Source: Corallococcus exercitus (GTDB lineage: Bacteria > Myxococcota > Myxococcia > Myxococcales > Myxococcaceae). From it: a stretch of DNA of 64,000 nt. The stretch spans positions 2,847,281-2,911,280 of the forward strand of contig NZ_CP102577.1 in NCBI RefSeq assembly GCF_042231735.1, written 5' to 3'. The position numbers and the translations under genes are program-made. The notes under the pieces are model-generated. The model was not told the origin of the DNA, made no database searches, and saw nothing but the letters and a program-made list of their open reading frames with translations. Within the stretch, counting starts at the first letter, position 1, and the number at the start of each line of letters is the position of its first letter. Of the stretch, positions 1 through 64,000 are shown in pieces.

Positions 1-2076
1 CTGGAGCTGCAGCGCACGGACCGCATCTTCGTCATCCTGGTGGAGTACGGCACGCAGATCCACCCGGTGTTCGGCAACCCCACCACCAACCCGGGTGGCA
101 ACATCCCGGGCCCGCTGCACAATGAAATTCCGGCCCCGGACCGGACGGTGGACAACACCACCATCTGGCAGCCGGACTACGACCGCGCGCACTTCGAGAA
201 GCTCTACTTCGACACGACGCCGGGCGCGGACTCGGTGGCGAACTTCTACAAGGCCGCGTCGTCCGGCCGCTACGCCGTGACCGGCGCGGTGTCCGAGTGG
301 GTGAAGGTGCCGTACAACGCCGCCCGCTACGGCAACAACCTGTGCGGCAGCTCCAGCTGCTCCAACTCCGTGTGGCCGCTCATCAGCGACGCCATCAAGT
401 CCTGGACGAACAGCCAGCTGGCCGCCGGCAAGACGCCCGCGGAGATCAAGGCGTACCTGGACACGTTCGACACGTGGGACCGGTATGACCACGACGGCGA
501 CGGCAACTTCGACGAGCCGGACGGCTACATCGACCACTTCCAGATCGTCCACGCGGGCATGGGCGAGGAAGTCGGCGGCGGCGCGCAGGGCCCCAACGCC
601 GTGTGGAGCCACCGCTGGTTCGCGTACAGCAACGGCTCGGGCCCGGACGGCATCGGCCCCGCGTACAACCAGAACGGCGGCACGCGCTTCGGCACCGGCA
701 TCGACAAGTGGGTGGGCGACTACACCATCCAGCCGGAGAACGGCGGACTGGGCGTGTTCGCGCACGAGTACGGCCATGACCTGGGCCTGCCGGACCACTA
801 CGACACGACGAACGCGGCGGACAACGGGACGGGCTTCTGGACCATCATGTCGTCCGGCTCGTACCTGAACGACGGCACCACGGACATCGGCAGCCGTCCG
901 GGTGACTTCTTCGCCTGGGACAAGCTGCAGCTGGGCTGGCTGGACTACGCCACCACGTCGGCGGGCCTGTACTCGTACCACAAGCTGGGCCCCGCGGAGT
1001 TCACGTCGCAGAACGCGAAGCAGGCGCTGGTGGTGAAGCTGCCCGGCAAGCCCATCGTGCAGCCCACGACCGCGCCGTTCGAGGGTCAGGGCATGTGGCA
1101 GGGCGGCCAGGGCAACAACCTGGACCGCGTGCTGGAGAAGACGGTCAAGCTGCCGAACAAGACGCCCATCACCTTCTCCTTCCAGACGTGGTTCGACATC
1201 GAGGAGGACTGGGACTACGCCTACGTCGCCATCTCCGTGGACGGTGGCCCGTTCGTCAACCTGCCCAGCCCCGTGAGCCGTGACACGAACCCCTGGGGCA
1301 ACAACCTGGGCAACGGCATCACCGGCGCGTCCAACGGCTGGATGCCGCTGTCGTTCGACCTGTCCGCCCACGCGGGCAAGAAGGTCACGCTGAAGATCCG
1401 CTACAAGACGGACGCGGCGGAGTTCGGCAAGGGCTTCCTGGTGGACTTCGTGCAGCTGTGGGCGAAGAACACCTACGTCTTCGGTGACGACGGCGAGTGG
1501 GGCCACAAGTGGTGGGACAAGTCGACGTTCTTCGTGACGGACGGCACCAACACCCTCTACGACCACTACTACCTGGCCGAGTGGCGCCAGTTCCGCGGCT
1601 ACGACGAGGGTCTGGCCACGGGCCCGTACAACTACGGCTTCAGCGCGGACGGCCTCTTCGACTGGGCGGAGCGCTACTCGTACAACCCCGGCCTGCTCGT
1701 CACCTACTGGGACACCTCCCAGCAGAACAACAACGTGTCGCAGCACCCGGGTGCGGGCCGCATCCTGCCCATCGACTCGCGCCCGCAGCCCCTGCAGCGC
1801 AGCGACGGCCGCTACTGGTCCGGCCGCGTGCAGACGCACGACGCGACGTTCGGCCTGGACCCCAGCTTCCCGCTGTCGCTCAAGCCCAACGGCTTCCCGC
1901 GCAACGAGTACCCCTCGCAGCCCGCGGTGCCGGTGTTCAACGACACGAACGAGTTCTGGTACGCCACGCAGCCGTACGCCGGCGTGAAGGTCCCGAAGAC
2001 GGGCACCATCATCGAGGTGCTGTCGACGAACAAGACCGACACCGTGATGCAGGTCCAGGTGCGCCCGGTCGAGTGA
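1..2076 (+). CDS. M6 family (immune inhibitor A-like) secreted zinc metalloprotease, 5'-partial (reading frame open from window base 1)
   Basis: Frame 1 has no stop from base 1, and the track ORF 40..2076 begins inside it. The motif FAHEYGHDLGLPDHYD matches the M6/InhA zinc-binding signature HExxHxxGxxD. The protein is about 690 aa with Gly/Asn/Trp-rich beta-rich C-terminal domains. Confidence 0.8.
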   Translation: MELQRTDRIFVILVEYGTQIHPVFGNPTTNPGGNIPGPLHNEIPAPDRTVDNTTIWQPDYDRAHFEKLYFDTTPGADSVANFYKAASSGRYAVTGAVSEWVKVPYNAARYGNNLCGSSSCSNSVWPLISDAIKSWTNSQLAAGKTPAEIKAYLDTFDTWDRYDHDGDGNFDEPDGYIDHFQIVHAGMGEEVGGGAQGPNAVWSHRWFAYSNGSGPDGIGPAYNQNGGTRFGTGIDKWVGDYTIQPENGGLGVFAHEYGHDLGLPDHYDTTNAADNGTGFWTIMSSGSYLNDGTTDIGSRPGDFFAWDKLQLGWLDYATTSAGLYSYHKLGPAEFTSQNAKQALVVKLPGKPIVQPTTAPFEGQGMWQGGQGNNLDRVLEKTVKLPNKTPITFSFQTWFDIEEDWDYAYVAISVDGGPFVNLPSPVSRDTNPWGNNLGNGITGASNGWMPLSFDLSAHAGKKVTLKIRYKTDAAEFGKGFLVDFVQLWAKNTYVFGDDGEWGHKWWDKSTFFVTDGTNTLYDHYYLAEWRQFRGYDEGLATGPYNYGFSADGLFDWAERYSYNPGLLVTYWDTSQQNNNVSQHPGAGRILPIDSRPQPLQRSDGRYWSGRVQTHDATFGLDPSFPLSLKPNGFPRNEYPSQPAVPVFNDTNEFWYATQPYAGVKVPKTGTIIEVLSTNKTDTVMQVQVRPVE

Positions 2077-2112
2077 GCGCCTGACCGTCGTCATCGCTGA
2101 GCAGTGAAGGAA

Positions 2113-2153
2113 GGCCGGTCCCGCTTCGACGCGGGGCCGGCCTTTCGCTTTCG
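2113..2153 (+). terminator. Putative intrinsic terminator downstream of the protease gene
   Basis: GC-rich inverted repeat ggccggtcccgc / gcggggccggcc with a 6-nt loop, followed by tttcgctttcg. Confidence 0.4.
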
Positions 2154-2235
2154 TGCGGACACCTGGCGCAGGCGTTGAAGGAATCCGGACACCCGGCCCA
2201 CGCCCACGGATGACGAACGCGCGCGGGGCGCTACG

Positions 2236-3213
2236 GTGCCCCCCATGGCCGAGTGCCCCGTGGGCGGTCCCGCCTCCCCTTCCCCTCCTCCCGAACCGCC
2301 CTCCGACGTCGCGCGCACCGTGGCGCTGGAGCCCGCGGATCCGCTCTCCGTCCTCAACCAGGCGTTCCGCGATGCGTACGCCGCGCGCCGGGAGGCGGTG
2401 CTGTCACGCATGGGCCCCGTCATCGCGCAGATCGACGACGTGCTCATCCTGCGCAAGGGCGGCCAGCGCTTCGAGGCCCCCGCGCGCACGCGCCGCTACC
2501 ACGAGTACAAGGCCGTCACCCACGTCCCCCTCGCGCTCCACGTCCTGCTCGCCAGCCAGCAGGACGCGCTCGATGACGACACCCGAACGCGCCTCGCCAC
2601 GCTGCGCGGCCTCATCACCGCGTCGGCCACGAGCCTGGACACCCGCGGCCTCCCGGCCGAAGCGCTGGCGCGGCAGCGCCGGATGCTCGACGCGTCGCTC
2701 GCGCTCGTGGACGCCGTGCTGGCCGCGAACCGCGTGACGCAGGCACAGCTCTCCACGTTCATCCACGCCCAGGTGCCGGACCTCATGAAGAACGCGGAGG
2801 ACTCGGCGAGGGATCAAATCGACACGATGCACGCGTCGGTCGAAGCGTGGAAACGCCAGATGACCGCCGAGGAGCGCGGCCAGCTTCGCGCGGTGGTGGC
2901 CGCCTCGCACATGTCGCGGCCCGGCAACGTGGCGGCGCAATACTTCTCCATCACCCTGGGCGACACCTGGGAGGGGCGCTTCCACGAGGAGGATCAACAG
3001 CCCGGCAAGCGCGTCCTCTCCTCGGAGGCGACGTTCGACGAGCCCGCGGCGTTCTCGCTGCTGGCCACGCACGTGCTGGACGCGCGCACGTCGCGCGGCA
3101 TCTTCGGCGAGGAGACGCGCATGGCCCGGGACCTGCTCGCGGACGCGGCCGAGCGCATCCTCGCGGACATGTTCCACACGTCGCCCCAGCCGCCCGGCAC
3201 GAGCACGCCGTAG
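2236..3213 (+). CDS. Hypothetical protein. The start is uncertain; an alternative ATG lies near 2410.
   Basis: Long ORF with codon usage typical of the surrounding genes and no family signature that I recognise. It converges on the histidine kinase gene with a 3-bp gap. Confidence 0.45.
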   Translation: MPPMAECPVGGPASPSPPPEPPSDVARTVALEPADPLSVLNQAFRDAYAARREAVLSRMGPVIAQIDDVLILRKGGQRFEAPARTRRYHEYKAVTHVPLALHVLLASQQDALDDDTRTRLATLRGLITASATSLDTRGLPAEALARQRRMLDASLALVDAVLAANRVTQAQLSTFIHAQVPDLMKNAEDSARDQIDTMHASVEAWKRQMTAEERGQLRAVVAASHMSRPGNVAAQYFSITLGDTWEGRFHEEDQQPGKRVLSSEATFDEPAAFSLLATHVLDARTSRGIFGEETRMARDLLADAAERILADMFHTSPQPPGTSTP

Positions 3214-3216
3214 CGC

Positions 3217-4908
3217 TCAGGGCCGCGTGAGCGGCAGCTCCACCTTGAACGTCGCGCCCTCGCCCAGGCGGCTGTCCACGGACACGCTCCCGCCCTCGGC
3301 CTCCACGATGGTGCGGGTGAGGTAGAGGCCCAGCCCCAGGCCTCCGTAGTGGCGCTCGGACACCGCGCGGCCGTAGCGCTCGAAGAGGCGGGGCCGCTGC
3401 TCCGGCGAGATGCCGATGCCCCCGTCGCGCACCGTGAGCCGGGCCACGGCCCCGTCCACCGCGAGCCCCACGGACACCGGCGCGCCAGGGCTGTACTTGA
3501 GCGCGTTGTCCAGCAGGTGATCCAACACCTGCGCCAGCCGGGCCCGGTCGAAGCTGCCGTGCACCGGCCCCGGCGCCTCCACGCGGAAGTCGCAGTGCTC
3601 CACGGCGAACCTGGGCGCGAACCGCGCGGCCACCTCGCGCACCACCTCCGCGACGTCCACGTCCTCGCGCTGCAGGCGGAAGGTGCCGGCGCTGATGCGC
3701 GACACGTCCAGCAGGTCGTTCATCAGCTCCGTGAGCCGGCGGACCTGGCGGTGCCCCGTCTCCACGTGCGCCTCGATGACGGGCGCGAGCGGCGAGTCCG
3801 GATGCGCCTTCACCGCGCGCGACAGCGCCTGGAGCTTCAGGCTCAGCGGCGTGAGCGGCGTCTTCAGCTCATGGCTCGCGACGGACAGGAACTCGTCGCG
3901 CAGGCGGATGGCGTCGCGCGCGCCCTGCAAGAGCCGCGCGTTGTCCACCGCGAGCGCGGCCAGGTTCGCCAGCTCCTGGGCGAACCGGAGGTCGTCGTCG
4001 CCATAGCGGCGGCCGGAGGTGGTGACCAGGAAGGTCAGCGCCCCCAGGATGTGGCCCCGCGCCAGCAGCGGCACCGTGAGCATGGAGCGCATGCCCACCG
4101 TGCGCATCATCGCCAGGTGGTCCGCGTCCTGCGCCACGGCCTTCATCAGCGCGTCCGTGACCTCCGGCACCAGCGTGGACCGGCCGGTCGCCAGCGCCAC
4201 CGAGGGAGGATAGATGGGCCGCTCCCGGGGCACCGGCGGCAGCCGCTGCACGGCGGCTGCGAGCGGCGCCAGGGACGGATCCGCCGTCGCCACCTGGACG
4301 CGCTCGAAGTGCCCATCCGCGTGCAGAATGTCCACGATGCACCAGTCCGCGAGCGCCGACACGGACAGCCTCGCCAGCGACGCGAACGTGGCGGCGGCGT
4401 CCAGCGACGACGAGAACAGCTCGCTGGCCCGCGCCAGGAACGCGGCGCGCTCCTCGCCCAGGGCCTGCGCCTGGATGTCGATGCAGGTGCCCACCCACTC
4501 GCGCACGGCGCCATCCGGCCCCAGCACCGGCATGCCCCGGACGAGCATCCACACGTAGGCGCCATCCGCGCGGCGCAGCCGGTAGCGCGTGGAGTACAGC
4601 TGGTTCCCGGCCCGGGCCTGCTCCCACGCCGCCAGCGCCCCTTCCCGGTCGTCCGGGTGCAGGGCCTGGAGCCAGCCCCGGTTGCGCAGCTGCTCCGGGG
4701 GCTGCCCGGTGAAGGCCGTCCACGAGGGGGAGATGGGCGACCGCGCGTCGCCCATGCGACTCGTCCAGGTGACGGTCGCCGCGGTCTCGAGCAACCGGCG
4801 GAGCCGTTCAGCCTCCTGGCGCAGCAGGGCCACCTCCTCCCGCAGCGCGGCCTCCGCGCCGGCGGCGGGAGCCGGGGGACCGTCTGGCTTGACGAGGGGG
4901 GACGTCAT
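3217..4908 (-). CDS. Sensor histidine kinase (PAS - GAF - HisKA - HATPase_c)
   Basis: H-box SHELKTPLT; a G1/G2 ATPase region VRDGGIGISPEQRPRLFERYGR...GGLGLGLYLTRTIVEAEGG; an N-terminal PAS-like block (PISPSWTAFTGQPPEQLRNRGWLQALHPDD...YRLRRADGAYVWM); and a central GAF-like segment. Confidence 0.85.
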   Translation of the reverse strand: MTSPLVKPDGPPAPAAGAEAALREEVALLRQEAERLRRLLETAATVTWTSRMGDARSPISPSWTAFTGQPPEQLRNRGWLQALHPDDREGALAAWEQARAGNQLYSTRYRLRRADGAYVWMLVRGMPVLGPDGAVREWVGTCIDIQAQALGEERAAFLARASELFSSSLDAAATFASLARLSVSALADWCIVDILHADGHFERVQVATADPSLAPLAAAVQRLPPVPRERPIYPPSVALATGRSTLVPEVTDALMKAVAQDADHLAMMRTVGMRSMLTVPLLARGHILGALTFLVTTSGRRYGDDDLRFAQELANLAALAVDNARLLQGARDAIRLRDEFLSVASHELKTPLTPLSLKLQALSRAVKAHPDSPLAPVIEAHVETGHRQVRRLTELMNDLLDVSRISAGTFRLQREDVDVAEVVREVAARFAPRFAVEHCDFRVEAPGPVHGSFDRARLAQVLDHLLDNALKYSPGAPVSVGLAVDGAVARLTVRDGGIGISPEQRPRLFERYGRAVSERHYGGLGLGLYLTRTIVEAEGGSVSVDSRLGEGATFKVELPLTRP

Positions 4909-4917
4909 CGGCGGGCC

Positions 4918-5934
4918 TCAGTACACGTTGTACTTGGCCCGGAGTGCCTCGTGCTCCTGCGCGTTGCGGGACGGGCGCAGGACCTTCTGCGCGTCGTGCA
5001 GGTAGTACCAGTAGTCGCTCTTCACCGGCCGCAGCGCGGCGAGCAGCGAGTCCACCGTGGGCGCGCCAATGGGGCCCGGCGGCAGGCCCGCGCGGGTGCG
5101 CGAGTTCCACGGATCCGAGTTGTCCCGCAGCCGCTTGAGGAACGCCTTGCGGTCGTTCCACTCCGCGAGCTCGTAGCGGCTGGTCGCGTCCACGCCCAGC
5201 GGGAAGCCCTTGTCCACGCGCTTCCAGAGGATGCCCGCGACGAGCGCGCGCTGGGACGGCACCGGCTCCTCGCGCTCCAGCATGGAGGCCATCACGACGA
5301 TGTCGTGCAGCGACCGGCCGCTCTTGGCGATCTCCTCCTGGTGCGCGTCGTAGAAGCGGGCGCGGAAGGTGTCGATCTGCCGCTGGATGAACGCCTCCAC
5401 CTTGAAGTTCTCCGCGACGATGCCGTACGTCTCCGGGTACAGGTACCCCTCCAGGCTGCGCGTGGGCAGCGGGAACGGCGCCGTGAAGCGGTCCGGGCGG
5501 CTGGCCGCGGCGATGTACTCGCCCGGCTTGATGAGGCCCTGGGCGGCGAGCACCTGGTCGGTGTCGCGCAGGCGCCAGCCTTCAATCATCGCGAAGGGCA
5601 CGTCCTCCGGCAGCGGCGGGCCTTCCAGCGCGGTGGCCAGCTCCGCCACGGACGCGGTGGGGCTCAGCATGAAGCGGCCGGCCTTCACGTTGAGGCTGCC
5701 CCGGCGCCACAGGTGAAAGCGCCACACCGTGGGGTCGTCCAGGAAGCCCTGGGCCTGGAGCTGCTGGCCCAGCGAGCGCGCGGACGCGCCCTTCTTCACC
5801 ACGAACTCCTTGGGCGCCGGATCCGCCGCCGCGTTGGGTGCGGTGGTGGCGTTCTGGAAGTGCATGAACACGCCGCCTGCACCCGCGACCGCCAGGACGA
5901 TGAGCACGAGGAGCGCGACCAGGATCTTCTTCAT
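4918..5934 (-). CDS. mltG: Endolytic murein transglycosylase MltG (YceG-like)
   Basis: Starts MKKILVALLVLIVLAVAG with one N-terminal TM helix, then a YceG-like domain of about 339 aa. The in-frame start was chosen at the internal ATG (complement of 5932-5934) rather than the track start at 6060. Confidence 0.8.
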   Translation of the reverse strand: MKKILVALLVLIVLAVAGAGGVFMHFQNATTAPNAAADPAPKEFVVKKGASARSLGQQLQAQGFLDDPTVWRFHLWRRGSLNVKAGRFMLSPTASVAELATALEGPPLPEDVPFAMIEGWRLRDTDQVLAAQGLIKPGEYIAAASRPDRFTAPFPLPTRSLEGYLYPETYGIVAENFKVEAFIQRQIDTFRARFYDAHQEEIAKSGRSLHDIVVMASMLEREEPVPSQRALVAGILWKRVDKGFPLGVDATSRYELAEWNDRKAFLKRLRDNSDPWNSRTRAGLPPGPIGAPTVDSLLAALRPVKSDYWYYLHDAQKVLRPSRNAQEHEALRAKYNVY

Positions 5935-6071
5935 GGGGCGCCAACCTATCAAAGGCCCTGACGCTTCCAACGAGAACCACCTGTCACGCAGCCGGGCAGG
6001 CGGACGCAAGCGCCCCCTTCTCAACACCGGCCAGCATGGACGGCCTGGCCCAGGGGCCATGAGACGGCGCC

Positions 6072-6860
6072 TCAGCTCACCGGGACGTGCAGGGACAGCT
6101 CGGCCGGCGTGAGGATTTCACAGCCGTCGCGGGTGACGAGCACGGTGTGCTCGAACTGGGCGGACAGGCTGCCGTCCGCGGTCACGATGGTCCACCCGTC
6201 CGGCATCATCCGGATGTCCGGGCGCCCCAGGTTCACCATGGGTTCAATGGTGAGGACCATCCCCGAGCGCAGCGTGATGCCGGTGCCCGCCTTCCCCACG
6301 TGCGGGACGTGCGGCTCCCCGTGCATCTGCCGGCCGATGCCGTGGCCCCCGAACTCCTCCACCACGCTGCACCCCTCCGCCTTCGCCAGCGCCATCACCG
6401 CCGCGCCGATGTCCCCCAGCCGCGCGCCGTGCCGCACCACCGACACGCCCACGTCCCGGCACCGCCGCGCCACGTCCACGACGTGCCTGGCGTCGGCGGA
6501 GACCTCGCCAATCATGAACGTGGCGGACGTGTCGCCGTGGAAGCCGTCCAGGTGCGTCGTCACGTCCACGTTGATGATGTCCCCGGGCTTGAGCACTTCA
6601 TCCGCGCGCGGGACGCCGTGGCACACCACGTGGTTGCGGCTGGTGCACACCGTGGAGGGGAAGCCCTTGTACCCAAGCTGGCTCGGGGTGCCGCCCCGCC
6701 GCGCCGTGTCCTCGCGAACCCACGCGTCGATGTCCGCCGTCGTCACGCCTGGCTGGAGCCGCGAGCCCACATGCGCCAGCGTGCCCGCCGCCGCGCGGCC
6801 CGCGAGCCGCAGCCGTTCCACTTCACTGCCCTTGAAGAGAGGGATGCCCATGCCGGGCAA
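6072..6860 (-). CDS. map: Type I methionine aminopeptidase
   Basis: Full-length match to MAP type I (pita-bread fold). Metal ligand residues are in conserved context: DIINVDVTTHLDGFHGDTSATF, HGIGRQMHGEP, LTIEPM, FEHTVLVT. Confidence 0.9.
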   Translation of the reverse strand: MPGMGIPLFKGSEVERLRLAGRAAAGTLAHVGSRLQPGVTTADIDAWVREDTARRGGTPSQLGYKGFPSTVCTSRNHVVCHGVPRADEVLKPGDIINVDVTTHLDGFHGDTSATFMIGEVSADARHVVDVARRCRDVGVSVVRHGARLGDIGAAVMALAKAEGCSVVEEFGGHGIGRQMHGEPHVPHVGKAGTGITLRSGMVLTIEPMVNLGRPDIRMMPDGWTIVTADGSLSAQFEHTVLVTRDGCEILTPAELSLHVPVS

Positions 6861-6876
6861 GGTGGCACCCGCCCTT

Positions 6877-6900
6877 CCAGAACGTCCAATGCTGTTCTGG
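6877..6900. promoter_or_regulatory. Dyad-symmetric element CCAGAAC-N10-GTTCTGG in the divergent map / LysR-fragment intergenic region (T-N11-A-like LTTR operator candidate)
   Basis: The inverted repeat ccagaac gtccaatgct gttctgg is seen directly in the sequence. It lies about 17 bp upstream of the map start and about 55 bp upstream of the HTH-only LysR ORF. Confidence 0.25.
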
Positions 6901-6952
6901 CATCACGCGGGCGCGTGCACGGCGCGCACGTCCCGCGCTAGCATCCGCGCGC

Positions 6953-7246
6953 GTGAGCATCACGCACCTCCAGTCCTTCGTCGCGGTGGCGGAAGAGGGC
7001 CACGTGGGCCGGGCCGCGCGCCGGCTGCACATCACCCAGCCGCCGCTCAGCCGTCACATCCTCGCCCTGGAGGACGAGCTGGGCACGCCCCTCTTCGAGC
7101 GCGTTCCCAAGGGCATGCGCCTGTTGCCCACCGGCGAGGCCCTGCTCCAGCACGCGCGCCGCATCCTCGCGGAGGTGGAGGTCGCCACCCGCACCGTGCG
7201 CGAGGCGGCCCGCGGCTCCGGGGACCCCAAGCCGCCTCCCGCCTGA
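6953..7246 (+). pseudogene. Truncated LysR-family regulator: only the N-terminal wHTH domain (97 aa) is present and the effector-binding domain is missing
   Basis: MSITHLQSFVAVAEEGHVGRAARRLHITQPPLSRHILALEDELGTPLFER... is the canonical LTTR HTH. The ORF stops after about 95 aa, and the helicase gene on the opposite strand ends 4 bp later, leaving no room for a substrate-binding domain. Confidence 0.4.
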
Positions 7247-7249
7247 CGG

Positions 7250-9811
7250 CTACGACCAGGCGGCCATGCCGCCAATGCGGCGCAGCATCAGGATGGGGCC
7301 GTCGTCCATGCGCCGGCCGCGCAAATCAATCTCGCAGTCGATGACCCAGTCCCCATGGCCCTCGGGGTCCATGATGCGCTGCTGGGCCTCCCACTGGCGC
7401 GTGCCCGTCTCCTTGAGCTGCGTGTTCGCCGGCTTGCGCGCCTGGGGCGTGAGCACCACCAGCTTGTGCTCCTCGAAGTACGGCGCCATGGCCTGCTCCA
7501 GCTTCGGCGCGGTCCACTCCCCCAGCGCGTTGTCCAGCATGCCCAGCGCGTCCAGGAAGCGGCGCTGGCCCAGCGCGCGCAGCAGCCGGTGCAGCTCCTC
7601 GCGCACGCGCGCGGCGAAGGCCCGGGGGTCCTCCGTGAGCTCCTTGGGCTTCAGGTCCACCACCGGCTTCACTTCGACCGGGGCCTCCGGGTTGCGCATC
7701 CGCTCCCACTCGTCCAGGAGGCTGGAGTCCACCTGCCGCAGCGTCGCGCGCAGGTGGTCGATGATGTCGTCCAGGTCCTCGTTGCGGAACTTCTCCGGTA
7801 CCGTCTGCACCAGCGACTTGTAGACGTCCCCCACGTAGCGCAGCAGCACGCCCTCGCTGCGCTGCAGGCCGTACTCACGCACGTAGTCGTGGAAGGACAT
7901 GAAGCGCTCGAACATGTCCCGGACGATGGACTTGGGCCGGATGTTCTCCTCGCCCACCCACGGGTGCTTCTTCGCGAAGGCGTTGAAGGTGCCGTAGACG
8001 AACTCGCGGTTGGGCTTGGGCCACTCCAGCTTCTCCAGCTCCTCCATGCGGTCGTCGTACTCCACGCCCCGCGCCTTCATCTCCTGGATCTTCTCTCCCT
8101 TCAGCTGGTGCAGCTGCGCGTACAGCACCACCTCCGGGTTCTCCAGGATGGACTCCACCAGCGTGACGACGTCCAGCGCGTACGTCTCCAGCGTGGGATC
8201 CAAGAGTTCCAGCGTCTCGTGCAGGTACAGGGACAGCGTGTGGTTGAGGCTGAAGTCGCGCTGCAGGTCCTCGGACACCTCCACCGTCGCGGAGTGCTTC
8301 TCCCACTGCACCACCTTCACGATGCCCGCGTCGCGCAGCGTGCGGAAGTACATCGCCGCGTCCTTGAGCAGCTTCTTCTTCGTGTAGTCGGAGCTGTGCG
8401 AGCGCATCACCAGCTGCACCAGCCGCTTGTAGCCGCCGCTGCCCTCCGTCTTGTCGCTCTGGAGCAGGTTGAGCAAGAGGCCGTGGCTCACGTCGAAGCG
8501 CGACTCCAGCGGCTCCGGCAGCCCGTTCTGGAGCCGCTCGAAGGTGCTCTTGTCGTACTGCACGAAGCCCTTCTGCGGCGGCTTCGCCTTGGGCGACTTC
8601 TTCTTGCCCGCGGCCTCCTTCGCTGCCTGGCGGATGTTTTCAATCATGTACTCCGGGGCCTGCGCCACCACGCTGCCCTCGGTGTCGAAGCCCTTGCGGC
8701 CCGCGCGGCCGGCGATCTGCTTGAAGTCGCGCACGCTCAACGTCGCCAGCTTCTCGCCGTTGAACTTGAACAGCTGCGTGAAGAGCACCGTGCGGATGGG
8801 GATGTTCACGCCCACGCCCAGCGTGTCCGTGCCGCTGATGACCTTGAGCAGGCCCTGCTGCGCCAGCTTCTCCACCAGCAGCCGGTACTTGGGCAGGAGG
8901 CCCGCGTGGTGCATGCCGATGCCGTGGCGCAGGTAGCGCTGGAAGTCCTTGCCGTAGGGCGTGTCGAAGGGGGCGTCCAGCAGCGCCTGGCGGATCTCCT
9001 CCTTCTCTTCCTTCGTGTTGAAGTCCACGGACATCAGGTTTTGCGCCTGCTCGGCCGCGGCCCGCTGCGTGAAGTTCACCAGGTACACGGGGTACTTCCC
9101 GCGCGCGATGAGGTCCTGGATGGTCTCGTGCAGCGGCACCTCGCGGTAGTCGAAGTCCAGCGGCACGGGGCGCTCGGAGCTTCGCACCGTGGCCACCTCG
9201 CGGCCGGTGAGCTTCGCCAGGCTCTGCTCGATGACGTGCGTGTCGCCCAGCGTGGCGGACATCAGCAGGAACTGCGTCCTGGGCAGCGCCAGCAGCGGAA
9301 TCTGCCAGGCCACCCCGCGCTCCTTGTCGGAGTAGTAGTGGAACTCGTCCATCACCACCGCGTCCACGCGCGCGGACGCGTCGCGCAGCGCGAGGTTGGA
9401 CAGGATCTCCGCCGTGCAGCAGAGGATGGGCGCCTCGCGGTTGATGGACGCGTCGCCCGTGAGCATGCCCACGTTCTCCGGGCCGAAGGCCTTGGAGAGC
9501 GCGAAGAACTTCTCGTTCACCAGCGCCTTGATGGGGCACGTGTAGAACGACACCTTGCCCTCGGCCATGGCCTTGAAGTGGAGCGCCATGGCGACGAGCG
9601 ACTTGCCGGAGCCGGTGGGCGTCTTGAGGAACAGGTGCTTGTCGCTCAGGAGTTCCAGGATGGCCTCCTCCTGGGCGGAGTACAGGCTCAGCCCGTTCGT
9701 GGCCACGTAGCTCACGAAGCGGTTGAGGATCTCATCGGCGTCGAGACGGGGCTCACCGGGCCTGGGCAGCAGGGCGGCGAGCGGGGCGCGGGTGTCGGCG
9801 GAGGCACTCAT
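7250..9811 (-). CDS. DEAD/DEAH-box (Ski2-like, DExH) helicase with a long C-terminal domain (DUF3516-like)
   Basis: Walker A TPTGSGKSLVA, DEFH box (VVMDEFHYY), SAT motif (LMSATLGD), and a helicase C-terminal block (LLKVISGTDTLGVGVNIPIRTVLF, QIAGRAGRKG). The protein is 853 aa. Confidence 0.75.
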   Translation of the reverse strand: MSASADTRAPLAALLPRPGEPRLDADEILNRFVSYVATNGLSLYSAQEEAILELLSDKHLFLKTPTGSGKSLVAMALHFKAMAEGKVSFYTCPIKALVNEKFFALSKAFGPENVGMLTGDASINREAPILCCTAEILSNLALRDASARVDAVVMDEFHYYSDKERGVAWQIPLLALPRTQFLLMSATLGDTHVIEQSLAKLTGREVATVRSSERPVPLDFDYREVPLHETIQDLIARGKYPVYLVNFTQRAAAEQAQNLMSVDFNTKEEKEEIRQALLDAPFDTPYGKDFQRYLRHGIGMHHAGLLPKYRLLVEKLAQQGLLKVISGTDTLGVGVNIPIRTVLFTQLFKFNGEKLATLSVRDFKQIAGRAGRKGFDTEGSVVAQAPEYMIENIRQAAKEAAGKKKSPKAKPPQKGFVQYDKSTFERLQNGLPEPLESRFDVSHGLLLNLLQSDKTEGSGGYKRLVQLVMRSHSSDYTKKKLLKDAAMYFRTLRDAGIVKVVQWEKHSATVEVSEDLQRDFSLNHTLSLYLHETLELLDPTLETYALDVVTLVESILENPEVVLYAQLHQLKGEKIQEMKARGVEYDDRMEELEKLEWPKPNREFVYGTFNAFAKKHPWVGEENIRPKSIVRDMFERFMSFHDYVREYGLQRSEGVLLRYVGDVYKSLVQTVPEKFRNEDLDDIIDHLRATLRQVDSSLLDEWERMRNPEAPVEVKPVVDLKPKELTEDPRAFAARVREELHRLLRALGQRRFLDALGMLDNALGEWTAPKLEQAMAPYFEEHKLVVLTPQARKPANTQLKETGTRQWEAQQRIMDPEGHGDWVIDCEIDLRGRRMDDGPILMLRRIGGMAAWS

Positions 9812-10005
9812 CGGCCCCCGACTCTAGGGGGTGCCGCCCGGTCCCCGGGAAAAATCACGCGTCCCACGCCCCTCCCGGTGCCCGGACAGGCTCCCTGGCT
9901 GCCCGGCCTGTGCACCCGGGCACATTGGCAACGGCTGAAGCGCGCATGGCCACGGACGGAACGCCTCCCCATCCTGCCCCCGCGACATTCACGGGGGGTT
10001 GAGAC

Positions 10006-10635
10006 ATGCGGACAGCGAAATTCTGGGTGGGGACGGTGCTGGCGGGCGCGCTGGCGCTTGGCTACGGGTGCGGGAGCAACGCGGAGAATCCCGCGCCACA
10101 GGAGGCACCGCAGCAGGGCCCGGACGCGGGGACCGACGCGGGCGTGGTGTTGACGCTCACCGACGCGCAGATCGCGCGGATCCTGCAGGTGGCCAACGAG
10201 GGCGAGGTGATGCTCGGCCAGTACGCCGCGCCGCTTGCCACCGACCCGGACATCCGGGCCTTCAACGAGGAGATGGTCACCGAGCACACCGCCGTCAAAG
10301 AACGGCTGGACGCGCTGCTCGCCACCGAGGGCATCGTCCCCGAGGACACCGCGCTGAGCCTCCAGCTGCAGATGGAAGTCCAGCAGATGATGCAGGTCCT
10401 CCAGGGGCCGAACGCGCCCACGGGCGCCGCGCTCGACCTGGCGCTCATCAGCGCCCAGCTCAACGCGCACGCGCGCACCGCCTTCATCGGCGACAGCCTG
10501 CTCACACCGCAGGTCGCCAACCCGGCCCTGGCGCAGGAGCTGGAGAGCGAACGGCAGGCGGTGCAGATGCACATTGACGAGGCGACGGACCTCCAGTCCG
10601 AGCTGGTGCTGCCGCCCGCCGTGCCCGTGCCGTAG
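10006..10635 (+). CDS. DUF4142-like secreted lipoprotein (copy 1 of a tandem pair)
   Basis: Signal peptide with lipobox LALGYGC. The conserved core is LTDAQIARILQVANEGEVMLGQYAAPLATDPDIRAFNEEMVTEHTAVKERLDALL. The DUF4142 assignment is recalled from memory, not searched. Confidence 0.55.
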   Translation: MRTAKFWVGTVLAGALALGYGCGSNAENPAPQEAPQQGPDAGTDAGVVLTLTDAQIARILQVANEGEVMLGQYAAPLATDPDIRAFNEEMVTEHTAVKERLDALLATEGIVPEDTALSLQLQMEVQQMMQVLQGPNAPTGAALDLALISAQLNAHARTAFIGDSLLTPQVANPALAQELESERQAVQMHIDEATDLQSELVLPPAVPVP

Positions 10636-10820
10636 TCCGTTTCATCCTGCCGCCGGAACTCACGGGCGCGCCGGCTTCGAGAGCGGCTCGCCGGGCTCCG
10701 GCGGCAGGGCGGTGGGAGGGGATGTGGGCTGAGCCACACTGCCATTGGCTGATCCGCAAGTGGTCACCGGACAAGGCGCTCCCCATCCTGGCCAGGCGAC
10801 ATTCACTGCGAGGGGGGAAC

Positions 10821-11489
10821 ATGCGGACAGCGAAGTTCTGGGTGGGGGCGGTGGTGGCTGGCGCCGTGGCGCTGGGGTTCGGGTGCAGTGACGACGACGA
10901 GCCCAACTTTGGCAGTGTCCCGGGCATGCCGGACCTGGAGGACAACCCGGACGCGGGCACCGATGCCGGAACGACCGATGCCGGAACGACCATTGAAGTG
11001 GGGACGATCCTGTCGCTCACCGACGCGCAGATCGCCCGTGTCCTGCAGGTGGCCAACGAGGGCGAGGTGATGCTCGGCCAGTACGCCGCGCCGCTTGCCA
11101 CCGACCCGGACATCCGGGCCTTCAACGAGCAAATGGTCGCGGAGCACACCGCCGTCAAAGAACGGCTGGACGCGCTGCTCGCCACCGAGGGCATCGTCCC
11201 CGAGGACAACCCCGTGAGCCTCCAGCTGCAGAAGGAGGTCCAGCAGTTGATGGACGTCCTCCAGGGGCCGAACGCGCCCACGGGCGCCGCGCTCGACCTG
11301 GCGCTGATCAGCGCGCAGCTCAACGCGCACGCGCGCACCGCCTTCATCGGCGACAGCGTCCTGACGGCCCAGACGGACAACCCGCAACTGGCGCAGGAGC
11401 TCCTGACCGAGCGGACGGAGGTGCAGGAACACATCGAGGAGGCGCGCGACCTCCAGTCGCGCCTGGTGACGCCTCCCACCACGCCGTAG
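10821..11489 (+). CDS. DUF4142-like secreted lipoprotein (copy 2 of a tandem pair)
   Basis: The start is placed at the internal MRTAKFWVGAVVAG (lipobox LGFGCS), not the track start at 10722. It is near-identical to copy 1 over the core of about 130 residues. Confidence 0.55.
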   Translation: MRTAKFWVGAVVAGAVALGFGCSDDDEPNFGSVPGMPDLEDNPDAGTDAGTTDAGTTIEVGTILSLTDAQIARVLQVANEGEVMLGQYAAPLATDPDIRAFNEQMVAEHTAVKERLDALLATEGIVPEDNPVSLQLQKEVQQLMDVLQGPNAPTGAALDLALISAQLNAHARTAFIGDSVLTAQTDNPQLAQELLTERTEVQEHIEEARDLQSRLVTPPTTP

Positions 11490-11645
11490 CCCGGAACACC
11501 TGGGGCGTTGCACCGTTGGATAAAATATCGGCTCGGGCTCTCAGAACGTGAGAGCCCGGGCCCGCGCACACGACCCGTGGGGGAGGATTCGACCCGGGTG
11601 CTTTCCAATCGTGTCGGCCCGGTTTAGTAGGAAATCGGACCGCCG

Positions 11646-13319
11646 ATGCAAAAGCCTACCGAACCGACCTCCGCGCAGTCCGAGCCGTTGACGACGGGAC
11701 GGATTCTGCGCGCCACGTATGAGATTGGCACCGTGCTGGGCAAGGGCGGCATGGGGGCGGTGTTCCTCGCCCGCCATCTGCGCCTGCCGGGCAAGCAGGT
11801 CGCCGTCAAGGTGCTGCACGGCGCGGAGGCGCTGTCGGAAGAGGTGGCGGTGCGCTTCCGGCGCGAGGCGGAGATCGCCTCCCGGCTGGGGCACCCGAAC
11901 ATCGTGGAGGTGCTGGACTTCGACACCCTGGAGGACGGCACGCCCTTCATGGTGATGGAGTACCTGCGCGGCGAAGGCCTGTCGCGCCGGCTGCGCAAGC
12001 AGAAGCAGCTGCCCCTGGAGGAGGTCTTCTCCATCGCGCGGCAGATGGGCGCGGCGTTGCAGGCGGCGCACCGCGCGGGCGTGGTGCACCGCGACCTGAA
12101 GCCGGGCAACGTGTTCCTCGTGCCCACGGAGGCCGGCGGCGTCGTGGGCGAGCGCGTGAAGCTGCTCGACTTCGGTATCTCCAAGCTCGTGGACTCGCGC
12201 ACCGTGCAGACGCTGGACTCGGTGCTGATGGGGACGCCGCAGTACATGGCCCCCGAGCAGGCCATGGGCCAGAACAGCAACGTGGACGCGCGCACGGACC
12301 TGTTCGCGTTCGGCTGCATCGTCTACGAGATGCTCGCGGGCCGGCCGCCCTACTCCGGCGACAACGTCGCGGAGCTCATCTACCAAATCGTCCACCTGGA
12401 GCCGCCGCCGCTGCTGACGCTGGCGCCGGGCACGCCGCCGCACGTGGTGGCGGCCATCTCCCGCGCGATGGCGAAGAAGCCGGAGGACCGCTACCCGGAC
12501 GTGGGCTCCTTCATCCTGGAGCTGACGGGCAGCCCGCTCCAGACGCTCTCCGAAATGAAGCCGGAGCAGCGCTCGCGCCCCACCACGCCCACGGCCCCGC
12601 CCCCGGTGTCGCGTCCGCCGGATCAGGAGGAGCACATCCCCACGGTGGGCATGCGCCCCCACGCCGGCCGCGACGCGTCCCCCTCCGGCCCCCAGACCGC
12701 GTCCCTGCCCGCGCAGCCCCTGGCAAGCCCCCGCCCGAAGTGGCCGGTGGCCGTGGCCGTGGGCCTGACGGTCATCATCGCGTTCGCCGTCGCCTTCTTC
12801 TGGAAGGGCGCGGGCACGACCCCGCCCACCGTCGTCGCGGCGAATCCGCCCGCGCCCACCGCCCCCGTCGCGGCGCCGCCCGTTGCCCCGCCCGTCGCGG
12901 CCGTGACGCAGCCCGTGGAGCAGAAGCAGCCCGTGGATGCTCCGGTGGATCCGGAGGCCCAGCCGCCGCGGCAGGTGGCTCCCGAGGAGAAGCGGCCGTC
13001 CGTGGAGCCGGCGGACACGCCCGCGGTGACGCCCAGGCCCAAGGCGCGCGGCGGCGCGACCGAGTCGATGCCGGACAGCGTGCGCGAGGACCTGGCGTCC
13101 GCGCAGAAGGCGCTGGACGCGTCGAACACGTCGGAAGCGCTGCGTCACATCCGGCGCAGCCAGCGCACGAAGATCACCGGCCTGTCGTTCTCGCTGCTCA
13201 CCCGCGTGTACTGCCAGCAGCACGACCTGGCGAACGCGCGAGCACAATGGACCCGGGTCCCGGCAACGGAACGTCCCAGGGTCCGACAATACTGTTCGCA
13301 GTACGATATCGACCTCTAG
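11646..13319 (+). CDS. Eukaryotic-like Ser/Thr protein kinase (Pkn family) with a Pro/Ala-rich linker, a TM segment and a C-terminal extracytoplasmic domain
   Basis: All catalytic motifs are intact: Gly loop GKGGMGAV, VAVKVL, HRDLKPGNVFL, DFGISK, YMAPEQ. A TM segment WPVAVAVGLTVIIAFAVAFFW follows the linker. Confidence 0.85.
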   Translation: MQKPTEPTSAQSEPLTTGRILRATYEIGTVLGKGGMGAVFLARHLRLPGKQVAVKVLHGAEALSEEVAVRFRREAEIASRLGHPNIVEVLDFDTLEDGTPFMVMEYLRGEGLSRRLRKQKQLPLEEVFSIARQMGAALQAAHRAGVVHRDLKPGNVFLVPTEAGGVVGERVKLLDFGISKLVDSRTVQTLDSVLMGTPQYMAPEQAMGQNSNVDARTDLFAFGCIVYEMLAGRPPYSGDNVAELIYQIVHLEPPPLLTLAPGTPPHVVAAISRAMAKKPEDRYPDVGSFILELTGSPLQTLSEMKPEQRSRPTTPTAPPPVSRPPDQEEHIPTVGMRPHAGRDASPSGPQTASLPAQPLASPRPKWPVAVAVGLTVIIAFAVAFFWKGAGTTPPTVVAANPPAPTAPVAAPPVAPPVAAVTQPVEQKQPVDAPVDPEAQPPRQVAPEEKRPSVEPADTPAVTPRPKARGGATESMPDSVREDLASAQKALDASNTSEALRHIRRSQRTKITGLSFSLLTRVYCQQHDLANARAQWTRVPATERPRVRQYCSQYDIDL

Positions 13320-13379
13320 GGTCGTCCGGGCGCGCGGAAGCTCCAGAGCGGGGGCGCGCCCGCAATTCAAGGAGTCGTC

Positions 13380-14210
13380 GTGAGAGTCCTATTGGCAGTG
13401 GGGGTCGTGGCGCTGTCCCTGGGCTGTTCCCGGGGCGTGCGGCCCGACAGCGCCGTGGCGGGCACGAAGCCCGTCACCGGCAAGGTGTATTCCAACGAGG
13501 CCGGCGAGCGGATCACCCTCATCGGGTTGGAGCCCGGTGACGCGCACAAGGCGCTGGTGGCGTTCGACGGCACGAAGAGCGAGCTGGACGGACAGGTGCT
13601 GGTCGCATCGGTGAACGCGGACCGGCGCAGCACGGAGTACTGGACGCAGTGGCGCGGCCACAAGCAGCGCTTCGTCGCCGTGCATGACCGGGGCGGCTAC
13701 GAGGACCTGGTCTTCAGCGACGTGAACCACACGGGCTACACGCACCTGAAGCCGGACACGGCGAAGACGGGTGAGCTCAAGGTGGAGAAGGTCTTCGAGC
13801 GCTACCAGGACCTGGAAGGCGACAAGAAGTACCAGGCGATGCTCGCGTTCGACCGCAAGTTCTGGACGAACCAGGCGGAGCAGCAGCTGAAGGAAGCGGC
13901 CGCGGAGACGAACAAGGCGTGCGGCTCGAAGCTGACGGCCACCGTGGCCTGGGACGCCGTCACGGACAAGCAGCTCAACGAGATCTCCTTCGGCAGCTAC
14001 TGCAAGGGCCCGCTGGAGTCGCTCCAGAAGCTGTGCGAGCGCTCCGACGAGGCCAAGCGCGCCGTCCAGCAGAAGATCCAGACGGTGGAGTGCCGCATGG
14101 ACGCGCAGGCGGCGCTGAAGCTGGAAGCGCGCAAGGTCATCTGGTCCGTGACGGAAGGCGACCAGGTCCAGCCGGACAAGGCCACCTCCTTCTTCACCGA
14201 CACCCTCTAG
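13380..14210 (+). CDS. Hypothetical lipoprotein
   Basis: Signal peptide MRVLLAVGVVALSLGCS with a lipobox. The product is charged and Lys-rich, and I recognise no family. Confidence 0.5.
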   Translation: MRVLLAVGVVALSLGCSRGVRPDSAVAGTKPVTGKVYSNEAGERITLIGLEPGDAHKALVAFDGTKSELDGQVLVASVNADRRSTEYWTQWRGHKQRFVAVHDRGGYEDLVFSDVNHTGYTHLKPDTAKTGELKVEKVFERYQDLEGDKKYQAMLAFDRKFWTNQAEQQLKEAAAETNKACGSKLTATVAWDAVTDKQLNEISFGSYCKGPLESLQKLCERSDEAKRAVQQKIQTVECRMDAQAALKLEARKVIWSVTEGDQVQPDKATSFFTDTL

Positions 14211-14227
14211 AACGAAAGCCCACTGAC

Positions 14228-15043
14228 ATGACGCTTCGACACATGGTCATCGCCCTGGGGCTCGTCCTGGCCCCGCAAGCCGCGCTCGCGCTGGATCCGC
14301 CCTGGGGGCAGGAGCAGAAGCTGCGTGAGCGCATGGTGCTGGAGTCCGCCAGGGTCTGCGCGGACGGCAAGGGCCACTACACGGTCCTCATCCCCCACAC
14401 GCCGGAGCACGAGGGCGAGCTGTACTACGGGGACGGCAAGACGTTCACGCAGGTGCCGCCCGTGGGCTACACCGACAGCAAGGAGGGCATGTTCTTCGAG
14501 CCGCGCTTCTTCAACCCCAAGGCCAACGACAGCTTCCGCGGCGTGGACTACCGGGTCGTCTCCTATCTGCGGCTCAGCGAGGACGCCAAGACGTGCACGC
14601 TCAGCTGCGGGGAGAAGAGCCTGCCCCAGCAGCCGGTGCCCGCGGACCAGGCCAAGGAGCTTCTGCGCAAGGCCAGCTACCAGCCCAGCCCGGTGAAGTT
14701 CCAGCCGTACGCGCTGCTGCGCGACGACAAGGGCACGTACTACCTGGTGGAGCGCGGCATCGGCGCGGACAACAAGAGCTTCCGCATCTTCACGGGCCAG
14801 CGCGGCCAGGTGAAGCAGCAGAAGATGCTCAACGTCGTCACCGACTCGCAGGGGGAGATCTTCTCCACGCAGGGCGGCGACCTGCGCCTCGTGGTGGACC
14901 GCGAGGAGCCGTCGTTCTGGGTGGTGAAGAGCAAGCGCCAGAAGCTGCGCGCGGTGCCGGTGGGTGAGAACCTGCCGTTCATCTACAACGAGCTGGGCGT
15001 CTACACGGGCGCGCGGCTGGGCACGCCCTGCGACGACGTGTAG
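14228..15043 (+). CDS. Hypothetical secreted protein
   Basis: The internal start MTLRHMVIALGLVLAPQAALA carries a signal peptide. The track ORF from 13919 is an upstream read-through overlapping the previous gene. Confidence 0.5.
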   Translation: MTLRHMVIALGLVLAPQAALALDPPWGQEQKLRERMVLESARVCADGKGHYTVLIPHTPEHEGELYYGDGKTFTQVPPVGYTDSKEGMFFEPRFFNPKANDSFRGVDYRVVSYLRLSEDAKTCTLSCGEKSLPQQPVPADQAKELLRKASYQPSPVKFQPYALLRDDKGTYYLVERGIGADNKSFRIFTGQRGQVKQQKMLNVVTDSQGEIFSTQGGDLRLVVDREEPSFWVVKSKRQKLRAVPVGENLPFIYNELGVYTGARLGTPCDDV

Positions 15044-15074
15044 TGCCGTGAGGCCGTAGAGGCCCCGGGCACGG

Positions 15075-17900
15075 TCAGCCGTTGAGCACCTTCACGGCCT
15101 TCACCATGTCCGGGGCCAGCTCCTCGTGTTCCACGAGGGTGAACCCCAGCTTCTTGCTGACGGCCTGCATGCCGCGGTTGCGCGTGAGGATGTCCGCGAC
15201 GATGCGGCGCAGGCCCCAGTCCCGGCCCACGTCCACCAGCCGCCGCAAGAGCTCCGTGCCCAGGCCCAGCCGCTGCGCGGGGTCGCTGACGGTGATGGCG
15301 AACTCCGCGTCCTTCGTGCCGCGCAGGCGCGTGAGCCGGCCCACCGCGAGGATTTCCCCCCCGCCCTTCCCGTCCGCTGACGGCCGCTCCGCGACGAGCG
15401 CCATCTCCCGCGCGTAGTCGTTGAAGCAGATGCGCGCCAGGCGCTCGTGGGCCACGCGCTGGCTGAGCTTCATCAGGCCCGCGTAGCGCATGAACACCGT
15501 CTGTTCCGACAGGGCCTGGTGGAACCGGCCCATGGCGGGCTCGTCCTCCGGGCGGATGGGGCGCACGAGCAGCTGCTCGCCGTTCTTCAGCGTGAGGACC
15601 TGCGCGTACTGGTGCGGGTACGGCTCGATGGCGAGCTTCGGCAGGGCCGCGGCGGGGACGTCCGGCGGGTGCAGCACCACGCGCGCGTCCAGCGCGATGA
15701 TGCGCTCGGCGGAGACGAGCAGCGGGTTGATGTCCAGCTCGCGGATGAAGGGCTGCTCCACCACCAGCTGGCTGAAGCGCACCATCAGCCGCTCCAGCGC
15801 GCCCAGGTCCACGGGCGCCCGGCCGCGCACGCCCTTGAGCGCGTGGTGGATGCGCGTGCGCTCCATCATCCGGCGCGCCAGCGTGGTGTTGAGGGGCGGC
15901 AGGCCCAGGGCCCGGTCCTGCATCACCTCCACCAGCGTGCCGCCCGCGCCGAAGAGCAGCACCGGGCCGAACTGCGCGTCCAGGCTGCTGCCGACAATCA
16001 GCTCGTAGCCGTCCAGCTTCACCATGGGCTGCACGGTGACGCCGTCGAACCCGTCCTGGAGCCCCCGCTCCGCCAGCGCGTCGCGGATGGCGCGGAAGGA
16101 CTCCCGCACGCGCGACTCGTCGCGCAGGTCCAGGCGCACGCCGCCCACGTCCGTCTTGTGCGTCACCGTGAGCGAGTGCAGCTTGAGCACCACGGGGAAG
16201 CCCAGCGCGCGGGCCTTCTCCACCGCCTGGTCCTCGGAGGTGGCGAGCCACGTCTCCACGGTGGGGATGCCGTAGGCGGCCAGGAGGCGCTTGGACTCGT
16301 ACTCGGACAACAGGGTGCGGCCGGCGGCGCGGGCCTCGTCCACCAGGGCGCGCGCCACGTCACGGCCACTGCCGGTGGGCTCCTCCGCCAGCGTGGGCGT
16401 CTCATAGAGGCCGGCGATGTTGTCCGAGTAGCGCCACATGTAGTTGAAGACGCGGGCCGCGGTGTCCGGGTAGCCGAAGGTCGGGATGCCCGCGTCGTTG
16501 AGGATGCGCTCGCCGGCGGCGACCTCGGAGCCGCCCATCCAGCTGGCGAGCACGGGCTTGCCGGGCAGCTTCGCGTAGCCCTTGAGGCGGTCGGCTGTCT
16601 TGGTGGGCTCCGTCATGTCCTGCGGCGTGAGGATGACGAGCAGGCCGTCGCTGTTGGGGTCCGCGCCGGTGGTCTCCAGCGCCTTCGCGTAGCGCTCCGC
16701 GTCCGCGTCTCCCAGGATGTCCACCGGGTTGGCGTGGCTCCACGGCGGCGGCAGGAAGCCGTCCAGCTGCTTCCGGGTGTCGTCGGACAGCACGGCCAGC
16801 TCGCCGCCGCCGGACACGAGCGCGTCCGTGGCGAGCACGGCGGGGCCGCCCGCGTTGGTGAGCAGCGTGAGCCTGCGGCCGGAGGGCCGGGGCTGGCGGG
16901 CCAGCACCTCCGCCATGTGGAAGAGGTCCTCGATGGAGTCCACGCGCAGCACGCCCGCGCGGCGGAAGGCGGCGGAGAGCACCTCGTCGCTGCCGGCGAG
17001 CGTGCCGGTGTGCGACGCGGCGGCCTGCGCGGCCTGCGCGGTGCGGCCGGCCTTGATGACGATGATGGGCTTGGTGAGCGCCACCTCGCGCGCGGCGGAC
17101 AGGAAGGCGCGCGCGTCGCCGATGGACTCCATGTACAGCAGGATGGAGCGCGTCATCGGATCATCCGCGAGGAAGTCGATGAGGTCCCCCCAGCCCACGT
17201 CCAGCATGGAGCCCACGGACACGAAGGCGCTGAAGCCCACGGCCTCGCGCAGGCTCCAGTCCAGGATGGAGGTGAGCAGCGCGCCGGACTGGCTGATGAA
17301 GGCCACGTTGCCGGGGCGGGCCATGCCCTTGGCGAAGGTGGCGTTGAAGCCGCCCGTGGGGCGCATCACGCCCAGGCAGTTGGGCCCGATGATGCGCAGG
17401 TTCGCGGCCTGCGCGATGCGCAGCACCTCCTGCTCCAGCTTCACGCCCTCCGGGCCCGTCTCCTTGAAGCCCGCGGAGATGATGATGGCGCCCTTGACGC
17501 CAACCTCCGCGCACTCGCGGATGATGGCCGGCACGGACTTCGCCGGGGTGACGATGACGGCCAGGTCCACGGCCTCCGGCAGCGCGCGCAGGGAAGGCCA
17601 CGCCTTGATGCCGAGCACGTTGGGGCGCTGCGGGTTGACGGGATAGACGGTGCCGCCGAACGGACTGCTGATGAGGTTCCAGAGGACGGTGCGGCCCACG
17701 CTGCCGGCGCGCTCGCTTGCCCCCACCACCGCGACGCTCCGGGGGGAGAAGAGGACCTCCAGCGGCTGGCGCGTGCGCTGGTGGAGCAGGTCGATGGAGG
17801 GGTCCGTCCGGGCCGGGGGCGTGGCGGGGCGTTGCTCGTCCATGGTGCGCTCGTGTTCGGTGGGGTGGCCGTACCGGACCAATTTCCGGTCGGCCCCCAT
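15075..17900 (-). CDS. Pat-like protein lysine acetyltransferase: NDP-forming acyl-CoA synthetase-like domains (CoA-binding, succinyl-CoA-ligase-like, ATP-grasp) fused to a C-terminal GNAT
   Basis: The N-terminal CoA-binding region is [22 protein letters not shown]; the central ATP-grasp part follows. The C-terminal GNAT is [73 protein letters not shown]. The start could be the internal Met at about 17843. Confidence 0.8.
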
Positions 17901-17991
17901 CGTGCACCAGTCAGGAGGAAGAGGACGGCCTGGCGGACGTTCCCCCGTCCACTTTTCGTACGCGGACGGACAGGCGGACGCCGGTCTTCCC

Positions 17992-18885
17992 TTACGACGC
18001 GCGCGCCCGCTCCACCACCGGCTTGAGCACGGTGCTGGCGAACTCCGCCAGCGTGGTGGGCGTGGTGGTCTCCTTCGAGCGCGGCTCGGCCGGGTCCATG
18101 CGCCCGTCCTGGACGGCGCCGTACATCTCCACGAAGGTGTCCGCCGCCCATGACGGCATGCCCGCGCCCGTCATGCCGTTGCGCAGGTCCTCCAGCCCCA
18201 CCCGCACGTACTTCACGGGCTGGCCCAGCACCTGGGTGAGGATGCTCGCGACCTCCGGAAAGGTGAGGTCCTTGGGCCCGTGCACGCCCACGTAGCGGTG
18301 GCCGGTCCATGATGCGTCCGTCAGGAACTCGAAGGCCTTGGCGGCGATGTCCGCCGTGGCGACCATGGGCATGGCCTTCGTCTCCGGGTTCGCGCTGAAG
18401 AGCGCGCCCGCCTTCGCCAGGCCCTGCACGTCGCGCAGCAGGTTCTCCATGAAGAAGCCCGCGCGCAGGCTGACGACGTGGGGGGCCGCCGCCTGGAAGG
18501 CCTCTTCAATGGGCTTCAGCACGGACACCGGCCCCGTGCCCGGCCCGCTCTGCGCGCCGATGCTGGAGATGATCACCACGCGCTTCACGCCGTGCGCCTT
18601 CACGCGCTCCGCGGCCATCCGGCCCGTGGCCTTCGCCCACTCCTGGAAGTCCGGCCGGACGGCGGGCGGCGACAGCCAGAACAGCGCCTCCGCGCCCGGG
18701 AGCGCCGCGTCCAGCGTGGCCTGCTCGTCGATGGAGCCCCGCACCACCTTCGCGCCCAGCTTCACCAGGTCCGCCACCTTCTCCGGGGTGCGGGAGATGA
18801 CCGTGACCTGGCGGCCCGCCTTCAAGAGCTTCTCCACGAGGGGACGACCGATGTTGCCGTTCGGGGTGTTGATGACGATGGACAT
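17992..18885 (-). CDS. NmrA-family NAD(P)-binding oxidoreductase/regulator
   Basis: It starts [32 protein letters not shown] (Rossmann GxxGxxG) and is about 298 aa. The 627-aa track ORF is this gene fused to an upstream antisense read-through. Confidence 0.8.
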
Positions 18886-18954
18886 GGGGTGCCTCCAGCG
18901 ACAGCGAGATGGCGCAACAGTGCCCCCGCGCCCTGCATGAGGCCACTGCATGCT

Positions 18955-19968
18955 ATGCATGCGCCCATGCGCCGCGCTCATGAAACCCCAGCGCCCTCCC
19001 CCGCGGAGGTGGACCTCTCCGGCATCAACCTCAACCTGATGGTGGCGCTGGATGCGCTGCTGCACGAGGTGCACGTCACCCGCGCCGCCGCGCGCGTGGG
19101 CCTCACCCAGTCCGCGATGAGCCACGCGCTCGCCCAGCTGCGGGAGCTCCTGGGCGACGCGCTCCTCATCCGCGGCCGGGGCGGCATGGTGCTGACACCT
19201 CGCGCGCAGCAGCTGGCCGCGCCGCTCAAGCGGGGCCTGGCGGAGCTGCGACGGGCCCTGCGCGACGAGCCCTCGTTCGAGCCCGCCACCGCGACCCGCC
19301 GCTTCACCGTGGCCACGCGCGACTTCTTCGGGACGGTGCTGCTGCCGGGCGCGCTGGAGCTCCTGGGCCGCGAGGCTCCCGGCGTGGACCTGTCCGTGCT
19401 GCACGTGGACAGCCACACCTTCCCCAGCCACCTGGAGACGGGCGAGGTGGACCTGGCCATCATCGTCGCGCCCGTGCCGTCCGGGCCGGGCCTGCGCCAG
19501 CAGAAGCTCTTCACCGAGGACTTCGTCTGCGTGGTGCGCAAGGACCACCCCACCGTGCGCCGCACGCTGGACGTGGACACCTACCTGAAGCTGTCCCACA
19601 TCCTCATCAGCCCGAAAGGCGACGGCGTGGGCGCCGTGGACCTGGCCCTGGCCCAGCGCGGCCTGCCCCCGCGCCGCATCGCCGTGCGCGTGCCCTACTT
19701 CCTCATCGCCCCGCTGGCGGTGTCGCGCTCGGATTACGTCCTCACCGCGCCCCGCCGCCTCATCGCCGCGTTCCGCGACGCGTATGCGCTCCAGGTGTTC
19801 CCCCCGCCCATCCCCGTGCGCCCGTTCGACATCCTCCAGGTCTGGCACGAGCGCTTCGACGGCGACCCCGCGCACCAGTGGCTGCGCGGACTGGTGGCGC
19901 GGTCCGTCAACGCGGGGTCTGAAAACACCCGGAGTTCACGAAGGGTGCGGCGCGCGCCAGCTTCCTGA
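18955..19968 (+). CDS. LysR-family transcriptional regulator, divergent from the NmrA gene
   Basis: HTH is LNLMVALDALLHEVHVTRAAARVGLTQSAMSHALAQLRELLGD, with a full-length effector-binding domain. This is the classic LTTR/NmrA divergent arrangement. The start is 18955 (MHAPM) or 18967. Confidence 0.8.
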   Translation: MHAPMRRAHETPAPSPAEVDLSGINLNLMVALDALLHEVHVTRAAARVGLTQSAMSHALAQLRELLGDALLIRGRGGMVLTPRAQQLAAPLKRGLAELRRALRDEPSFEPATATRRFTVATRDFFGTVLLPGALELLGREAPGVDLSVLHVDSHTFPSHLETGEVDLAIIVAPVPSGPGLRQQKLFTEDFVCVVRKDHPTVRRTLDVDTYLKLSHILISPKGDGVGAVDLALAQRGLPPRRIAVRVPYFLIAPLAVSRSDYVLTAPRRLIAAFRDAYALQVFPPPIPVRPFDILQVWHERFDGDPAHQWLRGLVARSVNAGSENTRSSRRVRRAPAS

Positions 19969-20038
19969 CACTCGGGGGGCGCGGCACTGAACGTCAGTAC
20001 ACAGGTGGGGGAGCATCGCATGGGGGGCATCGTGTAGG

Positions 20039-20665
20039 GTGCTCCGCATGAATCCTGAGAAGCTTGTCTTCGCCCAGACCGTCGACGCGCTCTTCGTCCG
20101 CGCGCTGGAGAACCGGCTGACGCCCGCCTGCCGCGAGCACCTGAAGCGGGCGGGGCTGGACCTCGACCGCAAGCTGGAACGCACGTATTCGCTGGAACAG
20201 TGGCGGGAATTCCTGCGCATCGCGGCCGGCCACGTCTATGGCGGCGTGCCCGCGGAGGCCGCGTACTACTCCCTGGGCGAGCGCTTCATGGACGCCTACT
20301 TCGGCACCTTCTTTGGCCGCGCGCTGCTGGGCGTGGGCCGGCTGGCCGGTCCCCGGCGGATGCTGCTGCGCGCGGACGTGGGCTTTCGCGCCGGCAACAA
20401 CTTCAGTGAAGTCAAAATCGTGGAGCGTGGCGCGACGTCGCTAGAGCTGTGGATGAACGACGTGCTGGCGGATCAGCCGACGTTCGCGGCGGGGCTGCTG
20501 GCGCGCGCGGTGGCGCTGTGCGGGGGCTGGCGGGTGGTGGCGCTGCCGGAGGAGTTCGACGGCACGGCGGCGACGTTCCACCTGCGCTGGAGCGAGGCCC
20601 CCGTCGAGACGGCGCTCAGCGCCACTGAGGATGGGTCCTCAGGCGACGCTCGACCTCAGGCGTGA
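20039..20665 (+). CDS. Hypothetical protein, possibly of the Myxococcales-restricted DUF2378/TIGR02265 paralogous family. That assignment is tentative and from memory.
   Basis: 208-aa ORF with host-like codon usage. Its 3' end overlaps the convergent MnmC-like gene by about 50 bp. Confidence 0.45.
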   Translation: MLRMNPEKLVFAQTVDALFVRALENRLTPACREHLKRAGLDLDRKLERTYSLEQWREFLRIAAGHVYGGVPAEAAYYSLGERFMDAYFGTFFGRALLGVGRLAGPRRMLLRADVGFRAGNNFSEVKIVERGATSLELWMNDVLADQPTFAAGLLARAVALCGGWRVVALPEEFDGTAATFHLRWSEAPVETALSATEDGSSGDARPQA

Positions 20666-21467
20666 GGGTGGCCCCATGCGGGGCCCGGGAGGACGAGCGC
20701 TCCCAGCGCTCCAGCCACCGGGTCCCCAGCGGGGCGGCCAGGGTTTCGTAGCGGGTCGAGGCCACGGTGGTCTCCCCCTTGGTGCCGGTGGACACGCCGG
20801 CGCCCACGTAGAACCCCGCGAGCAGCAGCGTGACGCGGGTGGGTGTGGCCGCGCTGTAGGTCATCAGCAGGGCGCCCTCCCCGTCCTCCCGGCAGTGCCG
20901 GCGCACCCGGGCGAGGACTCCCTCGGTCCACATGTCCGGGTTGGACGCGGGTGAGAACGGGTCGAAGAAGACGAGGTCGGCGGGGGGCAGCCCCGCGTCC
21001 GGCTCCAGGAAGGGCACCGCGTCTCCCAGCTTGAGCTCCCACCGGATGCCGGGCTCGGTCCAGGCGCCGTGCTTCATGAGGCTCTCGCAGGCCTCGCGGA
21101 ACGGCTGGAGGAACGGGAAGCCTTCCGCGTCCGCGAGCGCCAGGCGCAGCGGGGCCAGGTCCACCTCGAAGCTGACGACGTGCAGGTCGCGGGCGCGCTG
21201 GGGGCCCAGGTCGCGGGCGCGGGTGAGCGCGGCGACGGCGTTGGTGGCGGCGCCCAGGCCCACGTCGTGGATGACGAGCGGCGGGCCGGGCTGGCGCAGG
21301 CGGTCCGCGAGGCCGGGCTGATCCACGTAGAGGCGCAGGGCTTCCTGCCACGGGCCCACCGCGGGGTGCATGACCTCGCCATGGCCCAGGTGGCGCACGG
21401 CGCGGTGGCCGTTGCGCAGGGTGACGAGCTCGAAGTCGCCGTCGCGCGGATGGGAGGGCTCGGACAT
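20616..21467 (-). CDS. MnmC-like SAM-dependent methyltransferase domain protein (DUF752-like)
   Basis: The 284 aa from MSEPSHPRDGDFELVTLRNGHRAVRHLGHGEVMHPAVGPWQEALRLYV resemble the MnmC methyltransferase-domain family, including DLVFFDPFSPASNPDMWT. The upstream part of the 571-aa track ORF is antisense to the next gene. Confidence 0.55.
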   Translation of the reverse strand: MSEPSHPRDGDFELVTLRNGHRAVRHLGHGEVMHPAVGPWQEALRLYVDQPGLADRLRQPGPPLVIHDVGLGAATNAVAALTRARDLGPQRARDLHVVSFEVDLAPLRLALADAEGFPFLQPFREACESLMKHGAWTEPGIRWELKLGDAVPFLEPDAGLPPADLVFFDPFSPASNPDMWTEGVLARVRRHCREDGEGALLMTYSAATPTRVTLLLAGFYVGAGVSTGTKGETTVASTRYETLAAPLGTRWLERWERSSSRAPHGATLTPEVERRLRTHPQWR

Positions 21468-21515
21468 GGGGCTCCTGGCCTGGAGGGGACGTGTGGGAAA
21501 GGATGGGTGCCTAGC

Positions 21516-22505
21516 ATGAGGACTCCAGGGCAGGAACATCGCGGCGCGCTTCACGGAGAGGACGTGCGGCACTGGGAGGCGCCCCTTCCGGGAGGCCGGG
21601 TGCGGCTGTCGCTCCGGGTGGACGCCGGGACACGGGCCGTCCTGGACGCGGCGTGGGAGGCCCCGGAGTCCGTGGGCGCGGGCCATCCGCTGGCGGCGTG
21701 CCTGGAGTCGCTGTGTCAGAACGCGGTGGGCATCGGGGTGGACGTGTTCCTGCGCTTCGACGACTTCCACCTGCGGGCGGGCTGTCCGGAGGGGCTGGAG
21801 GCGACGGAGGAGGCGGGGCTGGCGGTGCGGGTGTTCCGCTTCGCGTTCAGCCAGTTCCATCCCCGGGCCACCGGGCCGGCGTACCTGTCGAGCGGGCTGG
21901 TGCTGGCGAAGCTGCCCCGGGGCACGCGGCCGGAGTGGGAGGAGCCGGGGTTCTACTTCGCGCACTACTACCGCGAGGAGCTGTGGCCCGAGGCGGTGGA
22001 GGAGGCGCGGAGGGGCGGTGTGCTGGGGCCGCGCGCGGCGTGCGCGTACATCGATGCGCTCTTGGCGAAGGCGGACGACACGGTGGAGCTGGACTGGCCC
22101 GTGGAGCAGGGCACGGCGACCTGGGAGTGGCTGACGCGCGTCTGTCTGCCGTCGGTGACCGGGAGCGAGGAGCGGACGCGGCAGCTGCTGGAGGGCGGCT
22201 ACGGGGGCACGAGCGGCACGGGGAGCTTCTCCTTCGGCCACCTGGACGGAGGGCCGTGGCGTCCCCCGGAGGGCCTGCCGGAGCCAGAAGACGTGGGGCA
22301 CGCGGAGTTCATCCTCGGGGACCTGGAGCACCTGCTGCCGGAGCTGCCGAAGGACGGTGTGCTGCTGGCCGCGCCCCGCTGGATGGCGGTGGGACAGACG
22401 CGCGATTCACCCGCGCTGCGCCGGGCCGACATTTCGAGCGAGGAGGCGGGAGGCTTCGGCCTGTTCAACGCGGCCGCGCATGACGTGGGCGAGGACGATG
22501 ATTGA
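21516..22505 (+). CDS. Hypothetical protein
   Basis: 330-aa in-frame ORF starting MRTPGQEHRG with host-like GC. Its stop overlaps the start of the next gene (ATGATTGATATG). Confidence 0.4.
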   Translation: MRTPGQEHRGALHGEDVRHWEAPLPGGRVRLSLRVDAGTRAVLDAAWEAPESVGAGHPLAACLESLCQNAVGIGVDVFLRFDDFHLRAGCPEGLEATEEAGLAVRVFRFAFSQFHPRATGPAYLSSGLVLAKLPRGTRPEWEEPGFYFAHYYREELWPEAVEEARRGGVLGPRAACAYIDALLAKADDTVELDWPVEQGTATWEWLTRVCLPSVTGSEERTRQLLEGGYGGTSGTGSFSFGHLDGGPWRPPEGLPEPEDVGHAEFILGDLEHLLPELPKDGVLLAAPRWMAVGQTRDSPALRRADISSEEAGGFGLFNAAAHDVGEDDD

Positions 22506-22506
22506 T

Positions 22507-23238
22507 ATGCGACTGCTGGGCGCGGTGATGGCCCTGCTGAGTCTGTCGTGTGCCTCGGGCCCGGCGCGCTATGCGCAGTCGACGGACTCCGCGACGAACG
22601 GATGCTTTCGCAATCCCACCTGTTACACGCAGCCGGGGGATGAGGCGTTCCTTCCATGGGTGGACAAGGCCGCCAGGGCGGCGGCCACCGCGGGGGCGAC
22701 GCTGAAGGTGCTGGAGGCGGCGGACGTAGCCCTCATCGAGCACCTGCTTGTGGAGTGCTCCAAGGAAGCGAACCGCGTGGTCAATGAACGCGAGTACGGC
22801 GAGGGGAAATACCCGGACGACAAGGAGTGCTTGCGGGTGGTTGGCCAGGACAAGGACGGCAAGCCCCTTCGACGGCAGGCCGAACTCGGAACGCTGAAGC
22901 ACGAGTTTGCCTTCGCATGCGTGCGGCGTGAAATTCTCCGGCGCTTCCCCAACAACGTTTCGATTGAGCCGAGCTATGTGGTCCGCCCGCGTAGAGCGGC
23001 GCAACAACCGGAACTCATGAAGCCCGACGTCGTCCTTCACGCCTCGGGCCGGCCGGATCAGGTCCAATGCGTTTATGACTTCAAGTTTCCATGCCTCAAG
23101 GCACGCAAGAGCGATCCGCTCTCGGTCCAAGAAACGAAGGATCAGCTCCGCCGGTACACGGACCTCGAAGGGCAATGCAATCCCGCCATCATCACACCTC
23201 AGCTAGGGATCATTCGTGGACAGCTACACTCCCTCTGA
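22507..23238 (+). CDS. Secreted protein or lipoprotein of unknown function with a PD-(D/E)xK-like motif. It sits in lower-GC DNA.
   Basis: Signal peptide MRLLGAVMALLSLSCASG. It contains ...KPDVVLHASGRPDQVQCVYDFKFPC (PD then D-x-K about 17 aa later), plus several conserved Cys and acidic residues. Composition is visibly lower in GC than the flanks. Confidence 0.45.
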   Translation: MRLLGAVMALLSLSCASGPARYAQSTDSATNGCFRNPTCYTQPGDEAFLPWVDKAARAAATAGATLKVLEAADVALIEHLLVECSKEANRVVNEREYGEGKYPDDKECLRVVGQDKDGKPLRRQAELGTLKHEFAFACVRREILRRFPNNVSIEPSYVVRPRRAAQQPELMKPDVVLHASGRPDQVQCVYDFKFPCLKARKSDPLSVQETKDQLRRYTDLEGQCNPAIITPQLGIIRGQLHSL

Positions 23239-24220
23239 ACATTTCGCGATGACGCTCCCCAGGGTCCAGCTGGTCCTGCGCATCGTCTTCTATCTGCCGC
23301 ATGACCATGGCGTGGTGGCACCGGTCGTACGACGTCTCCTCGATATCTATCTCGCATTCATCGCAGCCAGTGGCGGAGCACTGACAACAGGAGAGGATCC
23401 CGACATCAGTGAGGCTCCTTTCCCACTCACTCCTGCTACCTGGGAGGAGGTCCACCAGGAACTGAAGAAGGCTCGTTTTGGCCCAATGGAAGACAGGGAT
23501 CAAGACTCCATCTGGTTCCGCATCTTGACCAAGAGGGGCTTCGATACACTCGTCCATCTCACGGGCGGAGAGTCGGACCCCAGTGGCTATGAATTCAGCT
23601 TCCGCTCCCGGCTCCCCTGGCGAGAACCCTCTGGTGAGTACAGCGTCCTGAGCGTGAAGGTCCCCATGCAGTTCCTGGAGGACCAGGGGCCTGAGAAGGC
23701 CTTTGAGCTGGCACGGGCGCTGGCGGAGCCACTTCCCTTCTCCACGGGTCATGCGGGGCTGTCGCTGTCATTCACCCGTGGCAGGTCCAGACTCCTTCCC
23801 CTCCTCAAGGACCATCTGGTCCGGCATCCCGGCTGGGATGTTCCACGCGAGAGCACATGGGGCATGGAAGAAGGGATCGACGGCATCCACTGGATGACCT
23901 TTCTGGGAGCTCCCCTCCTGGACACCCTGGGGGGGCCCGAGGCGATCCGCGCCCGGTTGCAGCATCCGGAGACCACCGTGCAGGAACTCACCGGGAGCCG
24001 TGCCCTGATCCGCCTGGGCCCCGCGCCCCTGGCGGGAGACACGAAGCTGGGTGAAACGCTGCCGGCGTACCGCGAGCTGGCCCGGTTCCTGGAACCGTGG
24101 CTCCAGCCCTCCCCTCCCTTCACCTCCTTCGAGGGCTACACACCGGAGGAGATGCGCCAGTGGTGGCGCCGCTTCCTGGAGCCGCCCCCAGCGGCAATCT
24201 CCAATCCACGCGAGGGATGA
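23216..24220 (+). CDS. Hypothetical protein; its start overlaps the previous gene by 23 bp. It is a possible immunity-like partner, which is inference only.
   Basis: 334-aa ORF beginning MDSYTPSEHF with no signal peptide. It has the same lower-GC composition as the upstream gene and is translationally coupled to it. Confidence 0.45.
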   Translation: MDSYTPSEHFAMTLPRVQLVLRIVFYLPHDHGVVAPVVRRLLDIYLAFIAASGGALTTGEDPDISEAPFPLTPATWEEVHQELKKARFGPMEDRDQDSIWFRILTKRGFDTLVHLTGGESDPSGYEFSFRSRLPWREPSGEYSVLSVKVPMQFLEDQGPEKAFELARALAEPLPFSTGHAGLSLSFTRGRSRLLPLLKDHLVRHPGWDVPRESTWGMEEGIDGIHWMTFLGAPLLDTLGGPEAIRARLQHPETTVQELTGSRALIRLGPAPLAGDTKLGETLPAYRELARFLEPWLQPSPPFTSFEGYTPEEMRQWWRRFLEPPPAAISNPREG

Positions 24221-24349
24221 CCACGCCGGATTTTTTCACGCATTGCCCCACCACCCAGCGCACTGATAATCCGCCACCCGGAGTGTTCACGTCGAGCGGC
24301 GGGCCAACGGTCGCGTTCGTGCCAGCCCTCGCGGATCGGGGTTTCATCG

Positions 24350-27300
24350 ATGCGGTCACAACGCGCTGTCTGGAGCGGGCTCCTGCTGTTCGTCGCGAGC
24401 CTGGGCCTTCTGTCCTGCGGCGGGAACGAGCGCCCGGCACCGGAGGGCGCCCGCTCGGTGCACTCCCGCTTGGCGACTCCGCCGGACTGGTACACCACCG
24501 CGTCCATGGCGACGGCCCGCGCGCAACACGCGGCCGTCCTGCTCCCGGACGGCAGACTGCTGGTCGTCAACGGCACCAACCAGGCCGGGTTCGCGACCAC
24601 GGCGGAGCTGTATGACCCCGCCACCGGAGCCTGGACCCCCGCGGGCAGCCCCGGGATTTCGGGCAACGTCACGCTGGCCCTGCTGCTGCCCACCGGCAGG
24701 GTGCTGGTGCTGACCGAGGGCTCCCTTTCGGGACGTCTCTACGACCCCGCGACGGGCGCCTGGACCGCCACGGGCAACATGTCCGCCATCCGCGGCCTCC
24801 CGACCGCCACGTTGCTGGGCACGGGGCAGGTGCTGGTCGCGGGCGGCAACAGCGACGGCGGCGTCCGGCTCACGTCCGCGGAGCTGTATGACCCGGCCAC
24901 CAACGCCTTCGTTCCCACCGGCGCCATGACCCTGGGCCGCAACGCGCACAGCGCCACGCGGCTGCGCGACGGGCGGGTGCTCGCGGTGAGCGGCTTCAAC
25001 CAGGCCGACGAGGTGCCCGGCGCGGACCTCTACAACCCCGCGACCGGCACCTGGACCGCCGTCGCGCCCCCGCTGGTCCCCCGCCACTATTCCTCCAGCA
25101 CCCTGCTCCCCGACGGCCGCGTGCTCGTCGCGGCTGGCTTCGCGGCGGGCGGCGCGACGACCCATTCCGAGCTCTACGACCCGGCGGCCAACACCTGGAC
25201 CGCCACGGGCAGCCTCGCGTTCCCGCGCTATGGCCATATGGCCACGCTGCTTCCCAACGGCCGCGTCCTCGTCACCGGTGGCAGCGTCTTCAACGCGGCG
25301 CCGCAGCTCGAGTCGGAAATCTATGATCCCGCCACCGGCACCTGGACCCCCGCGGGCACGATGAATGTCGGTCGCACCAACCACACCGCGACGCTGCTGC
25401 CGACTGGCAAGGTGTTCATCGCGGGCGGCTCCGCCGCGGTCCCGGCCGGGACCTACTTCGCGCAGACGGAGGTCTACGACCCCGCCGTGAGCCGGTGGTC
25501 GCCCGCGGGCGCCATGGGCACGCCCCGGACCGACGCGATGGTGGCGCTGCTGCCCTCGGGCCAGGTGCTCGTCGCGGGCGGCCGCGGCCAGTTCACCTCG
25601 TCGGACGCGGCGGAGCTGTACAACCGCGCGAGCAACTCGTGGTCCGCCCTGCCCGCGCTCGCCACGCCGCGCGAGCGCGCCACCGCCACCGTGCTGCCTT
25701 CGGGGCAGGTCCTGGTCGCGGGCGGCCGCAACACCAACACCTCCACGGCCTCCGTGGAGCGCTTCGATCCCACCACCAACACCTGGCTGCCCACCGCGAC
25801 GCTCGCGGGCACGCGTCACCTGCACACCGCCACGCTCCTGCCGGATGGCCGGGTGCTCGTCGCCGGTGGCCAGAGCAACACCACGGTGCTCGCCACCGCG
25901 GAGCTGTATGCGCCTGACACGAACACGTGGACCTCGGCCGGCTCGCTCGCCACGGCGCGCGCCGGACATCGCGCCGTGCTGCTCCAGGACGGCCGGGTGC
26001 TCGTCGCCGGCGGTCACGGCGGCGGCGGCTCGGAGCTGGCCTCGGCGGAGCTCTTCAACCCCGCCACCAACACCTGGGCCCCGGCGGCGAGCCTCGCGGG
26101 CGCCCGCGACGAGCTGACGCTGACGCTGCTGCCGTCGGGCCAGGTGCTCGCGGCGGGCGGTATCGCGGCCTTCACGGAGCTCACGAGCACGGAGCTGTAC
26201 ACGCCCGGCACGAACACCTGGGCTTCCGTGGGCGCGCTGACGCAGTCGCGCTGGCTGCACTCCGCCTCGCTGATGCCCAACGGCAAGGTGCTGGTCGCGG
26301 GCGGCATCACCACGAATGGCGACTACGCCAACACGGCGGAGGTCTACGACCCGCTCCTCCGCCGCTGGCTCAACGTCGCGGACCCCACCACCGCGGGAGG
26401 CCTGGTCACCGTCGCCCTGCCCTCGGGCGAGGTCCTGCTGTCGGGCGGCCTCAACACCCCCAACGCCGAGCTGTTCGACGACACCGGCGCCCTCCCCGCG
26501 TGGCGGCCCACGGTGACGAACCCGGCGACCCTCGTCGCCGGCTGCCCCACCGTCCTGGAGGGCCTGCTGTTCCGCGGCATCTCCGGTGCAAGCGCTGGCA
26601 ACAGCACCGACTCCCCCACCGACTTCCCCCTGGTGCGGCTGCGAGGCGCCGAGGGCGGCCGCCTCTGGACGCTCCCCAGCAGCAGCACCTCGGACACCCG
26701 CGCGACGGTGACGGTCCCCGCCGGCACGCCGCTGGGCACCTACGGGCTGTCCGTCTTCGCCAACGCCATCCCCGGCGGACGCATGGTGACGCTCGTCGCC
26801 AACCGTCCCCCGACGGCGGCGGACCAGACGGTCACCGTCCCGAAGGACACCGAAGTGGAGCTCGCCCTGGCCGGCACGGATCCGGACCCCGGCCAGGTGC
26901 TGACCTGGACGGTCGTCACCCAGCCGCAGCACGGCACGCTCGGCACCAGCGCGGCGGGGCACCTGGTGTACACGCCCGAGCCCGGCTACGTGGGCCCCGA
27001 CAGCTTCACCTTCCGCGTTCGTGACTGCGCCGACGACAGCAACGTCGCGACGCTGACCCTCAACGTGGTGGACGCCGTCCCGACCCTCACCTGTCCCGCG
27101 AACGTCACCGTGGAGGCCACGGAGGCGGACGGCGCCGTCGTGAACTACGACCCCGCGGTGCTGGATCCCGCGGGGCTCCCGGTGAGCTACACGCAGGCGT
27201 CGGGCTCGCGCTTCCCGCTGGGCACCACGACGGTCACCGCGACCTCCACGGGCCTCACCTGCACGTTCCAGGTGACGGTGCAGGACACCACGGCCCCCGC

Positions 27301-27640
27301 GCTGACCTGCCCCGCCGACATCCTGGTGGGCCCGGGTGAGCCGGTGACGTTCGAGCCCACGGCCACGGACGCGGTGACGGCCTCGCCGACGGTGACGTCG
27401 TCGCCCGCGTCGGGCAGCACCTTCGCGCCGGGCGCCACGCAGGTCACCGTCACCGCCACGGACGCCGCGGGCAACACCGCGCAGTGCACGTTCCAGGTCC
27501 GGGTCCAGGCGGAGGTCGTGGAGATCGCCGGCGGTGGCTGTGACAGCACCGGCGGCACCACGTCCGCGCTGGCGCTCCTCGCCGCGCTGGCGGCCTGGAG
27601 TCATTCGCGCCGCCGTCAGAACCCGGCCCGGGGGAACTGA
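24350..27640 (+). CDS. Large cell-surface protein: lipoprotein signal, 12 or more Kelch/galactose-oxidase-type beta-propeller repeats, tandem HYR (hyalin-repeat) domains and a C-terminal MYXO-CTERM sorting signal
   Basis: Signal MRSQRAVWSGLLLFVASLGLLSCGG. A roughly 50-aa repeat ELYDPATG(A/T)WT...G...R..H.A.LL.DGRVLV(A)GG recurs many times. The HYR-like segments are PTLTCPANVTVEATEADGAVVNYDP and TAPALTCPADILVGPGEPVTFEPTATD. The C-terminal GGGCDSTGGTTSALALLAALAAWSHSRRRQ matches MYXO-CTERM. Confidence 0.8.
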   Translation: MRSQRAVWSGLLLFVASLGLLSCGGNERPAPEGARSVHSRLATPPDWYTTASMATARAQHAAVLLPDGRLLVVNGTNQAGFATTAELYDPATGAWTPAGSPGISGNVTLALLLPTGRVLVLTEGSLSGRLYDPATGAWTATGNMSAIRGLPTATLLGTGQVLVAGGNSDGGVRLTSAELYDPATNAFVPTGAMTLGRNAHSATRLRDGRVLAVSGFNQADEVPGADLYNPATGTWTAVAPPLVPRHYSSSTLLPDGRVLVAAGFAAGGATTHSELYDPAANTWTATGSLAFPRYGHMATLLPNGRVLVTGGSVFNAAPQLESEIYDPATGTWTPAGTMNVGRTNHTATLLPTGKVFIAGGSAAVPAGTYFAQTEVYDPAVSRWSPAGAMGTPRTDAMVALLPSGQVLVAGGRGQFTSSDAAELYNRASNSWSALPALATPRERATATVLPSGQVLVAGGRNTNTSTASVERFDPTTNTWLPTATLAGTRHLHTATLLPDGRVLVAGGQSNTTVLATAELYAPDTNTWTSAGSLATARAGHRAVLLQDGRVLVAGGHGGGGSELASAELFNPATNTWAPAASLAGARDELTLTLLPSGQVLAAGGIAAFTELTSTELYTPGTNTWASVGALTQSRWLHSASLMPNGKVLVAGGITTNGDYANTAEVYDPLLRRWLNVADPTTAGGLVTVALPSGEVLLSGGLNTPNAELFDDTGALPAWRPTVTNPATLVAGCPTVLEGLLFRGISGASAGNSTDSPTDFPLVRLRGAEGGRLWTLPSSSTSDTRATVTVPAGTPLGTYGLSVFANAIPGGRMVTLVANRPPTAADQTVTVPKDTEVELALAGTDPDPGQVLTWTVVTQPQHGTLGTSAAGHLVYTPEPGYVGPDSFTFRVRDCADDSNVATLTLNVVDAVPTLTCPANVTVEATEADGAVVNYDPAVLDPAGLPVSYTQASGSRFPLGTTTVTATSTGLTCTFQVTVQDTTAPALTCPADILVGPGEPVTFEPTATDAVTASPTVTSSPASGSTFAPGATQVTVTATDAAGNTAQCTFQVRVQAEVVEIAGGGCDSTGGTTSALALLAALAAWSHSRRRQNPARGN

Positions 27641-27643
27641 ACC

Positions 27644-29398
27644 ATGCGCTCCCTCTTTTCTCGAATGGACCTCCCCTTGCGTACAAAGGCTCAGAGCTGG
27701 GCGCTGGCCGCGCTGCTGGCCACCGCCGTCTCCCCCGCCGCCTTCGGACAGACCACCCCGAGCCCCATCCGCCCGCTGGACCTGGAGCGCCTGCGCTTCC
27801 AGCCGGCGGCGACGGACTCGATGCTGGTGGACACCGGCCGCGTGCTCCCCGAGGGCGGCTACCGCCTGCTCCTCATGGTCAACTACGAGCGCGGCATCCT
27901 CCTGCTCCAGGGCAGTGATGGGCTGGAGCGCTCCATCCTCCACTACCGCACCGCGGGCTGGCTGGCCGGCGCGTGGTCGCCGGTGGACCGGTTGGAGTTC
28001 TCCGCGAAGCTGCCCGTCATCATCGCGCAGGGCGGCCATGGCGCGGAGCAGCTGGTGGGCGTGCGCGAGCCGGACTCGTTCGGCCTGGGCACGCCGGAGC
28101 TGGGCGTGCGCTACGAGCTGCTGCGGCGGGAGGAAGGCGCGCCGGTGTTCCTGGGCCTGGGCCTGGACATCGGGCTGCCGGGCGGCTCGGCGGATGCGTT
28201 CGGCCGTCAGGCGGGCTGGGCGGGCTTCCAGTTCGCGCCCCGCGTGTCGGTGAGCCGCGAGCTGGGCCCCGTGGTGCTGGGCGCCAACGCGGGCGTGCGG
28301 ATCCGCTCGAAGGAAGTCGAGCCGGGTCGCGACGTCGGCACCGAGCTGGAGCAGGGCGTGGTGGTGGCCACGCGCGGCAAGGGGCTGCGCGGTGAAATCG
28401 CGCTGCAGGCCGCCGAGTCGCTCGTGGAGTCGGACCTGGCGCTGGAGCTGCTGGGCGGCGTGCGGCTGCCGGTGGGCGCGGGCTTCGAGGCGTTCGCGCT
28501 CGCGGGGCACGGCTTCACGGACATCCCGGGCACGCCGTCGTTCCGCCTGGGCGCGGGCATCGCGTACGCGAACGAGCCCGAGCCCGTGGACCGCTGCCGC
28601 ACCGGCCGCAGCCACACGCCGGAAGAGTGCCCCAACGAGGATGACGACGGGGACTCGGTGGCCAACAAGGACGACCGCTGCCCGCTGGAAGCCGGCTCCG
28701 TGGAGAACAACGGCTGCCCGGACAAGGACTCGGACGGCGACGGCGTGGTGGACCGCGAGGACCAGTGCCCGACGCAGGCGGGAACGGCGCGCGACCGCGG
28801 CTGCCCGGCGCCAGACGCGGACAACGACGGCGTGCGGGACGACGAGGACGCCTGCCCGAACGAGGCCGGTCCTTCGTCCGAGCGCGGCTGCCCCGTGAAG
28901 GACACGGACAAGGACGGCGTGCCGGACAAGGACGACGCCTGCCCGAACGAGGCCGGCCCCGCGTCCGAGCGTGGCTGCCCCGCCAAGGAGCAGAAGCCAC
29001 CCGAGGAGCCCAAGCCGCAGCCGCCTCCCGAGGAGAAGCCCGCGGAGGAGACGACGTCGCCGCTGGGTCACATCGTCCAGTTCCCGGTGAACCAGTCGGA
29101 GTTCCAGGAGAACGAGCAGCAGCAGCTGGATGCCATCGTGGCCTACCTGAAGGCGAACCCGAAGCTGAACGTCCGGATTGAAGGCCACACGGACAACAGC
29201 GGTCCGGAGGAAGCCAACCGCACGCTGAGCCAGCAGCGCGCGAACCGCGTGCGTGCGTACCTCATCCAGCAGGGCATCGCGGGCTCGCGCCTGGAGGCGA
29301 AGGGCTTCGGCCCCGACCGTCCGCGCGTGTCCAACGAGACGCCGGAAGGCCGCAGCGCGAACCGCCGCGTGGAGTTCGTGCCCGTCACGGAGCGCTGA
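27644..29398 (+). CDS. OmpA-family outer-membrane protein with an N-terminal beta-barrel-like region, thrombospondin type-3 (Ca-binding DxDxDGxxDxxD) repeats and a C-terminal OmpA/MotB peptidoglycan-binding domain
   Basis: Signal peptide. The type-3 repeats are DKDSDGDGVVDREDQCP, DADNDGVRDDEDACP and DTDKDGVPDKDDACP. The OmpA C-terminal domain is NVRIEGHTDNSGPEEANRTLSQQRANRVRAYLIQQGIAGSRLEAKGFGPDRP...ANRRVEF. Confidence 0.8.
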   Translation: MRSLFSRMDLPLRTKAQSWALAALLATAVSPAAFGQTTPSPIRPLDLERLRFQPAATDSMLVDTGRVLPEGGYRLLLMVNYERGILLLQGSDGLERSILHYRTAGWLAGAWSPVDRLEFSAKLPVIIAQGGHGAEQLVGVREPDSFGLGTPELGVRYELLRREEGAPVFLGLGLDIGLPGGSADAFGRQAGWAGFQFAPRVSVSRELGPVVLGANAGVRIRSKEVEPGRDVGTELEQGVVVATRGKGLRGEIALQAAESLVESDLALELLGGVRLPVGAGFEAFALAGHGFTDIPGTPSFRLGAGIAYANEPEPVDRCRTGRSHTPEECPNEDDDGDSVANKDDRCPLEAGSVENNGCPDKDSDGDGVVDREDQCPTQAGTARDRGCPAPDADNDGVRDDEDACPNEAGPSSERGCPVKDTDKDGVPDKDDACPNEAGPASERGCPAKEQKPPEEPKPQPPPEEKPAEETTSPLGHIVQFPVNQSEFQENEQQQLDAIVAYLKANPKLNVRIEGHTDNSGPEEANRTLSQQRANRVRAYLIQQGIAGSRLEAKGFGPDRPRVSNETPEGRSANRRVEFVPVTER

Positions 29399-29535
29399 CA
29401 CTCCCTCGCGCATCATCGTGCGCCGCTTCGTGGTCCTCCACGAAGCGGCGCACTGGAGTTCGTGCCCAATTCGGGGCGCTGACTCTCGCCCCCATCACCG
29501 TGCGCTGCTTCGTGGTCCTCCACGAAGCGGCGCAC
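29371..29535. repeat. Tandem direct duplication of about 82 bp (29371-29453 and 29455-29535). Each unit contains the last codons plus the stop of the OmpA gene and a perfect 16-bp-stem hairpin.
   Basis: Unit 1 is ggagttcgtgcccgtcacggagcgctgacactccc...gtgcgccgcttcgtggtcctccacgaagcggcgcac. Unit 2 is ggagttcgtgcccaattcggggcgctgactctcgcc...gtgcgctgcttcgtggtcctccacgaagcggcgcac. Both were read directly from the sequence. Confidence 0.6.
29418..29453. terminator. Palindromic hairpin (16-bp stem, tcct loop) between the convergent OmpA and HAD genes; likely a bidirectional terminator. The second copy is at 29500-29535.
   Basis: gtgcgccgcttcgtgg tcct ccacgaagcggcgcac is a perfect inverted repeat. The second copy has a single G-U compatible substitution. 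There is no T-tract, as is common in high-GC genomes. Confidence 0.45.
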
Positions 29536-29542
29536 CGTTGTT

Positions 29543-30325
29543 TCAGGCCTCTTCGGGTTGCAGCTGCACCAGCGCCGGCAGCTCCGCCGCGCGGTCCCGC
29601 AGCCGGACCTTGGGACGGATGGCCACCGGGACGCGGGCCGCCGCGAGCAGGTCCAGGTCGAACACGTTGTCGCCGAAGGCGGCGTAGAGCGGCCGGTCCG
29701 TGCGCTGCCTCAGGCAGGTCACCTTGCCGGGGCCATAGGGCACGGGCTCGAAGACGGACGTCTGCAACCGTCCGCCCTCCTCCCTCGGCGTGCACGCCAG
29801 CACGAACTCCGGCGAGAGCCCCACCTCGCGCACCGCCGCTTCCACCACCGCGCGCGGCGACGCGCTGACCACGTAGCAGTCCACGCCCTGCCCCCGGGCC
29901 CACTCCACCACGCGGCGGGCTTCGGGATGGATGCGGCGGGCCACGCCCCTGCGCGACACCACCTCCTGGGCGAAGCCGCGCACCTCCTCCGCGTGCCAGC
30001 CCGCGAAGATCCACGCCATCATCTCGTAGGTGTCCCGCTCCGGCAGCCGCCCGGCCTCGAACGCCTTGAACAGCGCGTGCGCCAGCGTCACCGCGTCCGG
30101 ATGCGCCTCCACGCCGTGGCGTGCGCCCAGCCGCTCCAGCGCCACGCGGGCCTCGGGCCGCACGCCGCCGTGCTCCAGCAGGGCCATGAACAGGTCGTCG
30201 CCCACGTCCCCGCTCCACAACGTGCCGTCCCCGTCGAAGGCCAGCACTCCGCCCGGTGTCCGCTCCACCTCGCGACGGATGCGCTCCAGCGTCTCCTCGA
30301 CCCGCTCAGTCCTCATGGCCGGCAT
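29543..30325 (-). CDS. HAD-superfamily hydrolase (HAD-IB / phosphoserine-phosphatase-like)
   Basis: Motif I is VLAFDGDGTLWSGDVGDD (DxDGT). The distal motif is AAFGDNVFDLDLLAAARVPVAI (GDxxxD). About 255 aa. Confidence 0.7.
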   Translation of the reverse strand: MPAMRTERVEETLERIRREVERTPGGVLAFDGDGTLWSGDVGDDLFMALLEHGGVRPEARVALERLGARHGVEAHPDAVTLAHALFKAFEAGRLPERDTYEMMAWIFAGWHAEEVRGFAQEVVSRRGVARRIHPEARRVVEWARGQGVDCYVVSASPRAVVEAAVREVGLSPEFVLACTPREEGGRLQTSVFEPVPYGPGKVTCLRQRTDRPLYAAFGDNVFDLDLLAAARVPVAIRPKVRLRDRAAELPALVQLQPEEA

Positions 30326-30422
30326 CCTGGCTGGCCGGACCGTCCAGTGTCACCCGCGTCCGGGAGGCCGGAGCACGGGCTGTTCACCATCGCGCCGTGA
30401 AGAAGTGACTACACTCCCAGGC

Positions 30423-30983
30423 ATGGCACGGACCGAGAAAGAGAAGATGCTCGCGGGGGAGCTGTACCTCGCCACCGATCCGCAGCTGATGGCCGAGCGG
30501 GCCCGCGCCCGCAAGCTCCTGCGCCGCTACAACGACTCCACCCAGGACGAGCTGCCCCAGCGGGAGAGCCTGCTCACCGAGCTGCTGGGCAAGGTGGGCA
30601 CCGGAACGTGGATCGAGCCGCCCTTCTACTGCGACTACGGCGAGCACATCCGACTGGGCGAGCGCGTCTTCATGAACTTCCAGTGCGTCATCCTGGACTG
30701 CAACACGGTGACGATTGGCGACGACGTGTCCTTCGGCCCGGGCGTGCAGGTGTACGCGGCCACGCATCCCCTGGACCCGGATGAGCGCATCAAGGGCCCG
30801 GAGCTGGGCCGCGCCATCACCATCGGCTCGAAGGTGTGGATTGGCGGCGGCTCCATCATCTGCCCGGGCGTCACCATCGGGGAGGGCTCCACCATTGGCG
30901 CGGGCAGCGTGGTGACGCGGGACATTCCCCCGTACGTCTTCGCCGCCGGCAATCCCTGCCGCGTCATCCGGAACCTCCGGTAG
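30423..30983 (+). CDS. Sugar O-acetyltransferase of the left-handed beta-helix (hexapeptide) family, maltose/galactoside O-acetyltransferase-like
   Basis: N-terminal Mac domain (EKEKMLAGELYLATDPQLMAERARARKLLRRYND) followed by hexapeptide repeats ITIGSKVWIGGGSIICPGVTIGEGSTIGAGSVVTRDIPPYVFAAGNPCRVIR. The start is the ATG at 30423, in frame with track ORF 30030. Confidence 0.8.
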   Translation: MARTEKEKMLAGELYLATDPQLMAERARARKLLRRYNDSTQDELPQRESLLTELLGKVGTGTWIEPPFYCDYGEHIRLGERVFMNFQCVILDCNTVTIGDDVSFGPGVQVYAATHPLDPDERIKGPELGRAITIGSKVWIGGGSIICPGVTIGEGSTIGAGSVVTRDIPPYVFAAGNPCRVIRNLR

Positions 30984-31089
30984 CGGCAATCCCACGCATC
31001 GCTCCAGCGCGATGACACAGCCCGGACTGTCCAGGAAGGGGCTCGGTGCCGTCACCCGCGCACCGTGGCGGCCGCGCTGGCGGGCGACC

Positions 31090-31794
31090 TCAGCCCACGG
31101 CCTGGTGGGTCTCGGTGACGCCCTGGTACTGGTAGGCGCCGCTGTCGTACGGGGTGATGGCGTCGTCGGCCTTCTTGGTGCAGGCCGCGGCGGTGGGGTC
31201 GAAGGCCTGGAACTGGCCCTTGTCGTCCTTGAACTCCACCCACGCGTGGGCCCCCCGGTCCGTATTGCCGAAGACGACGCGCGCGTCCACGCCCGCCTGC
31301 TCGAAGCGCTGCTCGGCCTCGATGGCCATGTCCACGCAGACGCCAGACTTGGACGCGTCGAAGGTGCTGGCGTTCTTCATGGCCGCATCCCACGTCTTGC
31401 CGCCCGAGTAGTCGTACTTCCAGGACGTGGCCTCCTTCGCGATGTCCTGGGCCACCAGCTCCGCGCTCTTGCCGGAGGACGGGCCCTTCGCGCCCTGCGC
31501 CTTGGACGGCTCGAAGCTGTCGCGGTTCCGGTCCTGCTGGAAGCTCTGGGCGCTGGTGGGCTTCGGGGCCTGGCCCTTCGCGCCCTCACCCTTCAGCAGG
31601 GCCTCCTGGGTCAGGCCCAGCTCCTTCAGCAGCTTCGCGAACTCCTGGGGCTGCTTCGCGGAGTCCACCGTCTTCACCGGCTTGCCATCGGGGGTGACGA
31701 CCTTCACCACGACATTCCGAGGGCCCTGCGCGGCTTCGGAAGGACGCATCGCGCACGGGTTGGAGGACGGACGCGACAGGGAGGAGATCGCCAT
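31090..31794 (-). CDS. Hypothetical protein with a low-complexity Lys/Ala/Gln-rich N-terminal half and a C-terminal transglutaminase-like (Cys-His-Asp) domain
   Basis: The C-terminal ...SKSGVCVDMAIEAEQRFEQAGVDARVVFGNTDRGAHAWVEFKDDKGQFQAFDPT has the C...HAWVE...D spacing of transglutaminase-like cysteine peptidases. The start was chosen at MAISSLSRPSS (31794). Confidence 0.4.
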   Translation of the reverse strand: MAISSLSRPSSNPCAMRPSEAAQGPRNVVVKVVTPDGKPVKTVDSAKQPQEFAKLLKELGLTQEALLKGEGAKGQAPKPTSAQSFQQDRNRDSFEPSKAQGAKGPSSGKSAELVAQDIAKEATSWKYDYSGGKTWDAAMKNASTFDASKSGVCVDMAIEAEQRFEQAGVDARVVFGNTDRGAHAWVEFKDDKGQFQAFDPTAAACTKKADDAITPYDSGAYQYQGVTETHQAVG

Positions 31795-31972
31795 GGACAG
31801 GGCCTCGAGAAAACAGCGGGGATGCCTGTCCCATGAGCACGGCGTGTGCCAGCGCGCGCGCACCTGCGGGTCAGCGCCAAGCCCCTGTGTTTCCAGGCCC
31901 CGCAGTCCAGTCCTCGTCAGCGAAGGCCCGCGCCGCTGATGACTGCCGTTGGAGGGGTGATGGCCGGCGTCA

Positions 31973-33157
31973 TCACCCTGCCGGCTCGGAGACGCCGTCG
32001 GCCTCCGGTGTCTCCGGGCCCTCCACGGTGCGCTCCAGCGTGCGGGCGAGCGCGGCCCGGGCCTCCGCCGCCTCCTCGAAGGGCTCATCGCTTCCAGCCC
32101 GCGCCGGGGGAGGCACCGTCGCGTCCAGCTCGTCGGGATGCAGGCGGAACCACTTCGCGACGAGCATCACCTCCTGGGCCTCCTGTGCGCGGAGACCAAT
32201 CGCCTCCGGCTCGGGCACGGCGAAGATGTCCCGCACGCGAGCGTCGAGCGCCGCCTGCTCCTCCGGCGTCCGGGGCGTGGGCACCTCCGCGCGGATCCGC
32301 CCCCGCCGGATCACATACGTCCGGTCCTCGCCACCGTGCCCGCGCGCCGTGTAGACCAGCGACAGCCGCCGCAGCGTGCGGCCCAGCTCGACGATCCACG
32401 CCTGCACGTTCTCCAGCCGCTCCGCGCGGTCGCGCAGCTCCGCCGCGTACTCGAACTGGAGCCGCCGCGCCGCCATCGCCATGCGCTCGCGCAGGATGAC
32501 CAGCGGCCGGTCCGACTCGCCGTTGAGGAACGCGCGCGCCAGCGCGACCTGCGCCAGGTACTCCGCCGTCGTGCACCCGCCCGCGCACGGCGAGAGGCAC
32601 CGCGCGGTCTGCCCGCGCATGCACCGCGGGTCGTCCTTCATGGGAAAGAGCTGGATCTGATCCGCCAGCCGCATGGGCGTCTCGGACGGGCAGTCGCGCA
32701 GCTCCAGCAGGTCGTTCACCGCGCGCACCACGTCCGCCATGGTGTGCCGGCCGTGGAAGGGCCCGAAGTACTCCGCGCTCCCGCCGCCGCCGGGCTGGCC
32801 CACCACGCGCAGCCGGGGCACGGCCTCGCGCGTGAGCTGGAGGAAACAGTGCGCGCGGTCGCGCTTGTGCTCCACGTTGTAGAGGGGCCGGTGGCTCTTG
32901 ATGAGCCGGAACTCATGCAGGAGCGCCGCGAACTCGCTGGCCGTGTACTCCCACTCCACCTGGTGCGCCTGGGAGACGATTTCCCAGGCCTTCTCGCCCT
33001 CGTCCGCGCGGAAGTACGACAAGAGCCGCGTGCGCACGCGCACGGACTTGCCCACGTAGAGCAGCTCTCCGGCGGGACCGAAGAACCGGTACACGCCGGG
33101 CCGGTTCTCCGCGCTCGCGCGGACGTGACTCAGGAGGGTGGCGGCGCGCGGGTCCAT
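31973..33157 (-). CDS. UvrC-homolog nuclease of the Cho type (GIY-YIG domain plus UvrC-like central region; short compared with full UvrC)
   Basis: GIY-YIG is PGVYRFFGPAGELLYVGKSVRVRTRLLSYF...EWEYTASEFAALLHEFRLIKSHRPLYNVEHK, followed by a Cys-rich UvrC-like segment (CMRGQTARCLSPCAGGCTTAEYLAQV). The 394 aa run from the internal Met at 33157. Confidence 0.7.
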   Translation of the reverse strand: MDPRAATLLSHVRASAENRPGVYRFFGPAGELLYVGKSVRVRTRLLSYFRADEGEKAWEIVSQAHQVEWEYTASEFAALLHEFRLIKSHRPLYNVEHKRDRAHCFLQLTREAVPRLRVVGQPGGGGSAEYFGPFHGRHTMADVVRAVNDLLELRDCPSETPMRLADQIQLFPMKDDPRCMRGQTARCLSPCAGGCTTAEYLAQVALARAFLNGESDRPLVILRERMAMAARRLQFEYAAELRDRAERLENVQAWIVELGRTLRRLSLVYTARGHGGEDRTYVIRRGRIRAEVPTPRTPEEQAALDARVRDIFAVPEPEAIGLRAQEAQEVMLVAKWFRLHPDELDATVPPPARAGSDEPFEEAAEARAALARTLERTVEGPETPEADGVSEPAG

Positions 33158-33286
33158 GCGGCGAGAGCGCCGGGCCTGTGCGCCCGGGCACCGCAGGCTA
33201 ACCCGCCACGTCCCGCCGCACCGCCGTTCGCGCGGCCCCCGTCCCAACCCGGCCGGAGGGCGGCCAGCGGAACGCGCGCCCGGACT

Positions 33287-34465
<1,179 letters not shown>

Positions 34466-34692
34466 TTATACCCAGCCCGCCCGTCCGGACGCACCCGCTT
34501 CCTGGGGGACGCCTGCCTGGCCTCCAGGAGGCCGCCCCGCCTCGGGAACCCCGGTTTCCCTACCCCACCCCCGGGGACGGGGGGCCGGAAGACGGCATTT
34601 CCGGGGCGGGCCGGCGGTTACATTGGGTCCTCCCGTCACCGATTCACCGCGCGTCTTGGGTCGCCGCGCCATTTCCGTTACAAGCCGCCGCC

Positions 34693-36291
34693 ATGTTCAA
34701 CGTCATCAACGTCTCCAAGGCCTACGGGCCCAAGAAACTTTTCGAGGAGGTCAACGTCGCCTTCTCGCCGGGCCGTCGCTACGGCCTGACCGGTCCGAAC
34801 GGGGCCGGCAAGTCCACGTTCATGAAGATCCTCGCGGGTGACGAGGAGCAGGACATGGGCGAGATCATCCGCCCCCGCAAGCTGGGCATCCTGCGCCAGG
34901 ACCACTTCCGCTACGAGAACGACCGCGTCATCGACGTGGTGCTGATGGGCAACCGCCACCTGTGGGCGGCCATGGACGAGAAGAACAAGCTCCTGGCCAA
35001 GGCCGACATCACGGAAGAGGACGGCAACCGGCTGGGTGAGCTGGAAGGCGTCATCGCGGAAGAGGACGGCTATTCGGCGGAGAGCGACGCGGCCACGCTG
35101 CTGGCGGGCCTTGGCATCGAGGAGTCCTTCCACGAAGAGCCCATGCGCCAGCTCACCGGCGGCCTGAAGCTGCGCGTGTTGCTCGCGCAGGCGCTGTTCG
35201 GCAAGCCGGAAGGCTTGCTGCTGGACGAGCCCACGAACAACCTGGACATCGACTCCATCCGCTGGCTGGAGAACTTCCTCCATGCGTACGAGGGCGTGCT
35301 GATCACCATCAGCCACGACCGGCACTTCCTGAACTCCATCTGCACGCACATCGCGGACATCGATTACGAGACCATCATCCAGTACACGGGTGGTTACGAC
35401 GACATGGTCCGGCAGAAGTCGCAGCTGCGGACCCGGGTCGAGGCCGAGACGGCGGAGAAGAAGAAGAAGATCGCCCAGCTGCAGGACTTCGTGGCGCGCT
35501 TCCACGCGGGTACGCGTGCGTCGCAGGTGCAGAGCCGCATCAAGCAGATCGACAAGCTGAAGACGGAGGACCTGAAGCGCTCGAACATCGCGCGGCCGTT
35601 CATCCGGTTCGACCAGAAGGTGGTCAGCGGCCGGCAGACGCTGATGTTCGAGGGCCTGAAGAAGTCCTTCGACGGGCAGCAGGTCATCAAGCCGTTCAAG
35701 GGGCTGGTCTGCAAGGGCGAGCGCATCTGCGTCATCGGCCGCAACGCCGTGGGCAAGTCCACGCTGGTGAAGATGCTGGCGGGGCAGCTGGAGCCGGACG
35801 CGGGCACCATCACCTGGGGCCACCAGGCGACGGTGGGCTACCTGCCGCAGGACCACCACGGCGTCATCCACAAGGGCACGACGTGCTTCGGCTATCTCCG
35901 GGAGATCAGCGAGAAGCTGACCAACGAGGAGATTTCGGGCGTGCTGGGCCGGATGCTCTTCTCGGGTGAGGAGCGGATGAAGCCCACGGACACGCTCTCC
36001 GGTGGTGAGACAGTGCGCGTGCTGTTGTCCAAGCTGATGATCATGCAGGACAACGTGCTGATCCTGGACGAGCCGACGAACCACCTGGACCTGGAGTCCA
36101 TCGCGGCGCTGGCCGAAGGCCTGTCCAAGTTCGAGGGCACGGTCATCTGCGTGACGCACGACCAGGAGCTCATCTCCGAGGTCGCGACCCGCATCTGGAG
36201 CCTGGAGGCGGGCAAGGAAGTCCTCGACTTCAACGGGCCTTACTCCGAGTTCATGGAGAAGCACGCGGACGCGGCGCAGAAGCGCCGGTAG
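34693..36291 (+). CDS. ABC-F family ATPase (EttA/Uup-like) with two ABC cassettes and no TM domain
   Basis: There are two Walker A motifs (GPNGAGKST and GRNAVGKST), two LSGGxx signatures (LTGGLKLRV and LSGGETVRV) and an inter-domain linker with the ABC-F coiled arm (KKKKIAQLQDFVARF). The start ATG is at 34693, leaving a roughly 236-nt leader. Confidence 0.85.
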   Translation: MFNVINVSKAYGPKKLFEEVNVAFSPGRRYGLTGPNGAGKSTFMKILAGDEEQDMGEIIRPRKLGILRQDHFRYENDRVIDVVLMGNRHLWAAMDEKNKLLAKADITEEDGNRLGELEGVIAEEDGYSAESDAATLLAGLGIEESFHEEPMRQLTGGLKLRVLLAQALFGKPEGLLLDEPTNNLDIDSIRWLENFLHAYEGVLITISHDRHFLNSICTHIADIDYETIIQYTGGYDDMVRQKSQLRTRVEAETAEKKKKIAQLQDFVARFHAGTRASQVQSRIKQIDKLKTEDLKRSNIARPFIRFDQKVVSGRQTLMFEGLKKSFDGQQVIKPFKGLVCKGERICVIGRNAVGKSTLVKMLAGQLEPDAGTITWGHQATVGYLPQDHHGVIHKGTTCFGYLREISEKLTNEEISGVLGRMLFSGEERMKPTDTLSGGETVRVLLSKLMIMQDNVLILDEPTNHLDLESIAALAEGLSKFEGTVICVTHDQELISEVATRIWSLEAGKEVLDFNGPYSEFMEKHADAAQKRR

Positions 36292-36318
36292 TCAGCACAG
36301 GATTAGCCAGGCAGTGCC

Positions 36319-36365
36319 AAACGCCGCCCGTTTCCGGTCCGTCCGGAAGCGAGGCGGCGTTTTCG
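36319..36365 (+). terminator. Intrinsic terminator after the ABC-F gene
   Basis: aaacgccgcc - cgtttccggtccgtccggaagcga - ggcggcgtttt. The stem GCCGCC/GGCGGC is followed by a T-tract. Confidence 0.5.
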
Positions 36366-36446
36366 TGGGCTGTCCATCCCTCTTCCGGGTGATGTCCCGG
36401 CCATGAATGGATCGACAAGACTCCGCTCGAGGCCGCCAGTCCAGGG

Positions 36447-37961
36447 TTGGCCTGGGGGTGGCTGATGGATCAGGTCATGGTGTGGGCGCCGCTGGCGTTG
36501 TTGTTCGCCGGCCTGTGGTTCCGGTCCCGCAGGCGGGTCCGTGACCTCCAGAAGCGGTTCAAACCCATCGTGGACGTTGAAGCTGAAAAGCAGCGGATCT
36601 CCGAAGAGATTGCGCACACACAGCTCGCGGCCACACTGGCGCGCGAAGCCGAGCGTCATCGAGCGGCCCAGGAAATCGCGGAGATCCGCAATGCCGCCGC
36701 GTTGGCCACTGCCGCGGAGCAGAAGCAGGTGGCCGCAGAATGTCACCGCATGCAGGAGGAGGCTTCGCGGGCAACAATAGCCGCCGCGCGGTCCGTGAAG
36801 GACGCGGAAGAGCAACGCCAGACGCTGATCAAGGAACAACAAGATCTGAAAGCCACCATCGCGCGATTGCGCGAAGAGCTTCGCCCCCTGGATGAAGAAG
36901 CGTTTCTCCTCTCCACGGGCTTCTACAAGCCGATCTATGCCTTCTCCTCTGTCGAGGAGTACGAACGCCGCCTGCAGGAGCTTCGCGAAAAGCAGAAGTC
37001 CATGTTGCAGGACAAGCGCGCTGCGACTTGTTCCATCGAGTGGGAGGTCAATGGGAGCAAGGCTGAGGGCAAGAGGCAGACGGAACGAACGCTGAAGCTG
37101 ATGCTTCGTGCGTTCAACGGCGAGGCCGACGCATGTGTCTCGAAGGTGACCTACAAGAACATCAAGACCATGGAAGCGCGCATCGAGAAAGCTGCGGATG
37201 CGATCAATGGCCTGACGAAGATCCAGAGTTGTACCATCGCGAGCCAGTATGTCGCCTTCAAGCTGGACGAACTGCGCCTTGCCCACGAGTACGCTGAGCG
37301 GATCCAACAGGAGCGCGACGAGCAGAAGCGCATTCGCGAGCAGATGCGCGAGGAAGAGGCGGCGCAGCGGGAGTTGGAGAAGGCGAAGCTGGAAGCAGAG
37401 CGCGAGGCGAAGCGAGACGCCGAGTCCTTGGCGAAGGCGAAAGCGGACTACGAGAAGGCCAAGGGCTCCGAACAGCAGAAGCTTCTGGAACGCATCGCGG
37501 AACTGGAGCGCCGCGTCGCCGAGGATCTGGAGAAGCAGCGAGCCATCTCCCAGGCCCAGCTCACACGGACGGGGCACGTCTATGTCATCTCAAACATCGG
37601 CTCGTTCGGAGAAGGCATTTTCAAGCTGGGGATGACCCGAAGGCTGGTGCCCCAGGACCGCATCGACGAACTGGGAGACGCCTCGGTGCCATTCGAGTTC
37701 GACGTCCACGCCATCATCCGGACCTCGGATGCGCCAGCGCTGGAGAGTGCCCTGCACCGAACCTTCGCGAACCGGCGCGTTAATCGCATCAACGAGCGCA
37801 AGGAGTTCTTCCGCGTCAGCCTGGAGGAAATCGCTGAGGCCGTGCGAAAACACCATGGTGAGTTTGAATTAACCTGGATTGCCGAAGCTGCGGAGTACCG
37901 GAAGTCACTGGCGCTACGGGAAGACGACAATAGCACCCAGTCACAACAAACCGCAGCGTGA
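36447..37961 (+). CDS. DUF4041-type protein with an N-terminal TM helix, about 330 aa of coiled coil, and a C-terminal T5orf172 / GIY-YIG-like (MUG113) domain. It sits in a low-GC islet.
   Basis: TM is VMVWAPLALLFAGLWF. A long E/K/R/A/Q-rich heptad-like region follows. The DUF4041-like core is STGFYKPIYAFSSVEEYERRLQELREKQK...KLMLRAFNGEADACVSKVTYKNIKTMEARIEKAADAINGL. The C-terminus is TGHVYVISNIGSFGEGIFKLGMTRRLVPQDRIDELGDASVPFEFDVHAIIRTSDAPALESALHRTFANRRVNRINERKEFFRVSLEEI, typical of T5orf172. Domain names are from memory. GC is clearly below the host level. Confidence 0.65.
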   Translation: MAWGWLMDQVMVWAPLALLFAGLWFRSRRRVRDLQKRFKPIVDVEAEKQRISEEIAHTQLAATLAREAERHRAAQEIAEIRNAAALATAAEQKQVAAECHRMQEEASRATIAAARSVKDAEEQRQTLIKEQQDLKATIARLREELRPLDEEAFLLSTGFYKPIYAFSSVEEYERRLQELREKQKSMLQDKRAATCSIEWEVNGSKAEGKRQTERTLKLMLRAFNGEADACVSKVTYKNIKTMEARIEKAADAINGLTKIQSCTIASQYVAFKLDELRLAHEYAERIQQERDEQKRIREQMREEEAAQRELEKAKLEAEREAKRDAESLAKAKADYEKAKGSEQQKLLERIAELERRVAEDLEKQRAISQAQLTRTGHVYVISNIGSFGEGIFKLGMTRRLVPQDRIDELGDASVPFEFDVHAIIRTSDAPALESALHRTFANRRVNRINERKEFFRVSLEEIAEAVRKHHGEFELTWIAEAAEYRKSLALREDDNSTQSQQTAA

Positions 37962-38001
37962 GACACGAATCACCTAACAGCGATCAGCTTCCTCTGCGAC
38001 A

Positions 38002-38838
38002 ATGACACAGGCTCTTCCAACACCCGATGACGTCCCTCCTCCAGGCGTTATGAGATGGCTCATCTCCTGCGACGAATCCGGAACAGGCGGCTCGCCCTTC
38101 TACGGCTTCGGAACACTCTGGATGAACTGGCAAAGGCGTGGAAACTTCTCCGAACTCATCCAGGATCTTCGAGAGAAACATAAGTACGAATTTGAAATCA
38201 AATGGAACAAAGTCTCCGGCAGGAATTTGCCATTTTATCGAGACTTGGTGGAAGCCTTCTTCAAGACCAGCTGGATGCACTTTCACTGCATAGTCGTGAA
38301 ACAGGCAGACGTGCGTTTAGATTTCCACGATCGAGACTGGGATCTTGCGCGCCGAAAGCACTTCACCATGCTCCTGACCAACAAGATCAGGCGCTGCCTC
38401 ACCAAGAATCCCAATCGAGATTTGACGTTTCGAATATGGGTTGACCCCATTGCCTCACGCTACAAAAAGGCCAATGAAGCGGTGGAGATTATCGCCAACA
38501 ACGCACTCCAACAGGTTTTCAAGCGACTCCGCCCCGTCGACAAGGTCATTACTCGCGATTCGCGCGACACTCCAAGCATTCAGCTTTGCGATCTCCTCCT
38601 CGGCGCGGTGATGGAAGGTTGGCAGCGAAAGTCCGACTCCGAGTCCAAGCAGGAGCTGCGCGAATGGATTGCTGAACACCTTGGTTGGGACGACTTGGCG
38701 AACGACACACACAGAGACGAAACGAAGTTCAACATCTGGTATTTTCACGATCCGATATCAAAACCCAAGCGATCCGCCCTCACGCGTCCCGTCAAATTGA
38801 GATACCCACTGCCAACCGGCAAACGGCGTCGTTCGTAG
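38002..38838 (+). CDS. DUF3800 family protein, in the low-GC islet directly downstream of the DUF4041/T5orf172 gene
   Basis: The N-terminal MRWLISCDESGTGGSPFYGFG (DESG hallmark) and the distal SIQLCDLLLGAVMEG (QLxDL motif) match my recollection of DUF3800. About 50% GC by eye, with AT-rich codons (aaa, gaa, ttt) that are rare in the flanking genes. Confidence 0.6.
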   Translation: MTQALPTPDDVPPPGVMRWLISCDESGTGGSPFYGFGTLWMNWQRRGNFSELIQDLREKHKYEFEIKWNKVSGRNLPFYRDLVEAFFKTSWMHFHCIVVKQADVRLDFHDRDWDLARRKHFTMLLTNKIRRCLTKNPNRDLTFRIWVDPIASRYKKANEAVEIIANNALQQVFKRLRPVDKVITRDSRDTPSIQLCDLLLGAVMEGWQRKSDSESKQELREWIAEHLGWDDLANDTHRDETKFNIWYFHDPISKPKRSALTRPVKLRYPLPTGKRRRS

Positions 38839-39074
38839 CACTCAATTCACGAGGGCCGACGAACCGGAGCCTTGAGTGAAGCGAATAGTGTAGCGCGTTT
38901 AGGGCCATCATCCTTCGTCGCGTCTTTGGACTCCTACTGGCACTGCTCCCCTTCCCGATTGGTGCTGCCCTCGTACCAGCTTTGCCCTAGCTCCACATCC
39001 AGGCAACGTGGTGTGTATGGACAACCGTTCTTAATGGCGAGGGAAACGGGCGTGAGTGGGTATGATGCAGGGCC

Positions 39075-40523
39075 ATGTATCCGAGACGCCGTCTTCTGGC
39101 CCGTGGACCGTGGTTGTTCGATCTCAGACCGCAGCGGCTCATCGTCTTCCACGGAGCCGAAGGCGTGCGCCGGGAGGTCAGTGGCGACGTGCCGGATCAT
39201 CCGTCCGCGCCCGTGGAGCTCGCCGCGCTCAACGAGGCACAGGACGTCTGGGTGGGATGCGGGGATCGGCGTGTCTTCTCCGTGGGGGCCGGCGCGGGCG
39301 CTCCCGTCCAGGCCTTTCCGAGGGAGTGCTTCGATCTCACCTCCGATGGGGACCGACTCATCGGAACGGTGGTGGACGGCGCCCGCAAGCTCACCACCCT
39401 CTTCACGACCGATGGGTCCGGGCAGCAAAGGGCGCCCATGACCTTGCCCAAGCCCGTGCGCGCCTCGCACGGGTATGGGTATTCCGAGGGGCGCCCCCAG
39501 CGTCAGTCCCCTGATGGGGCGTTCCTCGACACGAGCCCCTTTGGCATCACCGTCGTGGAGAAGGGCCGGGGCCGCGTCTACGTGCTCCGCGCGGGGGCGG
39601 CTCAGCCGGAGGGCGCGCTCCAGGTGGAGCCGGGCGGTGAGGAGGACATCTGGCGGGCCCAGGCCACTCCCCAGGGCGTGCTTCTCCTGCTCGTCATCAA
39701 CTACCGGCAGACGGCGCTCCTCCACTTCGCGCTCGATGGCACCCTGCTCGGCTCCATCCCGGCGATCGATGATGAGGATGACGATGCGGAAGAACTGATC
39801 TGGGGCGGTGCCGGGGTGTGCGTCCTCGACGCGGACCGGGCGCTCCTCTTCGTCCAGGACAAGACCCTCCTGGTGTCCCTGCCCGAGCTCCAGGTGTTGG
39901 AGACGGTCGTGGGGGAGTGGCCTGCCTTCGTGTCCGTGACGCCCGCGGGGCCTGACCGGTGGTGGGTGGGCGCCGAGGACAGGGACTCGCTCTTCCTGCT
40001 CACCGCCGAGCCCGGACACCCCTTGCGCCTCCACGCCTCAAACCGTCCGGTGATCCCGGGCGCTCCGCTCATGCACGTGGGCTACAAGACGCCCGCGATC
40101 CACTGGGCCGAGCACACCTCGGCGCCGCTCACCGTTTCCGCGCCCGTGACCGAGACGTGGCGCGCGGTGGTGCGAAATGACGGGACCGCGTGTGAGGCCG
40201 TGCGGATCCGGGTGTCCGGGGCGCTCGTCGGCGCTCGCGTGGTGGATGTGAGCGTGCGGTATCGCGGCCAGCCGCTCCCGATGGTGGAGGAGCAGCGCGT
40301 GAACGTCGTGGGCATTACCGCTGGACTGGAGGCAGGGGCCACCGCGGAGCTGGAGGTAACCTTCAAGCCCCGGAGCGAGGGCTCGGGACCGCTGACCATC
40401 ACCGTCGAGCCGTGCTCCTGGCAGGCGCAGGCCAAAGAATGGCAATGGGACAAAGAGCAGCCTCGCGTCCTCGTGATGACGGGCCATACGGCAAGCGCCC
40501 AGTTCCCGCTCACGGTGGAGTAG
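39075..40523 (+). CDS. Hypothetical protein (482 aa), convergent with and overlapping the pseudokinase gene by 14 bp
   Basis: Long ORF with host-like codon usage and no family that I recognise. Confidence 0.45.
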   Translation: MYPRRRLLARGPWLFDLRPQRLIVFHGAEGVRREVSGDVPDHPSAPVELAALNEAQDVWVGCGDRRVFSVGAGAGAPVQAFPRECFDLTSDGDRLIGTVVDGARKLTTLFTTDGSGQQRAPMTLPKPVRASHGYGYSEGRPQRQSPDGAFLDTSPFGITVVEKGRGRVYVLRAGAAQPEGALQVEPGGEEDIWRAQATPQGVLLLLVINYRQTALLHFALDGTLLGSIPAIDDEDDDAEELIWGGAGVCVLDADRALLFVQDKTLLVSLPELQVLETVVGEWPAFVSVTPAGPDRWWVGAEDRDSLFLLTAEPGHPLRLHASNRPVIPGAPLMHVGYKTPAIHWAEHTSAPLTVSAPVTETWRAVVRNDGTACEAVRIRVSGALVGARVVDVSVRYRGQPLPMVEEQRVNVVGITAGLEAGATAELEVTFKPRSEGSGPLTITVEPCSWQAQAKEWQWDKEQPRVLVMTGHTASAQFPLTVE

Positions 40524-41601
40524 CGCGAACCTCCTTGGGTTCGGGCGCGGCGCTCATCTTCCAGAGCAGGGCGCCGCCTCCGAGCACGACCGTCAGGCCC
40601 ACTGCCGCCGCGAGGATCCAGCCTCGTCCCAAGCGGGGCCGTGCCTGGGCCTCCGGGGCGTCGCTCGCGGAGACCTGCTGGACGAGTTGGGCCACCTGCC
40701 GCGATGTCACCGGCTCACCCTTCGAGCGGATGAACTCCTCCAGGTCCTTCCGGAACGCGTGGCAGTCCGGATAGCGCTGGTCCAGGTCCTTCGCGAGCGC
40801 TCGGGCGAGGATGGCGCGAAGGGCGTCGGGCAGGTCCGGGCGGTGCCGCTCGGGGGGCACCATGGGCTCGGACAAGACGGCTTGAAACACGTCCCAGTGG
40901 GACTTGCCCTCAAAGGGCTTGCGCGTGGTGAGCAGTTCGTAGAGCACCACCCCGAGGGAGTAGACGTCCACCTGCCGGTCCACCGGCAAGCCCCTGATGT
41001 CCTCGGGCGCCATGTACCCGTGCTGGCTCAGGTCGGGGGAACCGTAATGGGGTATGGGGGTCCACCGGGACCGGAAGCCGGCGACGCCGAAGTCCAACAC
41101 CTTGGCTGTCCCCTGGCGCGACAGGAGGATGTTGTACGGCCGGATGCAGTGGTGGATGCGCCTCAGCGGCTGGTTCGTCTTGGGGTCGGTGAGGTCATGG
41201 GCATAAGCGAGCCCCTCGCAGGCTTGCGAGATGATGCGCGCGCACAGTGACGCCGGCAGAGCCATCCGCTGGACCGCCGCGTGCTTGATCAACCTGCGCA
41301 GGCTGGGCCCGTCGATGTGCTCCCTGGCGAGGAAGTACGTGCCGTCCGCCTTACCGAAGTCGAAGACCCGCACGAGGTGCGGATGCGTGAGCCGGGCGGC
41401 CATCTTCGCCGTGTCGAGGAATATCTGCGCGAGATCCACGTCCTCGGCCATGTCCGGCCGGAGGCACTGGAGCACCAGCGTCTTTTCGATGCCCCACTGG
41501 CCGACGGTTTTGGCCAGAGAGTCCTCGACGATGCCTCCGTCGAGCAAGCGGATGCGCTGGTATTTGCCGACGTGGGATGTCACGAGGCGTATGGCTAGCA
41601 A
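40510..41601 (-). CDS. Eukaryotic-like Ser/Thr protein kinase-fold protein with degenerate catalytic motifs (predicted pseudokinase) and a C-terminal TM anchor
   Basis: The kinase fold is recognisable: VLDFGVA (DFG), YMAPE (APE), DVYSLGVVLYELLT. The Gly loop is absent (GKYQRIRLLDGGIV), there is no VAIK lysine (TLVLQCL), and the catalytic loop is HHCIRPYNIL where HRDLKPxN is expected, so the catalytic Asp is lost. A C-terminal TM is GWILAAAVGLTVVLGGGALLW. Confidence 0.7.
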   Translation of the reverse strand: MLAIRLVTSHVGKYQRIRLLDGGIVEDSLAKTVGQWGIEKTLVLQCLRPDMAEDVDLAQIFLDTAKMAARLTHPHLVRVFDFGKADGTYFLAREHIDGPSLRRLIKHAAVQRMALPASLCARIISQACEGLAYAHDLTDPKTNQPLRRIHHCIRPYNILLSRQGTAKVLDFGVAGFRSRWTPIPHYGSPDLSQHGYMAPEDIRGLPVDRQVDVYSLGVVLYELLTTRKPFEGKSHWDVFQAVLSEPMVPPERHRPDLPDALRAILARALAKDLDQRYPDCHAFRKDLEEFIRSKGEPVTSRQVAQLVQQVSASDAPEAQARPRLGRGWILAAAVGLTVVLGGGALLWKMSAAPEPKEVRATPP

Positions 41602-41646
41602 ATACCGCCGGTTTCATCCAACGGGGCGTGTAGCGTCATCAGGGCC

Positions 41647-43395
41647 ATGACCCGTTACCGCTTCCTTGGGCTTCTGCTGGCGCTGCTTCCCCTCCATGTC
41701 GGCGCCGTCCCCATTCCCGCGGATCCGTTGGTGGGCATTTGGGGCAGTGAGCGCGTCCTCGGACCTCAGGTCCGGGGTGAGCTGACCCTGGTGCGTGAGG
41801 GGAACACGTGGCGCGCGCGCATCGCGGGCTTCGATGTTCCTGCCCGGAACGAGGGCAGGAAGGTGTCCGTCGTCTTCCCCGGAGGCGAACTCCGAGCGAC
41901 GTTGGCGGAGAACGGCCAGAGCATCACGGGTCACTGGATTCAGCCTCCCGTGCTCATGAGCGGCATGAAGTTCGCCACGCCGGTGGAGCTGCGCTCGCTT
42001 CAGCCGGGTGTCTGGCGCGGCAACGTGGCGCCGCTGGAGGACCGGTTCTCGCTGTATCTCGTCGTCCAGAAGCAGCCCGACGGCTCCGTGACGGCATTCA
42101 TCCGCAACCCGGAGCGCAACTTCGGCAACCGGATGCAGTTCCGCGTGGACCTCCAGGACCGCACGGTGCGGCTCACGTCCACCAAGGGCAACACCCAGAT
42201 CGAAGGCACGTTCGACGCGCAATCCGGACGGCTGTCCCTGCCCTACCCTCCCTTCGACACGACGTTCGACTTCACCCGTCGGGACCGGTCCCAGGCCGTG
42301 GGCCTCTACTCTCGCACGCCCGCTCCGGGCCCCTACGTCCACCAGAAGCCCATCGCGGAGGACGACGGCTGGACCACGGCCTCACCCGCCGACGTCGGCA
42401 TGGACGTCCAACCGCTCCAGCAGCTCGTGCAGCGCATCCTCGACCAGGAGCCAAGCCCGGAGTCCGCCCCCGCCATCCAGGGGCTTCTCATCGCACGTCA
42501 CGGGAAGCTCATCCTCGAAGAGTACTTCCAGGGGTTCGACAAGGAGCGCCCGCACGACTTGCGCTCCTCCTCCAAGTCCTACGCCTCCCTGCTGATTGGC
42601 ATTGCCCTGGACCAGGGTGCTCCCTTCACCGTGGACACGCCCGTCGTCTCACTCTTCCCCGAGTACAAGGGCAAGCTCTCCGGCCTGGATGCGCGCAAGC
42701 GCAAGCTCACCGTCGCGCACCTGATGACCATGGCAACAGGCCTGGCTTGTGACGACGACGACCCGGCTTCCCCCGGCAACGAGGACCGGCTCGAGGACTC
42801 CGTACCGGATTGGTACAAGTACACGCTGGACCTCCCCATGGTCCGCGCGCCGGGTGAGAAGGCCGTGTACTGCTCCGCGAACATCAACCTGCTGGGCGGC
42901 GTCCTTCGCAACACCACGCGCACCTGGCTCCCCGAGTTCTTCACCCGGAACGTCGCCACGCCCCTCCAGATGCGCGGCTACCACGTCGACCTGATGCCGA
43001 ACGGCGAGCAGTACCTGGGCGGCGGCATCTACATGCGCCCCCGGGATGCCCTGAAGCTCGGGCAGCTCTATCTCTCTGGCGGGACATGGAACGGGAAGCG
43101 CGTGGTCAGCCAGCGCTGGGTGGCGCGCTCCATCGCGAAGCAATCAACGATGGGGGATGGCAGGACCTATGGATACACGTGGTGGCGCCATGAGCTCCGC
43201 GTCGGCGACCGCGTGTATTCGCAATACGAGGCCAGCGGCAACGGAGGCCAGCTCGTGATGGTCGTCCCGGAGCTGGACCTCGTCGTGCTGTTCACCGCGG
43301 GCAACTACAACCACGTTGCCCTGTGGCGGAAGTTCCGTGAGGAACTCCTGCCACAGTACATCCTGGCCGCGGCGTCAACGCCTCTGCGGCCTTGA
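41647..43395 (+). CDS. Secreted serine hydrolase of the beta-lactamase / penicillin-binding-protein-like family (class C-like fold) with an N-terminal lipocalin-like/beta domain
   Basis: Signal peptide MTRYRFLGLLLALLPLHVGA. The SxxK active-site motif is in LRSSSKSYASLLIGIAL, and a YxN-like motif is in YCSANINLLG. The C-terminal region is typical of the family (GGGIYMRPRDALKLGQLYLSGGTWNGKRVVS). Confidence 0.75.
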   Translation: MTRYRFLGLLLALLPLHVGAVPIPADPLVGIWGSERVLGPQVRGELTLVREGNTWRARIAGFDVPARNEGRKVSVVFPGGELRATLAENGQSITGHWIQPPVLMSGMKFATPVELRSLQPGVWRGNVAPLEDRFSLYLVVQKQPDGSVTAFIRNPERNFGNRMQFRVDLQDRTVRLTSTKGNTQIEGTFDAQSGRLSLPYPPFDTTFDFTRRDRSQAVGLYSRTPAPGPYVHQKPIAEDDGWTTASPADVGMDVQPLQQLVQRILDQEPSPESAPAIQGLLIARHGKLILEEYFQGFDKERPHDLRSSSKSYASLLIGIALDQGAPFTVDTPVVSLFPEYKGKLSGLDARKRKLTVAHLMTMATGLACDDDDPASPGNEDRLEDSVPDWYKYTLDLPMVRAPGEKAVYCSANINLLGGVLRNTTRTWLPEFFTRNVATPLQMRGYHVDLMPNGEQYLGGGIYMRPRDALKLGQLYLSGGTWNGKRVVSQRWVARSIAKQSTMGDGRTYGYTWWRHELRVGDRVYSQYEASGNGGQLVMVVPELDLVVLFTAGNYNHVALWRKFREELLPQYILAAASTPLRP

Positions 43396-43402
43396 GCTGC
43401 GC

Positions 43403-43666
43403 TCAGTAATAGCAGCGCCAGTAGTCGTACCCTTCCCCGTCGCAATAGCAGAAGGCGTGACCCACACCCGAGGGGCGAATACAGGTACGCGGGTTGGCCC
43501 CAGTCGAGGGACAGGCCATCCCATCCAGCACGTCGCACTGGAGAATCGCCGAGGCGGAGACGTCAGGCGCCGTCTGGCTTGCCGTGTCATCCACGGTCTC
43601 GGGCTCCATCGTGCCACCACAGCCAACGAGCAGCCCAAACATCAACGCTGAAACAATCCCTCGCAT
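43403..43666 (-). CDS. Small Cys-rich lipoprotein (88 aa)
   Basis: The internal start MRGIVSALMFGLLVGCGG has a lipobox. The mature part has 7 Cys and ends CYCDGEGYDYWRCYY. Confidence 0.4.
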   Translation of the reverse strand: MRGIVSALMFGLLVGCGGTMEPETVDDTASQTAPDVSASAILQCDVLDGMACPSTGANPRTCIRPSGVGHAFCYCDGEGYDYWRCYY

Positions 43667-43880
43667 GTACACCCTCCCGGTTGAGAAGCATTGCGACGAT
43701 AACACCGCTTCTCGGTGGGACTCCAATAATCCGCGACATGTGACGCAACGCCAGCACAGTGCGCGGCATGGTGTCTTGGGTTACCCCTGCGTCTTCTCTT
43801 GCAGCGCAATGATCAGTCACTGTGTGTGCGAGAAGAAGCGGTGACCGTAGACCCATGGCGGGTTAGCGTTCGCGGCGCTC

Positions 43881-44501
43881 ATGAAAACGCCCTGCCTGCT
43901 CCTGATGGCCCTGTCGTGCGCCCTCGTCCTCTCCGCCTGCGGTGAGTCCGAGTGCACTCCGGAAAGCTGCGCGAACGGTTGCTGCACCGTGGGCAACGTG
44001 TGCGTTCTCGATCTCGGCGACGCCCAATGTGGCTCCAACGGCGCCGCCTGTGAGAGCTGTCCCGAAGGCAATGTCTGCCGGCTCGACAGCCGGGCCTGCT
44101 TCACGGGCGTGATGCGGACGCGCGTGCAGCCCCGCCGGGCCGTCATCGCGGACGTCGATCCGGACAACGGTGAGGAGTGGGATTCCGACGGGTCCCCGCC
44201 CGACGTCGTCGTGGAGATGAGCTGCCCCTCCGCTCCGGAGCGCACCCGCACCGCCGAGGACGAGAGCTGGGAGCCCGAATGGCGCTCGGGCAGCTGCGAG
44301 GTCATCACCTCCAACCTGCTCGAGCACCCCATCGAGATCTCCATCTTCGACAACGACGACTTCGCCCTCGATGACGAGTTCGGCGGCCTCTCCTACCAGG
44401 TCACCCGCGCCGACCTGAACCGGGGCCGGATCGAGATCGCCCTCCCCCCGGACGTGCAGACCCTGGTCTTCGACCTCGTCCACACCTACTCCGCGCAATG
44501 A
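43881..44501 (+). CDS. Cys-rich acidic lipoprotein of unknown function
   Basis: Signal/lipobox MKTPCLLLMALSCALVLSACG. Cys-rich N-terminal module (ECTPESCANGCCTVGNVCVLDLGDAQCGSNGAACESCPEGNVCRLDSRAC) followed by a D/E-rich domain. Confidence 0.5.
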   Translation: MKTPCLLLMALSCALVLSACGESECTPESCANGCCTVGNVCVLDLGDAQCGSNGAACESCPEGNVCRLDSRACFTGVMRTRVQPRRAVIADVDPDNGEEWDSDGSPPDVVVEMSCPSAPERTRTAEDESWEPEWRSGSCEVITSNLLEHPIEISIFDNDDFALDDEFGGLSYQVTRADLNRGRIEIALPPDVQTLVFDLVHTYSAQ

Positions 44502-44549
44502 GCCACCTCTCGCTGTAACCCGCTTCGCGCTCCTGGCGTATCCCAGGTC

Positions 44550-45029
44550 ATGCGCCTCCCCACCCTCCTGCTCCTGTGCTTCACGGCCTGTGGTCCCTCC
44601 TCCTCCGTGGACGAAGGGCTTGGGGTCATCCAGCAGCTCGACACGTCCGAGCAGGGCATCACCACGTTCGTGCGCTCGGGCCAGTACACGTCCTGGCTCG
44701 CGGAACCCTCCGTCCATGACACGCGCGCCCCTCACGGCAGCAAGGTCCGCGTCTTCTTCAACGACGTCGTCGCGCGCTCACTCCGGGAAGGCAATGCCAC
44801 CCATCCCGTGGGCAGCATCCTCGTGAAGGAGCTGTTCGAGGACGACGGGAAGACGCTCCGGGGCCACGCGCTGGACGTGAAGGTCGCGGAAGGCCCTGGC
44901 AAGGACACCTGGATCTTCTACGAGGGCTTCGGGCCGGCCTACTCCAACAACTACTACGGCCGCGCCCACTCCACCTGTCACGGCTGCCATTCGGACGGGA
45001 AGGACTACGTCACCTCCCCGCTCCCCTGA
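44550..45029 (+). CDS. Lipoprotein with a C-terminal CxxCH haem-binding motif, possibly a cytochrome P460-like periplasmic haem protein
   Basis: Signal/lipobox MRLPTLLLLCFTACG. It is 159 aa, with a single CHGCH about 15 residues from the C-terminus (HSTCHGCHSDGKDY). That size and motif position resemble the cytochrome P460 family; this is recalled, not searched. Confidence 0.4.
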   Translation: MRLPTLLLLCFTACGPSSSVDEGLGVIQQLDTSEQGITTFVRSGQYTSWLAEPSVHDTRAPHGSKVRVFFNDVVARSLREGNATHPVGSILVKELFEDDGKTLRGHALDVKVAEGPGKDTWIFYEGFGPAYSNNYYGRAHSTCHGCHSDGKDYVTSPLP

Positions 45030-45086
45030 AAAGACAACGGGCGGCCCCCTCGCGAGGACCGCCCGTCGTTGAGTTCTCCCAGGGAC

Positions 45087-46148
45087 CTACCGCGCCGCGG
45101 ACTTGCGGCGCATCAGGAACACGCCCAGGCCCACGCCCGCGGCCCACTTCGCCGCCGCGGCCAGGGGCGTCTTGCTCAGCGCCACCGGGCGGCTCTCGTA
45201 CTGTGGCTGGGGCGGAACCGGACGGAAGTCCGTGGCGCCGGGCAGGCTCGCGCCCTTCTCCTCCGCCTCCGTCTTCGTCACGTTCGGACCCGGCGCGTCC
45301 GGATCTCGCGCGCCCGGAGCCTTCCCGTCCGGCGACTTGTGCTCGAGGATGCCGTTGATCTCCGCGCCCAGCAGCACGACCATGCAGGAGATCTGCATCC
45401 AGAGCAGCATCACGATGACACCGCCGATGGCGCCGTAGTTCACGTCATACGAGCCGAAGTTCGCCACGTACATCGAGAAGCCCCAGGACGCGATCACCCA
45501 GATGATCACGCTCACCACCGAGCCCGGGGTGATGAACTTGAACTTCTGCTTCACGTCCGGCAGCACGTAGTACAGCACCGCCAGCAGCACCATCATCAGG
45601 ATGCCGGCCACCGGCATGCGCAGCCACATGACGACGCTCGACAGCGGCTCGCCCAGCTTGTCCGCCACCGCCGGCGTGACGATGGCGACGATGGCCGCGA
45701 GCACCACGGTCACCGCCGTGCCCAGCGTCGTCAGCAGCGCGATGCCTCGCTTCTTCCAGAACGGGCGCTTCTCCTCCACGCCGTACACCGTGTTGAGCGA
45801 TTCCATCAGCGCCACCACGCCGCCTGACGCCGCCCAGATGGCGCCCACGCCACCGATGGTCAGCAGCCCCACCGGATTGCTGCTCGCCAGCGCCTCCAGC
45901 CGCTCGCCCAGGATCTTCGTCACCTCCTGGGGCGCCACCTTCGACATCTCCTGGATGAGCTGCTGCGCCTGGTGCGGATCAATCAGCACGCCGGCCAGCG
46001 ACACGAGGAACAGCAGGAACGGGAACAGCGCCATGATGGCCGAGAACGTCAGCGCGCTCGCGACGTTGCCGACCTTGTCGCGTCCCCACTCGTCCTTGAG
46101 GGACTTGAAGAACTCCTTCCAACTGATTCCCTTGCCGGGCAAGACCAT
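45087..46148 (-). CDS. YihY/BrkB (virulence factor BrkB / RNase BN-like) family inner-membrane protein
   Basis: Six predicted TM helices and the family N-terminus NVASALTFSAIMALFPFLLFLVSLAG...LLTIGGVGAIWAASGGVVALMESLNTVYGVEE. The start was chosen at MVLPGKGISW (46148). Confidence 0.8.
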   Translation of the reverse strand: MVLPGKGISWKEFFKSLKDEWGRDKVGNVASALTFSAIMALFPFLLFLVSLAGVLIDPHQAQQLIQEMSKVAPQEVTKILGERLEALASSNPVGLLTIGGVGAIWAASGGVVALMESLNTVYGVEEKRPFWKKRGIALLTTLGTAVTVVLAAIVAIVTPAVADKLGEPLSSVVMWLRMPVAGILMMVLLAVLYYVLPDVKQKFKFITPGSVVSVIIWVIASWGFSMYVANFGSYDVNYGAIGGVIVMLLWMQISCMVVLLGAEINGILEHKSPDGKAPGARDPDAPGPNVTKTEAEEKGASLPGATDFRPVPPQPQYESRPVALSKTPLAAAAKWAAGVGLGVFLMRRKSAAR

Positions 46149-46291
46149 GCGTCTCCTCCTCGGAGGAGATTGGGCATTCCATCCCCAGGCTGGCTTCCTC
46201 CCCGGGGACGTTGCCTGCCCCCCTGCCTGCTCGGCGCGCAGCACCCGTGAAAAGGCAAGTCCCCCCTTCACGTCCGCCCGGCCGCTCCAAA

Positions 46292-46837
46292 TCAGTAGGA
46301 AGGCAACACTTGCGCGTCCCGCAACCGGGGCGCGCGCTGATCCTTCACCGACAGCAGCGGTTCCTTCACGGGCCAGGGGATGGCCAGGTCCGGATCATCC
46401 CAGGCCACGCTCCGCTCGGACTCCGGGGCGTACGGCGCGGTGCACTTGTAGAAGAAGTCCGCGGAGTCGCTCAGCACGCAGAAGCCGTGCGCGAAACCCG
46501 GGGGGATCCACAGCTGCCACTTGTTCCCGGACGACAGCTCCGCCCCCATCCACCGGCCGAACGTGGGCGAGCCCTTGCGCACGTCCACCACCACGTCCCA
46601 GACCGCGCCCGCCAGCACCTGCACCAGCTTCCCCTGCCCGTTCGGCTCCTGGAAGTGCAGGCCGCGCAGCGTGCCCCGCACGGACCGCGACAGGTTGTCC
46701 TGCACGAAGGCGCTCGGGATGCCCGCGTCCTGGTAGCGCTGGGCGTGGAACGTCTCCACGAAGAAGCCCCGCGAGTCCCCGAACACGCGGGGCTCCAGCA
46801 GCAGGACGCCGGGCAGCTCCGTCGTCTGCACCTTCAT
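46292..46837 (-). CDS. rmlC: dTDP-4-dehydrorhamnose 3,5-epimerase
   Basis: 181 aa: [30 protein letters not shown]...LRGLHFQ...[26 protein letters not shown]...FAHGFCVLS. Confidence 0.9.
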
Positions 46838-47715
46838 GGCCCCGTCCCCCGGTTCCCCAGGAGGGCCTTCAGGTACTGACCGTAGTCGTTCTTCAGCATG
46901 GGCTCCGCGAGCGCCTCCAGCCGCGCCTCGTCGATGTAGCCCATGCGGTAGGCGATCTCCTCCGGGCAGGCGATCTTCAGGCCCTGCCGGCGCTCGATGA
47001 TTTCGATGAACGACGACGCCTGCATCAGCGACTCGTGCGTCCCGGTGTCCAGCCACGCGTAGCCGCGCCCCATCAGCTCCACCGTGAGCTGGTCGCGGCG
47101 CATGTACTCCGCGTTGACGTCGGTGATCTCCAGCTCGCCGCGCTTGCTGGGCTTCAGCGCGGCGGCGATGTCCAGCACCTGGTTGTCGTAGAAGTACAAC
47201 CCCGTGACGGCGTAGTGGGAGCGGGGCTTCGCGGGCTTCTCCTCGATGCTGATGGCCCGGTTGCCCGGCGCCAGCTCCACCACGCCGTAGCGCTGCGGAT
47301 CCTTCACCTGGTAGCCGAACACCGTCGCCCCGGACGCGCGCCGCACCGCCCGCCGCACCAGCTCGCTCAGGCCGTCCCCGTAGAAGATGTTGTCTCCCAG
47401 GATGAGCGACACGGCGTCGCTCCCCACGAAGTCCCGGCCGATGACGAACGCCTGCGCCAGGCCTTCGGGGCGGGGCTGCTCCGCGTACTGGAAGGACATG
47501 CCCCACTGCTCGCCGTCGCCCAGCAGGTCGCGGAAGCGCGGCAGGTCCTGCGGCGTGGAGATGATCAACACCTCCCGGATGCCCGCCAGCATCAGCGTGG
47601 TCAGCGGGTAGTAGATCATCGGCTTGTCGTAGACGGGCAAGAGCTGCTTGCTCACCACGAGCGTCAGCGGATACAGGCGCGTCCCCGAGCCTCCCGCGAG
47701 GATGATTCCCTTCAT
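46834..47715 (-). CDS. rmlA: Glucose-1-phosphate thymidylyltransferase
   Basis: [53 protein letters not shown]...[12 protein letters not shown]. 293 aa. It overlaps rmlC by 4 nt. Confidence 0.9.
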
Positions 47716-48626
47716 CCCGCCTCCCCGGCCCGGGCCTCGAGCCAGCTCGCATGGAAGCGCCGCAGGGACTCCGCCAGCGCCAGCGGCTTCTGCGACAGCT
47801 GCTCCCGCGCCTTGTCCGTCACGAGCCCGCTCTTCAGCGGCCGGGGCGCTGACAGCTTCAGGTCCGCCATCCGCGTGGGCACCACCAGGCCCGCGTCGAA
47901 GCCGAACACCTCGCACAGCGCCCGCCCGAAGGCCACGCGGTCCAGCACCGTGCCGCCGCAGGTGTTCCACGTCCCGCCCAGCCGCCGCTCGCCCAGCTCC
48001 ACCAGCATCGCGGCCACGTTGTCCGCGAAGCTGGGGGACACGACCTGGTCCTCGAAGAGCTTCACCGGCTGCCCCGCGGACAGCGTCTTCACCAGCCACG
48101 CGCCGAAGTTGAGCCGGCCCTCCACCGGAGGCCAGCCATACACCACCGCGGTCCGGGCAATCGCGCACCCGGGCGAGAGCACGCGCGCAGCCTGTTCGCC
48201 CATGTGCTTCGTCACCGCATAGACGCCCCGCGGGTTCGGCACCGCGTCCTCGGCATACGGGCCCGCGTCGCCGTCGAAGACGTAGTCGGTGGACACGTGC
48301 ACCAGGTGCGCGCCGGCCTCGCGCGTCCAGCGGGCCACCGCCGCCGTGGCGGTGACGTTCGCGGCGTACGCGGCCTCGGGCGCCTTCTCGCAGGCGTCCA
48401 CCTCCGTCATGGACGCGCAGTGCAGGACGACCTCTGGCGACAGCCGGGTCAGCACGGGCGCCACGTCCGGCGCGTACGTGAGATCCAACGTCTCGTAGTC
48501 GAAGGCCCCCGCCACGCGGCGCGGGCCCCGCCCCAGCCCCACCACCGCATGGCCTCGCGCCGCCAGCTGCGCGCACGCCCTGCGGCCCACCAGTCCGTTC
48601 GCTCCCGTGACGACGAAGCGGCTCAT
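47712..48626 (-). CDS. rmlD: dTDP-4-dehydrorhamnose reductase
   Basis: [31 protein letters not shown]...VLHCAS...[11 protein letters not shown]...[13 protein letters not shown] (Rossmann fold plus YxxxK). It overlaps rmlA and rmlB by 4 nt each. Confidence 0.85.
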
Positions 48627-49645
48627 GCTCCGTGCCCTCCGTGCGCCAGCGTCACGGTGTGGCGGTACTCACCGCTCAGCACGCGCTCCCACCACTCCGG
48701 GTGCTCCACGTACCAGCGCACCGTGTCCGCCAGCCCCGCTTCGAAGGAGTGCCTGGGCGTCCATCCCAGCTCGCGCCGGCTCTTCGCCGGGTCGATGGCG
48801 TAGCGGCGGTCATGCCCCGGCCGGTCCGTGACGAACTCGATGAGCGACTCCGGCTTGCCCAGCGCCGCGAGGATGCCCTTCACCAGGTCCAGGTTCCTGC
48901 GCTCCGCGCCGCCGCCCAGGTTGTAGACCTCTCCCGCCCTTCCCCGCTCCAGCGCCTGGAGCAGCCCCTGGCAGTGGTCCTCAACGTGCAGCCAGTCGCG
49001 CACGTGCTGGCCGTCGCCGTAGACGGGGAGCTTCTGGTTCCGGAGCGCGTTCACCACCATGCGCGGGATGAGCTTCTCCGGGAACTGATAGCGCCCGTAG
49101 TTGTTCGAGCAGCGCGTCACCACCACGTCCAGGCCGTAGGTGTGGTGGTACGCCAGGGCCAGCAGGTCCGCGCCCGTCTTGGACGCCGAATAGGGGCTGG
49201 AGGGCTGGAGGGGTGACGCTTCCGTGAAGGCGCCGGACGGTCCCAGCGAGCCGTACACCTCGTCGGTGGAGACCTGCACGAACCGCCGGATGCCCCGCGC
49301 CCGGCAGGCCTCCAGCAGCTGCTGCGTGCCCAGGACGTTGGTGGTGACGAAGACGGCCGGACCTTCGATGGAGCGGTCCACGTGGCTCTCCGCGGCCAGG
49401 TGGAGGACGCAGTCGATGGCGTGCTCCTGGAGCACCCGGTCCACGCACGCCCGGTCGCCCACGTCGCCGTGCACGAAGACGTGGCGGGCGTCGTCCTCCA
49501 GGCCGAGGAGGTTCTCCAGGTTGCCGGCGTAGGTGAGCCGGTCCAGGTTGACGACCTTCCAGGCAGGCCGCTCGCGGAGCAGGTAGCGGACCAGGTTGGA
49601 CCCGATGAAGCCGCAGCCACCCGTGACCAGGACGTTCGTTGACAT
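48623..49645 (-). CDS. rmlB: dTDP-glucose 4,6-dehydratase
   Basis: [23 protein letters not shown]...[14 protein letters not shown]...[21 protein letters not shown]...[19 protein letters not shown]. The start is at the internal Met (49645); the track ORF from 49849 is an upstream read-through. Confidence 0.9.
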
Positions 49646-49760
49646 GGACCCAACCTTGGGGGACGCGTGGCCGCCCTGGCTACTGTGCGCAGGCCCCTCC
49701 GTCAAGGCACGTCGGGCGCTCTTGTAAGGGCGGGCTGGACGGTTGTAAGGGAACGCGCGC

Positions 49761-51407
49761 GTGTCACCGCGACCCCCTCTCGGCCCGGGCGGACCCTTGC
49801 ACATCCACCAGCTGGTCACCCGCCTGGCGTGGGGTGACGCGATTGGCAACCAGGTGCGCTACCTCCAGAGCCTGCTGCGCTCCTGGGGCCACACCTCCGA
49901 AATCTACGCGGACTCCTGGGACGACGCGTGCCGCGACCAGGTGCACGCCGCCAGGAACTACCCGCGCGAGGCCACCCGCGACTCCGTGCTGCTCGTGCAC
50001 CACAGCTTCGAGTCGAAGCAGGTGCAGCTCATCGCCCGGTCGCGCGGCCGCAAGCTGCTCGTCTACCACAACATCACCCCCGCCCGGCTCTTCGAGGGCT
50101 ACGACCGGGGCGCGGTGCTCGCGTGCGACGCCGCCCGCCTGGAGCTGCTCGCGCTGCGCCCGCATGTGGACGGCGCCTTCGCCTACTCGCGCTTCAGCGC
50201 GGAGGAGCTGGTCGCCGCGGGCTACCCGCGCGTGGACGTGCTGCCCTTCGCCATCGACTGGAACGCGTTCGACACGCCGCCGGATCCGGCGCTGATGGCG
50301 GAGCTGGACGACGGCTGCTCCAACATCCTCTTCGTGGGCCGCGCGGTGCCCAGCAAGTACGTGGACGACGTGCTGCGCGTCTTCACCGCGTACCAGCGCC
50401 TGTACCAGCCCAAGAGCCGCCTGCTCATCGCGGGCAACATCCACCGCGACGCGCCCTACGGCGGCTTCCTGCACGGCCTCAAGGACCTGCTCGGCCCGGA
50501 CCGCATCCAGTTCCTGGGCCGCGTCAACGCCGCGCAACTGTCCGCCTGCTTCGCGTCCGCCACGGCCTACCTCTCCATGAGCCGCCACGAGGGCTTCGGC
50601 GTGCCGCTGCTGGAGGCCATGTACCGCGACGTCCCCGTCGTCGCGTACGGCGCCGCGGCCGTCCCGGAGACCCTGGGCGGCGCGGGCCTCACCACGTTCT
50701 CGCGCGAGCCCATGGACGTGGCGCAACTGCTCGCGGTGCTGGAGCGCGAACCCGCGCTGCGCCAGCAGGTGCTCACCGCGCAGCGCGCCCGCGTGGCCGC
50801 GCTGTCCCAGAAGGCCGTGGCCGCGCAGGTGCGCACCGCGCTGCAGGGCTGGCTGGGAGGAAGCGGGCCCGGTCCGGCGGTGGCCTCCTCGCAGGCGCCC
50901 GCCATCGAGCTCGTCTGCCCCGGCTTCTCCGCGCGGCCGGAGGCGCCCATGTCGCGGCTCGCCCTCGAGCTGCACCGCCGCCTGCCCGACTCCCGCATCC
51001 TCGCCCTCCGGGGGCGCGGCGAGGAGCCCGTCCTCTCGCTCGGACCCCAGACGGCCGGGGGAGCACCTGTCTGGCACTTCACCCCCGACCAGCCCGTCGG
51101 TCCCATGCCCGAGCCGCTGCCCGGCTCGTCGTCGCTGGAGACGGCGGTGCGGGCGTCGTCCGGGAAGGTGGTGCTGCTGGGCACGGACACCGCCGCGGCG
51201 CAGGCGCTGATGGCCAGCGTGGGGCGGCGGAGCTGGGGCGTGCGCGACGCGGCCGTCGCGTCCGACGAGGCGGCGACGGAAGCGGCCCGGCACCACCTGG
51301 GGCCGCGCCTGGTGGAGCTGGACCGTTCGGACCTGGACGCGGTGGCCAACGTCCTGGTCCAGGCGTTGTCATCGAAGAAGCGAGGAGCCCGCCATGCACG
51401 CCGCTGA
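49761..51407 (+). CDS. Glycosyltransferase, GT-B fold (GT4/GT1-like), transcribed divergently from rmlB
   Basis: The C-terminal GT4 signature is SRHEGFGVPLLEAMYRDVPVVAY (E-x7-E). The protein is 548 aa with an extended Ala-rich C-terminal tail. The start is uncertain. Confidence 0.75.
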   Translation: MSPRPPLGPGGPLHIHQLVTRLAWGDAIGNQVRYLQSLLRSWGHTSEIYADSWDDACRDQVHAARNYPREATRDSVLLVHHSFESKQVQLIARSRGRKLLVYHNITPARLFEGYDRGAVLACDAARLELLALRPHVDGAFAYSRFSAEELVAAGYPRVDVLPFAIDWNAFDTPPDPALMAELDDGCSNILFVGRAVPSKYVDDVLRVFTAYQRLYQPKSRLLIAGNIHRDAPYGGFLHGLKDLLGPDRIQFLGRVNAAQLSACFASATAYLSMSRHEGFGVPLLEAMYRDVPVVAYGAAAVPETLGGAGLTTFSREPMDVAQLLAVLEREPALRQQVLTAQRARVAALSQKAVAAQVRTALQGWLGGSGPGPAVASSQAPAIELVCPGFSARPEAPMSRLALELHRRLPDSRILALRGRGEEPVLSLGPQTAGGAPVWHFTPDQPVGPMPEPLPGSSSLETAVRASSGKVVLLGTDTAAAQALMASVGRRSWGVRDAAVASDEAATEAARHHLGPRLVELDRSDLDAVANVLVQALSSKKRGARHARR

Positions 51408-51849
51408 CCTGCTCACGGCCGTCCCCTCGGCCCAGGCCGTGGCCGCCGCCACCGAGCGGCTCCCCGAGCCGTCCGCCGCCGCGCGCGACCACCTGCGCCG
51501 CACGCTGGCCGCGTCACTGCGCGCCCCCGTCGCGGGCCAGTGGCCGGCGCTGCTGCTGGAGGCGCGGGCCAAGGCGGACGTGCGCTACGTGGAGCCCGCC
51601 ACGTCGCACCGCCCCGTCCTGGGGCCCGTGCTCGTGTTCGCCAAGCGGACCTTCCGCGGCGCGTTCCAGCCGTTCATCAACGAGGTGCTGCGCCGCCAGG
51701 TGCACTTCAACGAAGCCATCCTGGACGCCCTCACCGTCGTCATCGAGAACCAGCGCGAACACGCGCGGACGCAGGCCCTCTGGCGGCGTGAACTGGAAGC
51801 ACGGTTGAAGCAGCTGGAGAAGGATCCGCCGGGGCCTTCCTCACCCTGA
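51394..51849 (+). CDS. Small hypothetical protein, overlapping the end of the upstream glycosyltransferase
   Basis: 151-aa ORF with a 14-bp overlap (coupled). I recognise no motif. The call rests mainly on position in the operon and codon usage. Confidence 0.35.
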   Translation: MHAADLLTAVPSAQAVAAATERLPEPSAAARDHLRRTLAASLRAPVAGQWPALLLEARAKADVRYVEPATSHRPVLGPVLVFAKRTFRGAFQPFINEVLRRQVHFNEAILDALTVVIENQREHARTQALWRRELEARLKQLEKDPPGPSSP

Positions 51850-52037
51850 GCGCATGGCTGCCTGCTCGACGGACGGCGGCCCCGCCGGGCGTTGACGCAG
51901 GAACCTCCTCCGCGCTACATCGGCCCCTCGCTTCGCCTGCCTCGTCGTCCTGAGGGGGATGCCACGGGGAGAATCAACGGCGGCGGCGAATCGTTTCCTC
52001 CGGGCCGCATCCAGCCCACGACGCGAGTTGCCAAGGC

Positions 52038-53315
52038 ATGAAGATCGGGTTCCTCGTTGGGGACATCGCCAATATCTCCGGTGGGTCCAACGTCATCCTG
52101 GAGTACGCCTCACGGCTCCAGGACCTCGGCCATGAGGCCGTCCTCATCACCCCGGGCCCCGTCACGCTGACGTATCCCCTGTGGCACCCACGGCTGGCGG
52201 ACCTGCCGCGCCGGTCGCTCGCGGAGGCCGAGGGTGAGTCCTTCGACTTCGCGCTGGCCACCTGGTGGATCACCTTCTACGACCTGTGGCGCGTCAACGC
52301 CCGGGTGTACGGCTACCTGAACCAGAGCCTGGAGTCGCGCTTCCACGCGGAGCGCCACTACAAGCTGCTCAACCGGCAGACGTACTCGCTGCCGCTCCTG
52401 TTCGTCACCGAGGCGAAGTGGCTGGTGGAGTTCATCCAGACGCTGCAGCCCGAGGGGCGCACGCTCTACGTGCAGAACGGCCTGTCCCGCGACCACTTCC
52501 CCTGCGTGCAGGCCCCGCCGAAGCGCGACGGCAAGCTGCGCGTGCTGGTGGAGGGCCCGTGGGGCGTGGGCTTCAAGGGCGTGCCGGAGACGTTCGAGGT
52601 CCTGGAGCTGGCGGCGCAGGCGGGCGTCCAGTTCGAGACGGGGTGGCTGGCGTCGTCCTCCGGCGGGCAGAAGCCCACCGTGGGCGGGCAGCCGGTGCAG
52701 GTGCACGAGCGCATCCCCATCAACCAGGTGCACCAGGTCTACGGCCAGTACGACGTGCTGCTGAAGCTCTCCCGTGTGGAGGGCATGTTCGGCCCGCCGC
52801 TGGAGATGTTCTCCCAGGGCGGCACCGCCATCACGTACACCGTCACCGGCACCGACGAGTACATGGTGCACGGGCAGAACTCGCTGATGGTGGAGCCGTA
52901 CAACCACCGGCAGATCGTCCAGTTCCTGCGCCTGCTCAGCACGCAGCCCGCGTACCTCGCGCACCTGCGCGCCAACGCGCTCGCCACCGCCAAGGCGTTC
53001 ACGGACTGGGAGTCCAGCACGCGCCAGGTGGCCTCCGGGCTGGAAGCGCTGCACGCGGAGGGCTGGACGAACTCGCACCTGCGCCCCGCGCTGGCCGCGA
53101 TGTCCACCATGCACGGCCACTGGCTGGATGACGTCTGGCGCGCGGAGCGCGGAGGCCACTCGCCGCTGCACCCGTACGTGGGGCCCGGCGAGCAGGTGCT
53201 GCTGGAGCGCTACCGCCAGCTCAAGAAGTCCCGCCCCGTCCGCGCGCTGCAGAAGCTGGTGTCCGACGACTTGAAGAAGTCCCTGCGCGCACGCCTCACG
53301 CGAGTCCTGTCATGA
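52038..53315 (+). CDS. Glycosyltransferase, GT-B fold (GT4-like)
   Basis: The N-terminal MKIGFLVGDIANISGGSNVILEYASRLQDLGHEAVLI is typical of the GT4 N-terminal domain. The C-terminal VEGMFGPPLEMFSQGGTAITYTVTG resembles the E-x7-E region. Confidence 0.6.
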   Translation: MKIGFLVGDIANISGGSNVILEYASRLQDLGHEAVLITPGPVTLTYPLWHPRLADLPRRSLAEAEGESFDFALATWWITFYDLWRVNARVYGYLNQSLESRFHAERHYKLLNRQTYSLPLLFVTEAKWLVEFIQTLQPEGRTLYVQNGLSRDHFPCVQAPPKRDGKLRVLVEGPWGVGFKGVPETFEVLELAAQAGVQFETGWLASSSGGQKPTVGGQPVQVHERIPINQVHQVYGQYDVLLKLSRVEGMFGPPLEMFSQGGTAITYTVTGTDEYMVHGQNSLMVEPYNHRQIVQFLRLLSTQPAYLAHLRANALATAKAFTDWESSTRQVASGLEALHAEGWTNSHLRPALAAMSTMHGHWLDDVWRAERGGHSPLHPYVGPGEQVLLERYRQLKKSRPVRALQKLVSDDLKKSLRARLTRVLS

Positions 53316-54355
53316 GAGTCCATCCGCCCTCCCCCTCCGTCCAGCGCGTCGCCTTCGTGGGTGAGCCGGCCTTCGAGCCGCACGTGCCCGTCCAGGCGGC
53401 GTGGGCCGAGGTCCGCTTCTTCCCCGTGACGTCCGGCCAGTGGGAGCCCGCGCTCGACGCGGCCCAGGCCTGGGGCGCGAACGCGACGCTCGTGTTCCGT
53501 CCGCAGGACCTCACGCCGGAGCTGGCGGCGCGCGTTCCCGGCGCCATGCGCATCGGCGTCATCCCCGCGCCGCTGTTCAGCGCGGAGGAGATTGAGCGGC
53601 TCGCGAGCATCAGCGGCCCGGACGTGAAGGGCTTCCGCTGGCTCACCTACCTGGAGACGCCCACGTCGCCGGAGCTGGCGCGGCTGCCGCTCTTGCAGAC
53701 GCTGCCCCTGCCGGTGGACACCGCGCGCTGCCCGACGGGCCCGCGGCTGGACGTGCGCCGGATGCTGGTGGCGGACTGGGCCAGCCCCACGCCGGAGGCG
53801 CTGGAGCACCTGCGCAAGCTGGGGCCGGTGGACGTGCTGTCCTCGCACGCCACGCCGGAAGAGGTGTCGCAGGCGCTGGAGAAGGCCGGGACGCTCGTCT
53901 ACGCGTCGCGCGACCTGATGGGCCGCTTTGATCCGCTTCCGCTGCTGGCCATGGCGCACGGGCTGCTCGTCATCGCCGACACGGTCTTCGCCGGGGAGTG
54001 GAACATCGAGCCGGAGGACGAGTTCCTCTACCGGCCGGACGGCCAGTGGGCGCGCTCGCTGGATGAAGTCTTCCGCATGCCGGTGTCCTTCCGCGCGGTG
54101 CGCATCCGCGCGTGGCAGAAGATGCGCGAGGCCTTCGACGCGTCCGCGTGCTTCCAGCGCGTGCTGCACGACGCCCACCTGTTCGCGGACCCCGTGGCGC
54201 ACCTGGCGTCGCTGACGCCCACGCGCCCCCCGGTGGCCGTCCCCGTCGCCGTCGAGTCCACCGGCGCGCGCGCTCCGGAGGCCTCCGCCCCGGAAGCCCT
54301 GGGCGCGGAGAAGGTCACGCGTCTCACCCGCGCCCGCGCGGCCGTCCCCAACTAG
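53312..54355 (+). CDS. Hypothetical protein of the polysaccharide cluster (start overlaps the upstream GT stop: ATGA)
   Basis: 347-aa ORF, translationally coupled to the preceding GT. It has a weak GT-B C-terminal-like region (LLAMAHGLLVIADTVFAGEW). Confidence 0.4.
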   Translation: MRVHPPSPSVQRVAFVGEPAFEPHVPVQAAWAEVRFFPVTSGQWEPALDAAQAWGANATLVFRPQDLTPELAARVPGAMRIGVIPAPLFSAEEIERLASISGPDVKGFRWLTYLETPTSPELARLPLLQTLPLPVDTARCPTGPRLDVRRMLVADWASPTPEALEHLRKLGPVDVLSSHATPEEVSQALEKAGTLVYASRDLMGRFDPLPLLAMAHGLLVIADTVFAGEWNIEPEDEFLYRPDGQWARSLDEVFRMPVSFRAVRIRAWQKMREAFDASACFQRVLHDAHLFADPVAHLASLTPTRPPVAVPVAVESTGARAPEASAPEALGAEKVTRLTRARAAVPN

Positions 54356-54376
54356 AGCCAAGGACACCGGAAGCAG

Positions 54377-56701
54377 ATGACTGCCCGCCGTGAACCCGCA
54401 GCGGCCGCGCTGCTTCCCGCCCTCCAGCGCTGGGCGGTGGAGACCGCGCGCGACCTGTACCTGACGCAGAAGGGCGCCCCCGCCGCCACGAAGCACCCGC
54501 GCGCGACGCCCGGCGAGCGCATGTCGGTGATTGCCTCGGAGGCCCTGCCGCCCAACGTGGTGGACGGGCTGGCCCAGGCCTCGCGCCTCTTCCGCGCGGG
54601 CGACGCGCCCCCGATTGAGTCCTCCTCCTTCGCCACGCTGCGCGAGCGGCTGCTCACCGCGACGGCGGGCTACGACGTGGTGGGCTTCGACGTCTTCAAC
54701 ACGCTGGTGGTGCGCAGCGTGGAGGGCGAGTGGCTCAAGACGGCCGTGGCGCGCGGCTTCCACGCGCGGCTGAAGGAGCTGGTGCACCCCAAGGCCCTGC
54801 CCACGGTGGCCCAGGTGCGCCAGCGCCGCTTCGCCCTGGAGATGGAGGTCGCCGGGGAGCAGGTGGCCCAGGGCCGCGACAACGAGGTCGACTTCGAGGC
54901 GCTCTTGCAGCGCTGGGCGGGCAGCTGGGTGCCCCGGGAGCCGATGCGCTCGCGCATGGCCGCGGAGCTGCGCGCGCTGGAGCTGGAGCTGGAGAAGCTG
55001 GCGCTGCGTCCCGCGCCGGGCATCCCGGAGGTGCTGTCCGCGCTGAAGGCCCAGGGCAAGCGGCTCATCTTCGTGAGCGACATGTACCTGTCGCAGCCGC
55101 TGTTGCGTGAGCTGCTCCGGCACTGCGGGCTGGAGCAGTACTTCGACGCGGGCTACGTCTCCATCGACGAGGGGCTGCGCAAGGCGTCCGGCCGCCTCTT
55201 CCCGCGCGTGCTGGAGCGCGAGGGGCTCAAGCCCGAGCAGCTCTTCTTCGTCGGCGACGACGAGAACGCCGACAACGTGCAGCCGCGCCGGCTGGGCATC
55301 TCCACCCTGCGCGTGGACGACCCGGACGAGAAGCAGCGCCGCCGCCGGCTGGAGATCGCCCAGAAGGCCGTGGAGCAGAACCCGTACTGGGCCGCGCACT
55401 ACGTGGACGTCGTGCTGGGCAACGAGGCCCGCCACGTCCGCCCGCCGGACGACGACGCCAGCTACCAGCTGGGGCGCACGCTGGCGCCGGGCATCGTGGC
55501 CTTCGTGGTGGACGTCATCGAGCGCTCGGAGAAGCTGGGCATCGACCACGTCTACTTCCTGGCGCGCGAGGGCCTCACGCTGCTCAAGGTGTTCGCGCTC
55601 CTGAAGGACTCCGGGCTGTTCCGCCGGGTGCCCAAGGCGCACTACCTGTTCGTCAGCCGGGCCTCCACCATCCTCGCGTCCATGCGCGAGCTGAGCTGGG
55701 AGGAGGTGCACCGCTTCTGGCGCCAGTACAGCCGCCAGTCGCTGCGCGGCCTGCTCAAGAACCTGTCGCTGCCCCAGGACGAGTTCATCCGGCTGGCCGC
55801 CGAGTGCGGCCTCACCGACCCGGACCGGCCCATCGTGGAGCCCACGAAGGACGCCGCCTTCCAGCGCTTCCTCGCGTCGCGCCGCGTGCGCGTGGCCTTC
55901 CACCAGCGCCGCGACGAAGCGCGCGCCAACCTGTCCCGCTACCTGGAGTACCGCGGGATGATGGGCCTGGAGCGCACGGCGCTCGTGGACATCGGGTGGA
56001 AGGGCAGCATGCAGGACAACCTGATGCGCGCCTTCGAGCACGACGCGCGCTTCCCGGAGCTGCACGGCTTCTACCTGGCCTACGTGCCGGACGGTCAGCC
56101 CCAGCCGAAGAAGTCCTTCAAGTACGGCTACCTGTCGGACCTGCGGCGGCGCGACCTGGAGGAGGCGGACTTCCTGCGCAACACCGCCATCTTCGAGATG
56201 ATCACCACGGCGAACCACGGCAGCACGGTGCGCTATGGGAAGAACCCGTGGGCGCCGCACCTGCCCATGCCGGAGCTGCTGCACCACGACCAGGAGAAGG
56301 ACAACAGCGCCCGCTTCTTCCGCCGCGTGCAGGAGGGCATGTACGACTACGCGCGGGACTACGCGCGGCTGTCTCCCCTGCTGCGCTTCACCGCGGACGA
56401 GCTGCAGCCCGGCACGCTCCAGGAGCTCTTGCGCTACACGCGCTACCCCACGGAGCAGGAGGCGCGCGAGTTCCTCAAGTACTCGCACGTGGAGAGCTTC
56501 GGCGTGCATGAGGTCACCACCTTCGGCCTCAAGCTGGAGCTGAAGAAGCTGGCGCAGGTGGGCTCGGTGAAGGGGGCCCTCAAGGAGGCGTGGAAGGCCT
56601 TCGAGACGAACCCCTGGCGCGACAGCGTGGTGCGCCGCAGCGGGGTGCCGCTGGCGAACCTGGCCTATGACGCCTGGTTCACCTGGCGGGCCATCCGCTA
56701 G
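54377..56701 (+). CDS. Large protein with an N-terminal HAD-superfamily hydrolase domain and a roughly 480-aa C-terminal region of unknown function
   Basis: HAD motif I is VVGFDVFNTLVVRS (DxFxT). Motif-IV-like segments are LIFVSDMYLSQPLL and FFVGDDENADNV. I recognise no family in the remaining residues (about 300-774). Confidence 0.5.
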   Translation: MTARREPAAAALLPALQRWAVETARDLYLTQKGAPAATKHPRATPGERMSVIASEALPPNVVDGLAQASRLFRAGDAPPIESSSFATLRERLLTATAGYDVVGFDVFNTLVVRSVEGEWLKTAVARGFHARLKELVHPKALPTVAQVRQRRFALEMEVAGEQVAQGRDNEVDFEALLQRWAGSWVPREPMRSRMAAELRALELELEKLALRPAPGIPEVLSALKAQGKRLIFVSDMYLSQPLLRELLRHCGLEQYFDAGYVSIDEGLRKASGRLFPRVLEREGLKPEQLFFVGDDENADNVQPRRLGISTLRVDDPDEKQRRRRLEIAQKAVEQNPYWAAHYVDVVLGNEARHVRPPDDDASYQLGRTLAPGIVAFVVDVIERSEKLGIDHVYFLAREGLTLLKVFALLKDSGLFRRVPKAHYLFVSRASTILASMRELSWEEVHRFWRQYSRQSLRGLLKNLSLPQDEFIRLAAECGLTDPDRPIVEPTKDAAFQRFLASRRVRVAFHQRRDEARANLSRYLEYRGMMGLERTALVDIGWKGSMQDNLMRAFEHDARFPELHGFYLAYVPDGQPQPKKSFKYGYLSDLRRRDLEEADFLRNTAIFEMITTANHGSTVRYGKNPWAPHLPMPELLHHDQEKDNSARFFRRVQEGMYDYARDYARLSPLLRFTADELQPGTLQELLRYTRYPTEQEAREFLKYSHVESFGVHEVTTFGLKLELKKLAQVGSVKGALKEAWKAFETNPWRDSVVRRSGVPLANLAYDAWFTWRAIR

Positions 56702-56714
56702 GCGAAAGCCGCCG

Positions 56715-59381
56715 TCACTTCAGCGGGCGGCGCGCGCTGGGCACCTCGTGGGCCAGCGTGCGCACCGCCAGCGCCTCGCCGTCCTCGGGGTGGCGGCGCA
56801 GGTCGCAGTCCCCCGACAGCAGCGTGAGGTTGGGGTTGTAGTAGGGGTCGCCCTTGAGCAGCCACGGCCGGTACGACGTGAAGGAGCGCCAGTAGTCCGG
56901 CTCCGGGATGGCGTCCGTGCGGCGGCTGGCGGACTCGTGGTGCACCACGCGCGCGAAGGGCGTGCACACCACGCGCAGCCCCCGGGCGTGCAGCCGCAGG
57001 CCCAGGTCCACGTCGCTGCCGCACAGGAGGAAGCGCTCGTCGAAGCCGCCCAGCGCGTCGAAGAGGGGCCGGCGGATCATCACGCACGCGCTGGTGACGG
57101 ACAGCCAGTTGCGCACCCACTCCGTGTGGCCGAAGGGCGTGAGGATGGGCCCGTCCGGCAGGCGCCAGAAGGGGTGGCCCGCCATGCCCGTCATGCCCAC
57201 GACGATGCCCGCGTGCTGCACGGTGCCCTCGGGGAAGAGGAGCTTCGCGCCCACCGCGCCCACCTCCGGGCGCTGCGCCTGGGACACCAGCTCCGTGAGC
57301 CAGCCGGGGTCCACCACTTCCATGTCGTTGTTGAGGAACAGCAGCAGCTCGCCCGTGGCCTGCCCCGCCGCCCAGTTGTTGATGGCCGGGTAGTTGAAGG
57401 GGAAGTCCCAGGTGCGCTTCACCACGCGCGGGTCGTTCAGCGTGTCCAGGAGCGCGAAGGTCTCCGGGCGGACGCTGTTGTTGGACACGAGCACCAGCTC
57501 GAAGTGCGGGTACGTCGTGCGCTCCAGCAGGGTGTCCGTGAGCGTCTTCAGCAGGTCCGGCCGGTCCTTGAACGGGACGATGATGGACACCTTCGGCGTG
57601 CCCCGGACGGCGTAGCGCACGCGGTAGCGGCCCGGCCCTGGCACCGTCACCTCGGCGTCCTCGCCCCGGCGCGCCAGGTGCTCCGCGAGCGCGCGGCGGC
57701 CCTCCTGGGACACCTGCCCCACGGCGCCCAGGCGCCGGTGGTAGAGCAGGTGCGGCACGTGGCCGATGCGCTCCGACGCCTCGCTGAGGCGCAGGAAGAG
57801 GTCGTACTCCTCGGCGCCCGGGAAGCCCTCGCGGAAGCCGCCCACGGACTCCACCAGCGCGCGCCGCGCCATCACGCCCCGGCCCAGGTAGTCCACCGAG
57901 CGCAGCAGGTCCGGGGACCAGTCCGGCTTGAAGAAGGGGGCGGTGCGGCGCCCCCGCGTGTCCAGCCGGTCCTCGTCGCCGTAGACGACGTCCAGGCCCG
58001 GGTTCGCGCCCAGGGCCAGCGCCACCTCTGCCAGGGCATGGGGCGCGAGCGTGTCCTCCGCGCCCAGCACGCCCACGAAGTCACCGCTGGCGGCCTGCAG
58101 GCCCACGCGCAGCGCGCGGGCGAAGTCGGTGGGCCCGGAGAGCGTCACCCGGCGGATGCGCGGCTGGCGGCGCGACGGGCCCCAGGGCTCCGGCAGCGCG
58201 GGCCCGTCCTCCGGCCCCACGAGCACCAGCTCCCACTCCGGGTACACCTGGGCCTCCACCGACGCGAGGCACTCGCGCAGGTGCGCGGGACAGGCCCCCG
58301 CGGTGGCGACGAGGAGGGACAGCCGGGGACGGCGCGGCAGCCGGGCCATGGCCTCGCGGGCGGCCTGGATGTCCCCGGACTCGCGCAGCGTGCACCAGTG
58401 GTGGAAGTCCTCCAGCGCGGGCACGGGCGGAGGCGGCGTGCGCACGCCGAGGATGGCGGCCAGCGCCACCACCGCCTCGCCGTTGAAGCGGGACTGCCGG
58501 CGCAGCACCTCGGTCCACAGCGGCGCGGAGGCCCGGACGCCCCGGGGCAGCCCCGGCCGCGCCAGCGGAGACGCCAGCGCCACGAGCCGCGCCACCCGGT
58601 GCGTGGCCCCCAGCGGATCCAGCGTGCCGGCACCCGGAGCGGCGGCGACGGACAGCAGGGTCTCCCGCATCTGCGCGTTCCACTCCGCCTGGCGCTCGAG
58701 CAGCGGCTCCAGCACGGGCCCCAGCGCCCGGCGCCATGCGCGCCACGCCAGCTTCCAGGCCAGGTCCACGGGAGCGAAGCCGCGCGGCTCGCGCCGCTCA
58801 CGCGGTCCACCCACGGCCCCGACGTCCACGAAGTTCAGCGTGCCATGCGGCGCAGGGGCCGCGGCCGCCGAAGTGCCCGCACCGGAGCCTCGCGCCCCAT
58901 GCGGCTCGCGGACGGCCCCCGCTGAAGCGCCCTGCCCGGGCCCCACCGCGTCGAGCTGCTCGCGGACCCAGTCCGTCAGGTCCTCGCGTGAGCCCTGGTC
59001 GCGCCGGGCCTCCAGCCGCTCCAGCACGCGCAGCACGCGCTGGTTGAAGGCGGCCTGGGGCTTGAGCAGCTCAACGTGGAGAGGGCGCAGGCCCATCACG
59101 AAGGCGCGCTTGGCGGCCGTCACCCACTGCCCTCCCGACGCGCGGTGCGACGGCGGCACGGAGAAGTCGAACGGGACGGCGAGCCTCGCAGCGGCGAGCA
59201 GCGGCGACAGGGGCGTGTTGGCGGGAGGCACCAACCGGCGCAGGCGCTCCGTCAGCGCCGCGAGCTCCCGGGCGTTGGCCGCGGAGGGCTCCGCGCGCAG
59301 GGCGGCGATGCGCTCGGCGAGCTCTCCGGCGGACGTCGCGGCCTGCCCCCCCTCGGGCATGGTGTGGAACAAGGTGCTCAC
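56715..59381 (-). CDS. Two-domain family-2 glycosyltransferase (tandem GT-A domains), in the WbgA / rhamnosyltransferase style
   Basis: GT2 domain 1 is PRLSLLVATAGACPAHLRECLASVEAQVYPEWELVLVGPEDGP...DFVGVLGAEDTLAPHAL. GT2 domain 2 is KVSIIVPFKDRPDLLKTLTDTLLERTTYPHFELVLVSNNS...ELLLFLNNDMEVVDPGWLTEL. 888 aa. Confidence 0.75.
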   Translation of the reverse strand: MSTLFHTMPEGGQAATSAGELAERIAALRAEPSAANARELAALTERLRRLVPPANTPLSPLLAAARLAVPFDFSVPPSHRASGGQWVTAAKRAFVMGLRPLHVELLKPQAAFNQRVLRVLERLEARRDQGSREDLTDWVREQLDAVGPGQGASAGAVREPHGARGSGAGTSAAAAPAPHGTLNFVDVGAVGGPRERREPRGFAPVDLAWKLAWRAWRRALGPVLEPLLERQAEWNAQMRETLLSVAAAPGAGTLDPLGATHRVARLVALASPLARPGLPRGVRASAPLWTEVLRRQSRFNGEAVVALAAILGVRTPPPPVPALEDFHHWCTLRESGDIQAAREAMARLPRRPRLSLLVATAGACPAHLRECLASVEAQVYPEWELVLVGPEDGPALPEPWGPSRRQPRIRRVTLSGPTDFARALRVGLQAASGDFVGVLGAEDTLAPHALAEVALALGANPGLDVVYGDEDRLDTRGRRTAPFFKPDWSPDLLRSVDYLGRGVMARRALVESVGGFREGFPGAEEYDLFLRLSEASERIGHVPHLLYHRRLGAVGQVSQEGRRALAEHLARRGEDAEVTVPGPGRYRVRYAVRGTPKVSIIVPFKDRPDLLKTLTDTLLERTTYPHFELVLVSNNSVRPETFALLDTLNDPRVVKRTWDFPFNYPAINNWAAGQATGELLLFLNNDMEVVDPGWLTELVSQAQRPEVGAVGAKLLFPEGTVQHAGIVVGMTGMAGHPFWRLPDGPILTPFGHTEWVRNWLSVTSACVMIRRPLFDALGGFDERFLLCGSDVDLGLRLHARGLRVVCTPFARVVHHESASRRTDAIPEPDYWRSFTSYRPWLLKGDPYYNPNLTLLSGDCDLRRHPEDGEALAVRTLAHEVPSARRPLK

Positions 59382-59444
59382 TTCCCAGGCGCCTCCCCTT
59401 CTTCAAGGCCCCGGGCCGCGGCGTGCGGGAGGCCTCCCTCCCCC

Positions 59445-60791
59445 TCAGGAGGCCGCGGCATGCTTGGACACGGAGACCGCCTGGACGGGAGCGGCCGGAG
59501 CCTCCTCCACCACCCAGGAATGCTCCGGCCGGAAGACACCCCGGTCGTCGTGCTCCGTGGACACGGAGAAGGTGCAGCGGGCTTCCCGGCCCGGCTCCGG
59601 ATTCGCGTTGTTGCCCGTCTTCAGCTCCACGCTCAGCACGTAGGAGCCGCCCAGGAGTCCCAGCCGGGGCAGCACGAAGCGCAGCCGTCCCTGCGGCGGC
59701 AGCGGCGCCGGCAGCGCCACCCGGTCCGTCCGGGTGCTCGTCACGTACAGCACCGCCCCGTCCGCGGTGGACAGCGTGAGGACGAACTCCACGTCCTCCA
59801 CCGACTCGCGCGCCACGTAGTCGATGCAGGCCTCCGCCCGCGTCTCCGTGGTGACGAGCCCCAGCTCCTCACCGCGCGGCCCGCTCAGCCACACCCGCGA
59901 GACAGCGACCGGCGGCGACGCCGGCGGCTCGTCCCGCACCACCGGGCCCTCCGACAGCGACGGCAGCGCCCCGCCCCCTTCGGTCAGGGCCGGCGGGGTG
60001 AACACGGTGGAGCGCGCCTCCGCGAGCGACACCGCCTGCCGGTACTCGGCGGCGATCTCTGCCGGAGTGCCCACGCGGCGGATCCGCCCGCCGTCCAGCC
60101 ACGCCGCCTGGTCACACCAGCGCTCCACGGTGGACATGTCGTGCGTGACGAGGACGATGGTCTTCCCCAGCCGCTTGAACTCCGTCATCTTCGCGAGGCT
60201 CTTCTTGCTGAAGTGCTCGTCGCCGACGGCCAGAATCTCATCGATGATGAGGATGTCCGGGTCCACGTGCGTGGCCACGGAGAACGCCAGGCGCATGTAC
60301 ATGCCGCTGGAGTACGTGCGCACCGGCTCGTCGATGAACTCCCCCAGCTCGCTGAACGCGATGATGTCTTCCATCTTCGCGCGCACCTCGGCCCGGGACA
60401 TGCCGAGGATGATGCCGTTGATGAGGATGTTCTCCCGGCCGGAGAAGTCAGGGTGGAAGCCCGCGCCCAGGTCCAGCAGCGCGGAGATGCGGCCGTTCAC
60501 CTGGATGCTGCCGGAGGTGGGCGAGTAGATGCCGGTGATGAGCTTGAGCAGCGTGCTCTTGCCGGAGCCGTTGCGCCCCAGGATGGCCACCGTCTGGCCC
60601 TTGGGGATGCGCAGGTTCACGCCGCGCAGGGACTCAATGAAGCGCCCCCCGGCGGGCACGTTGCGCTGTCCGCGAAGCCAGCGCACGAGCTCCGACTTGA
60701 ACGTGGTGTATTCCCCCCGGATGGTCTTCTTCCGGAAGTTCTTCACCACGTCCTGGATGACGATGGCGTCCTCGGTCGGTGACTGGGCCAT
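59445..60791 (-). CDS. wzt: Polysaccharide/O-antigen ABC exporter ATP-binding protein (Wzt-type) with a C-terminal carbohydrate-binding extension
   Basis: Walker A GRNGSGKSTLLK, signature YSSGMYMRLAF, Walker B ILIIDEILAVGDEHF, and a C-terminal beta-rich domain of about 190 aa (Wzt-C-like). Confidence 0.85.
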   Translation of the reverse strand: MAQSPTEDAIVIQDVVKNFRKKTIRGEYTTFKSELVRWLRGQRNVPAGGRFIESLRGVNLRIPKGQTVAILGRNGSGKSTLLKLITGIYSPTSGSIQVNGRISALLDLGAGFHPDFSGRENILINGIILGMSRAEVRAKMEDIIAFSELGEFIDEPVRTYSSGMYMRLAFSVATHVDPDILIIDEILAVGDEHFSKKSLAKMTEFKRLGKTIVLVTHDMSTVERWCDQAAWLDGGRIRRVGTPAEIAAEYRQAVSLAEARSTVFTPPALTEGGGALPSLSEGPVVRDEPPASPPVAVSRVWLSGPRGEELGLVTTETRAEACIDYVARESVEDVEFVLTLSTADGAVLYVTSTRTDRVALPAPLPPQGRLRFVLPRLGLLGGSYVLSVELKTGNNANPEPGREARCTFSVSTEHDDRGVFRPEHSWVVEEAPAAPVQAVSVSKHAAAS

Positions 60792-61592
60792 CTAGATGGA
60801 CTCCGCGAACTCCTCGCGGCGGCTCTCGAAGATCTGCGTGGCACCCCACAGCAGCACGATGGAGACGCCCAGGAGCGACACGAGCGGCACCGCATCCGGC
60901 AGCCGGTGCTCGTAGAAGATGGCCTGGTACGAGGTGATGAGGATGGACATCGGATTGAGCACCTGCAGCACGCGCCGGTACTCCTCCGGGATGGTGGACA
61001 GCTTGTAGAGCACCGGCGTCATGAAGAACCACAGCGTCATCAGGTTCATCACGATGTGCTGCAGGTCCCGGAACGTCACGTTGAAGGCGCTGACCGCGTA
61101 CACCACCGCGAAGGTGAAGCACATCTGGATCAGCACCACGACGGGGAACAGCACCACGTGCCAGGACGGCACCACGCCGAAGATGAGCCCCAGCACCACC
61201 ATCAGGGGCAGCGAGAAGATGAAGTTGCAGAAGTTGGTGGCCACCACCGTCGCCGGCAGCACCTGGGCCGGGAAGCGCACCTTGGTCATCAGGTCGCGCC
61301 GGTCGCTGATGGCGCTGGCCCCCGCGGACACCGACGTGGAGAACCAGATCCACGGCAAGAGGCCCACGAACATGAAGTAGGCGTAGTGCGGAATCTGGTT
61401 CTTCATGAACACGCCGAACAAGAGCGCGTACACCAGCATGTGCAGGGTGGGGTTCAGGAACGTCCAGAAGAAGCCCAGCACCGAGCCGCGATAGCGCGCC
61501 TTCAGCTCGCGCTGCACCAGGCTGAGGAGGAGCCCCCGGTACGAATAGAGTTCCCGGAAGTTGCGAATCATGCGCCGGTATCCATACCGCAA
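60792..61592 (-). CDS. wzm: ABC-2 type polysaccharide exporter permease (Wzm-type)
   Basis: Six TM helices. The family N-terminus is ELYSYRGLLLSLVQRELKARYRGSVLGFFWTFLNPTLHMLVYALLFG. It is adjacent to wzt, with its start codon directly adjacent to the wzt stop. Confidence 0.8.
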   Translation of the reverse strand: MRYGYRRMIRNFRELYSYRGLLLSLVQRELKARYRGSVLGFFWTFLNPTLHMLVYALLFGVFMKNQIPHYAYFMFVGLLPWIWFSTSVSAGASAISDRRDLMTKVRFPAQVLPATVVATNFCNFIFSLPLMVVLGLIFGVVPSWHVVLFPVVVLIQMCFTFAVVYAVSAFNVTFRDLQHIVMNLMTLWFFMTPVLYKLSTIPEEYRRVLQVLNPMSILITSYQAIFYEHRLPDAVPLVSLLGVSIVLLWGATQIFESRREEFAESI

Positions 61593-61669
61593 AGGGTCCG
61601 CCGGTGGCGAACGCCCTGGAACAGCGGACCGCCGGCCCCTCGCGCGCCCGCCTGCCGTGATGCCGCACG

Positions 61670-61708
61670 GAGAGAAAGAAAAAGGCCCCCTGGTTTCCCA
61701 GGGGGCCT
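61670..61708 (-). terminator. Intrinsic terminator downstream of the tandem tRNA-Gly genes (minus strand)
   Basis: Read on the minus strand: GGCCCCCTGG gaaa CCAGGGGGCC followed by TTTTTCTTTCTC. Confidence 0.5.
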
Positions 61709-61713
61709 TCGAT

Positions 61714-61788
61714 TGGAGCGGGAAAAGGGATTTGAACCCTCGACCCTCGCCTTGGCAAGGCGATGCTCTACCGCTGAGCTATTCCCGC
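61714..61788 (-). tRNA. tRNA-Gly (anticodon GCC), CCA encoded
   Basis: Reverse complement is GCGGGAATAGCTCAGCGGTAGAGCATCGCCTTGCCAAGGCGAGGGTCGAGGGTTCAAATCCCTTTTCCCGCTCCA. The cloverleaf is folded by eye, with anticodon loop TTGCCAA. Confidence 0.9.
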
Positions 61789-61826
61789 ATCTGGTGCCGC
61801 TGAACGACCGTACCGCTGACTGCTTT

Positions 61827-61901
61827 TGGAGCGGGAAAAGGGATTTGAACCCTCGACCCTCGCCTTGGCAAGGCGATGCTCTACCGCTGAGCTATTCCCG
61901 C
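61827..61901 (-). tRNA. tRNA-Gly (anticodon GCC), identical second copy, CCA encoded
   Basis: 75 nt identical to the copy at 61714-61788, separated by a 38-bp spacer. Confidence 0.9.
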
Positions 61902-61982
61902 ATCTCGGTGCCGCGTGCTGCCTACCGCCCGGTCAGTGCCGCCCCGGAAGTGGGGCGGATATACAGAGGCCTCCCGGGCACG

Positions 61983-62672
61983 TCAAACACTTTTCGCGTC
62001 CGGATCCGGGCCTCCCCGGCGGGCGAGCATCCCGAGGAACGCACGGAAGTAGACGACGGCGCTCCACACGGAGAACGCACCCGACAGGTACACGAGCACC
62101 TTGCCCACCTGGTTGTAGTCCACGGGGACGGTGCGGAAGCCCAGGTCCAGCGGGTGCACGTAGTGGACGCACAGGGAGATGATCCCCACCAGCTGGAGGG
62201 ACGTCTTCCACTTCCCCTCCTGCCCCGCGGCGATGACCATGCCCTCGCTGGCGGCGATGGTGCGCAGGCCGCTGACGATGAACTCGCGGGCCAGCAGCAC
62301 GATGACGACCCACGCGGCGATGCGGCCCAGGCGGACCATCATCACCAGGGCGGCCATGGCGATGAGCTTGTCCGCCAGCGGATCCATGAACTTGCCCACC
62401 ACGGTGATGAGGTTCCAGCGCCGGGCCAGGTAGCCGTCGACCACGTCCGTGATGGCGGCCACCGCGAACACCAGGCCGGCCAGGAGCGAGTGCAGGGGGT
62501 CCGCGTCGTAGGTGAGCCAGACGAACAGGGGGATGATGAGGATGCGCCCCAGCGTGAGCATGTTGGGCAGGTTCCAGAACTCCTGCACCAGGATGCTGGG
62601 ACGACGGGACGCGCGGCGGCGGGCCCGCTCCTCGCGCTTGCGCTGCTTCCTGAGGGCTCGCTCGGTGGCCAT
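61983..62672 (-). CDS. pgsA: CDP-diacylglycerol--glycerol-3-phosphate 3-phosphatidyltransferase (CDP-alcohol phosphatidyltransferase family)
   Basis: CDP-OH P-transferase motif DVVDGYLARRWNLITVVGKFMDPLADKL (D-G-x2-A-R-x8-G-x3-D-x3-D). Multiple TM helices and a basic N-terminus. Confidence 0.85.
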   Translation of the reverse strand: MATERALRKQRKREERARRRASRRPSILVQEFWNLPNMLTLGRILIIPLFVWLTYDADPLHSLLAGLVFAVAAITDVVDGYLARRWNLITVVGKFMDPLADKLIAMAALVMMVRLGRIAAWVVIVLLAREFIVSGLRTIAASEGMVIAAGQEGKWKTSLQLVGIISLCVHYVHPLDLGFRTVPVDYNQVGKVLVYLSGAFSVWSAVVYFRAFLGMLARRGGPDPDAKSV

Positions 62673-62683
62673 GGGCGCGCGTT

Positions 62684-64000
62684 CTACCGGACCCCGAGTG
62701 CGATGAGGGCAAATCCTTCACCGCCCAGCTCCACCGCCCCCCGCAGTGTCTCCCCGCCAGCGGACGCCACCAGGGGCACCACGCGGGGGGTGAGGTTGCC
62801 CACCCAGCCCACCAGGTGCGTGAGGGGCACCGTCACCGGCTGGTCCATGGCCACCGGCACCGAGCGCAGCGGGCCCGACAGGCTGAGCAGCACCCGCCCC
62901 TGCCCGCGCAGGTGCACGAGGTCCAGGTCCTGGGCCAGCTCCGACGGCACGCGGCCGTTCTCGAAGACGACGGGCTCCTCGAAGGCGAAGACGCACGCGT
63001 CACGCAGGTAGACGGACTCGTCATCCAGCACCACCGGCACCAGCTGCTGTCCGGCAGAGGGCTCCAGGTGCAGCGTCCCCTGCCCCCGGGCGCGCACCAT
63101 GGCCTGGTCGCCCTCGCCAAAGGGCTTGTCCGTGGCCCGGCCCCGGAAGCGCTTCATCTCCGGCTGGAAGGTGACCTGTCCGCGCACGGCGACCAGCCCC
63201 TCCAGCCGGGTGAGCAGCTCGCCGTTCACCGTCAGCGTCACGCCCGCCGGGCCCTGGGTGAAGGGCTGTCCCGGCGTCGCGCCCGGCAGGGCCACCGTGG
63301 GCACCCACTCGGTGAGCACGGGCGGGCTCACGCCGGAGGCAGTGGCGGGCACGGAAGCCGGCTCGGCGGGCCGGGGCGTGGGAGCCGGCTCGCTCTTCGC
63401 CAGCGCGTCGAAGGTCTCCGCGAAGGCGGCGCCGGGCTCCGACTCCAGGTCGGACGCGAGGACGGGCGGCTCCTCGGAGACCTCGATCTCCTCCGACACC
63501 GGCGTGGGGGGCAGCTCGTCGGCGACCTCGACGTCGGCGCCGGAGGTGTCCGCGTCCGTGGTGGCGGCCAGCTCCGCGTCGTCTCCGTAGGTGCTCTCGC
63601 CGGCGGCGAGGCTCGGGTCCTCGTCCTCCTGGACGCGCCTGGCGAAGGCGTGCGCGTCCGTGGGGGCGGGCGGGCCCTCGTCCTCGGCGAAGCGCAGGTC
63701 GTCGTCCGGAGGCTTCGAAGGAGCCTGGGGCGGCGGCGCGGCGGCGCGCGGGCTCCGGGGCGCTTCATCCAGGCCGAACTGGGCGCCCCAGTCGCTCTCA
63801 CCGGACGAAGGCGGGGGCGCGGCGCTCCCCTCCTCCTCGCGCGGACGGGCCGGCGCGGGGGCGGCGGGCGGACGGCTGTAGCCCTCCCCGGCGATGGCGC
63901 GCGACATCTTCTCCGCCATGGCGTCGCTGCCGGACAGGAGGAAGTGCTCGCGCGCGCGGCCGTACTCGCCCATCTGGGCGAAGGTCAGGCCCAGGTAGTT
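62684..64000 (-). CDS. AIM24-family (DUF124) protein with an acidic Pro-rich linker and a probable upstream TPR region; the N-terminus lies beyond the window edge
   Basis: The C-terminal roughly 230 aa (TLTVNGELLTRLEGLVAVRGQVTFQPEMK...VLLSLSGPLRSVPVAMDQPVTVPLTHLVGWVGNLTPRVV...GEGFALIALG) resemble the AIM24/TIGR00266 beta-helix. The frame stays open to base 64000, reading ...NYLGLTFAQMGEYGRAREHF (TPR-like). Confidence 0.6.
   Translation of the reverse strand, partial: NYLGLTFAQMGEYGRAREHFLLSGSDAMAEKMSRAIAGEGYSRPPAAPAPARPREEEGSAAPPPSSGESDWGAQFGLDEAPRSPRAAAPPPQAPSKPPDDDLRFAEDEGPPAPTDAHAFARRVQEDEDPSLAAGESTYGDDAELAATTDADTSGADVEVADELPPTPVSEEIEVSEEPPVLASDLESEPGAAFAETFDALAKSEPAPTPRPAEPASVPATASGVSPPVLTEWVPTVALPGATPGQPFTQGPAGVTLTVNGELLTRLEGLVAVRGQVTFQPEMKRFRGRATDKPFGEGDQAMVRARGQGTLHLEPSAGQQLVPVVLDDESVYLRDACVFAFEEPVVFENGRVPSELAQDLDLVHLRGQGRVLLSLSGPLRSVPVAMDQPVTVPLTHLVGWVGNLTPRVVPLVASAGGETLRGAVELGGEGFALIALGVR

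Follow-up and report, generated by a model that had tools for sequence, protein, structure and literature searches.

Two overlapping genes occupy the low-GC part of the window, the whole 64,000-nucleotide stretch of the Corallococcus exercitus chromosome analysed here (contig NZ_CP102577.1). From its ORF and sequence, gene 1 (22498..23238, + strand) encodes a 246-aa putative lipoprotein toxin precursor, and gene 2 (23216..24220, + strand) encodes a 334-aa, presumably cytoplasmic immunity protein of the TsiV/DUF3396 family, as indicated by Pfam, fold and ORF. The ATG of gene 1 at 22498 overlaps the TGA of the upstream gene (22503-22505) within ATGATTGA; ORFs and sequence thus confirm the arrangement described in the earlier note, in which the first of two overlapping genes begins on the upstream stop codon and the second, of 334 aa and with no signal peptide, overlaps the first by 23 nt. 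This overlap (23216..23238, + strand, from ORFs and sequence) spans the stop region of gene 1 and the start of gene 2 and is a putative site of translational coupling. At paralogous loci, the two genes usually overlap by 4 nt, as ATGA.

GC content falls to 0.573-0.642 between 22.6 and 23.8 kb, versus 0.70-0.755 on either side (400-nt windows), and in-frame GC3 is 0.76 in gene 1 and 0.75 in gene 2, versus 0.89-0.94 in five neighbouring genes. These values bear out both the visibly low GC at about 22.5-24.2 kb and the atypical codon usage of the two genes that had been noted by eye. GC3 reaches its minimum (0.54-0.72) over the second half of gene 1 and the first half of gene 2. Because the pair has a lower GC than its flanks at 78 of 78 related loci (mean 0.640 versus 0.698), the dip is a trait of the family and not a product of chance.

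Genes near the pair encode LysR, DUF2378, Methyltransf_30, Kelch and OmpA proteins; defence genes are not among them. A scan for promoters and terminators inside the pair found nothing, a result that is uninformative about transcription. The upstream 331-aa gene was considered as a third, SitB-like component and rejected, even though it overlaps gene 1 by 8 nt; its 13 matches occur only at the syntenic Corallococcus locus, its GC is host-like, its divergence is low, and it matches no family.

Predicted products of the two genes

The gene 1 product matches a hypothetical protein of C. exercitus at 100%, for which NCBI places the start at 22507, three codons downstream of 22498, giving 243 aa. 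Searches of this product against Pfam, NCBIfam, PDB sequences and PHROGs returned no match. Its N-terminus, MIDMRLLGAVMALLSLSC followed by ASG, is a lipoprotein signal (LSLSC-ASG). The signal peptide and lipobox (22498..22551, + strand) end at Cys18 (codon 22549-22551), which is kept in 92% of 90 family members, and UniRef labels orthologues sharing this N-terminus as 'Lipoprotein'. The signal peptide proposed in the earlier note therefore stands, whereas its term 'secreted' was imprecise, since the lipobox and conserved Cys18 mark a lipoprotein. The residue following the lipobox Cys is A, G, V, S or T across the 90 family members and never K; because the inner-membrane retention residue is lacking, the product is probably sorted to the outer membrane.

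A family-specific N-terminal region follows (22552..22734, + strand), in which a Cys-loop motif, YAQSxDSATxGCxRNPxC, occupies residues ~24-43 and a long helix begins. Residues 11-60 are disordered in the predicted structure (pLDDT 43-65), yet Q27, A32, C36, C42 and P53 are conserved at 86-96% despite this low pLDDT. Two C. exercitus strains share ~95% identity in this region; PAAR-like and other fusions lack it, and their alignment starts only at profile position ~80. Residues ~19-80 are a candidate minimal delivery, or 'escort', segment.

The C-terminal ~165 residues of gene 1 are predicted to form a metal-dependent PD-(D/E)xK nuclease, and the putative toxin domain covers residues ~80-243 (22735..23226, + strand). 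Structure prediction returns the alpha-beta-beta-beta-alpha-beta core of this fold, as the earlier note had suspected from a motif near the C-terminus. That motif lies in KPDVVLHASGRPDQVQCVYDFKFPC (residues 175-199), where P176-D177 is encoded at 23023-23028 and D194-F-K196 at 23077-23085; PD...DxK spans residues 176-196, and D177 and D194 are 17 residues apart, confirming the PD-(D/E)xK spacing. In the model, D177 precedes strand 178-181 and D194-F-K196 closes strand 189-195 (beta2/beta3). The motif also proves conserved among homologues, with D177 found in 99%, D194 in 97% and K196 in 90% of 90 sequences. Candidate catalytic residues are D177 (23026-23028), D194 (23077-23079) and K196 (23083-23085), plus H135, K134, E157 and H181.

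K196 is replaced by Y, L or F in 6 of 90 relatives, including one from Melittangium boletus and two from metagenome assemblies. The domain also contains four near-invariant Cys (87, 111, 141 and 199) that suggest disulfides, which would fit a periplasmic or extracellular enzyme equally well as a toxin in transit. Structural neighbours of the model are Cas4/RecB-like and not VRR-Nuc. Membership of VRR-Nuc (PF08774; Plu1493-like) was rejected, having neither profile nor PDB sequence support, and the family profile recognised no nuclease among PDB sequences. A RecB/Cas4-type QxxxY motif in alpha2 was likewise dropped; Q216 and Y220 are conserved in close relatives but in only 38-39 of the 90 sequences of the locus-derived alignment.

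Gene 2 starts with a GTG at 23216, which is supported by the family N-terminus aligning from residue 1. Its product matches Pfam PF11876 (TsiV/DUF3396) with 142.6 bits against a cut-off of 25 (E=2e-41), and all 21 of the 21 family members match the same profile. The family profile matches the structure of PA0821 (7DRG, E=3e-13), which is also the best Foldseek match of the gene 2 AF2 model (pLDDT 86.4, pTM 0.88), with E=4.6e-15 and a TM of 0.70 over 326 columns. Pfam profile and PA0821 fold thus assign the partner to an immunity family; the earlier note could place neither gene in a named family, which holds for gene 1 in Pfam and NCBIfam but not for gene 2, a clear TsiV/DUF3396 protein. NCBI names it 'type VI immunity family protein', and TsiV proteins have been shown experimentally to confer allele-specific immunity to the PD-(D/E)xK/VRR-Nuc T6SS toxins TseV2/3 (PMC9635880).

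Family spread and an allelic cassette

Species-representative genomes contain 207 relatives. A TsiV gene lies immediately downstream in about 90% of 93 gene-1-like ORFs, mostly with the ATGA overlap, and some loci hold 2-3 pairs in tandem. At least 4-6 pairs are present in each of Archangium minus, A. lansingense and C. terminator (78 loci kept in the count), and a second paralogue is present in the genome studied here (P0277). The family is found only in Corallococcus, Myxococcus, Pyxidicoccus, Archangium, Hyalangium, Stigmatella, Melittangium, Cystobacter and Vitiosangium (Myxococcaceae/Archangiaceae), the clade that performs TraAB outer-membrane exchange.

The nuclease domain is also found on other proteins, namely the Tox-PAAR-like P0158 (E=9e-37) and P0166 and the SitA6/TIGR02269 lipoprotein P0132 (91.6 bits above cut-off). 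The gene order at one such locus (L082) is DUF2169, PAAR-like-nuclease, TsiV, while at another (L083) a TsiV ORF directly follows the SitA6-like fusion. The domain, a putative toxin module, is reused on different delivery scaffolds.

All Corallococcus genomes compared, a second C. exercitus strain among them, carry the pair in the same gene order; the locus is chromosomal and on no obvious mobile element. Comparison with the second strain reveals a hypervariable allelic cassette of ~1.1 kb (22830..23940, approximate breakpoints, no strand assigned) that spans the nuclease core and the first ~240 residues of the immunity protein and coincides with the low-GC core. Nucleotide identity between the strains is 0.52-0.67 in the cassette and 0.93-0.99 in the flanks. 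In gene 1, identity drops from ~95% over residues 1-110 to 35-80% over residues 111-246; in gene 2, it is 30-70% over residues 1-240 and 85-95% over residues 250-334. The same trough recurs against 8 other Corallococcus loci.

Synonymous divergence is 0.52-1.37 versus 0.08-0.37 in the flanks, a 3-5-fold rise in dS that lower codon bias may inflate, and dN/dS is 0.2-0.36. Positive selection was rejected as the source of divergence on these values, which favour old or exchanged functional alleles. As the divergent block starts and ends inside the two genes, it points to allelic replacement by homologous recombination and not to insertion. Strains differ by joint replacement of the toxin core and the N-terminal region of the immunity protein, which fits toxin-immunity co-evolution but does not prove it.

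The earlier note had taken the stretch for a compositionally deviant islet. A recently acquired foreign island would explain why GC and GC3 lie below those of the neighbours; however, gene order does not vary among the Corallococcus genomes examined, the locus has neither a tRNA nor an integrase, its flanks carry no convincing repeat, the boundaries of the divergent block fall within genes, and low GC extends family-wide. We consider recent foreign acquisition very improbable; the composition instead marks a cassette exchanged at a fixed locus. The note had set its own reading against a core, syntenic pair of host-like composition, and here synteny holds within Corallococcus whereas the composition is not host-like. 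No condition that the note had named for refutation came out against the toxin/immunity idea.

A candidate lipoprotein toxin and its immunity protein

Genes 1 and 2 very probably constitute a toxin/immunity pair, as the earlier note had suggested; TsiV membership, the PD-(D/E)xK fold and reuse of the domain on PAAR-like effectors and a SitA6-type lipoprotein all support this reading. We further think it probable that the pair is a polymorphic lipoprotein nuclease toxin/TsiV immunity module for conflict between related bacteria, which may act in kin discrimination. The gene 1 product would be exported by Sec and lipidated at Cys18, and the translationally coupled gene 2 product would bind and block the nuclease in any cell with a matching allele. 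A cytoplasmic immunity protein implies a cytoplasmic toxin target (DNA), so the toxin would have to pass to a neighbouring cell and be imported. The most likely route would be the one that SitA lipoprotein toxins take, outer-membrane exchange dependent on TraA/TraB, and we lean modestly towards delivery by this means. The short conserved N-terminal segment of gene 1 may act as the entry element, and homologous recombination at the fixed chromosomal slot would swap the cassette and so maintain allele specificity.

The pair resembles SitA/SitI, which comprises the families SitA1/2, 3, 4, 5, 6 and 7, in several respects. Gene 1 encodes a lipoprotein whose lipobox Cys is followed by disorder, as described for SitA proteins (PMC8546572), and which ends in a predicted nuclease domain; the overlapping immunity gene lies directly downstream in one operon and has a cytoplasmic product; many diverged copies exist per genome, over the same taxonomic range. 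The toxin domain is non-modular, with many alleles of a single fold, which is also the case for SitA4, SitA6 and SitA7 (PMC8546572, PMC12077181). SitA escort domains span ~375 aa (PMC8546572), whereas the non-toxin part of gene 1 comprises only ~60-80 family-specific N-terminal residues. SitA6, however, is itself a small lipoprotein (TIGR02269 profile, 209 positions), so an escort domain of this size is not a uniform criterion, and P0132 is a SitA6-family lipoprotein that carries a gene 1-type nuclease. SitA6 identity was ruled out for gene 1, which has no PF09533/TIGR02269 match. SitA4, SitA6 and some SitA5 alleles are AHH-type, unlike gene 1; the immunity protein is TsiV and not SUKH, Imm11 or double-CXXCG; and the pair occupies a conserved chromosomal slot instead of Mx-alpha-like elements. 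SitA7 is described as a non-modular 'predicted DNase', and SitA was not found as a name for any family member in database labels or sources.

Nuclease colicins and pyocins (e.g. colicin E2-Im2) similarly combine a nuclease toxin with a cytoplasmic immunity protein whose gene is tightly linked and whose action is allele-specific. The TolB/TonB boxes of colicins engage host import machinery, and the unstructured conserved N-terminal segment of gene 1 could do likewise. The gene 1 toxin differs in being lipid-anchored and not released, in having a PD-(D/E)xK and not an HNH fold, and in lacking a receptor-binding or large translocation domain and a lysis gene. A SitA-colicin comparison has been drawn before (PMC8546572).

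Alternatively, gene 1 could encode a secreted or surface digestive nuclease for extracellular or prey DNA, used in predation or biofilm, with gene 2 as a self-protecting inhibitor, like barnase/barstar or NucA/NuiA, that shields only the cytoplasm of the producing cell against enzyme already folded ahead of export, and no delivery into kin. Myxobacteria are predators, and the export signal, conserved Cys, cytoplasmic partner, genus-wide conserved chromosomal position and overall purifying selection (dN/dS as above) would all suit such an enzyme. Multiple diverged paralogous pairs per genome and tandem arrays are, however, unexpected for a housekeeping enzyme, and the within-species swap alters enzyme core and inhibitor together. 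The domain also forms part of PAAR-like T6SS effectors and of a SitA6-type toxin, and allele-specific immunity is the known role of TsiV proteins (PMC9635880). We regard a digestive role as unlikely.

In PADLOC, the pair counts as a candidate for phage defence; gene 1 matches PDC-M20A (E=1.6e-61) and gene 2 PDC-M20B (E=3.3e-108), full length and adjacent, and PDC-M20 is the same two-gene cassette. In a defence system, gene 2 would restrain the nuclease until infection released it to destroy phage or host DNA, and PD-(D/E)xK nucleases are common as defence effectors. At least one homologous cassette sits within a BREX, DISARM or type I RM locus (bioRxiv 10.1101/2024.01.29.577857), but PDC systems are candidates for whose selection one embedded instance sufficed, and PDC-M20 was listed by embedding alone, with no proposed mechanism (Payne et al., bioRxiv 10.1101/2024.01.29.577857). 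Here, the conserved lipoprotein signal takes the nuclease out of the phage-DNA compartment, the neighbours are not defence genes, and gene 1 has no PHROGs match. The export signal, a partner from an interbacterial immunity family, the PAAR-like and SitA6 fusions and the allelic cassette point instead to interbacterial antagonism, leaving anti-phage defence highly improbable.

TseV/TsiV systems (Salmonella bongori TseV2/3-TsiV2/3; P. aeruginosa PA0822-PA0821) share with the pair the immunity Pfam family and fold, a directly downstream immunity gene, and a D...D-x-K motif 15-17 residues apart (TseV3 D230...D245-V-K247; gene 1 D177...D194-F-K196), and distant relatives of the gene 1 nuclease carry the N-terminal PAAR-like domain of TseV. 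Gene 1 differs in its lipoprotein signal, in the absence of a PAAR-like domain or T6SS context, and in a nuclease with Cas4/RecB-like neighbours that Pfam VRR_NUC does not recognise. Although the names given to gene 2 by NCBI and Pfam, and homologous nuclease domains on Tox-PAAR-like proteins beside a DUF2169 adaptor, would suit a type VI secretion effector/immunity pair, we give this the least credence of all, as the Sec/lipoprotein signal is conserved family-wide, T6SS effectors are to our knowledge not normally Sec-exported, gene 1 has no PAAR, VgrG, Hcp or adaptor domain, and the genes identified from about 18 to 29.4 kb include no T6SS gene.

Within the lipoprotein toxin/immunity reading, we tentatively propose, with more doubt than confidence, that the pair may represent a previously undescribed, minimal SitA-like family that is not SitA7 (known here by description only). 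Its ~245-aa outer-membrane lipoprotein would use a ~35-residue disordered Cys-loop motif in place of a large escort domain as the cell-entry element and would carry an unnamed PD-(D/E)xK toxin domain that T6SS PAAR effectors also carry. TsiV would neutralise this toxin and so be an immunity family at work in two delivery systems, outer-membrane exchange as well as T6SS, and PADLOC would have misfiled an interbacterial toxin cassette as PDC-M20.

A toxin/immunity locus is ordinary for myxobacteria, one among dozens and no surprise. With the proposed reading, a gene that all annotations leave as 'hypothetical protein' acquires a function, and its product defines a PD-(D/E)xK toxin domain (PDxVxH...VYDFKFPC) that has no name and is covered by no Pfam or NCBIfam model. 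TsiV/DUF3396, named for type VI secretion, would also partner Sec-exported lipoprotein toxins, so that 'type VI immunity family protein' would be a misleading name in myxobacteria, and PDC-M20, otherwise counted as a defence system in genome surveys, gains an alternative reading. The two C. exercitus alleles offer a natural, sharply bounded cassette swap for mapping toxin-immunity specificity and for asking how small the delivery segment of a lipoprotein toxin can be.

A predicted nuclease lipoprotein and its TsiV partner

The pair consists of two forward-strand genes of the Corallococcus exercitus chromosome, the first of which is a 100% match to a hypothetical protein of this species. Gene 1 (22498–23238, +) begins with an ATG that overlaps the TGA of the upstream gene, and gene 2 (23216–24220, +) begins with a GTG that gives a 23-nt overlap with gene 1; the two are translationally coupled, and the overlapping arrangement described in the earlier note holds. 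Gene 1 bears a lipoprotein export signal and a conserved PD-(D/E)xK core, and the PD-(D/E)xK-like motif claimed for it is present at residues 175–199 (KPDVVLHASGRPDQVQCVYDFKFPC). The motif lysine K196 is replaced by Y, L or F in 6 of 90 relatives, which keep D177 and D194 and may be toxins that are inactive or work by a variant mechanism. These include P0056–P0058, proteins from Melittangium boletus and two metagenome assemblies, in which C192 is lost as well.

Gene 2 belongs to the TsiV family. Its product, named 'type VI immunity family protein' by NCBI, matches Pfam PF11876 (142.6 bits, E=2e-41), which is TsiV, formerly DUF3396, described by Pfam as 'Type VI immunity for VRR-NUC'; the model also matches 21 of 21 gene 2 relatives drawn from other loci. 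The family profile of gene 2 finds PA0821 (PDB 7DRG, E=3e-13), and 7DRG is likewise the top Foldseek match (E=4.6e-15, TM 0.70, 326 columns) to the AlphaFold model of gene 2 (pLDDT 86.4, pTM 0.88), followed by TsiT, which gives immunity to another PD-(D/E)xK effector. Because gene 2 has no signal peptide, its product is predicted to be cytoplasmic. TsiV proteins have been shown experimentally to confer allele-specific immunity to TseV nuclease effectors (PMC9635880).

When 1.84 billion representative proteins were searched with the profile, only 208 relatives came up, most of them lipoprotein-type proteins of 250–290 aa. In a few, the nuclease domain forms the C terminus of another scaffold, starting at about profile position 80. 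Two of these, P0158 and P0166, share the architecture of TseV, with a Tox-PAAR-like domain (E=9e-37) at the N terminus. P0132 belongs to the SitA6 lipoprotein family (TIGR02269, 91.6 bits, above the cut-off), P0116 combines a signal peptide with a long N-terminal region, and further carriers have coiled-coil N-termini. The P0132 gene is directly followed by a TsiV-like ORF (4-nt overlap, E=1.8e-100), and at the P0158 locus (L082) the order is DUF2169 adaptor, hypothetical, PAAR-like-nuclease and TsiV, with transposases on both sides of this cluster. Since the nuclease domain comes with a TsiV gene on PAAR-like and SitA6-type scaffolds too, the partnership persists across delivery systems, a hallmark of polymorphic toxins. 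The toxin/immunity reading that the earlier note put forward as possible is right in substance. The same C-terminal domain is seen in the representative-library matches P0155, P0174, P0193 and P0161; these lack a signal peptide, begin with long stretches of coiled coil or low complexity, and probably come from non-myxobacterial organisms.

The low-GC cassette and its flanks

GC content falls to 0.57–0.64 at 22.6–23.8 kb versus 0.70–0.755 on both sides, with the trough in the second half of gene 1 and the first half of gene 2. In-frame GC3 is 0.76 in gene 1 and 0.75 in gene 2, compared with 0.89–0.94 in five neighbours, confirming both the low-GC stretch and the atypical codon usage noted for the two genes. 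C. coralloides and seven further Corallococcus genomes keep the surrounding order (LysR, DUF2378, Methyltransf_30, 331-aa gene, lipoprotein, TsiV, Kelch, OmpA), and the locus has neither a tRNA or integrase nor a credible flanking repeat. Between Corallococcus species the upstream flank is 87–98% identical and the pair 57–85%, with the lowest identity where gene 1 ends and gene 2 begins. The dS of the pair is 0.52–1.37 versus 0.08–0.37 for the flanks, and its dN/dS is 0.2–0.36, indicating functional alleles that either greatly predate the sequence around them or were imported into it.

The divergent block within conserved flanks is clearest in another strain of C. exercitus (L084): the flanks are 93–99% identical, and a block at ~22.83–23.94 kb is 52–67% identical. 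In gene 1 of this strain, protein identity is ~95% over residues 1–110 and 35–80% over the nuclease core, whose catalytic motifs are intact; in gene 2 it is 30–70% over residues 1–240 and 85–95% over the last ~90 residues. This block coincides with the GC trough, and pair GC lies below flank GC in 78 of 78 loci. The compositional anomaly thus marks a cassette of toxin core and immunity segment that is exchanged through homologous recombination at a fixed slot. Conserved order and the match of block to trough speak against a foreign insertion; of the 'compositionally deviant islet' the low GC stands, and the reading is a cassette swapped at a fixed, syntenic position.

The 331-aa conserved hypothetical gene upstream (21510–22505, +) overlaps the start of gene 1 by 8 nt and may be co-transcribed with the pair. 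It has host-like GC (GC3 0.91) and no match in Pfam, NCBIfam, PADLOC or PHROGs, and was rejected as a module member because it is found nowhere but at the syntenic locus of Corallococcus. Downstream, a 1096-aa protein (24350–27640, +) contains Kelch repeats with Big_9, cadherin-like and HYR domains, and its N terminus resembles a signal or lipoprotein signal; its gene diverges faster than the upstream flank (76–88% nucleotide identity, dN/dS ~0.5). Elsewhere in the window, a stronger low-GC islet (36447–38838, +; GC 0.535–0.63) encodes a DUF4041 and T5orf172/MUG113 (GIY-YIG-like) protein (36447–37961, +) and a DUF3800 protein (38002–38838, +), and has the look of a small insertion of mobile or defence type. 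A tandem pair of tRNA-Gly(GCC) genes (61714–61901, −) lies within another stretch of locally low GC.

Distribution and tandem arrays

Scanning one genome per species gave 207 relatives, all in Myxococcaceae/Archangiaceae (Corallococcus, Myxococcus, Pyxidicoccus, Archangium, Cystobacter and Vitiosangium), to which database searches added Hyalangium, Stigmatella and Melittangium. The 81 related loci examined hold 93 gene-1-like ORFs, ~90% of them immediately followed by a TsiV-like ORF, as a rule with an ATGA overlap. Single genomes carry 4–6 or more pairs; the C. exercitus genome studied has a second paralogue (P0277), and the window itself contains one pair only. Several loci hold tandem arrays of two or three pairs, pointing to a cassette that duplicated and diverged locally. 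Three lipoprotein-toxin/TsiV pairs stand in direct tandem in Archangium minus Cbm 6 (L071, locus coordinates 6536–11673), and two-pair arrays occur at L014, L027, L034, L049, L061, L065 and L080. At two Pyxidicoccus loci (L011 and L012, ~8900–10720 in locus coordinates), the toxin gene is directly preceded by a TsiV-like ORF, with none detected on its downstream side; this may represent a tandem-array remnant or an orphan immunity gene. In C. coralloides DSM 2259 (L001, 8722–9738), public annotation breaks the TsiV gene up into a 241-aa product and a 90-aa antisense ORF; an intact TsiV ORF of 338 codons is present, and the split is probably an annotation artefact.

Proposed delivery and function

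In SitA toxins, which are lipoproteins, a disordered region follows the lipobox and a nuclease forms the C terminus; they are accompanied by an overlapping cytoplasmic immunity gene and occur at 15–80 loci per genome (PMC8546572, PMC10433427). By analogy, the gene 1 toxin would be held in the outer membrane by its anchor and passed on to adjacent cells, most likely by TraAB outer-membrane exchange; there it would be imported and cut DNA unless the recipient has a matching TsiV allele. The motif YAQSxDSATxGCxRNPxC (residues ~24–43) is conserved yet disordered and specific to the lipoprotein form; speculatively, it is a candidate minimal entry element comparable to colicin translocation epitopes. 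The pair would work in the manner of SitAI and TseV/TsiV; gene 1 itself falls outside VRR-Nuc/TseV and SitA6 and, unlike SitA4, is not of the AHH type. For SitA7, descriptions go no further than a non-modular 'predicted DNase' from M. fulvus HW-1; none of the relatives listed comes from M. xanthus or has an HW-1 locus tag, which leans weakly against gene 1 being SitA7.

It was unexpected that the PADLOC models PDC-M20A/B describe exactly this cassette, matching both proteins (E=1.6e-61 and 3e-108), which would file the pair as a phage defence candidate. PDC-M20 is one of 145 phage-defence candidates, picked because some instance was embedded in a BREX, DISARM or RM locus (bioRxiv 10.1101/2024.01.29.577857). 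At this locus the neighbours are non-defence genes; this, the export signal of gene 1, its TsiV partner and the fusion of its nuclease domain to PAAR and SitA6 scaffolds all argue against a defence role. The toxin/immunity pair is an uncharacterised member of a well-known type of system, of which the host organism carries dozens. Its interest is modest, and lies in a toxin domain that has no name, a TsiV partner outside the T6SS, and a clean cassette swap within one species.

What the first reader, a model, noticed from the sequence alone, without database searches (positions are those of the whole stretch)
36292..39074. Low-GC two-gene islet (DUF4041-T5orf172 protein + DUF3800 protein) inserted between ABC-F and host genes: candidate uncharacterised anti-phage / abortive-infection module
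The flanking genes (tgt, ABC-F upstream; hypothetical gene, pseudokinase and serine hydrolase downstream) have the roughly 70% GC and GC3-rich codon usage of the host. Between the ABC-F terminator (36319-36365) and about 39075 the composition drops sharply, by eye to roughly 50-58%. The DUF3800 gene is the most AT-rich, with aaa, gaa and ttt codons that are nearly absent elsewhere. The two genes lie on the same strand, 40 bp apart, and both belong to domain families enriched in defence islands: a T5orf172/GIY-YIG-like domain, and DUF3800. Defence modules commonly pair a membrane-anchored coiled-coil protein ending in a nuclease-like domain with a small partner. I cannot assign this pair to a named system, so it may be an undescribed one. 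No integrase, transposase or flanking tRNA is present.
Basis: partly seen in the sequence, partly recalled or inferred. Interest (0 to 1): 0.85.

Follow-up and report, generated by a model that had tools for sequence, protein, structure and literature searches.

The report
SNIPE nuclease plus DUF3800 defence islet
This low-GC islet is real, but it is two unrelated single-gene cassettes sitting in a phage-defence hotspot of Corallococcus: a homologue of the already characterised SNIPE (PD-lambda-1) membrane nuclease, and a stand-alone RNase H2-like DUF3800 gene of untested function; it is not a new two-gene system.

Summary
The insert at 36371-38978 has GC 0.581, against 0.704 +/- 0.024 for other windows of the same size. 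It lies between the ABC-F terminator and a conserved hypothetical gene, and no tRNA is nearby.

Gene A (36465-37961) is a full-length homologue of SNIPE/PD-lambda-1. It matches the PADLOC model at 1.6e-153 and is 45% identical to the studied E. coli protein. It has the N-terminal membrane helix, the DUF4041 domain and a GIY-YIG/T5orf172 domain. The catalytic Glu (E. coli E414) aligns to E433. SNIPE is a known single-gene system that cuts phage DNA during injection.

The two genes are not a pair. None of 236 loci holding one family also holds the other. In C. exiguus the same SNIPE gene is followed by a SIR2-like gene instead.

The site is a defence hotspot. Other Corallococcus species carry Shedu, Tiamat, Hhe+SNIPE+SIR2 or an ATPase-methyltransferase there.

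Verdict: a new member of known kinds, of modest interest.

The parts
36310..36373 (+). Rho-independent terminator of the ABC-F gene. It marks the left edge of the variable site; shared sequence with other Corallococcus genomes ends at 36362-36426.
   Evidence: The fold gives -44.7 kcal/mol, z -6.18, with a U-run after the stem. blastn breakpoints are.
36371..38978 (.). Strain-specific insert, defined by comparison with C. exercitus AB043A, which carries a Shedu gene at the same place. It is the low-GC cargo of the hotspot.
   Evidence: Flank homology to L010 ends at 36370 and resumes at 38979. GC is 0.581 against 0.704 +/- 0.024. The L010 cargo matches SduA at 1.6e-132.
36465..37961 (+). SNIPE / PD-lambda-1 homologue. 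It is 498 aa from the ATG at 36465; the open frame begins at the TTG at 36447 and gives 504 aa.
   Evidence: PADLOC PD-Lambda-1 1.6e-153, covering 28-483 of 491 model positions. phrog_1847 1.3e-142. 45% identity over 419 aa to the E. coli SNIPE WP_024234465.1, E 1e-114. P0121 is the identical deposited protein.
36471..36521 (+). N-terminal hydrophobic segment of SNIPE (QVMVWAPLALLFAGLWF), followed by RSRRR. Predicted single membrane anchor.
   Evidence: The highest 17-residue Kyte-Doolittle mean in the protein is 1.72, at residues 9-25. The AF2 model has a helix at 4-37. Homologues share a hydrophobic N-terminus. No dedicated TM predictor was run.
37095..37262 (+). DUF4041 (Pfam PF13250, now labelled 'SNIPE') core of the central globular domain.
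   Evidence: Pfam 1.1e-21, 76.9 bits against a cut-off of 27, covering profile positions 1-56 of 56. The AF2 model has a globular region at 169-264 between two long helices.
37572..37850 (+). C-terminal T5orf172/MUG113 (GIY-YIG-type) nuclease domain. Invariant Y379, R398, E433 (codon 37743-37745), N446 and E453.
   Evidence: Pfam T5orf172 4.5e-18 and MUG113 2.1e-17. E433 aligns with E414 of E. coli SNIPE. Foldseek gives weak hits to the GIY-YIG nuclease Slx1, prob 0.85-0.89, E 0.4.
37916..39028 (.). DUF3800 cassette, defined by comparison with C. exiguus. It replaces a 3.6-kb module there (SIR2_2 gene, a 221-aa gene and a pentapeptide-repeat gene).
   Evidence: blastn homology of the window to L165 ends at 37915 and resumes at 39029.
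38002..38838 (+). DUF3800 gene (278 aa; the deposited annotation starts at the ATG at 38050 and gives 262 aa). RNase H2-like protein with conserved D24, E25, D148, E159 and Q194-x-x-D197.
38839..38978 (+). 3' non-coding tail of the insert. No detectable terminator, structured RNA or similarity to the flanks of other DUF3800 genes.
   Evidence: Fold z-scores are -0.81 (+ strand) and -0.09 (- strand). Rfam finds nothing relevant. There are no blastn matches among 84 sets of flanks. There is no terminator-like site.
39075..40523 (+). Conserved hypothetical gene (482 aa). It forms the right flank of the hotspot and is not part of the islet.
   Evidence: It is 87-88% identical in L008 and L010 and is present in L165 at the same relative position. 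It has no Pfam or PADLOC match.

Best explanation
The segment is the variable cargo of a phage-defence hotspot. In Corallococcus this hotspot lies between the terminator of an ABC-F gene and a conserved hypothetical gene. In this C. exercitus strain the cargo is two independent single-gene cassettes.

Cassette 1 encodes a SNIPE (PD-lambda-1) homologue. By homology (inferred, not shown here), a short N-terminal helix anchors it in the inner membrane. A long coiled coil holds the DUF4041 domain in the cytoplasm, where it binds DNA and contacts the tape-measure protein, together with a GIY-YIG nuclease. That nuclease cuts siphovirus DNA as it is injected. Tethering to the membrane keeps the nuclease away from the chromosome.

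Cassette 2 is a more recently acquired DUF3800 gene of about 1.1 kb. It encodes an RNase H2-like metal-dependent nuclease of a compact, highly conserved subfamily. That subfamily travels alone as a moron in temperate phages and in defence islands. It most likely acts on its own as a nucleic-acid-targeting defence or superinfection-exclusion factor (inferred; no experiment exists).

The adjacency of the two genes results from cassette shuffling at the hotspot. It does not reflect functional coupling.
For: Hotspot.
- Both flanks are shared with L010, L008 and L165, but the cargo differs: Shedu; a Kelch protein plus an AAA_21-methyltransferase; SNIPE plus SIR2_2 plus two other genes.
- Tiamat follows ABC-F in L011.
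- Hhe + SNIPE + SIR2 follows it in L005, L007, L009, L015 and L024.
- Sources.

SNIPE membership.
- PADLOC 1.6e-153 over the full length.
- 45% identity to the E. coli protein that carries all eight residues named in the SNIPE paper.
- E414 aligns to the invariant E433.
- The AF2 architecture is TM helix, long helix, globular domain, long helix, then an alpha/beta domain.
- The mechanism comes from bioRxiv 10.1101/2025.11.03.685801.

Independence of the two genes.
- 0 of 83, 0 of 73 and 0 of 80 loci show co-occurrence.
- DNA homology to C. exiguus stops about 45 nt before the SNIPE stop codon and resumes after the DUF3800 cassette.
- GC3 is 0.77 for SNIPE and 0.64 for DUF3800.

DUF3800.
- RNase H2/HII fold.
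- Invariant carboxylates.
- It matches the PADLOC candidate PDC-M04A.
- Relatives sit between antiterminator Q and the holin in a lambdoid phage-plasmid.
- A relative has its own promoter and terminator in the P2-like phage PHL101.
- Other relatives lie next to retron reverse transcriptases or a Dam-type methyltransferase.
- 73 viral contigs carry a relative.
- Sources for the contexts.
Against: - No phenotype is known for any protein of this window.
- SNIPE was studied only in E. coli, against lambda and other siphoviruses, and with host factors (ManYZ) that need not exist in myxobacteria.
- The N-terminal 100 residues are not alignable to E. coli SNIPE.
- The structural match of the nuclease domain to GIY-YIG enzymes is weak (E 0.4).
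- For DUF3800, defence is only guilt by association. PDC-M04 is an unvalidated multi-gene candidate whose B component was not found here.
- The distant relative RlfA lies in the lytic replicon of phage P1, which could point to a role in replication or maintenance instead.
- No terminator lies between the two genes, so co-transcription, and therefore some functional interplay, cannot be excluded.
Confidence: 0.75

Rival explanations
1. One reading: the two genes form one cooperative two-gene defence or abortive-infection system. A membrane-anchored nuclease sensor or effector works with a small DUF3800 partner.
For: The genes are on the same strand, 40 bp apart, with no terminator-like site between them. 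Both families are defence-associated.
Against: No co-occurrence was found in 236 loci holding one family or the other. SNIPE works alone in E. coli. SNIPE homologues in other Corallococcus species are followed by a SIR2-like gene instead. Recombination breakpoints separate the two genes, and their codon composition differs.
Confidence: 0.04
2. The DUF3800 gene is not an immune gene. It is a selfish or maintenance gene of mobile elements, for example a nuclease that serves phage or plasmid replication or RNA processing, and it merely landed in a recombination-prone site.
For: The family is carried by temperate phages and phage-plasmids. The distant relatives RlfA and RapA lie in the P1/P7 lytic replicon region. 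The wider DUF3800 family is linked to 11 structured RNA motifs of unknown role (PMC5737381). No defence phenotype has been published.
Against: In phages the gene sits at moron positions, between Q and the holin on the opposite strand. In PHL101 it has its own promoter and terminator. It also occurs outside phages, beside retrons, methyltransferases and other defence genes, and here in a hotspot that otherwise holds Shedu, Tiamat, Hhe, SNIPE and SIR2. No Rfam DUF3800 RNA motif accompanies this subfamily, in the window or in 15 related loci.
Confidence: 0.2
3. The islet is a decayed prophage fragment. In E. coli both gene families are typical prophage morons.
For: E. coli SNIPE genes lie in lambdoid and P2/186-like prophages. 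DUF3800 relatives lie in lambdoid and P2-like phages. Both proteins match PHROG families.
Against: There is no phage structural, integrase, repressor or att-like element in or beside the 2.6-kb insert, and no tRNA. Both flanks are conserved chromosomal genes. In related species the same site holds non-phage defence cargo.
Confidence: 0.04

Closest known systems
SNIPE (PD-lambda-1) of E. coli. Vassallo et al. 2022, PMC9519451; Saxton et al. 2025, bioRxiv 10.1101/2025.11.03.685801.
   Same: The architecture and order are the same: N-terminal membrane helix, coiled coil, DUF4041, long linker helix, and a GIY-YIG/T5orf172 nuclease. The two proteins are 45% identical over 419 aa. The catalytic Glu is conserved (E414 = E433). 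Both match the PD-Lambda-1 model over its full length. Both are single genes with changing neighbours.
   Different: The host is a myxobacterium (Corallococcus, about 70% GC). The N-terminal region of about 100 residues is unrelated in sequence, which is the usual pattern for the family. The gene is chromosomal, in a non-prophage hotspot, whereas the E. coli copies are in prophages. The phage range, membrane partners and activity are untested.
PADLOC candidate system PDC-M04 (component A), which corresponds to phrog_3732 within Pfam DUF3800.
   Same: Gene B matches the M04A model over its full length (1.5e-36). It has the DE and QxxD motifs and the RNase H2-like fold. Like other members, it sits among defence genes.
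   Different: PDC-M04 is listed as a multi-gene candidate, and no second component was detected next to gene B. Most relatives examined also look solitary. The candidate has never been validated.
DUF3800 proteins of type VII retrons (Mestre et al. 2020, PMC7736814) and the TPR-DUF3800 proteins linked to Cas12a2 (Altae-Tran et al. 2023, PMC10910872).
   Same: The Pfam domain and the RNase H-like fold, with a DE motif at the N-terminus, are the same. Both occur in immune loci.
   Different: No reverse transcriptase, msr/msd RNA, CRISPR array, Cas12 or TPR domain is present here. Gene B keeps the Q of the QxxD motif, which the retron-linked proteins lack.
Defence-system hotspots at conserved chromosomal or prophage sites, such as the P2/P4 hotspots and integration hotspots between core genes.
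   Same: The flanks are conserved and the cargo is mutually exclusive and variable (Shedu, Tiamat, Hhe, SNIPE, SIR2-like, ATPase-methyltransferase, DUF3800). Composition of the cargo is atypical.
   Different: The site lies beside an ABC-F gene in Myxococcaceae and has no integrase or phage backbone. The only trace of a mechanism is duplication of the ABC-F 3' end or terminator in two species.

Membership tests
SNIPE / PD-lambda-1 | Full-length match to the family profile and to the experimentally studied protein | tested here: met
   PADLOC PDLC03976 at 1.6e-153, 510 bits, covering query 32-501 and model 28-483 of 491. BLASTP against E. coli WP_024234465.1 gives 45% identity over 419 aa, E 1e-114. 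That protein has all 8 residues named in the paper.
SNIPE / PD-lambda-1 | Central DUF4041 (PF13250) domain | tested here: met
   Pfam 1.1e-21, 76.9 bits against a cut-off of 27, over the full profile. The AF2 model has a globular domain at 169-264.
SNIPE / PD-lambda-1 | C-terminal GIY-YIG-type nuclease with the catalytic Glu (E414 in E. coli) | tested here: met
   T5orf172 4.5e-18 and MUG113 2.1e-17. E433 aligns with E414 and is invariant in 19 and 26 homologues. Structural support is only weak: Slx1, prob 0.85-0.89, E about 0.4.
SNIPE / PD-lambda-1 | N-terminal membrane anchor within the first 70 residues (present in about two thirds of homologues) | tested here: met
   Hydrophobic stretch at residues 9-25 (KD mean 1.72), followed by RSRRR. 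AF2 helix at 4-37. This rests on hydropathy only; no topology predictor or experiment was used.
SNIPE / PD-lambda-1 | Acts as a single gene, with no conserved partner | tested here: met
   Neighbours differ between genomes: DUF3800 here, SIR2_2 in C. exiguus, Hhe upstream in C. coralloides, and prophage genes in E. coli. None of 80 viral SNIPE loci holds a DUF3800 gene.
SNIPE / PD-lambda-1 | Protects against phage by cutting DNA during injection; membrane localisation; contact with the tape-measure protein | not testable with these tools
   This needs phage challenge, localisation and cleavage assays.
Pfam DUF3800 (PF12686) | Profile match above the gathering score, with the N-terminal DE and C-terminal QxxD motifs | tested here: met
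   44.1 bits against a cut-off of 21. D24-E25 and Q194-L-C-D197 are present. D24, E25, D148, E159 and D197 are invariant in 50 homologues. The motifs are as defined in PMC7736814.
Pfam DUF3800 (PF12686) | RNase H2-like fold | tested here: met
Pfam DUF3800 (PF12686) | Neighbouring DUF3800-I to -XI structured RNA motif (Weinberg et al. 2017) | tested here: not met
   Rfam finds no such motif in window 35500-40000 at E <= 5, nor in 15 loci of the same subfamily at gathering score. The flanks show no excess structure.
PADLOC candidate PDC-M04 | Component A present | tested here: met
   PDLC04353 at 1.5e-36, covering model positions 7-227 of 232.
PADLOC candidate PDC-M04 | Second component (M04B) adjacent | tested here: not met
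   No neighbour matches any PDC-M04 model. Gene A matches PD-Lambda-1 and the downstream gene matches nothing. Neighbours of relatives also gave no M04B match. Caveat: what M04B is could not be looked up.
Type VII retron | Retron reverse transcriptase and msr/msd RNA next to the DUF3800 gene | tested here: not met
   The neighbours are SNIPE and a hypothetical gene with no RVT_1 match. There is no retron RNA in Rfam.
Defence hotspot (variable cargo between conserved flanks) | Same flanks with different, mostly defence-related cargo in related genomes | tested here: met
   Cargo by genome: window SNIPE+DUF3800; L010 Shedu; L008 Kelch protein plus AAA_21-methyltransferase; L165 SNIPE+SIR2_2; L011 Tiamat; L005/L007/L009/L015/L024 Hhe+SNIPE+SIR2.

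The most novel reading that the evidence does not exclude
The compact DUF3800 subfamily represented by gene B (phrog_3732 / PDC-M04A) has only 51 representatives at 50% identity with E <= 1e-30, and members from different phyla are 55-73% identical. It could be a stand-alone, single-gene anti-phage or superinfection-exclusion nuclease with an RNase H2/PIWI-like fold. It would spread as a moron among temperate phages and defence hotspots. That would be an unvalidated defence system, and the RNase H2-like fold suggests RNA-DNA hybrids as one possible target. A still bolder but unlikely reading is that it modulates the neighbouring SNIPE.
Probability: 0.4. Interest if true: 0.5.

Novelty: new member of a known kind. 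Interest (0 to 1): 0.3.

Why it matters
This corrects an attractive but wrong call. What looked like a new two-gene immune system is a known one-gene system (SNIPE) beside an unrelated candidate gene.

Three useful results remain.
1. A well-defined SNIPE homologue in a myxobacterium. It has a divergent N-terminal adapter region and could show how SNIPE works without the E. coli mannose permease.
2. A precisely bounded defence hotspot after the ABC-F terminator in Corallococcus. Its unannotated cargo in other species (for example L006, L012 and L014) is a place to look for new defence genes.
3. A short list of contexts arguing that one DUF3800 subfamily is a solitary, phage-borne, RNase H2-like candidate worth a phage-challenge test.

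Tried and rejected
- Exact-sequence look-ups of gene B and of the downstream gene found nothing, because the deposited start codons differ. The look-up of P0123 also failed.
- Repeat search across the islet found no flanking direct or inverted repeats that could be att sites or transposon ends.
- The promoter and terminator scan found nothing useful. It also missed the ABC-F terminator because of its limit on loop size.
- I looked for a structured RNA partner of DUF3800. Rfam was negative for the window and for 15 related loci. Folding of the 3' tail was not significant. Alignment of flanks from close homologues showed no conservation.
- A conserved 45-nt upstream motif exists only in AT-rich relatives, and it looks like a promoter or operator rather than an RNA.
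- I looked for the PDC-M04B partner among neighbours of relatives and found none.
- A Pfam search for an integrase in the L006 island, which is flanked by a duplicated ABC-F 3' end, found none.
- A PDB sequence search with the nuclease domain gave no hit.
- Foldseek with the whole SNIPE model was dominated by coiled-coil noise. Only weak Slx1 hits were informative.
- Literature searches for PDC-M04, RlfA and phrog_3732 gave nothing relevant.
- The GC3 values printed for sub-segments of gene A were taken out of frame and are not used.
Full report
**Observation**

The compositional anomaly is real.
- GC is 0.65-0.75 in the flanks. It falls to 0.48-0.62 between about 36800 and 39050.
- The insert, delimited by comparison with another strain (36371-38978), has GC 0.581.
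- All 562 other windows of that size in the 64-kb window have mean 0.704, sd 0.024 and minimum 0.650.
- GC3 is 0.97 for tgt and 0.92 for ABC-F. It drops to 0.77 for gene A and 0.64 for gene B, then returns to 0.86 in the next gene.
- Two + strand ORFs fill the segment: 36447-37961 and 38002-38838.
- The ABC-F terminator is a strong hairpin followed by a U-run: -44.7 kcal/mol, z -6.2.
- There is no tRNA within 28-47 kb.
- The flanking genes are TGT, ABC-F, a hypothetical 482-aa protein, a protein kinase and a beta-lactamase-family protein.

**Gene A is a SNIPE (PD-lambda-1) homologue**

*Sequence evidence*
- Pfam finds DUF4041 (1.1e-21) and T5orf172/MUG113 (4.5e-18 and 2.1e-17).
- The PADLOC PD-Lambda-1 model matches over its full length, at 1.6e-153.
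- PD-lambda-1 was found by functional selection in E. coli. [quoted passage not shown]

*The published mechanism*

The system has since been renamed SNIPE and shown to be a single-gene, direct defence (bioRxiv 10.1101/2025.11.03.685801).
- An N-terminal transmembrane helix tethers the protein to the inner membrane.
- DUF4041 binds DNA and probably contacts the tape-measure protein.
- A GIY-YIG nuclease, with catalytic E414, cuts phage DNA during injection.
- The N-terminal region is hypervariable among homologues.

*Comparison with the studied E. coli protein*
- I recovered an E. coli prophage protein, WP_024234465.1. It carries all eight residues named in that paper at the stated positions.
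- Gene A is 45% identical to it over 419 residues, E 1e-114.
- E414 aligns with E433 of gene A, which is invariant in two alignments of homologues.

*Architecture*
- Residues 9-25 are the most hydrophobic stretch and are followed by RSRRR.
- An AlphaFold2 model (pLDDT 78.6) shows helix 4-37, a long helix at 44-157, a globular domain at 169-264, long helices at 266-372, and an alpha/beta domain at 376-470.
- The only compact-domain hits of that model in the PDB are the GIY-YIG nuclease Slx1, and they are weak.
- Pfam's precomputed label for PF13250 is already 'SNIPE'.

**Gene B is a DUF3800 protein with an RNase H2-like fold**

*Family matches*
- It matches Pfam DUF3800, PADLOC candidate PDC-M04A at 1.5e-36 and phrog_3732 at 4.4e-88.

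*Size and conservation of the subfamily*
- Homologues are 55-73% identical although they come from Myxococcota, Acidobacteriota and many metagenomes.
- At 50% clustering, only 51 representatives reach E <= 1e-30.
- D24, E25, D148, E159 and D197 are invariant. D24-E25 and D197 belong to the DE and QxxD motifs described for the family (PMC7736814).

*Structure*
- The AlphaFold2 model is confident: pLDDT 88.3, pTM 0.88.

*What is published*
- The literature gives no function.
- DUF3800 is linked to type VII retrons.
- It is linked to a Cas12a2 sub-branch (PMC10910872).
- It is linked to eleven structured RNA motifs (PMC5737381).
- No such RNA is present in the window or in 15 loci of this subfamily. 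The 3' tail of the insert is not unusually structured.

**The two genes are not a pair**
- The three closest DUF3800 contexts have no DUF4041 neighbour.
- Of 83 genome or metagenome loci with a DUF3800 relative, none has a SNIPE gene. 54 of these loci have at least 2 kb of flank.
- Of 73 viral contigs with a DUF3800 relative, none has SNIPE within 5 kb. Of 80 viral contigs with SNIPE, none has DUF3800.
- None of the 80 ABC-F loci of Myxococcaceae has DUF3800.
- The closest SNIPE context, in C. exiguus (80% identical protein), reads ABC-F, SNIPE, SIR2_2, a 221-aa gene and a pentapeptide-repeat gene. The same 482-aa gene, kinase and beta-lactamase-family gene as in the window follow.
- DNA homology between the window and that locus is continuous from ABC-F to 37915, about 45 nt before the SNIPE stop codon. 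It resumes at 39029.
- The DUF3800 gene is therefore a separate cassette of about 1.1 kb that replaces 3.6 kb of other cargo.

**The site is a defence hotspot**

Compared with C. exercitus AB043A, shared sequence ends at 36370 and resumes at 38979. The cargo at this site differs by genome:

| Genome | Cargo after ABC-F |
|---|---|
| This window | SNIPE + DUF3800 |
| C. exercitus AB043A (L010) | Shedu (SduA, 1.6e-132) |
| C. carmarthensis (L008) | Kelch/Ig protein and an AAA_21-methyltransferase fusion |
| Corallococcus sp. CA053C (L011) | Tiamat (TmtA, 1e-109) |
| C. coralloides, C. interemptor and three others | Hhe (1785 aa), SNIPE and a SIR2-like gene |
| C. exiguus (L165) | SNIPE + SIR2_2 + two other genes |

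No integrase was found. C. aberystwythensis has a 555-bp duplicate of the ABC-F 3' end 5.1 kb downstream. C. carmarthensis repeats 95 bp around the ABC-F stop codon and terminator. These duplications hint at recombination in this region.

**Contexts of DUF3800 relatives**

Several relatives sit in mobile elements or beside defence genes.
- A lambdoid E. coli phage-plasmid carries one between antiterminator Q and the holin, on the opposite strand.
- The P2-like Mannheimia phage PHL101 carries one with its own annotated promoter and terminator.
- Escherichia phage Chuche carries one.
- Others lie beside antiterminator Q in 7 loci, and near retron reverse transcriptases in 5 loci.
- Others lie beside DitA-like genes in 4 loci. 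A Dam-type methyltransferase lies immediately downstream in 4 loci and nearby on the opposite strand in 2 more.
- The more distant relatives RlfA and RapA belong to phages P1 and P7.
- All phage copies match PDC-M04A.

This pattern fits a solitary accessory gene of mobile elements, most plausibly one used in inter-phage conflict. No experiment supports that yet. A role in element maintenance or replication remains possible.

**Mechanism and confidence**

*Shown here*
- The accessory nature and the boundaries of the islet.
- Family membership of both proteins.
- Conservation of the catalytic residues.
- The folds of both proteins.
- The lack of linkage between the two families.
- The variable cargo at the hotspot.

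*Inferred from E. coli work*
- Gene A is a membrane-tethered nuclease that cuts incoming phage DNA.

*Inferred from fold and context only*
- Gene B is a metal-dependent nuclease acting alone in defence or exclusion.

*Confidence*
- About 0.95 that gene A belongs to the SNIPE family.
- About 0.85 that the two genes are functionally independent.
- About 0.5 that gene B is a defence gene.

**Novelty and score**

Gene A is a new member of a known system in a new host group. Gene B belongs to a candidate already listed in PADLOC. The hotspot is ordinary in kind. I score interest at 0.3. What value remains lies in the untested DUF3800 subfamily and in the hotspot as a place to look for new cargo.

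Noticed in passing
window 22700-24220: A second low-GC patch (0.58-0.62 against 0.70). It holds two ORFs with no Pfam match (22465-23175 -, 23210-23752 -). ORF 23216-24220 + matches Pfam TsiV, 'Type VI immunity for VRR-NUC' (2e-41). This may be a T6SS effector/immunity islet.
   Followed up: partly
L006:6894-7449 (C. aberystwythensis) and L008:12511-12604 (C. carmarthensis): The ABC-F 3' end and terminator are duplicated downstream of the cargo. The copy in L006 is 555 bp at 93.5% identity, 5.1 kb away. The copy in L008 is 95 bp. These may be scars of the recombination that exchanges cargo. No integrase was found in the L006 island.
   Followed up: partly
L010:4242-4548: Inside the AB043A insert, just upstream of the 482-aa gene, lies a 307-bp stretch that is 80% identical to the start of the beta-lactamase-family gene (window 41697-42000). 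It looks like a partial duplicate.
   Followed up: no
L113:2037-2987, L126:1026-1931, L129:2098-3063, L139:1667-2461: In four metagenome loci a Dam-type (D12) N6-adenine DNA methyltransferase starts within -19 to +24 bp of the DUF3800 stop codon, on the same strand. Two more loci have one divergently upstream. This could be a restriction-modification-like pairing of a DUF3800 nuclease with a methyltransferase.
   Followed up: partly
upstream of the DUF3800 gene in L117, L118, L124-L133, L140-L164 (21 loci): A conserved motif of about 45 nt lies 30-70 nt before the start codon in AT-rich relatives with different neighbours: TAAAACGATCTTTATCAA-N6-TTA-N6-TGTGGTTAAATA. It contains a GATC site. It probably represents the gene's own promoter or operator. 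It is absent from the window.
   Followed up: partly
L006:1742-6522, L012:9772-13822, L014:10666-12996: Other Corallococcus species carry low-GC cargo at the same hotspot with no PADLOC match. Most of it has no Pfam match either. L014 has a GGDEF protein, and a 537-aa ORF in L006 (7539-9152, minus strand, beyond the duplicated ABC-F fragment) has a faint BrxC/D-like P-loop. These are candidate unknown defence genes.
   Followed up: partly
window 38002 vs 38050; window 36447 vs 36465: The deposited annotation starts the DUF3800 gene at M17 (262 aa). However, the PPPGV motif upstream of M17 is conserved in most homologues, which favours the ATG at 38002. For SNIPE, the deposited start is the ATG at 36465, not the TTG at 36447 that opens the frame.
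   Followed up: yes
L170:2976-4478 and L171:2744-4420 (E. coli chromosomes): E. coli SNIPE-family genes sit at two different prophage moron positions. One is between ren and the nin region of a lambdoid prophage. The other is between the CI repressor and the integrase of a P2/186-like prophage. 314 of 5426 complete E. coli genomes gave a DNA match to a SNIPE-family (DUF4041) query gene from a Klebsiella plasmid.
   Followed up: partly

Follow-up and report, generated by a model that had tools for sequence, protein, structure and literature searches.

The gene at positions 36465-37961 on the plus strand of the window (the whole 64,000-nucleotide stretch of Corallococcus exercitus DNA analysed here, with a G+C content of ~70%) belongs, judging from its sequence, to the SNIPE (PD-lambda-1) family, of which it is an ordinary and intact representative. 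By analogy with the E. coli protein, we consider it probable, at roughly 80%, that it is a functional SNIPE providing single-gene, direct (non-abortive) anti-phage defence. PD-lambda-1 was discovered through a functional selection in E. coli ECOR26 (RCP76574.1, 500 aa; Vassallo et al. 2022) and was renamed SNIPE by Saxton et al. (Nature 2026; PMC13190303), in whose work the E. coli protein cleaves lambda DNA directly during injection. The system type, the mechanism and the family name are hence already published, and standard defence finders would detect the gene.

In the ORF list, a single long open reading frame on the plus strand extends from a TTG at 36447 to the stop codon at 37961. The preliminary description gave its translation correctly and took the TTG as the start. 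The most likely start is instead the in-frame ATG at 36465, 18 nt downstream, because GGGGGTGG lies 4-11 nt 5' of it and the N-termini of the homologues align at this very position. The product would then have 498 aa, and is 100% identical to the 498-aa NCBI product of C. exercitus (P0001), named "DUF4041 domain-containing protein". Residue numbers below refer to the 498-aa form; the numbering of the preliminary description, counted from the TTG, is higher by 6. The reading frame is uninterrupted, and a search for tandem repeats within the DNA of the gene gave none of relevance. The features of the gene and of its surroundings are the following:

36465..37961, plus strand: SNIPE / PD-lambda-1 homologue gene, 498 aa plus stop
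36474..36521, plus strand: predicted transmembrane (TM) anchor VMVWAPLALLFAGLWF, residues 4-19 (hydropathy, homologues, AF2)
36522..36545, plus strand: basic cluster RSRRRVRD directly after the TM (sequence; R/K-rich flanks in homologues)
36573..36914, plus strand: N-terminal arm (N-arm), one 114-residue helix, residues 37-150 (AF2), the most divergent part and variable in length
Residues 151-162, plus strand: loop (AF2)
36915..37241, plus strand: DUF4041 (SNIPE) globular alpha/beta domain, residues 151-259 (Pfam, AF2)
37242..37562, plus strand: downstream long helix, residues 260-366, made of helices 260-331 and 335-366 (AF2)
37563..37874, plus strand: GIY-YIG-type (T5orf172/MUG113) nuclease domain, residues 367-470 (Pfam, AF2)
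37581-37583, 37623-37625 and 37659-37661, plus strand: nuclease key residues Y373, K387 and R399
37743-37745 and 37782-37784, plus strand: nuclease key residues E427 (equivalent to SNIPE E414) and N440
37875..37958, plus strand: C-terminal helix and low-confidence tail, residues 471-498 (AF2 helix 476-497, pLDDT 56-75)
38002-38838, plus strand: DUF3800 gene, 278 aa, 40 nt downstream (Pfam 4.4e-11; PADLOC candidate PDC-M04A, 1.5e-36)
36292-39074: variable-cargo site downstream of the ABC-F gene, corresponding to 614-10259 of locus L004 (C. coralloides) and 4987-8400 of locus L008 (Corallococcus sp. ZKHCc1 1396)

Two PADLOC models of PD-Lambda-1 matched the protein, PDLC03976 (E 1.6e-153) and PDLC03977 (E 1.8e-150), and the match is nearly full-length, with query residues 32-501 covering model positions 28-483 of 491. 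The only other PADLOC matches were PDC-S57, through the nuclease domain, and a weak LmuB hit through the coiled coil. Using Pfam, we found both domains whose alignment the preliminary description had called for: DUF4041 (PF13250) at 217-272, which is 211-266 in the 498-aa form (1.1e-21, 76.9 bits against a cut-off of 27), and T5orf172 (PF10544) at 376-468 (4.5e-18). MUG113 (PF13455) matched as well (2.1e-17), and all three scores exceed the curated gathering cut-offs. NCBIfam gave zero matches for the SNIPE homologue or its neighbours. PF13250 is now named "SNIPE" in newer Pfam annotations, and the corresponding RefSeq name is "SNIPE associated domain-containing protein".

For a direct comparison with the E. 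coli system we used an allele located in a lambdoid prophage, with which the window protein shares 46% identity over 400 aa (BLASTP, E 2e-114). This allele is frameshifted into a 78-aa ORF containing the TM and a 432-aa ORF. The latter, read at an offset of +68, reproduces all six residues named in the published work (E414, E223, W257, N250, I308 and T319), and thus has the numbering of SNIPE. The split allele occupies positions 1934-3435 of locus L003, on the chromosome of E. coli AF22, between ybcN/ninE and the gene for replication protein P, and its 432-aa ORF, which lacks the TM, carries the same "SNIPE associated domain-containing protein" name in RefSeq. It is presumably silent or inactive, since expression of a SNIPE that lacks the TM has been reported to be toxic (PMC13190303).

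The window protein resembles E. coli SNIPE in size (498 versus 500 aa), in the order of its parts (TM, long helix, DUF4041, long helix and GIY-YIG/T5orf172 domain) and in residues E427 and E237, the equivalents of E414 and E223. The offset of its Pfam domains relative to E. coli SNIPE is constant, at +19 to +20 in the numbering of the preliminary description. In contrast, the TM and N-arm sequences of the two proteins are unrelated, with 8% identity in the N-arm against 45% in the DUF4041 core, and the window gene lies in a myxobacterial chromosomal islet instead of a lambdoid prophage. Among Myxococcaceae, the identity to the window protein is 31-44% in the TM, 42-65% in the N-arm, 72-77% in DUF4041, 74-86% in the second helix and 89-95% in the nuclease. 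This order (nuclease > helix > DUF4041 > N-arm) is in agreement with the gradient published for the family (PMC13190303).

Regarding the membrane anchor, the preliminary description had reported a single N-terminal hydrophobic helix followed by RSRRRVRD, and we recovered both. VMVWAPLALLFAGLWF is the only strongly hydrophobic stretch of the protein, with a 19-residue Kyte-Doolittle mean of 1.45-1.51 (the best value elsewhere is 0.94). It is short (16 residues) and falls slightly below the classic threshold of 1.6 for a window of 19 residues. In the AF2 model, residues 4-31 form one helix. We extended the hydropathy comparison to homologues with a length of 430 aa or more: among the matches listed, 112 of 116 have a window with a value of at least 1.6 within their first 90 residues, followed by R/K. 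Going by the positive-inside rule, most of the protein would be cytoplasmic, with a predicted N-out/C-in topology. E. coli SNIPE has its TM at the equivalent place, as seen with PhoA/LacZ fusions; it is a single-pass inner-membrane anchor with the N-terminus in the periplasm, and one TM is found in 59% of the homologues of the family (PMC13190303). By homology, the window protein is likely to reside in the membrane too.

The AF2 model, built with 87 sequences (mean pLDDT 83.9, pTM 0.56), places the parts in the order published for SNIPE, that is, TM, helix, DUF4041, helix and GIY-YIG domain. The coiled coil of about 330 aa that had been proposed for residues 40-370 was not borne out, as the model shows one helix at 37-150, a globular region at 151-259 and further helices at 260-331 and 335-366. 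With a globular domain of 109 aa interrupting the span, the architecture is that of two long helices flanking a folded DUF4041, and not of a DUF4041 block embedded in a coiled coil, as had been suggested. The compact region (163-259) contains helices 163-182, 199-226 and 233-250 together with short strands, with pLDDT values mostly between 93 and 98. The heptad character attributed to the long segment could not be demonstrated from the window sequence alone, for which neither heptad a/d scoring nor Fourier analysis did better than shuffles. The family-mean hydrophobic spectrum, by comparison, peaks at 3.60 residues in the N-arm and at 3.57 in the second helix, with 3 to 5 times the shuffled power. 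These long helices fit an amphipathic nature and packing with a mixed heptad/hendecad register, rather than a plain heptad coiled coil. Their content in E, K, R, Q, A or D is 67-76% (74% in the second helix, which is E/K/R-rich), and they may on this account behave partly as single alpha-helices.

A sequence-profile search of the PDB gave no solved relative, its sole match being a weak one, for the N-arm, to ATP synthase subunit b (E 0.062). This protein has a similar N-terminal TM followed by a long charged helix, and its stalk has hendecad character, which may be compared with the 7- and 11-residue quanta in the length of the N-arm. As the match is not significant, the likeness would be an analogy of form only. 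ATP synthase subunit b has also been reported among the HHblits matches that SNIPE's N-terminal regions gave (PMC13190303). A Foldseek comparison of the entire model with the PDB yielded long-helix matches only (axonemal proteins and plectin), none of them with an E value of 0.001 or lower.

The C-terminal region of the model (residues 370-465) is a beta-beta-alpha-beta-alpha domain, which is the fold of the GIY-YIG superfamily. All the motifs that the preliminary description had pointed out (VYVISN, FKLGMT, DRIDEL and PFEFD) occur in the protein, and the 87 homologues show no variation at most of the positions that they cover. The invariant residues of the domain are Y373, K387, G389, M390, T391, R392, R393, R399, E402, D405, H415, E427, H431, N440, N443 and E447. 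Y373 lies on strand 1 and R399 on helix 1, and N440 comes 13 residues after E427. We take the spacing of Y373, R399, E427 and N440 to be the canonical one of GIY-YIG enzymes, going by the numbering of UvrC and I-TevI rather than by a residue-level superposition. The four residues, the putative catalytic Tyr, Arg, Glu and Asn, are intact, and we saw at them no substitution of the kind that was to indicate a role in DNA binding only. Classical GIY-YIG nucleases (SLX1, the N-terminal domain of UvrC, the catalytic domain of I-TevI and R.Eco29kI) have Y-I-G as their second motif, whereas here this motif is [Y/F]-K-[IVL]-G-M-T, and the protein belongs to the T5orf172/MUG113 branch, fused to a membrane anchor. 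The aromatic residue of this motif is Phe in the window protein; it is Tyr in 46 and Phe in 41 of the 87 homologues, and the Lys that follows is invariant. Phe is thus common in the family and does not represent an inactivating change. The catalytic Glu, E427 (E433 when counted from the TTG), lies in the motif DAPALESALH and aligns with E414 of SNIPE, whose replacement by Ala (E414A) abolishes defence in E. coli (PMC13190303). By homology, the window protein would have nuclease activity. Taken together, these analyses establish the family membership, the domain order, the fold and the integrity of the catalytic and invariant residues.

By analogy with E. coli SNIPE, the N-terminal helix would serve as an inner-membrane anchor that leaves only ~3 residues outside, and the N-arm, DUF4041, the fixed-length second helix and the nuclease would all be cytoplasmic. 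The membrane tether would keep this constitutively anchored nuclease away from the chromosome. At the time of phage genome injection (by siphoviruses in E. coli), DUF4041 would engage both the incoming DNA and the tape-measure/injection complex, after which the nuclease would cut that DNA at the entry site. In E. coli, the binding of DNA is promoted by the cytoplasmic DUF4041, to which tape measure proteins probably bind as well, and the N-terminal region mediates association with ManYZ (PMC13190303). The N-terminal region of the window protein being unrelated, neither the ManYZ partner nor the phage range can be transferred to it. The preliminary description had proposed a membrane-tethered nuclease acting on DNA near the membrane, for instance as the phage genome enters. 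This interpretation is supported, both by the experiments on E. coli SNIPE (PMC13190303) and by the full-length homology and intact catalytic Glu of the window protein, and it is at the same time already known, the mechanism having been published. The defence phenotype, the phages and the host partners that the protein would have in the myxobacterium are likewise suggested by homology. Zorya and Kiwa likewise operate at the inner membrane, during genome injection or close to that moment (PMC13190303), but they are multi-protein systems of unrelated components, and PADLOC revealed no sequence relationship between them and the window protein.

The preliminary description had also likened the coiled coil to a ruler. 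This idea can be kept, at most, for the N-arm, the sole part of variable length, and not for the remainder. In alignment A1, which comprises 87 homologues, the segment delimited by GFYKP and AHEY (residues 152-271), which holds DUF4041, is exactly 120 aa long in 87/87, and the second helix measures 98-99 aa in 87/87, while N-arm lengths lie between 57 and 177 aa. The distance between the invariant residues E41 and L142 (window 36585-36890) varies from 32 to 152 residues, and takes mostly the values 32, 39, 43, 50, 54, 61, 68, 72, 83 and 90 in the lower part of the series and 94, 101, 108, 112, 123, 134, 141 and 152 in the upper part, with steps mostly of 4, 7 or 11 residues. Gap runs in the alignment are mostly of 11, 15, 18, 22 or 29 residues, lengths that arise by combining 7 and 11. 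Such indel quanta make helix packing plausible, though not as a single heptad coiled coil. We also considered an obligatory antiparallel hairpin of the two long helices. The lengths of the N-arm and the second helix do not covary among the 87 homologues (r = -0.27, the second helix being constant), so that pairing along their full length is unnecessary and the hairpin is ruled out as a requirement. Published work on SNIPE mentions variable N-terminal lengths without this quantisation (PMC13190303), and the contrast between an N-arm quantised in 7 and 11 residues and fixed downstream modules is the one mildly new observation made here. Given that length changes only in the arm, and nearly always in steps that preserve the register, the arm may be under selection as a spacer. 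We tentatively raise the idea, speculative as it is, of a tunable spacer whose length and sequence are matched to the geometry of phage injection machines or to a partner. If this were true, the entry apparatus recognised by the myxobacterial protein (a host channel or phage ejection proteins) would differ from the ManYZ/tape-measure pair of E. coli.

One could argue, in a similar vein, that the protein sits at the membrane as a SNIPE does and is triggered or recruited otherwise than that of E. coli, through another host channel, through ejection proteins of phages other than siphoviruses or by other incoming DNA. Hardly any identity links its TM and N-arm to the E. coli allele, and the N-arm is divergent even within Myxococcaceae. 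Besides, the equivalent of W257 is R271 (window 37275-37277), at a position that is highly variable in the family (Y in 23, R in 19, H in 17 and F in 12 of the 87 homologues, and also L). The W257R change in E. coli SNIPE gave better defence against phage Bas14 (PMC13190303), and R271 is this same state, found naturally. Against this alternative, such variation falls inside the published model and does not amount to another mechanism, and the DUF4041 core keeps its fixed length and its 45% identity to that of E. coli. As for other incoming DNA, E. coli SNIPE does not block plasmid transformation (PMC13190303). We regard a different mode of recruitment as unlikely.

A functional SNIPE acting directly on phage DNA also has to be weighed against an abortive-infection toxin, in which the nuclease would be released or activated upon infection and would degrade the host DNA, killing the cell. 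Once deprived of its TM, E. coli SNIPE is toxic and cleaves the DNA of its host (PMC13190303), so its nuclease is not intrinsically phage-specific. The full-length protein, however, is a direct defence in which injected phage DNA is cleaved and cells survive, even at high multiplicity of infection (PMC13190303), and it is this architecture that the window protein shares, which makes a toxin highly improbable.

The genomic context agrees with a defence function. GC3 is 0.77 for the SNIPE homologue and 0.64, the lowest of the region, for the DUF3800 gene that follows, against 0.92-0.97 for the flanking genes. Upstream lie tgt and the gene for an ABC-F ATPase; downstream lie genes for a conserved 482-aa protein, a Ser/Thr kinase and a beta-lactamase-family protein. 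At the same site, C. coralloides carries an Hhe-type DUF4011 helicase, a SNIPE homologue and a SIR2 (SIR2_2) protein, flanked by the ABC-F gene, a gene for a 446-aa protein (86% identical) and a kinase gene. The presence of other defence genes there (Hhe helicase and SIR2), together with the low GC3 of the window gene, favours the defence reading. In Corallococcus sp. ZKHCc1 1396, the site contains DUF6210, a DUF4011 remnant, SNIPE and an unrelated 265-aa protein, and in Myxococcus xanthus and Pyxidicoccus the SNIPE homologue stands alone beside a serine dehydratase gene. The gene might also be taken for a T5orf172 homing endonuclease of selfish or phage type, or for a DNA-binding remnant that has lost catalysis, with no role in defence, but we consider this highly improbable: T5orf172 domains are common in phage genes resembling homing endonucleases and the gene is compositionally foreign, but the match extends beyond the nuclease domain to the entire three-part SNIPE architecture, every invariant nuclease position is intact in an uninterrupted ORF and no phage genes are adjacent.

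With neighbours that differ across relatives, SNIPE appears as a stand-alone gene in a variable-cargo spot. We rejected DUF3800 as a conserved partner of SNIPE, given that the downstream gene differs in the three Corallococcus genomes and that the Myxococcus/Pyxidicoccus homologue is alone. Not being a conserved neighbour, the DUF3800 gene is probably a separate candidate defence gene of the same islet. We found no tRNA or integrase at the islet, and scans of 35.8-39.6 kb revealed no flanking direct repeats and no promoter-like sites; terminator-like sites in the same interval showed no excess (2 found, 3.0 expected from shuffles). In its behaviour, the site downstream of the ABC-F gene resembles a defence hotspot, albeit one that lacks any evident integrase, tRNA or flanking repeats.

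Two observations concern the genes at its borders. The ABC-F ATPase ORF (34456-36291, plus strand) encodes 611 aa from a TTG, compared with 532 aa in the orthologues of related genomes, and 508/532 of its residues are identical to the orthologue in ZKHCc1 1396 (L008); its true start is probably ~79 codons further downstream. The gene for the 482-aa protein (39075-40523, plus strand), the relative of the 446-aa protein of C. coralloides, borders the islet on the other side, and its product had no Pfam, PADLOC or NCBIfam match.

According to these results, the appropriate label for the gene is SNIPE/PD-lambda-1 homologue, instead of "DUF4041 domain-containing protein", and a reader with the sequence alone could infer the published mechanism. 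The natural Arg at the W257 position offers a myxobacterial representative for studies of how SNIPE specificity evolves. Finally, the SNIPE gene is the marker of a small defence islet that was acquired horizontally and lies in a spot of variable cargo on Corallococcus chromosomes.

Follow-up and report, generated by a model that had tools for sequence, protein, structure and literature searches.

The DUF3800 family is defined by a DE and a QxxD motif (PMC7736814), and its members occur in several described systems. Retrons of type VII and the TPR-DUF3800 accessory proteins of Cas12a2/Cas12a3 and type VI-F loci provide examples of the same Pfam family with a predicted RNase H fold and a defence context, where DUF3800 is joined to an RT, to TPR domains or to Cas effectors by fusion or pairing; the retron VII protein is without the Q of QxxD and has a DEED set of residues (PMC7736814). 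Temperate phages or phage-plasmids carry DUF3800 proteins as well, namely RlfA of phage P1 and RapA of P7, which are accessory, non-essential and often replaced; the P1 gene is located next to the lytic replicon repL, with the annotation ‘possibly associated with lytic replication’. In addition, eleven different RNA motifs have been associated with DUF3800 genes (Weinberg et al. 2017, PMC5737381). PD-lambda-1, also referred to as SNIPE, is a membrane-anchored GIY-YIG nuclease that cuts phage DNA during injection and that, by experiment, is active as a one-gene system in E. coli (PMC13190303). Here, we describe a DUF3800 gene that lies directly after a SNIPE gene in Corallococcus exercitus and that belongs to a subfamily which moves horizontally as one gene and is probably independent of SNIPE.

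The window, that is, the whole stretch of 64,000 nucleotides that was analysed, has an overall GC of 0.698, with its lowest value (0.535) in the bin from 38 to 39 kb, and contains the gene in the following surroundings:

34456-36291, plus strand: ABC-F ATPase, the left core flank (GC3 0.92, host-like)
36465-37961, plus strand: SNIPE/PD-lambda-1, with an N-terminal hydrophobic segment, a DUF4041/SNIPE domain and a T5orf172 GIY-YIG nuclease (Pfam, PADLOC)
37916-39028, no strand: unique segment of 1,113 bp, GC 0.535, bounded by blastn breakpoints against C. exiguus, C. coralloides and M. xanthus and by junction alignments
37962-38001, plus strand: spacer of 40 bp between SNIPE and DUF3800
38002-38838, plus strand: DUF3800 gene, 278 aa, ATG to TAG, a predicted RNase H2-like nuclease
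38839-39074, no strand: downstream spacer of 236 bp, comprising 38839-39028, imported with the cassette, and 39029-39074, the conserved upstream region of the 482-aa gene
39075-40523, plus strand: 482-aa gene, the right core flank, conserved, no Pfam match

The DUF3800 protein gives significant full-domain matches to three models: Pfam DUF3800 (PF12686; 44.1 bits with a cutoff of 21, E=4.4e-11, residues 23-203, profile positions 4-146 of 149), component A of PADLOC PDC-M04 (PDLC04353, E=1.5e-36, profile positions 7-227 of 232) and phrog_3732, whose match spans the full length (E=4.4e-88). No NCBIfam model matches it. The family assignment, which a preliminary description had made from the letters alone, is borne out by the Pfam score, which lies above the gathering threshold, and the DESG and QLCDLL motifs on which it had leaned are present as C-D24-E25-S-G and Q194-L-C-D197-L-L. 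The Pfam model covers residues 23-203 only, and the subfamily of the window protein adds a conserved C-terminal extension of ~70 residues, within which K242, N244, W246 and R257 are invariant. Every residue that is invariant in the homologs is intact in the window copy. The ORF is an intact member of a compact subfamily, phrog_3732 or PADLOC PDC-M04A-like, and the gene is a new member of a family that is already known but functionally uncharacterised.

The NCBI annotation (P0001) begins at Met17 (nt 38050), which gives a protein of 262 aa and would leave a gap of 88 bp to SNIPE. We favour the start at 38002, since a PP-PGV stretch before Met17 is conserved at the protein level among homologs and residues 11-20 of the structure model have a pLDDT of ~90. 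When the 42 credible genes of the window are compared, with the other genes of the window as the reference for the CAI, the DUF3800 gene is the strongest outlier and ranks first on GC (0.527, z=-4.8), GC3 (0.638, z=-5.0) and CAI (0.279, z=-4.0) alike; it had been described as the most AT-rich gene with the least host-like codon usage, and the statistical comparison upholds this on all three measures.

Type-2 RNases H have an adjacent Asp-Glu pair on strand 1, followed by two Asp residues. The corresponding positions of the window gene are as follows:

38071-38082, plus strand: D24-E25-S-G (DE motif), at the end of beta-strand 1, the first two putative catalytic carboxylates
38443-38445, plus strand: D148 (V-D-P-I), just past strand E140-147, the third putative catalytic carboxylate, invariant
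38581-38598, plus strand: Q194-L-C-D197-L-L (QxxD motif), in helix 191-208, with D197 as the fourth putative catalytic carboxylate

D24, E25 and D197 are invariant across 48 homologs and D148 is invariant among homologs too, so that the invariant carboxylates are D24-E25 (strand 1), D148 (after strand 4) and D197 (helix), plus E159. C196 is invariant in A2, and Q194 is kept in most homologs but not all, being G or M in some. The predicted structure has an RNase H-like fold, a central mixed beta-sheet flanked by helices in which beta-strand 1 is formed by E16-26, and the nearest folds to the model are RNase H2/HII, not transposases. D24, E25, D148 and D197 follow one another along the chain in the order expected for DEDD, as judged from the alignment and from the strands and helices of the model, and the prediction agrees with those published for other DUF3800 proteins. 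Sequence likeness to type-2 enzymes is low: identity to RNase HII/H2A (PDB 1io2, 3puf) is just 10-12%, and no sequence-level match of the DUF3800 protein to any PDB chain was found. Compared with type-2 RNase H, which is encoded by a housekeeping gene whereas DUF3800 is a mobile accessory gene, the window protein has extra helices and the C-terminal extension. It also differs from the DUF3800 proteins of retrons and Cas systems, as it stands alone, with no RT, Cas or TPR neighbour, and combines QxxD with a putative DEDD set. The protein is very probably an RNase H-like nuclease.

Comparison with related genomes places the boundaries of the imported DNA. Homology by blastn through ABC-F and SNIPE ends at 37915 (80-92% for C. 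exiguus and C. coralloides, 76% for M. xanthus) and restarts at 39029 in C. exiguus and at 39059 in C. coralloides, from where it runs on through the 482-aa gene, a Ser/Thr kinase on the minus strand and a beta-lactamase-family gene, in the same order as in C. exiguus. On the left, the ABC-F orthologs have 532 aa, so that the true start of the window gene is probably near 34693. Between the two breakpoints, the unique segment comprises the final ~15 codons of SNIPE and the spacer of 40 bp, then the DUF3800 gene and 190 bp of non-coding DNA on its 3' side. The recent horizontal acquisition of the DUF3800 gene, as proposed in the preliminary description, is supported by this 1.1-kb AT-rich segment, which is unique to the C. 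exercitus genome, and the non-coding stretch of ~235 bp that had been read as the boundary of the islet is the 236-bp spacer holding the right-hand breakpoint. The left boundary lies within SNIPE, not upstream of it: the tail of SNIPE (37916-37961) has been replaced by a new, shorter one, past the end of the T5orf172 domain at residue 468. Neither att-like sites nor terminal inverted or direct repeats were found at the window junctions, and an ABC-F terminator duplication that is present in C. coralloides is absent at the window locus.

The upstream gene matches PADLOC PD-Lambda-1 from end to end (E=1.6e-153) and contains the Pfam domains DUF4041 (now ‘SNIPE’) and T5orf172/MUG113. SNIPE orthologs are spread through the Myxococcaceae and are found at the same ABC-F-flanked place in C. 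exiguus, C. coralloides, C. sicarius, C. praedator and Corallococcus sp. ZKHCc1 1396, with 80-85% nucleotide identity to the window copy; in M. xanthus, SNIPE is alone and at another location. The GC3 of the window copy (0.77) is intermediate and similar to that of the orthologs (0.72-0.89), and SNIPE is an older resident of the locus. What follows it differs: in the five relatives it is either SIR2_2 with a gene of ~221 aa or an unrelated gene of 265 aa, and in none of them is it DUF3800, while a 1,730-aa DUF4011 helicase-nuclease sometimes precedes SNIPE in Corallococcus relatives. In Corallococcus sp. ZKHCc1 1396, SNIPE and the 265-aa gene that follows it were considered as a second SNIPE-DUF3800 pair, but this gene is unrelated to DUF3800. 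The locus is a defence hotspot of Corallococcus, situated past the ABC-F gene, in which SNIPE is resident and the slot after it, with SIR2_2, the 265-aa gene or DUF3800, is exchanged between species. In the proposed model, a 1.1-kb AT-rich segment with DUF3800 as its sole gene would have recombined into the variable slot past SNIPE, where it would have replaced the SIR2_2-containing genes of the sister species and clipped the non-domain C-terminal tail of SNIPE.

These data bear on a different reading, in which the two genes form one system, DUF3800 being a second effector, regulator or immunity factor of SNIPE that was acquired with it. The arrangement is compatible with co-expression: SNIPE, an anti-phage nuclease gene of the same islet, lies on the same strand and stops at 37961, DUF3800 starts at 38002 after the 40-bp gap that had been reported, and no terminator or sigma-70-like promoter was detected in 37962-38001. 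Both genes are AT-richer than the host, and in the sister species SNIPE is likewise followed by a gene, SIR2_2, after 39-40 bp, so that SNIPE may commonly sit in operons. However, the window spacer and the SNIPE-SIR2_2 spacer of the relatives are not homologous by alignment, and their equal length therefore looks coincidental. GC3 also differs between the two genes (0.77 for SNIPE, 0.64 for DUF3800), and SNIPE (TM, DUF4041 and GIY-YIG) is unrelated to DUF3800 in fold and family, the one being resident and the other newly imported. Furthermore, SNIPE is functional by itself in E. coli, and the M. xanthus gene is a solitary one.

The surroundings of DUF3800 orthologs also speak against a pair, as no SNIPE homolog was found near any of about 99 loci (17 genome loci and 73 viral loci searched by tblastn, and 9 more for which gene tables were used). 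The 17 genome loci, searched within 8 kb, come from a species-level collection in which the orthologs have 46-53% identity and belong to Alteromonas, Colwellia, Ferrimonas, Vibrio, Methylophaga, Polyangiaceae and Vicinamibacterales. Nor is SNIPE nearby in the closest relatives, which have 73-61% identity and come from metagenomes, Sorangium and a deltaproteobacterial MAG, and DUF3800 was found near none of the six other SNIPE loci examined. Clustering of neighbouring ORFs from genome and viral loci gave no recurrent protein partner of any kind. The name PDC-M04A presumably denotes component ‘A’ of a multi-gene PADLOC candidate, and there may be an unrecognised PDC-M04 partner of DUF3800; beside the window gene, PADLOC gives only PD-Lambda-1 or nothing, and no PDC-M04 components were found among the neighbours of the orthologs, including the genes downstream of the chromosomal ones. 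Small ORFs upstream of the orthologs in phage Chuche and Mannheimia PHL101 were considered as partners and rejected; they are unrelated to each other and absent from PADLOC. The comparative data largely refute the two-gene system, which we regard as very improbable, and we are highly confident that DUF3800 is independent of SNIPE. Two earlier proposals are not supported, namely that DUF3800 is the downstream partner of the T5orf172 gene, which is a single-gene system and absent from the ~99 loci, and that both genes were acquired together: SNIPE is resident in five further genomes of Corallococcus, where another gene follows it, and the left breakpoint of the import lies inside its last ~15 codons.

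The orthologs are found in a variety of mobile contexts. The integron of Vibrio cincinnatiensis has a cassette array with six attC-like repeats (TAACAA...GCGTTA), and DUF3800 is the only ORF between two consecutive ones; an attC-like sequence also adjoins the stop codon in Ferrimonas, at one Colwellia locus and on one IMG/VR contig. The P2-like phage Chuche carries its ortholog between the portal gene and partition/replication genes, Mannheimia PHL101 carries one after the cI operon, with its own annotated promoter and terminator, and in lambdoid prophages on E. coli and Salmonella plasmids the gene is inverted between the antiterminator Q and the holin. This last arrangement is frequent among the 71 IMG/VR loci: both adjacent genes lie on the strand opposite to DUF3800 in 40, a Q-like antiterminator (four PHROG families) is at most three ORFs away in at least 37, and a holin is on the other side from Q in 24. 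The ortholog is AT-richer than its surroundings in 18 of 19 loci. Elsewhere the neighbours often include defence genes, such as DitA/MADS in Alteromonas, BREX, type I R-M, SoFic and AEP-TOTE at other loci, and RT and SAVED, which adjoin DUF3800 in the closest relative; ordinary metabolic genes are common among the neighbours, too. The earlier statement that DUF3800 genes are seen near defence genes holds at this locus (SNIPE) and at others (DitA/MADS, BREX, type I R-M, SoFic, RT and SAVED), and a SNIPE neighbour, an integron cassette and prophage accessory slots are all locations in defence islands or among mobile cargo.

An exhaustive search of 1.84 billion cluster representatives returned 868 related clusters at E<=1e-3, and 51 when the limit was set to E<=1e-30. 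In nearly all clusters the gene is single-copy per genome. This copy number is one of several points against a selfish mobile nuclease, similar to a homing endonuclease or a small transposase of the DDE/RNase H fold, whose spread would reflect its own mobility and not selection on cargo. The window junctions have no terminal inverted or direct repeats, the mobility is explained by attC sites in Vibrio and by moron hotspots in phages, and the closest folds are, as described above, RNase H2/HII and not those of transposases; we consider a selfish element just as improbable as a SNIPE-DUF3800 system.

The main rival to the explanation that we prefer, in which DUF3800 is defence or exclusion cargo, is a non-defence helper function. 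The protein could be an accessory nuclease for the element that carries it, removing RNA primers or R-loops in phage or plasmid replication, and the Corallococcus copy would then be a stranded fragment without a role in the host. A type-2 RNase H-like fold would suit the processing of primers or R-loops, prophages carry the gene in abundance, and rlfA of P1, a distant homolog (~26% identity over 81% of the query), lies beside a lytic replicon and has a replication-linked annotation. That position is, however, unlike those of the orthologs of the window clade, and rlfA itself is non-essential and often replaced. The lambdoid copies are inverted in the accessory slot between Q and holin, away from the replication genes; this slot, like the position downstream of the cI operon in PHL101, is typical of cargo expressed by lysogens. 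Neither integron cassettes nor the defence islands of chromosomes are modules for replication, and the window copy keeps all invariant residues. A helper function of this kind is unlikely, though it is the most credible of the alternatives.

The phage-borne orthologs carry a structured 3' RNA element of ~106 nt, which is apparently undescribed. These orthologs sit in unrelated backbones and share DNA homology over ~70 nt upstream and ~105 nt downstream of the ORF. The element starts no more than ~10 nt past the stop codon and consists of a hairpin, P1, with a conserved ACCUCYCAGC loop, a helix, P2, around a variable hairpin, P3, and an apparent H-type pseudoknot (GGCGG / UUGGGA / CCGCC / UCCCAA). 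Pairing is seen in 92% of cells in 30 sequences, compared with 29-53% when the partners are slid, and 11 pairs show compensatory changes; when 45 distinct sequences are aligned under guidance of the model, such changes are seen in 16 of 21 pairs, compared with 4-7 in slid controls, these figures coming from an alignment that is partly structure-fitted and from sequences many of which are related. With the covariance model R1, the element is detected at 70 of 77 loci of phages or prophages and is in every case on the strand of the gene; the 70 include four loci outside the model set (Chuche, 102.5 bits; PHL101, 55.6; two plasmid prophages, 109 and 119). It has no match in Rfam 15 even at E<=10, and may be a further undescribed case of the association between DUF3800 genes and RNA motifs noted by Weinberg et al.

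R1 is absent from the window, where the best matches reach ~10 bits and lie elsewhere, and from the integron and chromosomal orthologs. Rfam gives no match at E<=10 in the window between 35500 and 40000, nothing relevant in 9 chromosomal ortholog loci, and only tRNAs, C4, isrK and a group II intron in 11 viral loci. The 236-bp spacer downstream of the window gene shows no excess folding (z=+0.69 on the plus strand and +1.67 on the minus strand), and the 3' flank does not resemble those of the closest relatives. These results are relevant to the idea that proteins of this clade need a structured RNA in cis, as a regulator, antitoxin or guide, and that the window copy would be inactive unless its 190-bp flank encodes a lineage-specific RNA that has escaped recognition. 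The eleven known RNA motifs, the covarying element of the phage-borne copies and the 190 bp of 3' non-coding DNA that came in with the window cassette all fit such a dependence, and if the RNA were required, the window copy, which is without the phage-type element, could be crippled. The bare window flank and the absence of the element from integron and chromosomal orthologs, by which the RNA is not universal in the clade, argue the other way, and leave an obligatory protein-RNA module quite improbable. Somewhat better placed, if still speculative and doubtful, is the proposal that the clade is a widespread, autonomous anti-phage nuclease of a single protein, RNase H2-like and acting in superinfection exclusion, whose ancestral unit was the gene together with a 3' RNA in cis, the pseudoknotted ~106-nt element being its regulatory, antitoxin-like or guide-like partner, with the copies in C. 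exercitus, integrons and other chromosomes as RNA-less derivatives. If true, this would extend the DUF3800-RNA association of Weinberg and amount to a new defence architecture in which a protein of RNase H fold is combined with an RNA.

Taken as a whole, the explanation that we judge to be the most probable, with reasonable though not strong confidence, is that of an independent, SNIPE-free cassette for a metal-dependent RNase H-like nuclease that serves as defence or exclusion cargo. The protein would act on a nucleic-acid intermediate of an invading element, for which an RNA-DNA hybrid or a structured substrate is the most plausible candidate, and its carrier, be it a prophage, an integron host or a chromosome, would gain protection from or exclusion of other phages independently of SNIPE. 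As no terminator intervenes, the gene is probably transcribed in C. exercitus by read-through from SNIPE. A role in defence specifically is a more tentative matter, for which we would put the chances at slightly under even; the literature searched contains no experiment on defence or nuclease activity for any member of the subfamily and nothing on PDC-M04.

For C. exercitus, the findings mean that the islet is a defence hotspot with an exchangeable slot and not a two-gene system, and the feature in the window is itself ordinary for a defence islet. The clade, on the other hand, is an attractive single-gene candidate: a compact gene of ~265 aa that selection has kept moving singly, by way of integrons, prophage hotspots of three kinds and the defence islands of chromosomes, across Proteobacteria, Myxococcota and Acidobacteriota. 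The 3' RNA of the phage-borne copies adds to the puzzle of why DUF3800 genes attract structured RNAs. An anonymous DUF has thereby become a testable candidate, for which the type-2 RNase H-like model is confident and four residues are evident targets for mutation, and the orthologs in E. coli prophages, which are ~50% identical to the window protein, allow it to be tested directly in a standard phage panel.

Comparison of the segment equivalent to window positions 36292-39074 in five Corallococcus spp. genomes (loci L022, L023, L030, L031 and L032) shows a variable hotspot of defence genes downstream of ABC-F. Three of these genomes have the full version of a cluster that recurs at this site and consists of a DUF4011/AAA_11/AAA_12/MTES_1575 helicase-nuclease (about 1,730 aa), the GIY-YIG nuclease SNIPE, a SIR2_2 protein and a ~221-aa protein. 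The SIR2_2 gene (576-594 aa) follows SNIPE after a gap of 39-40 bp in 4/5 genomes. In Corallococcus coralloides, a direct repeat of ~65 bp flanks the 9.4-kb island on both sides; the repeat corresponds to the hairpin/terminator region just 3' of ABC-F and looks like an att-type duplication. Its copies are identical at 31/31 positions and then match at 82% over 34 nt, and the window contains only a single copy, located after ABC-F:

L023:1630-1694, C. coralloides, direct-repeat copy
L023:11052-11117, C. coralloides, direct-repeat copy
36307-36367, window counterpart of the repeat

Two further ORFs of the window are candidate foreign genes, with codon adaptation index (CAI) ranked among its 42 credible genes:

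23216-24220, forward strand, TsiV-family protein (E=2e-41), inside a low-GC patch at ~22.4-24.2 kb
43494-43844, forward strand, 116-aa ORF

The first (GC 0.637, GC3 0.75, CAI 0.43) has the third-lowest CAI in the window and the second-lowest outside the islet formed by SNIPE and DUF3800, and is likely to be a further conflict gene gained by horizontal transfer; the TsiV family provides type VI immunity for VRR-NUC toxins. The 116-aa ORF is low in GC (0.598), ranks second from the bottom for CAI (0.40) and does not match any Pfam family; it could be a further gene of foreign origin, or it may not be a genuine gene. Two tandem tRNA-Gly(GCC) genes are located at 61714-61901 on the reverse strand.

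For the DUF3800 protein itself, the NCBI annotation begins at Met17 (nt 38050; 262 aa), as opposed to nt 38002 for the longer ORF. Comparison with homologs supports the longer ORF as the predicted coding region, because they conserve, at the protein level, a PP-PGV stretch upstream of Met17.

DUF3800 orthologs on phages carry a ~106-nt conserved structured RNA element directly 3' of the stop codon, composed of a P1 hairpin, a P3 enclosed by P2 and an apparent H-type pseudoknot, with compensatory changes in 16 of 21 pairs. The element is present in 65 IMG/VR loci in addition to the following:

L058:6809-6920, forward strand, 3' RNA element
L026:6781-6889, 3' RNA element
L027:6788-6911, 3' RNA element
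L028:6809-6920, 3' RNA element
L029:6794-6899, 3' RNA element

It has no match in Rfam 15, even at E<=10, and was found neither in the window nor at integron or chromosomal DUF3800 orthologs. In some lambdoid prophages, clusters of tRNA genes separate DUF3800, which is inverted, from the lysis genes, resembling the Q-tRNA-stx arrangement of Stx phages:

L034:5225-5443, reverse strand, tRNA gene cluster
L049:5558-5866, reverse strand, tRNA gene cluster

In Vibrio cincinnatiensis (NZ_SGOM01000026.1, L003:1972-3038), the DUF3800 ortholog is a single-gene integron cassette, as the interval that it occupies between two attC-like repeats, part of a six-repeat array with a spacing of 0.5-1 kb, contains no other ORF; an attC-like sequence is also found at the DUF3800 stop codon in comparison loci L001, L006, L015 and L055. 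Besides the full-length ortholog, a Methylophaga metagenome-assembled genome encodes a second, partial DUF3800 paralog (L004:3553-3924, reverse strand), which lies 4 kb upstream of it and shows 34% identity over 118 aa. Finally, in Alteromonas sp. LOR (L009:8792-10903), two adjacent ORFs directly downstream of the DUF3800 ortholog match PADLOC DitA, one its N-terminal and the other its C-terminal half, and may represent a single gene that is split or frameshifted; a MADS mad1-like gene comes next, and loci L010 and L017 share this layout. This DUF3800-DitA-mad1 locus is another defence island.
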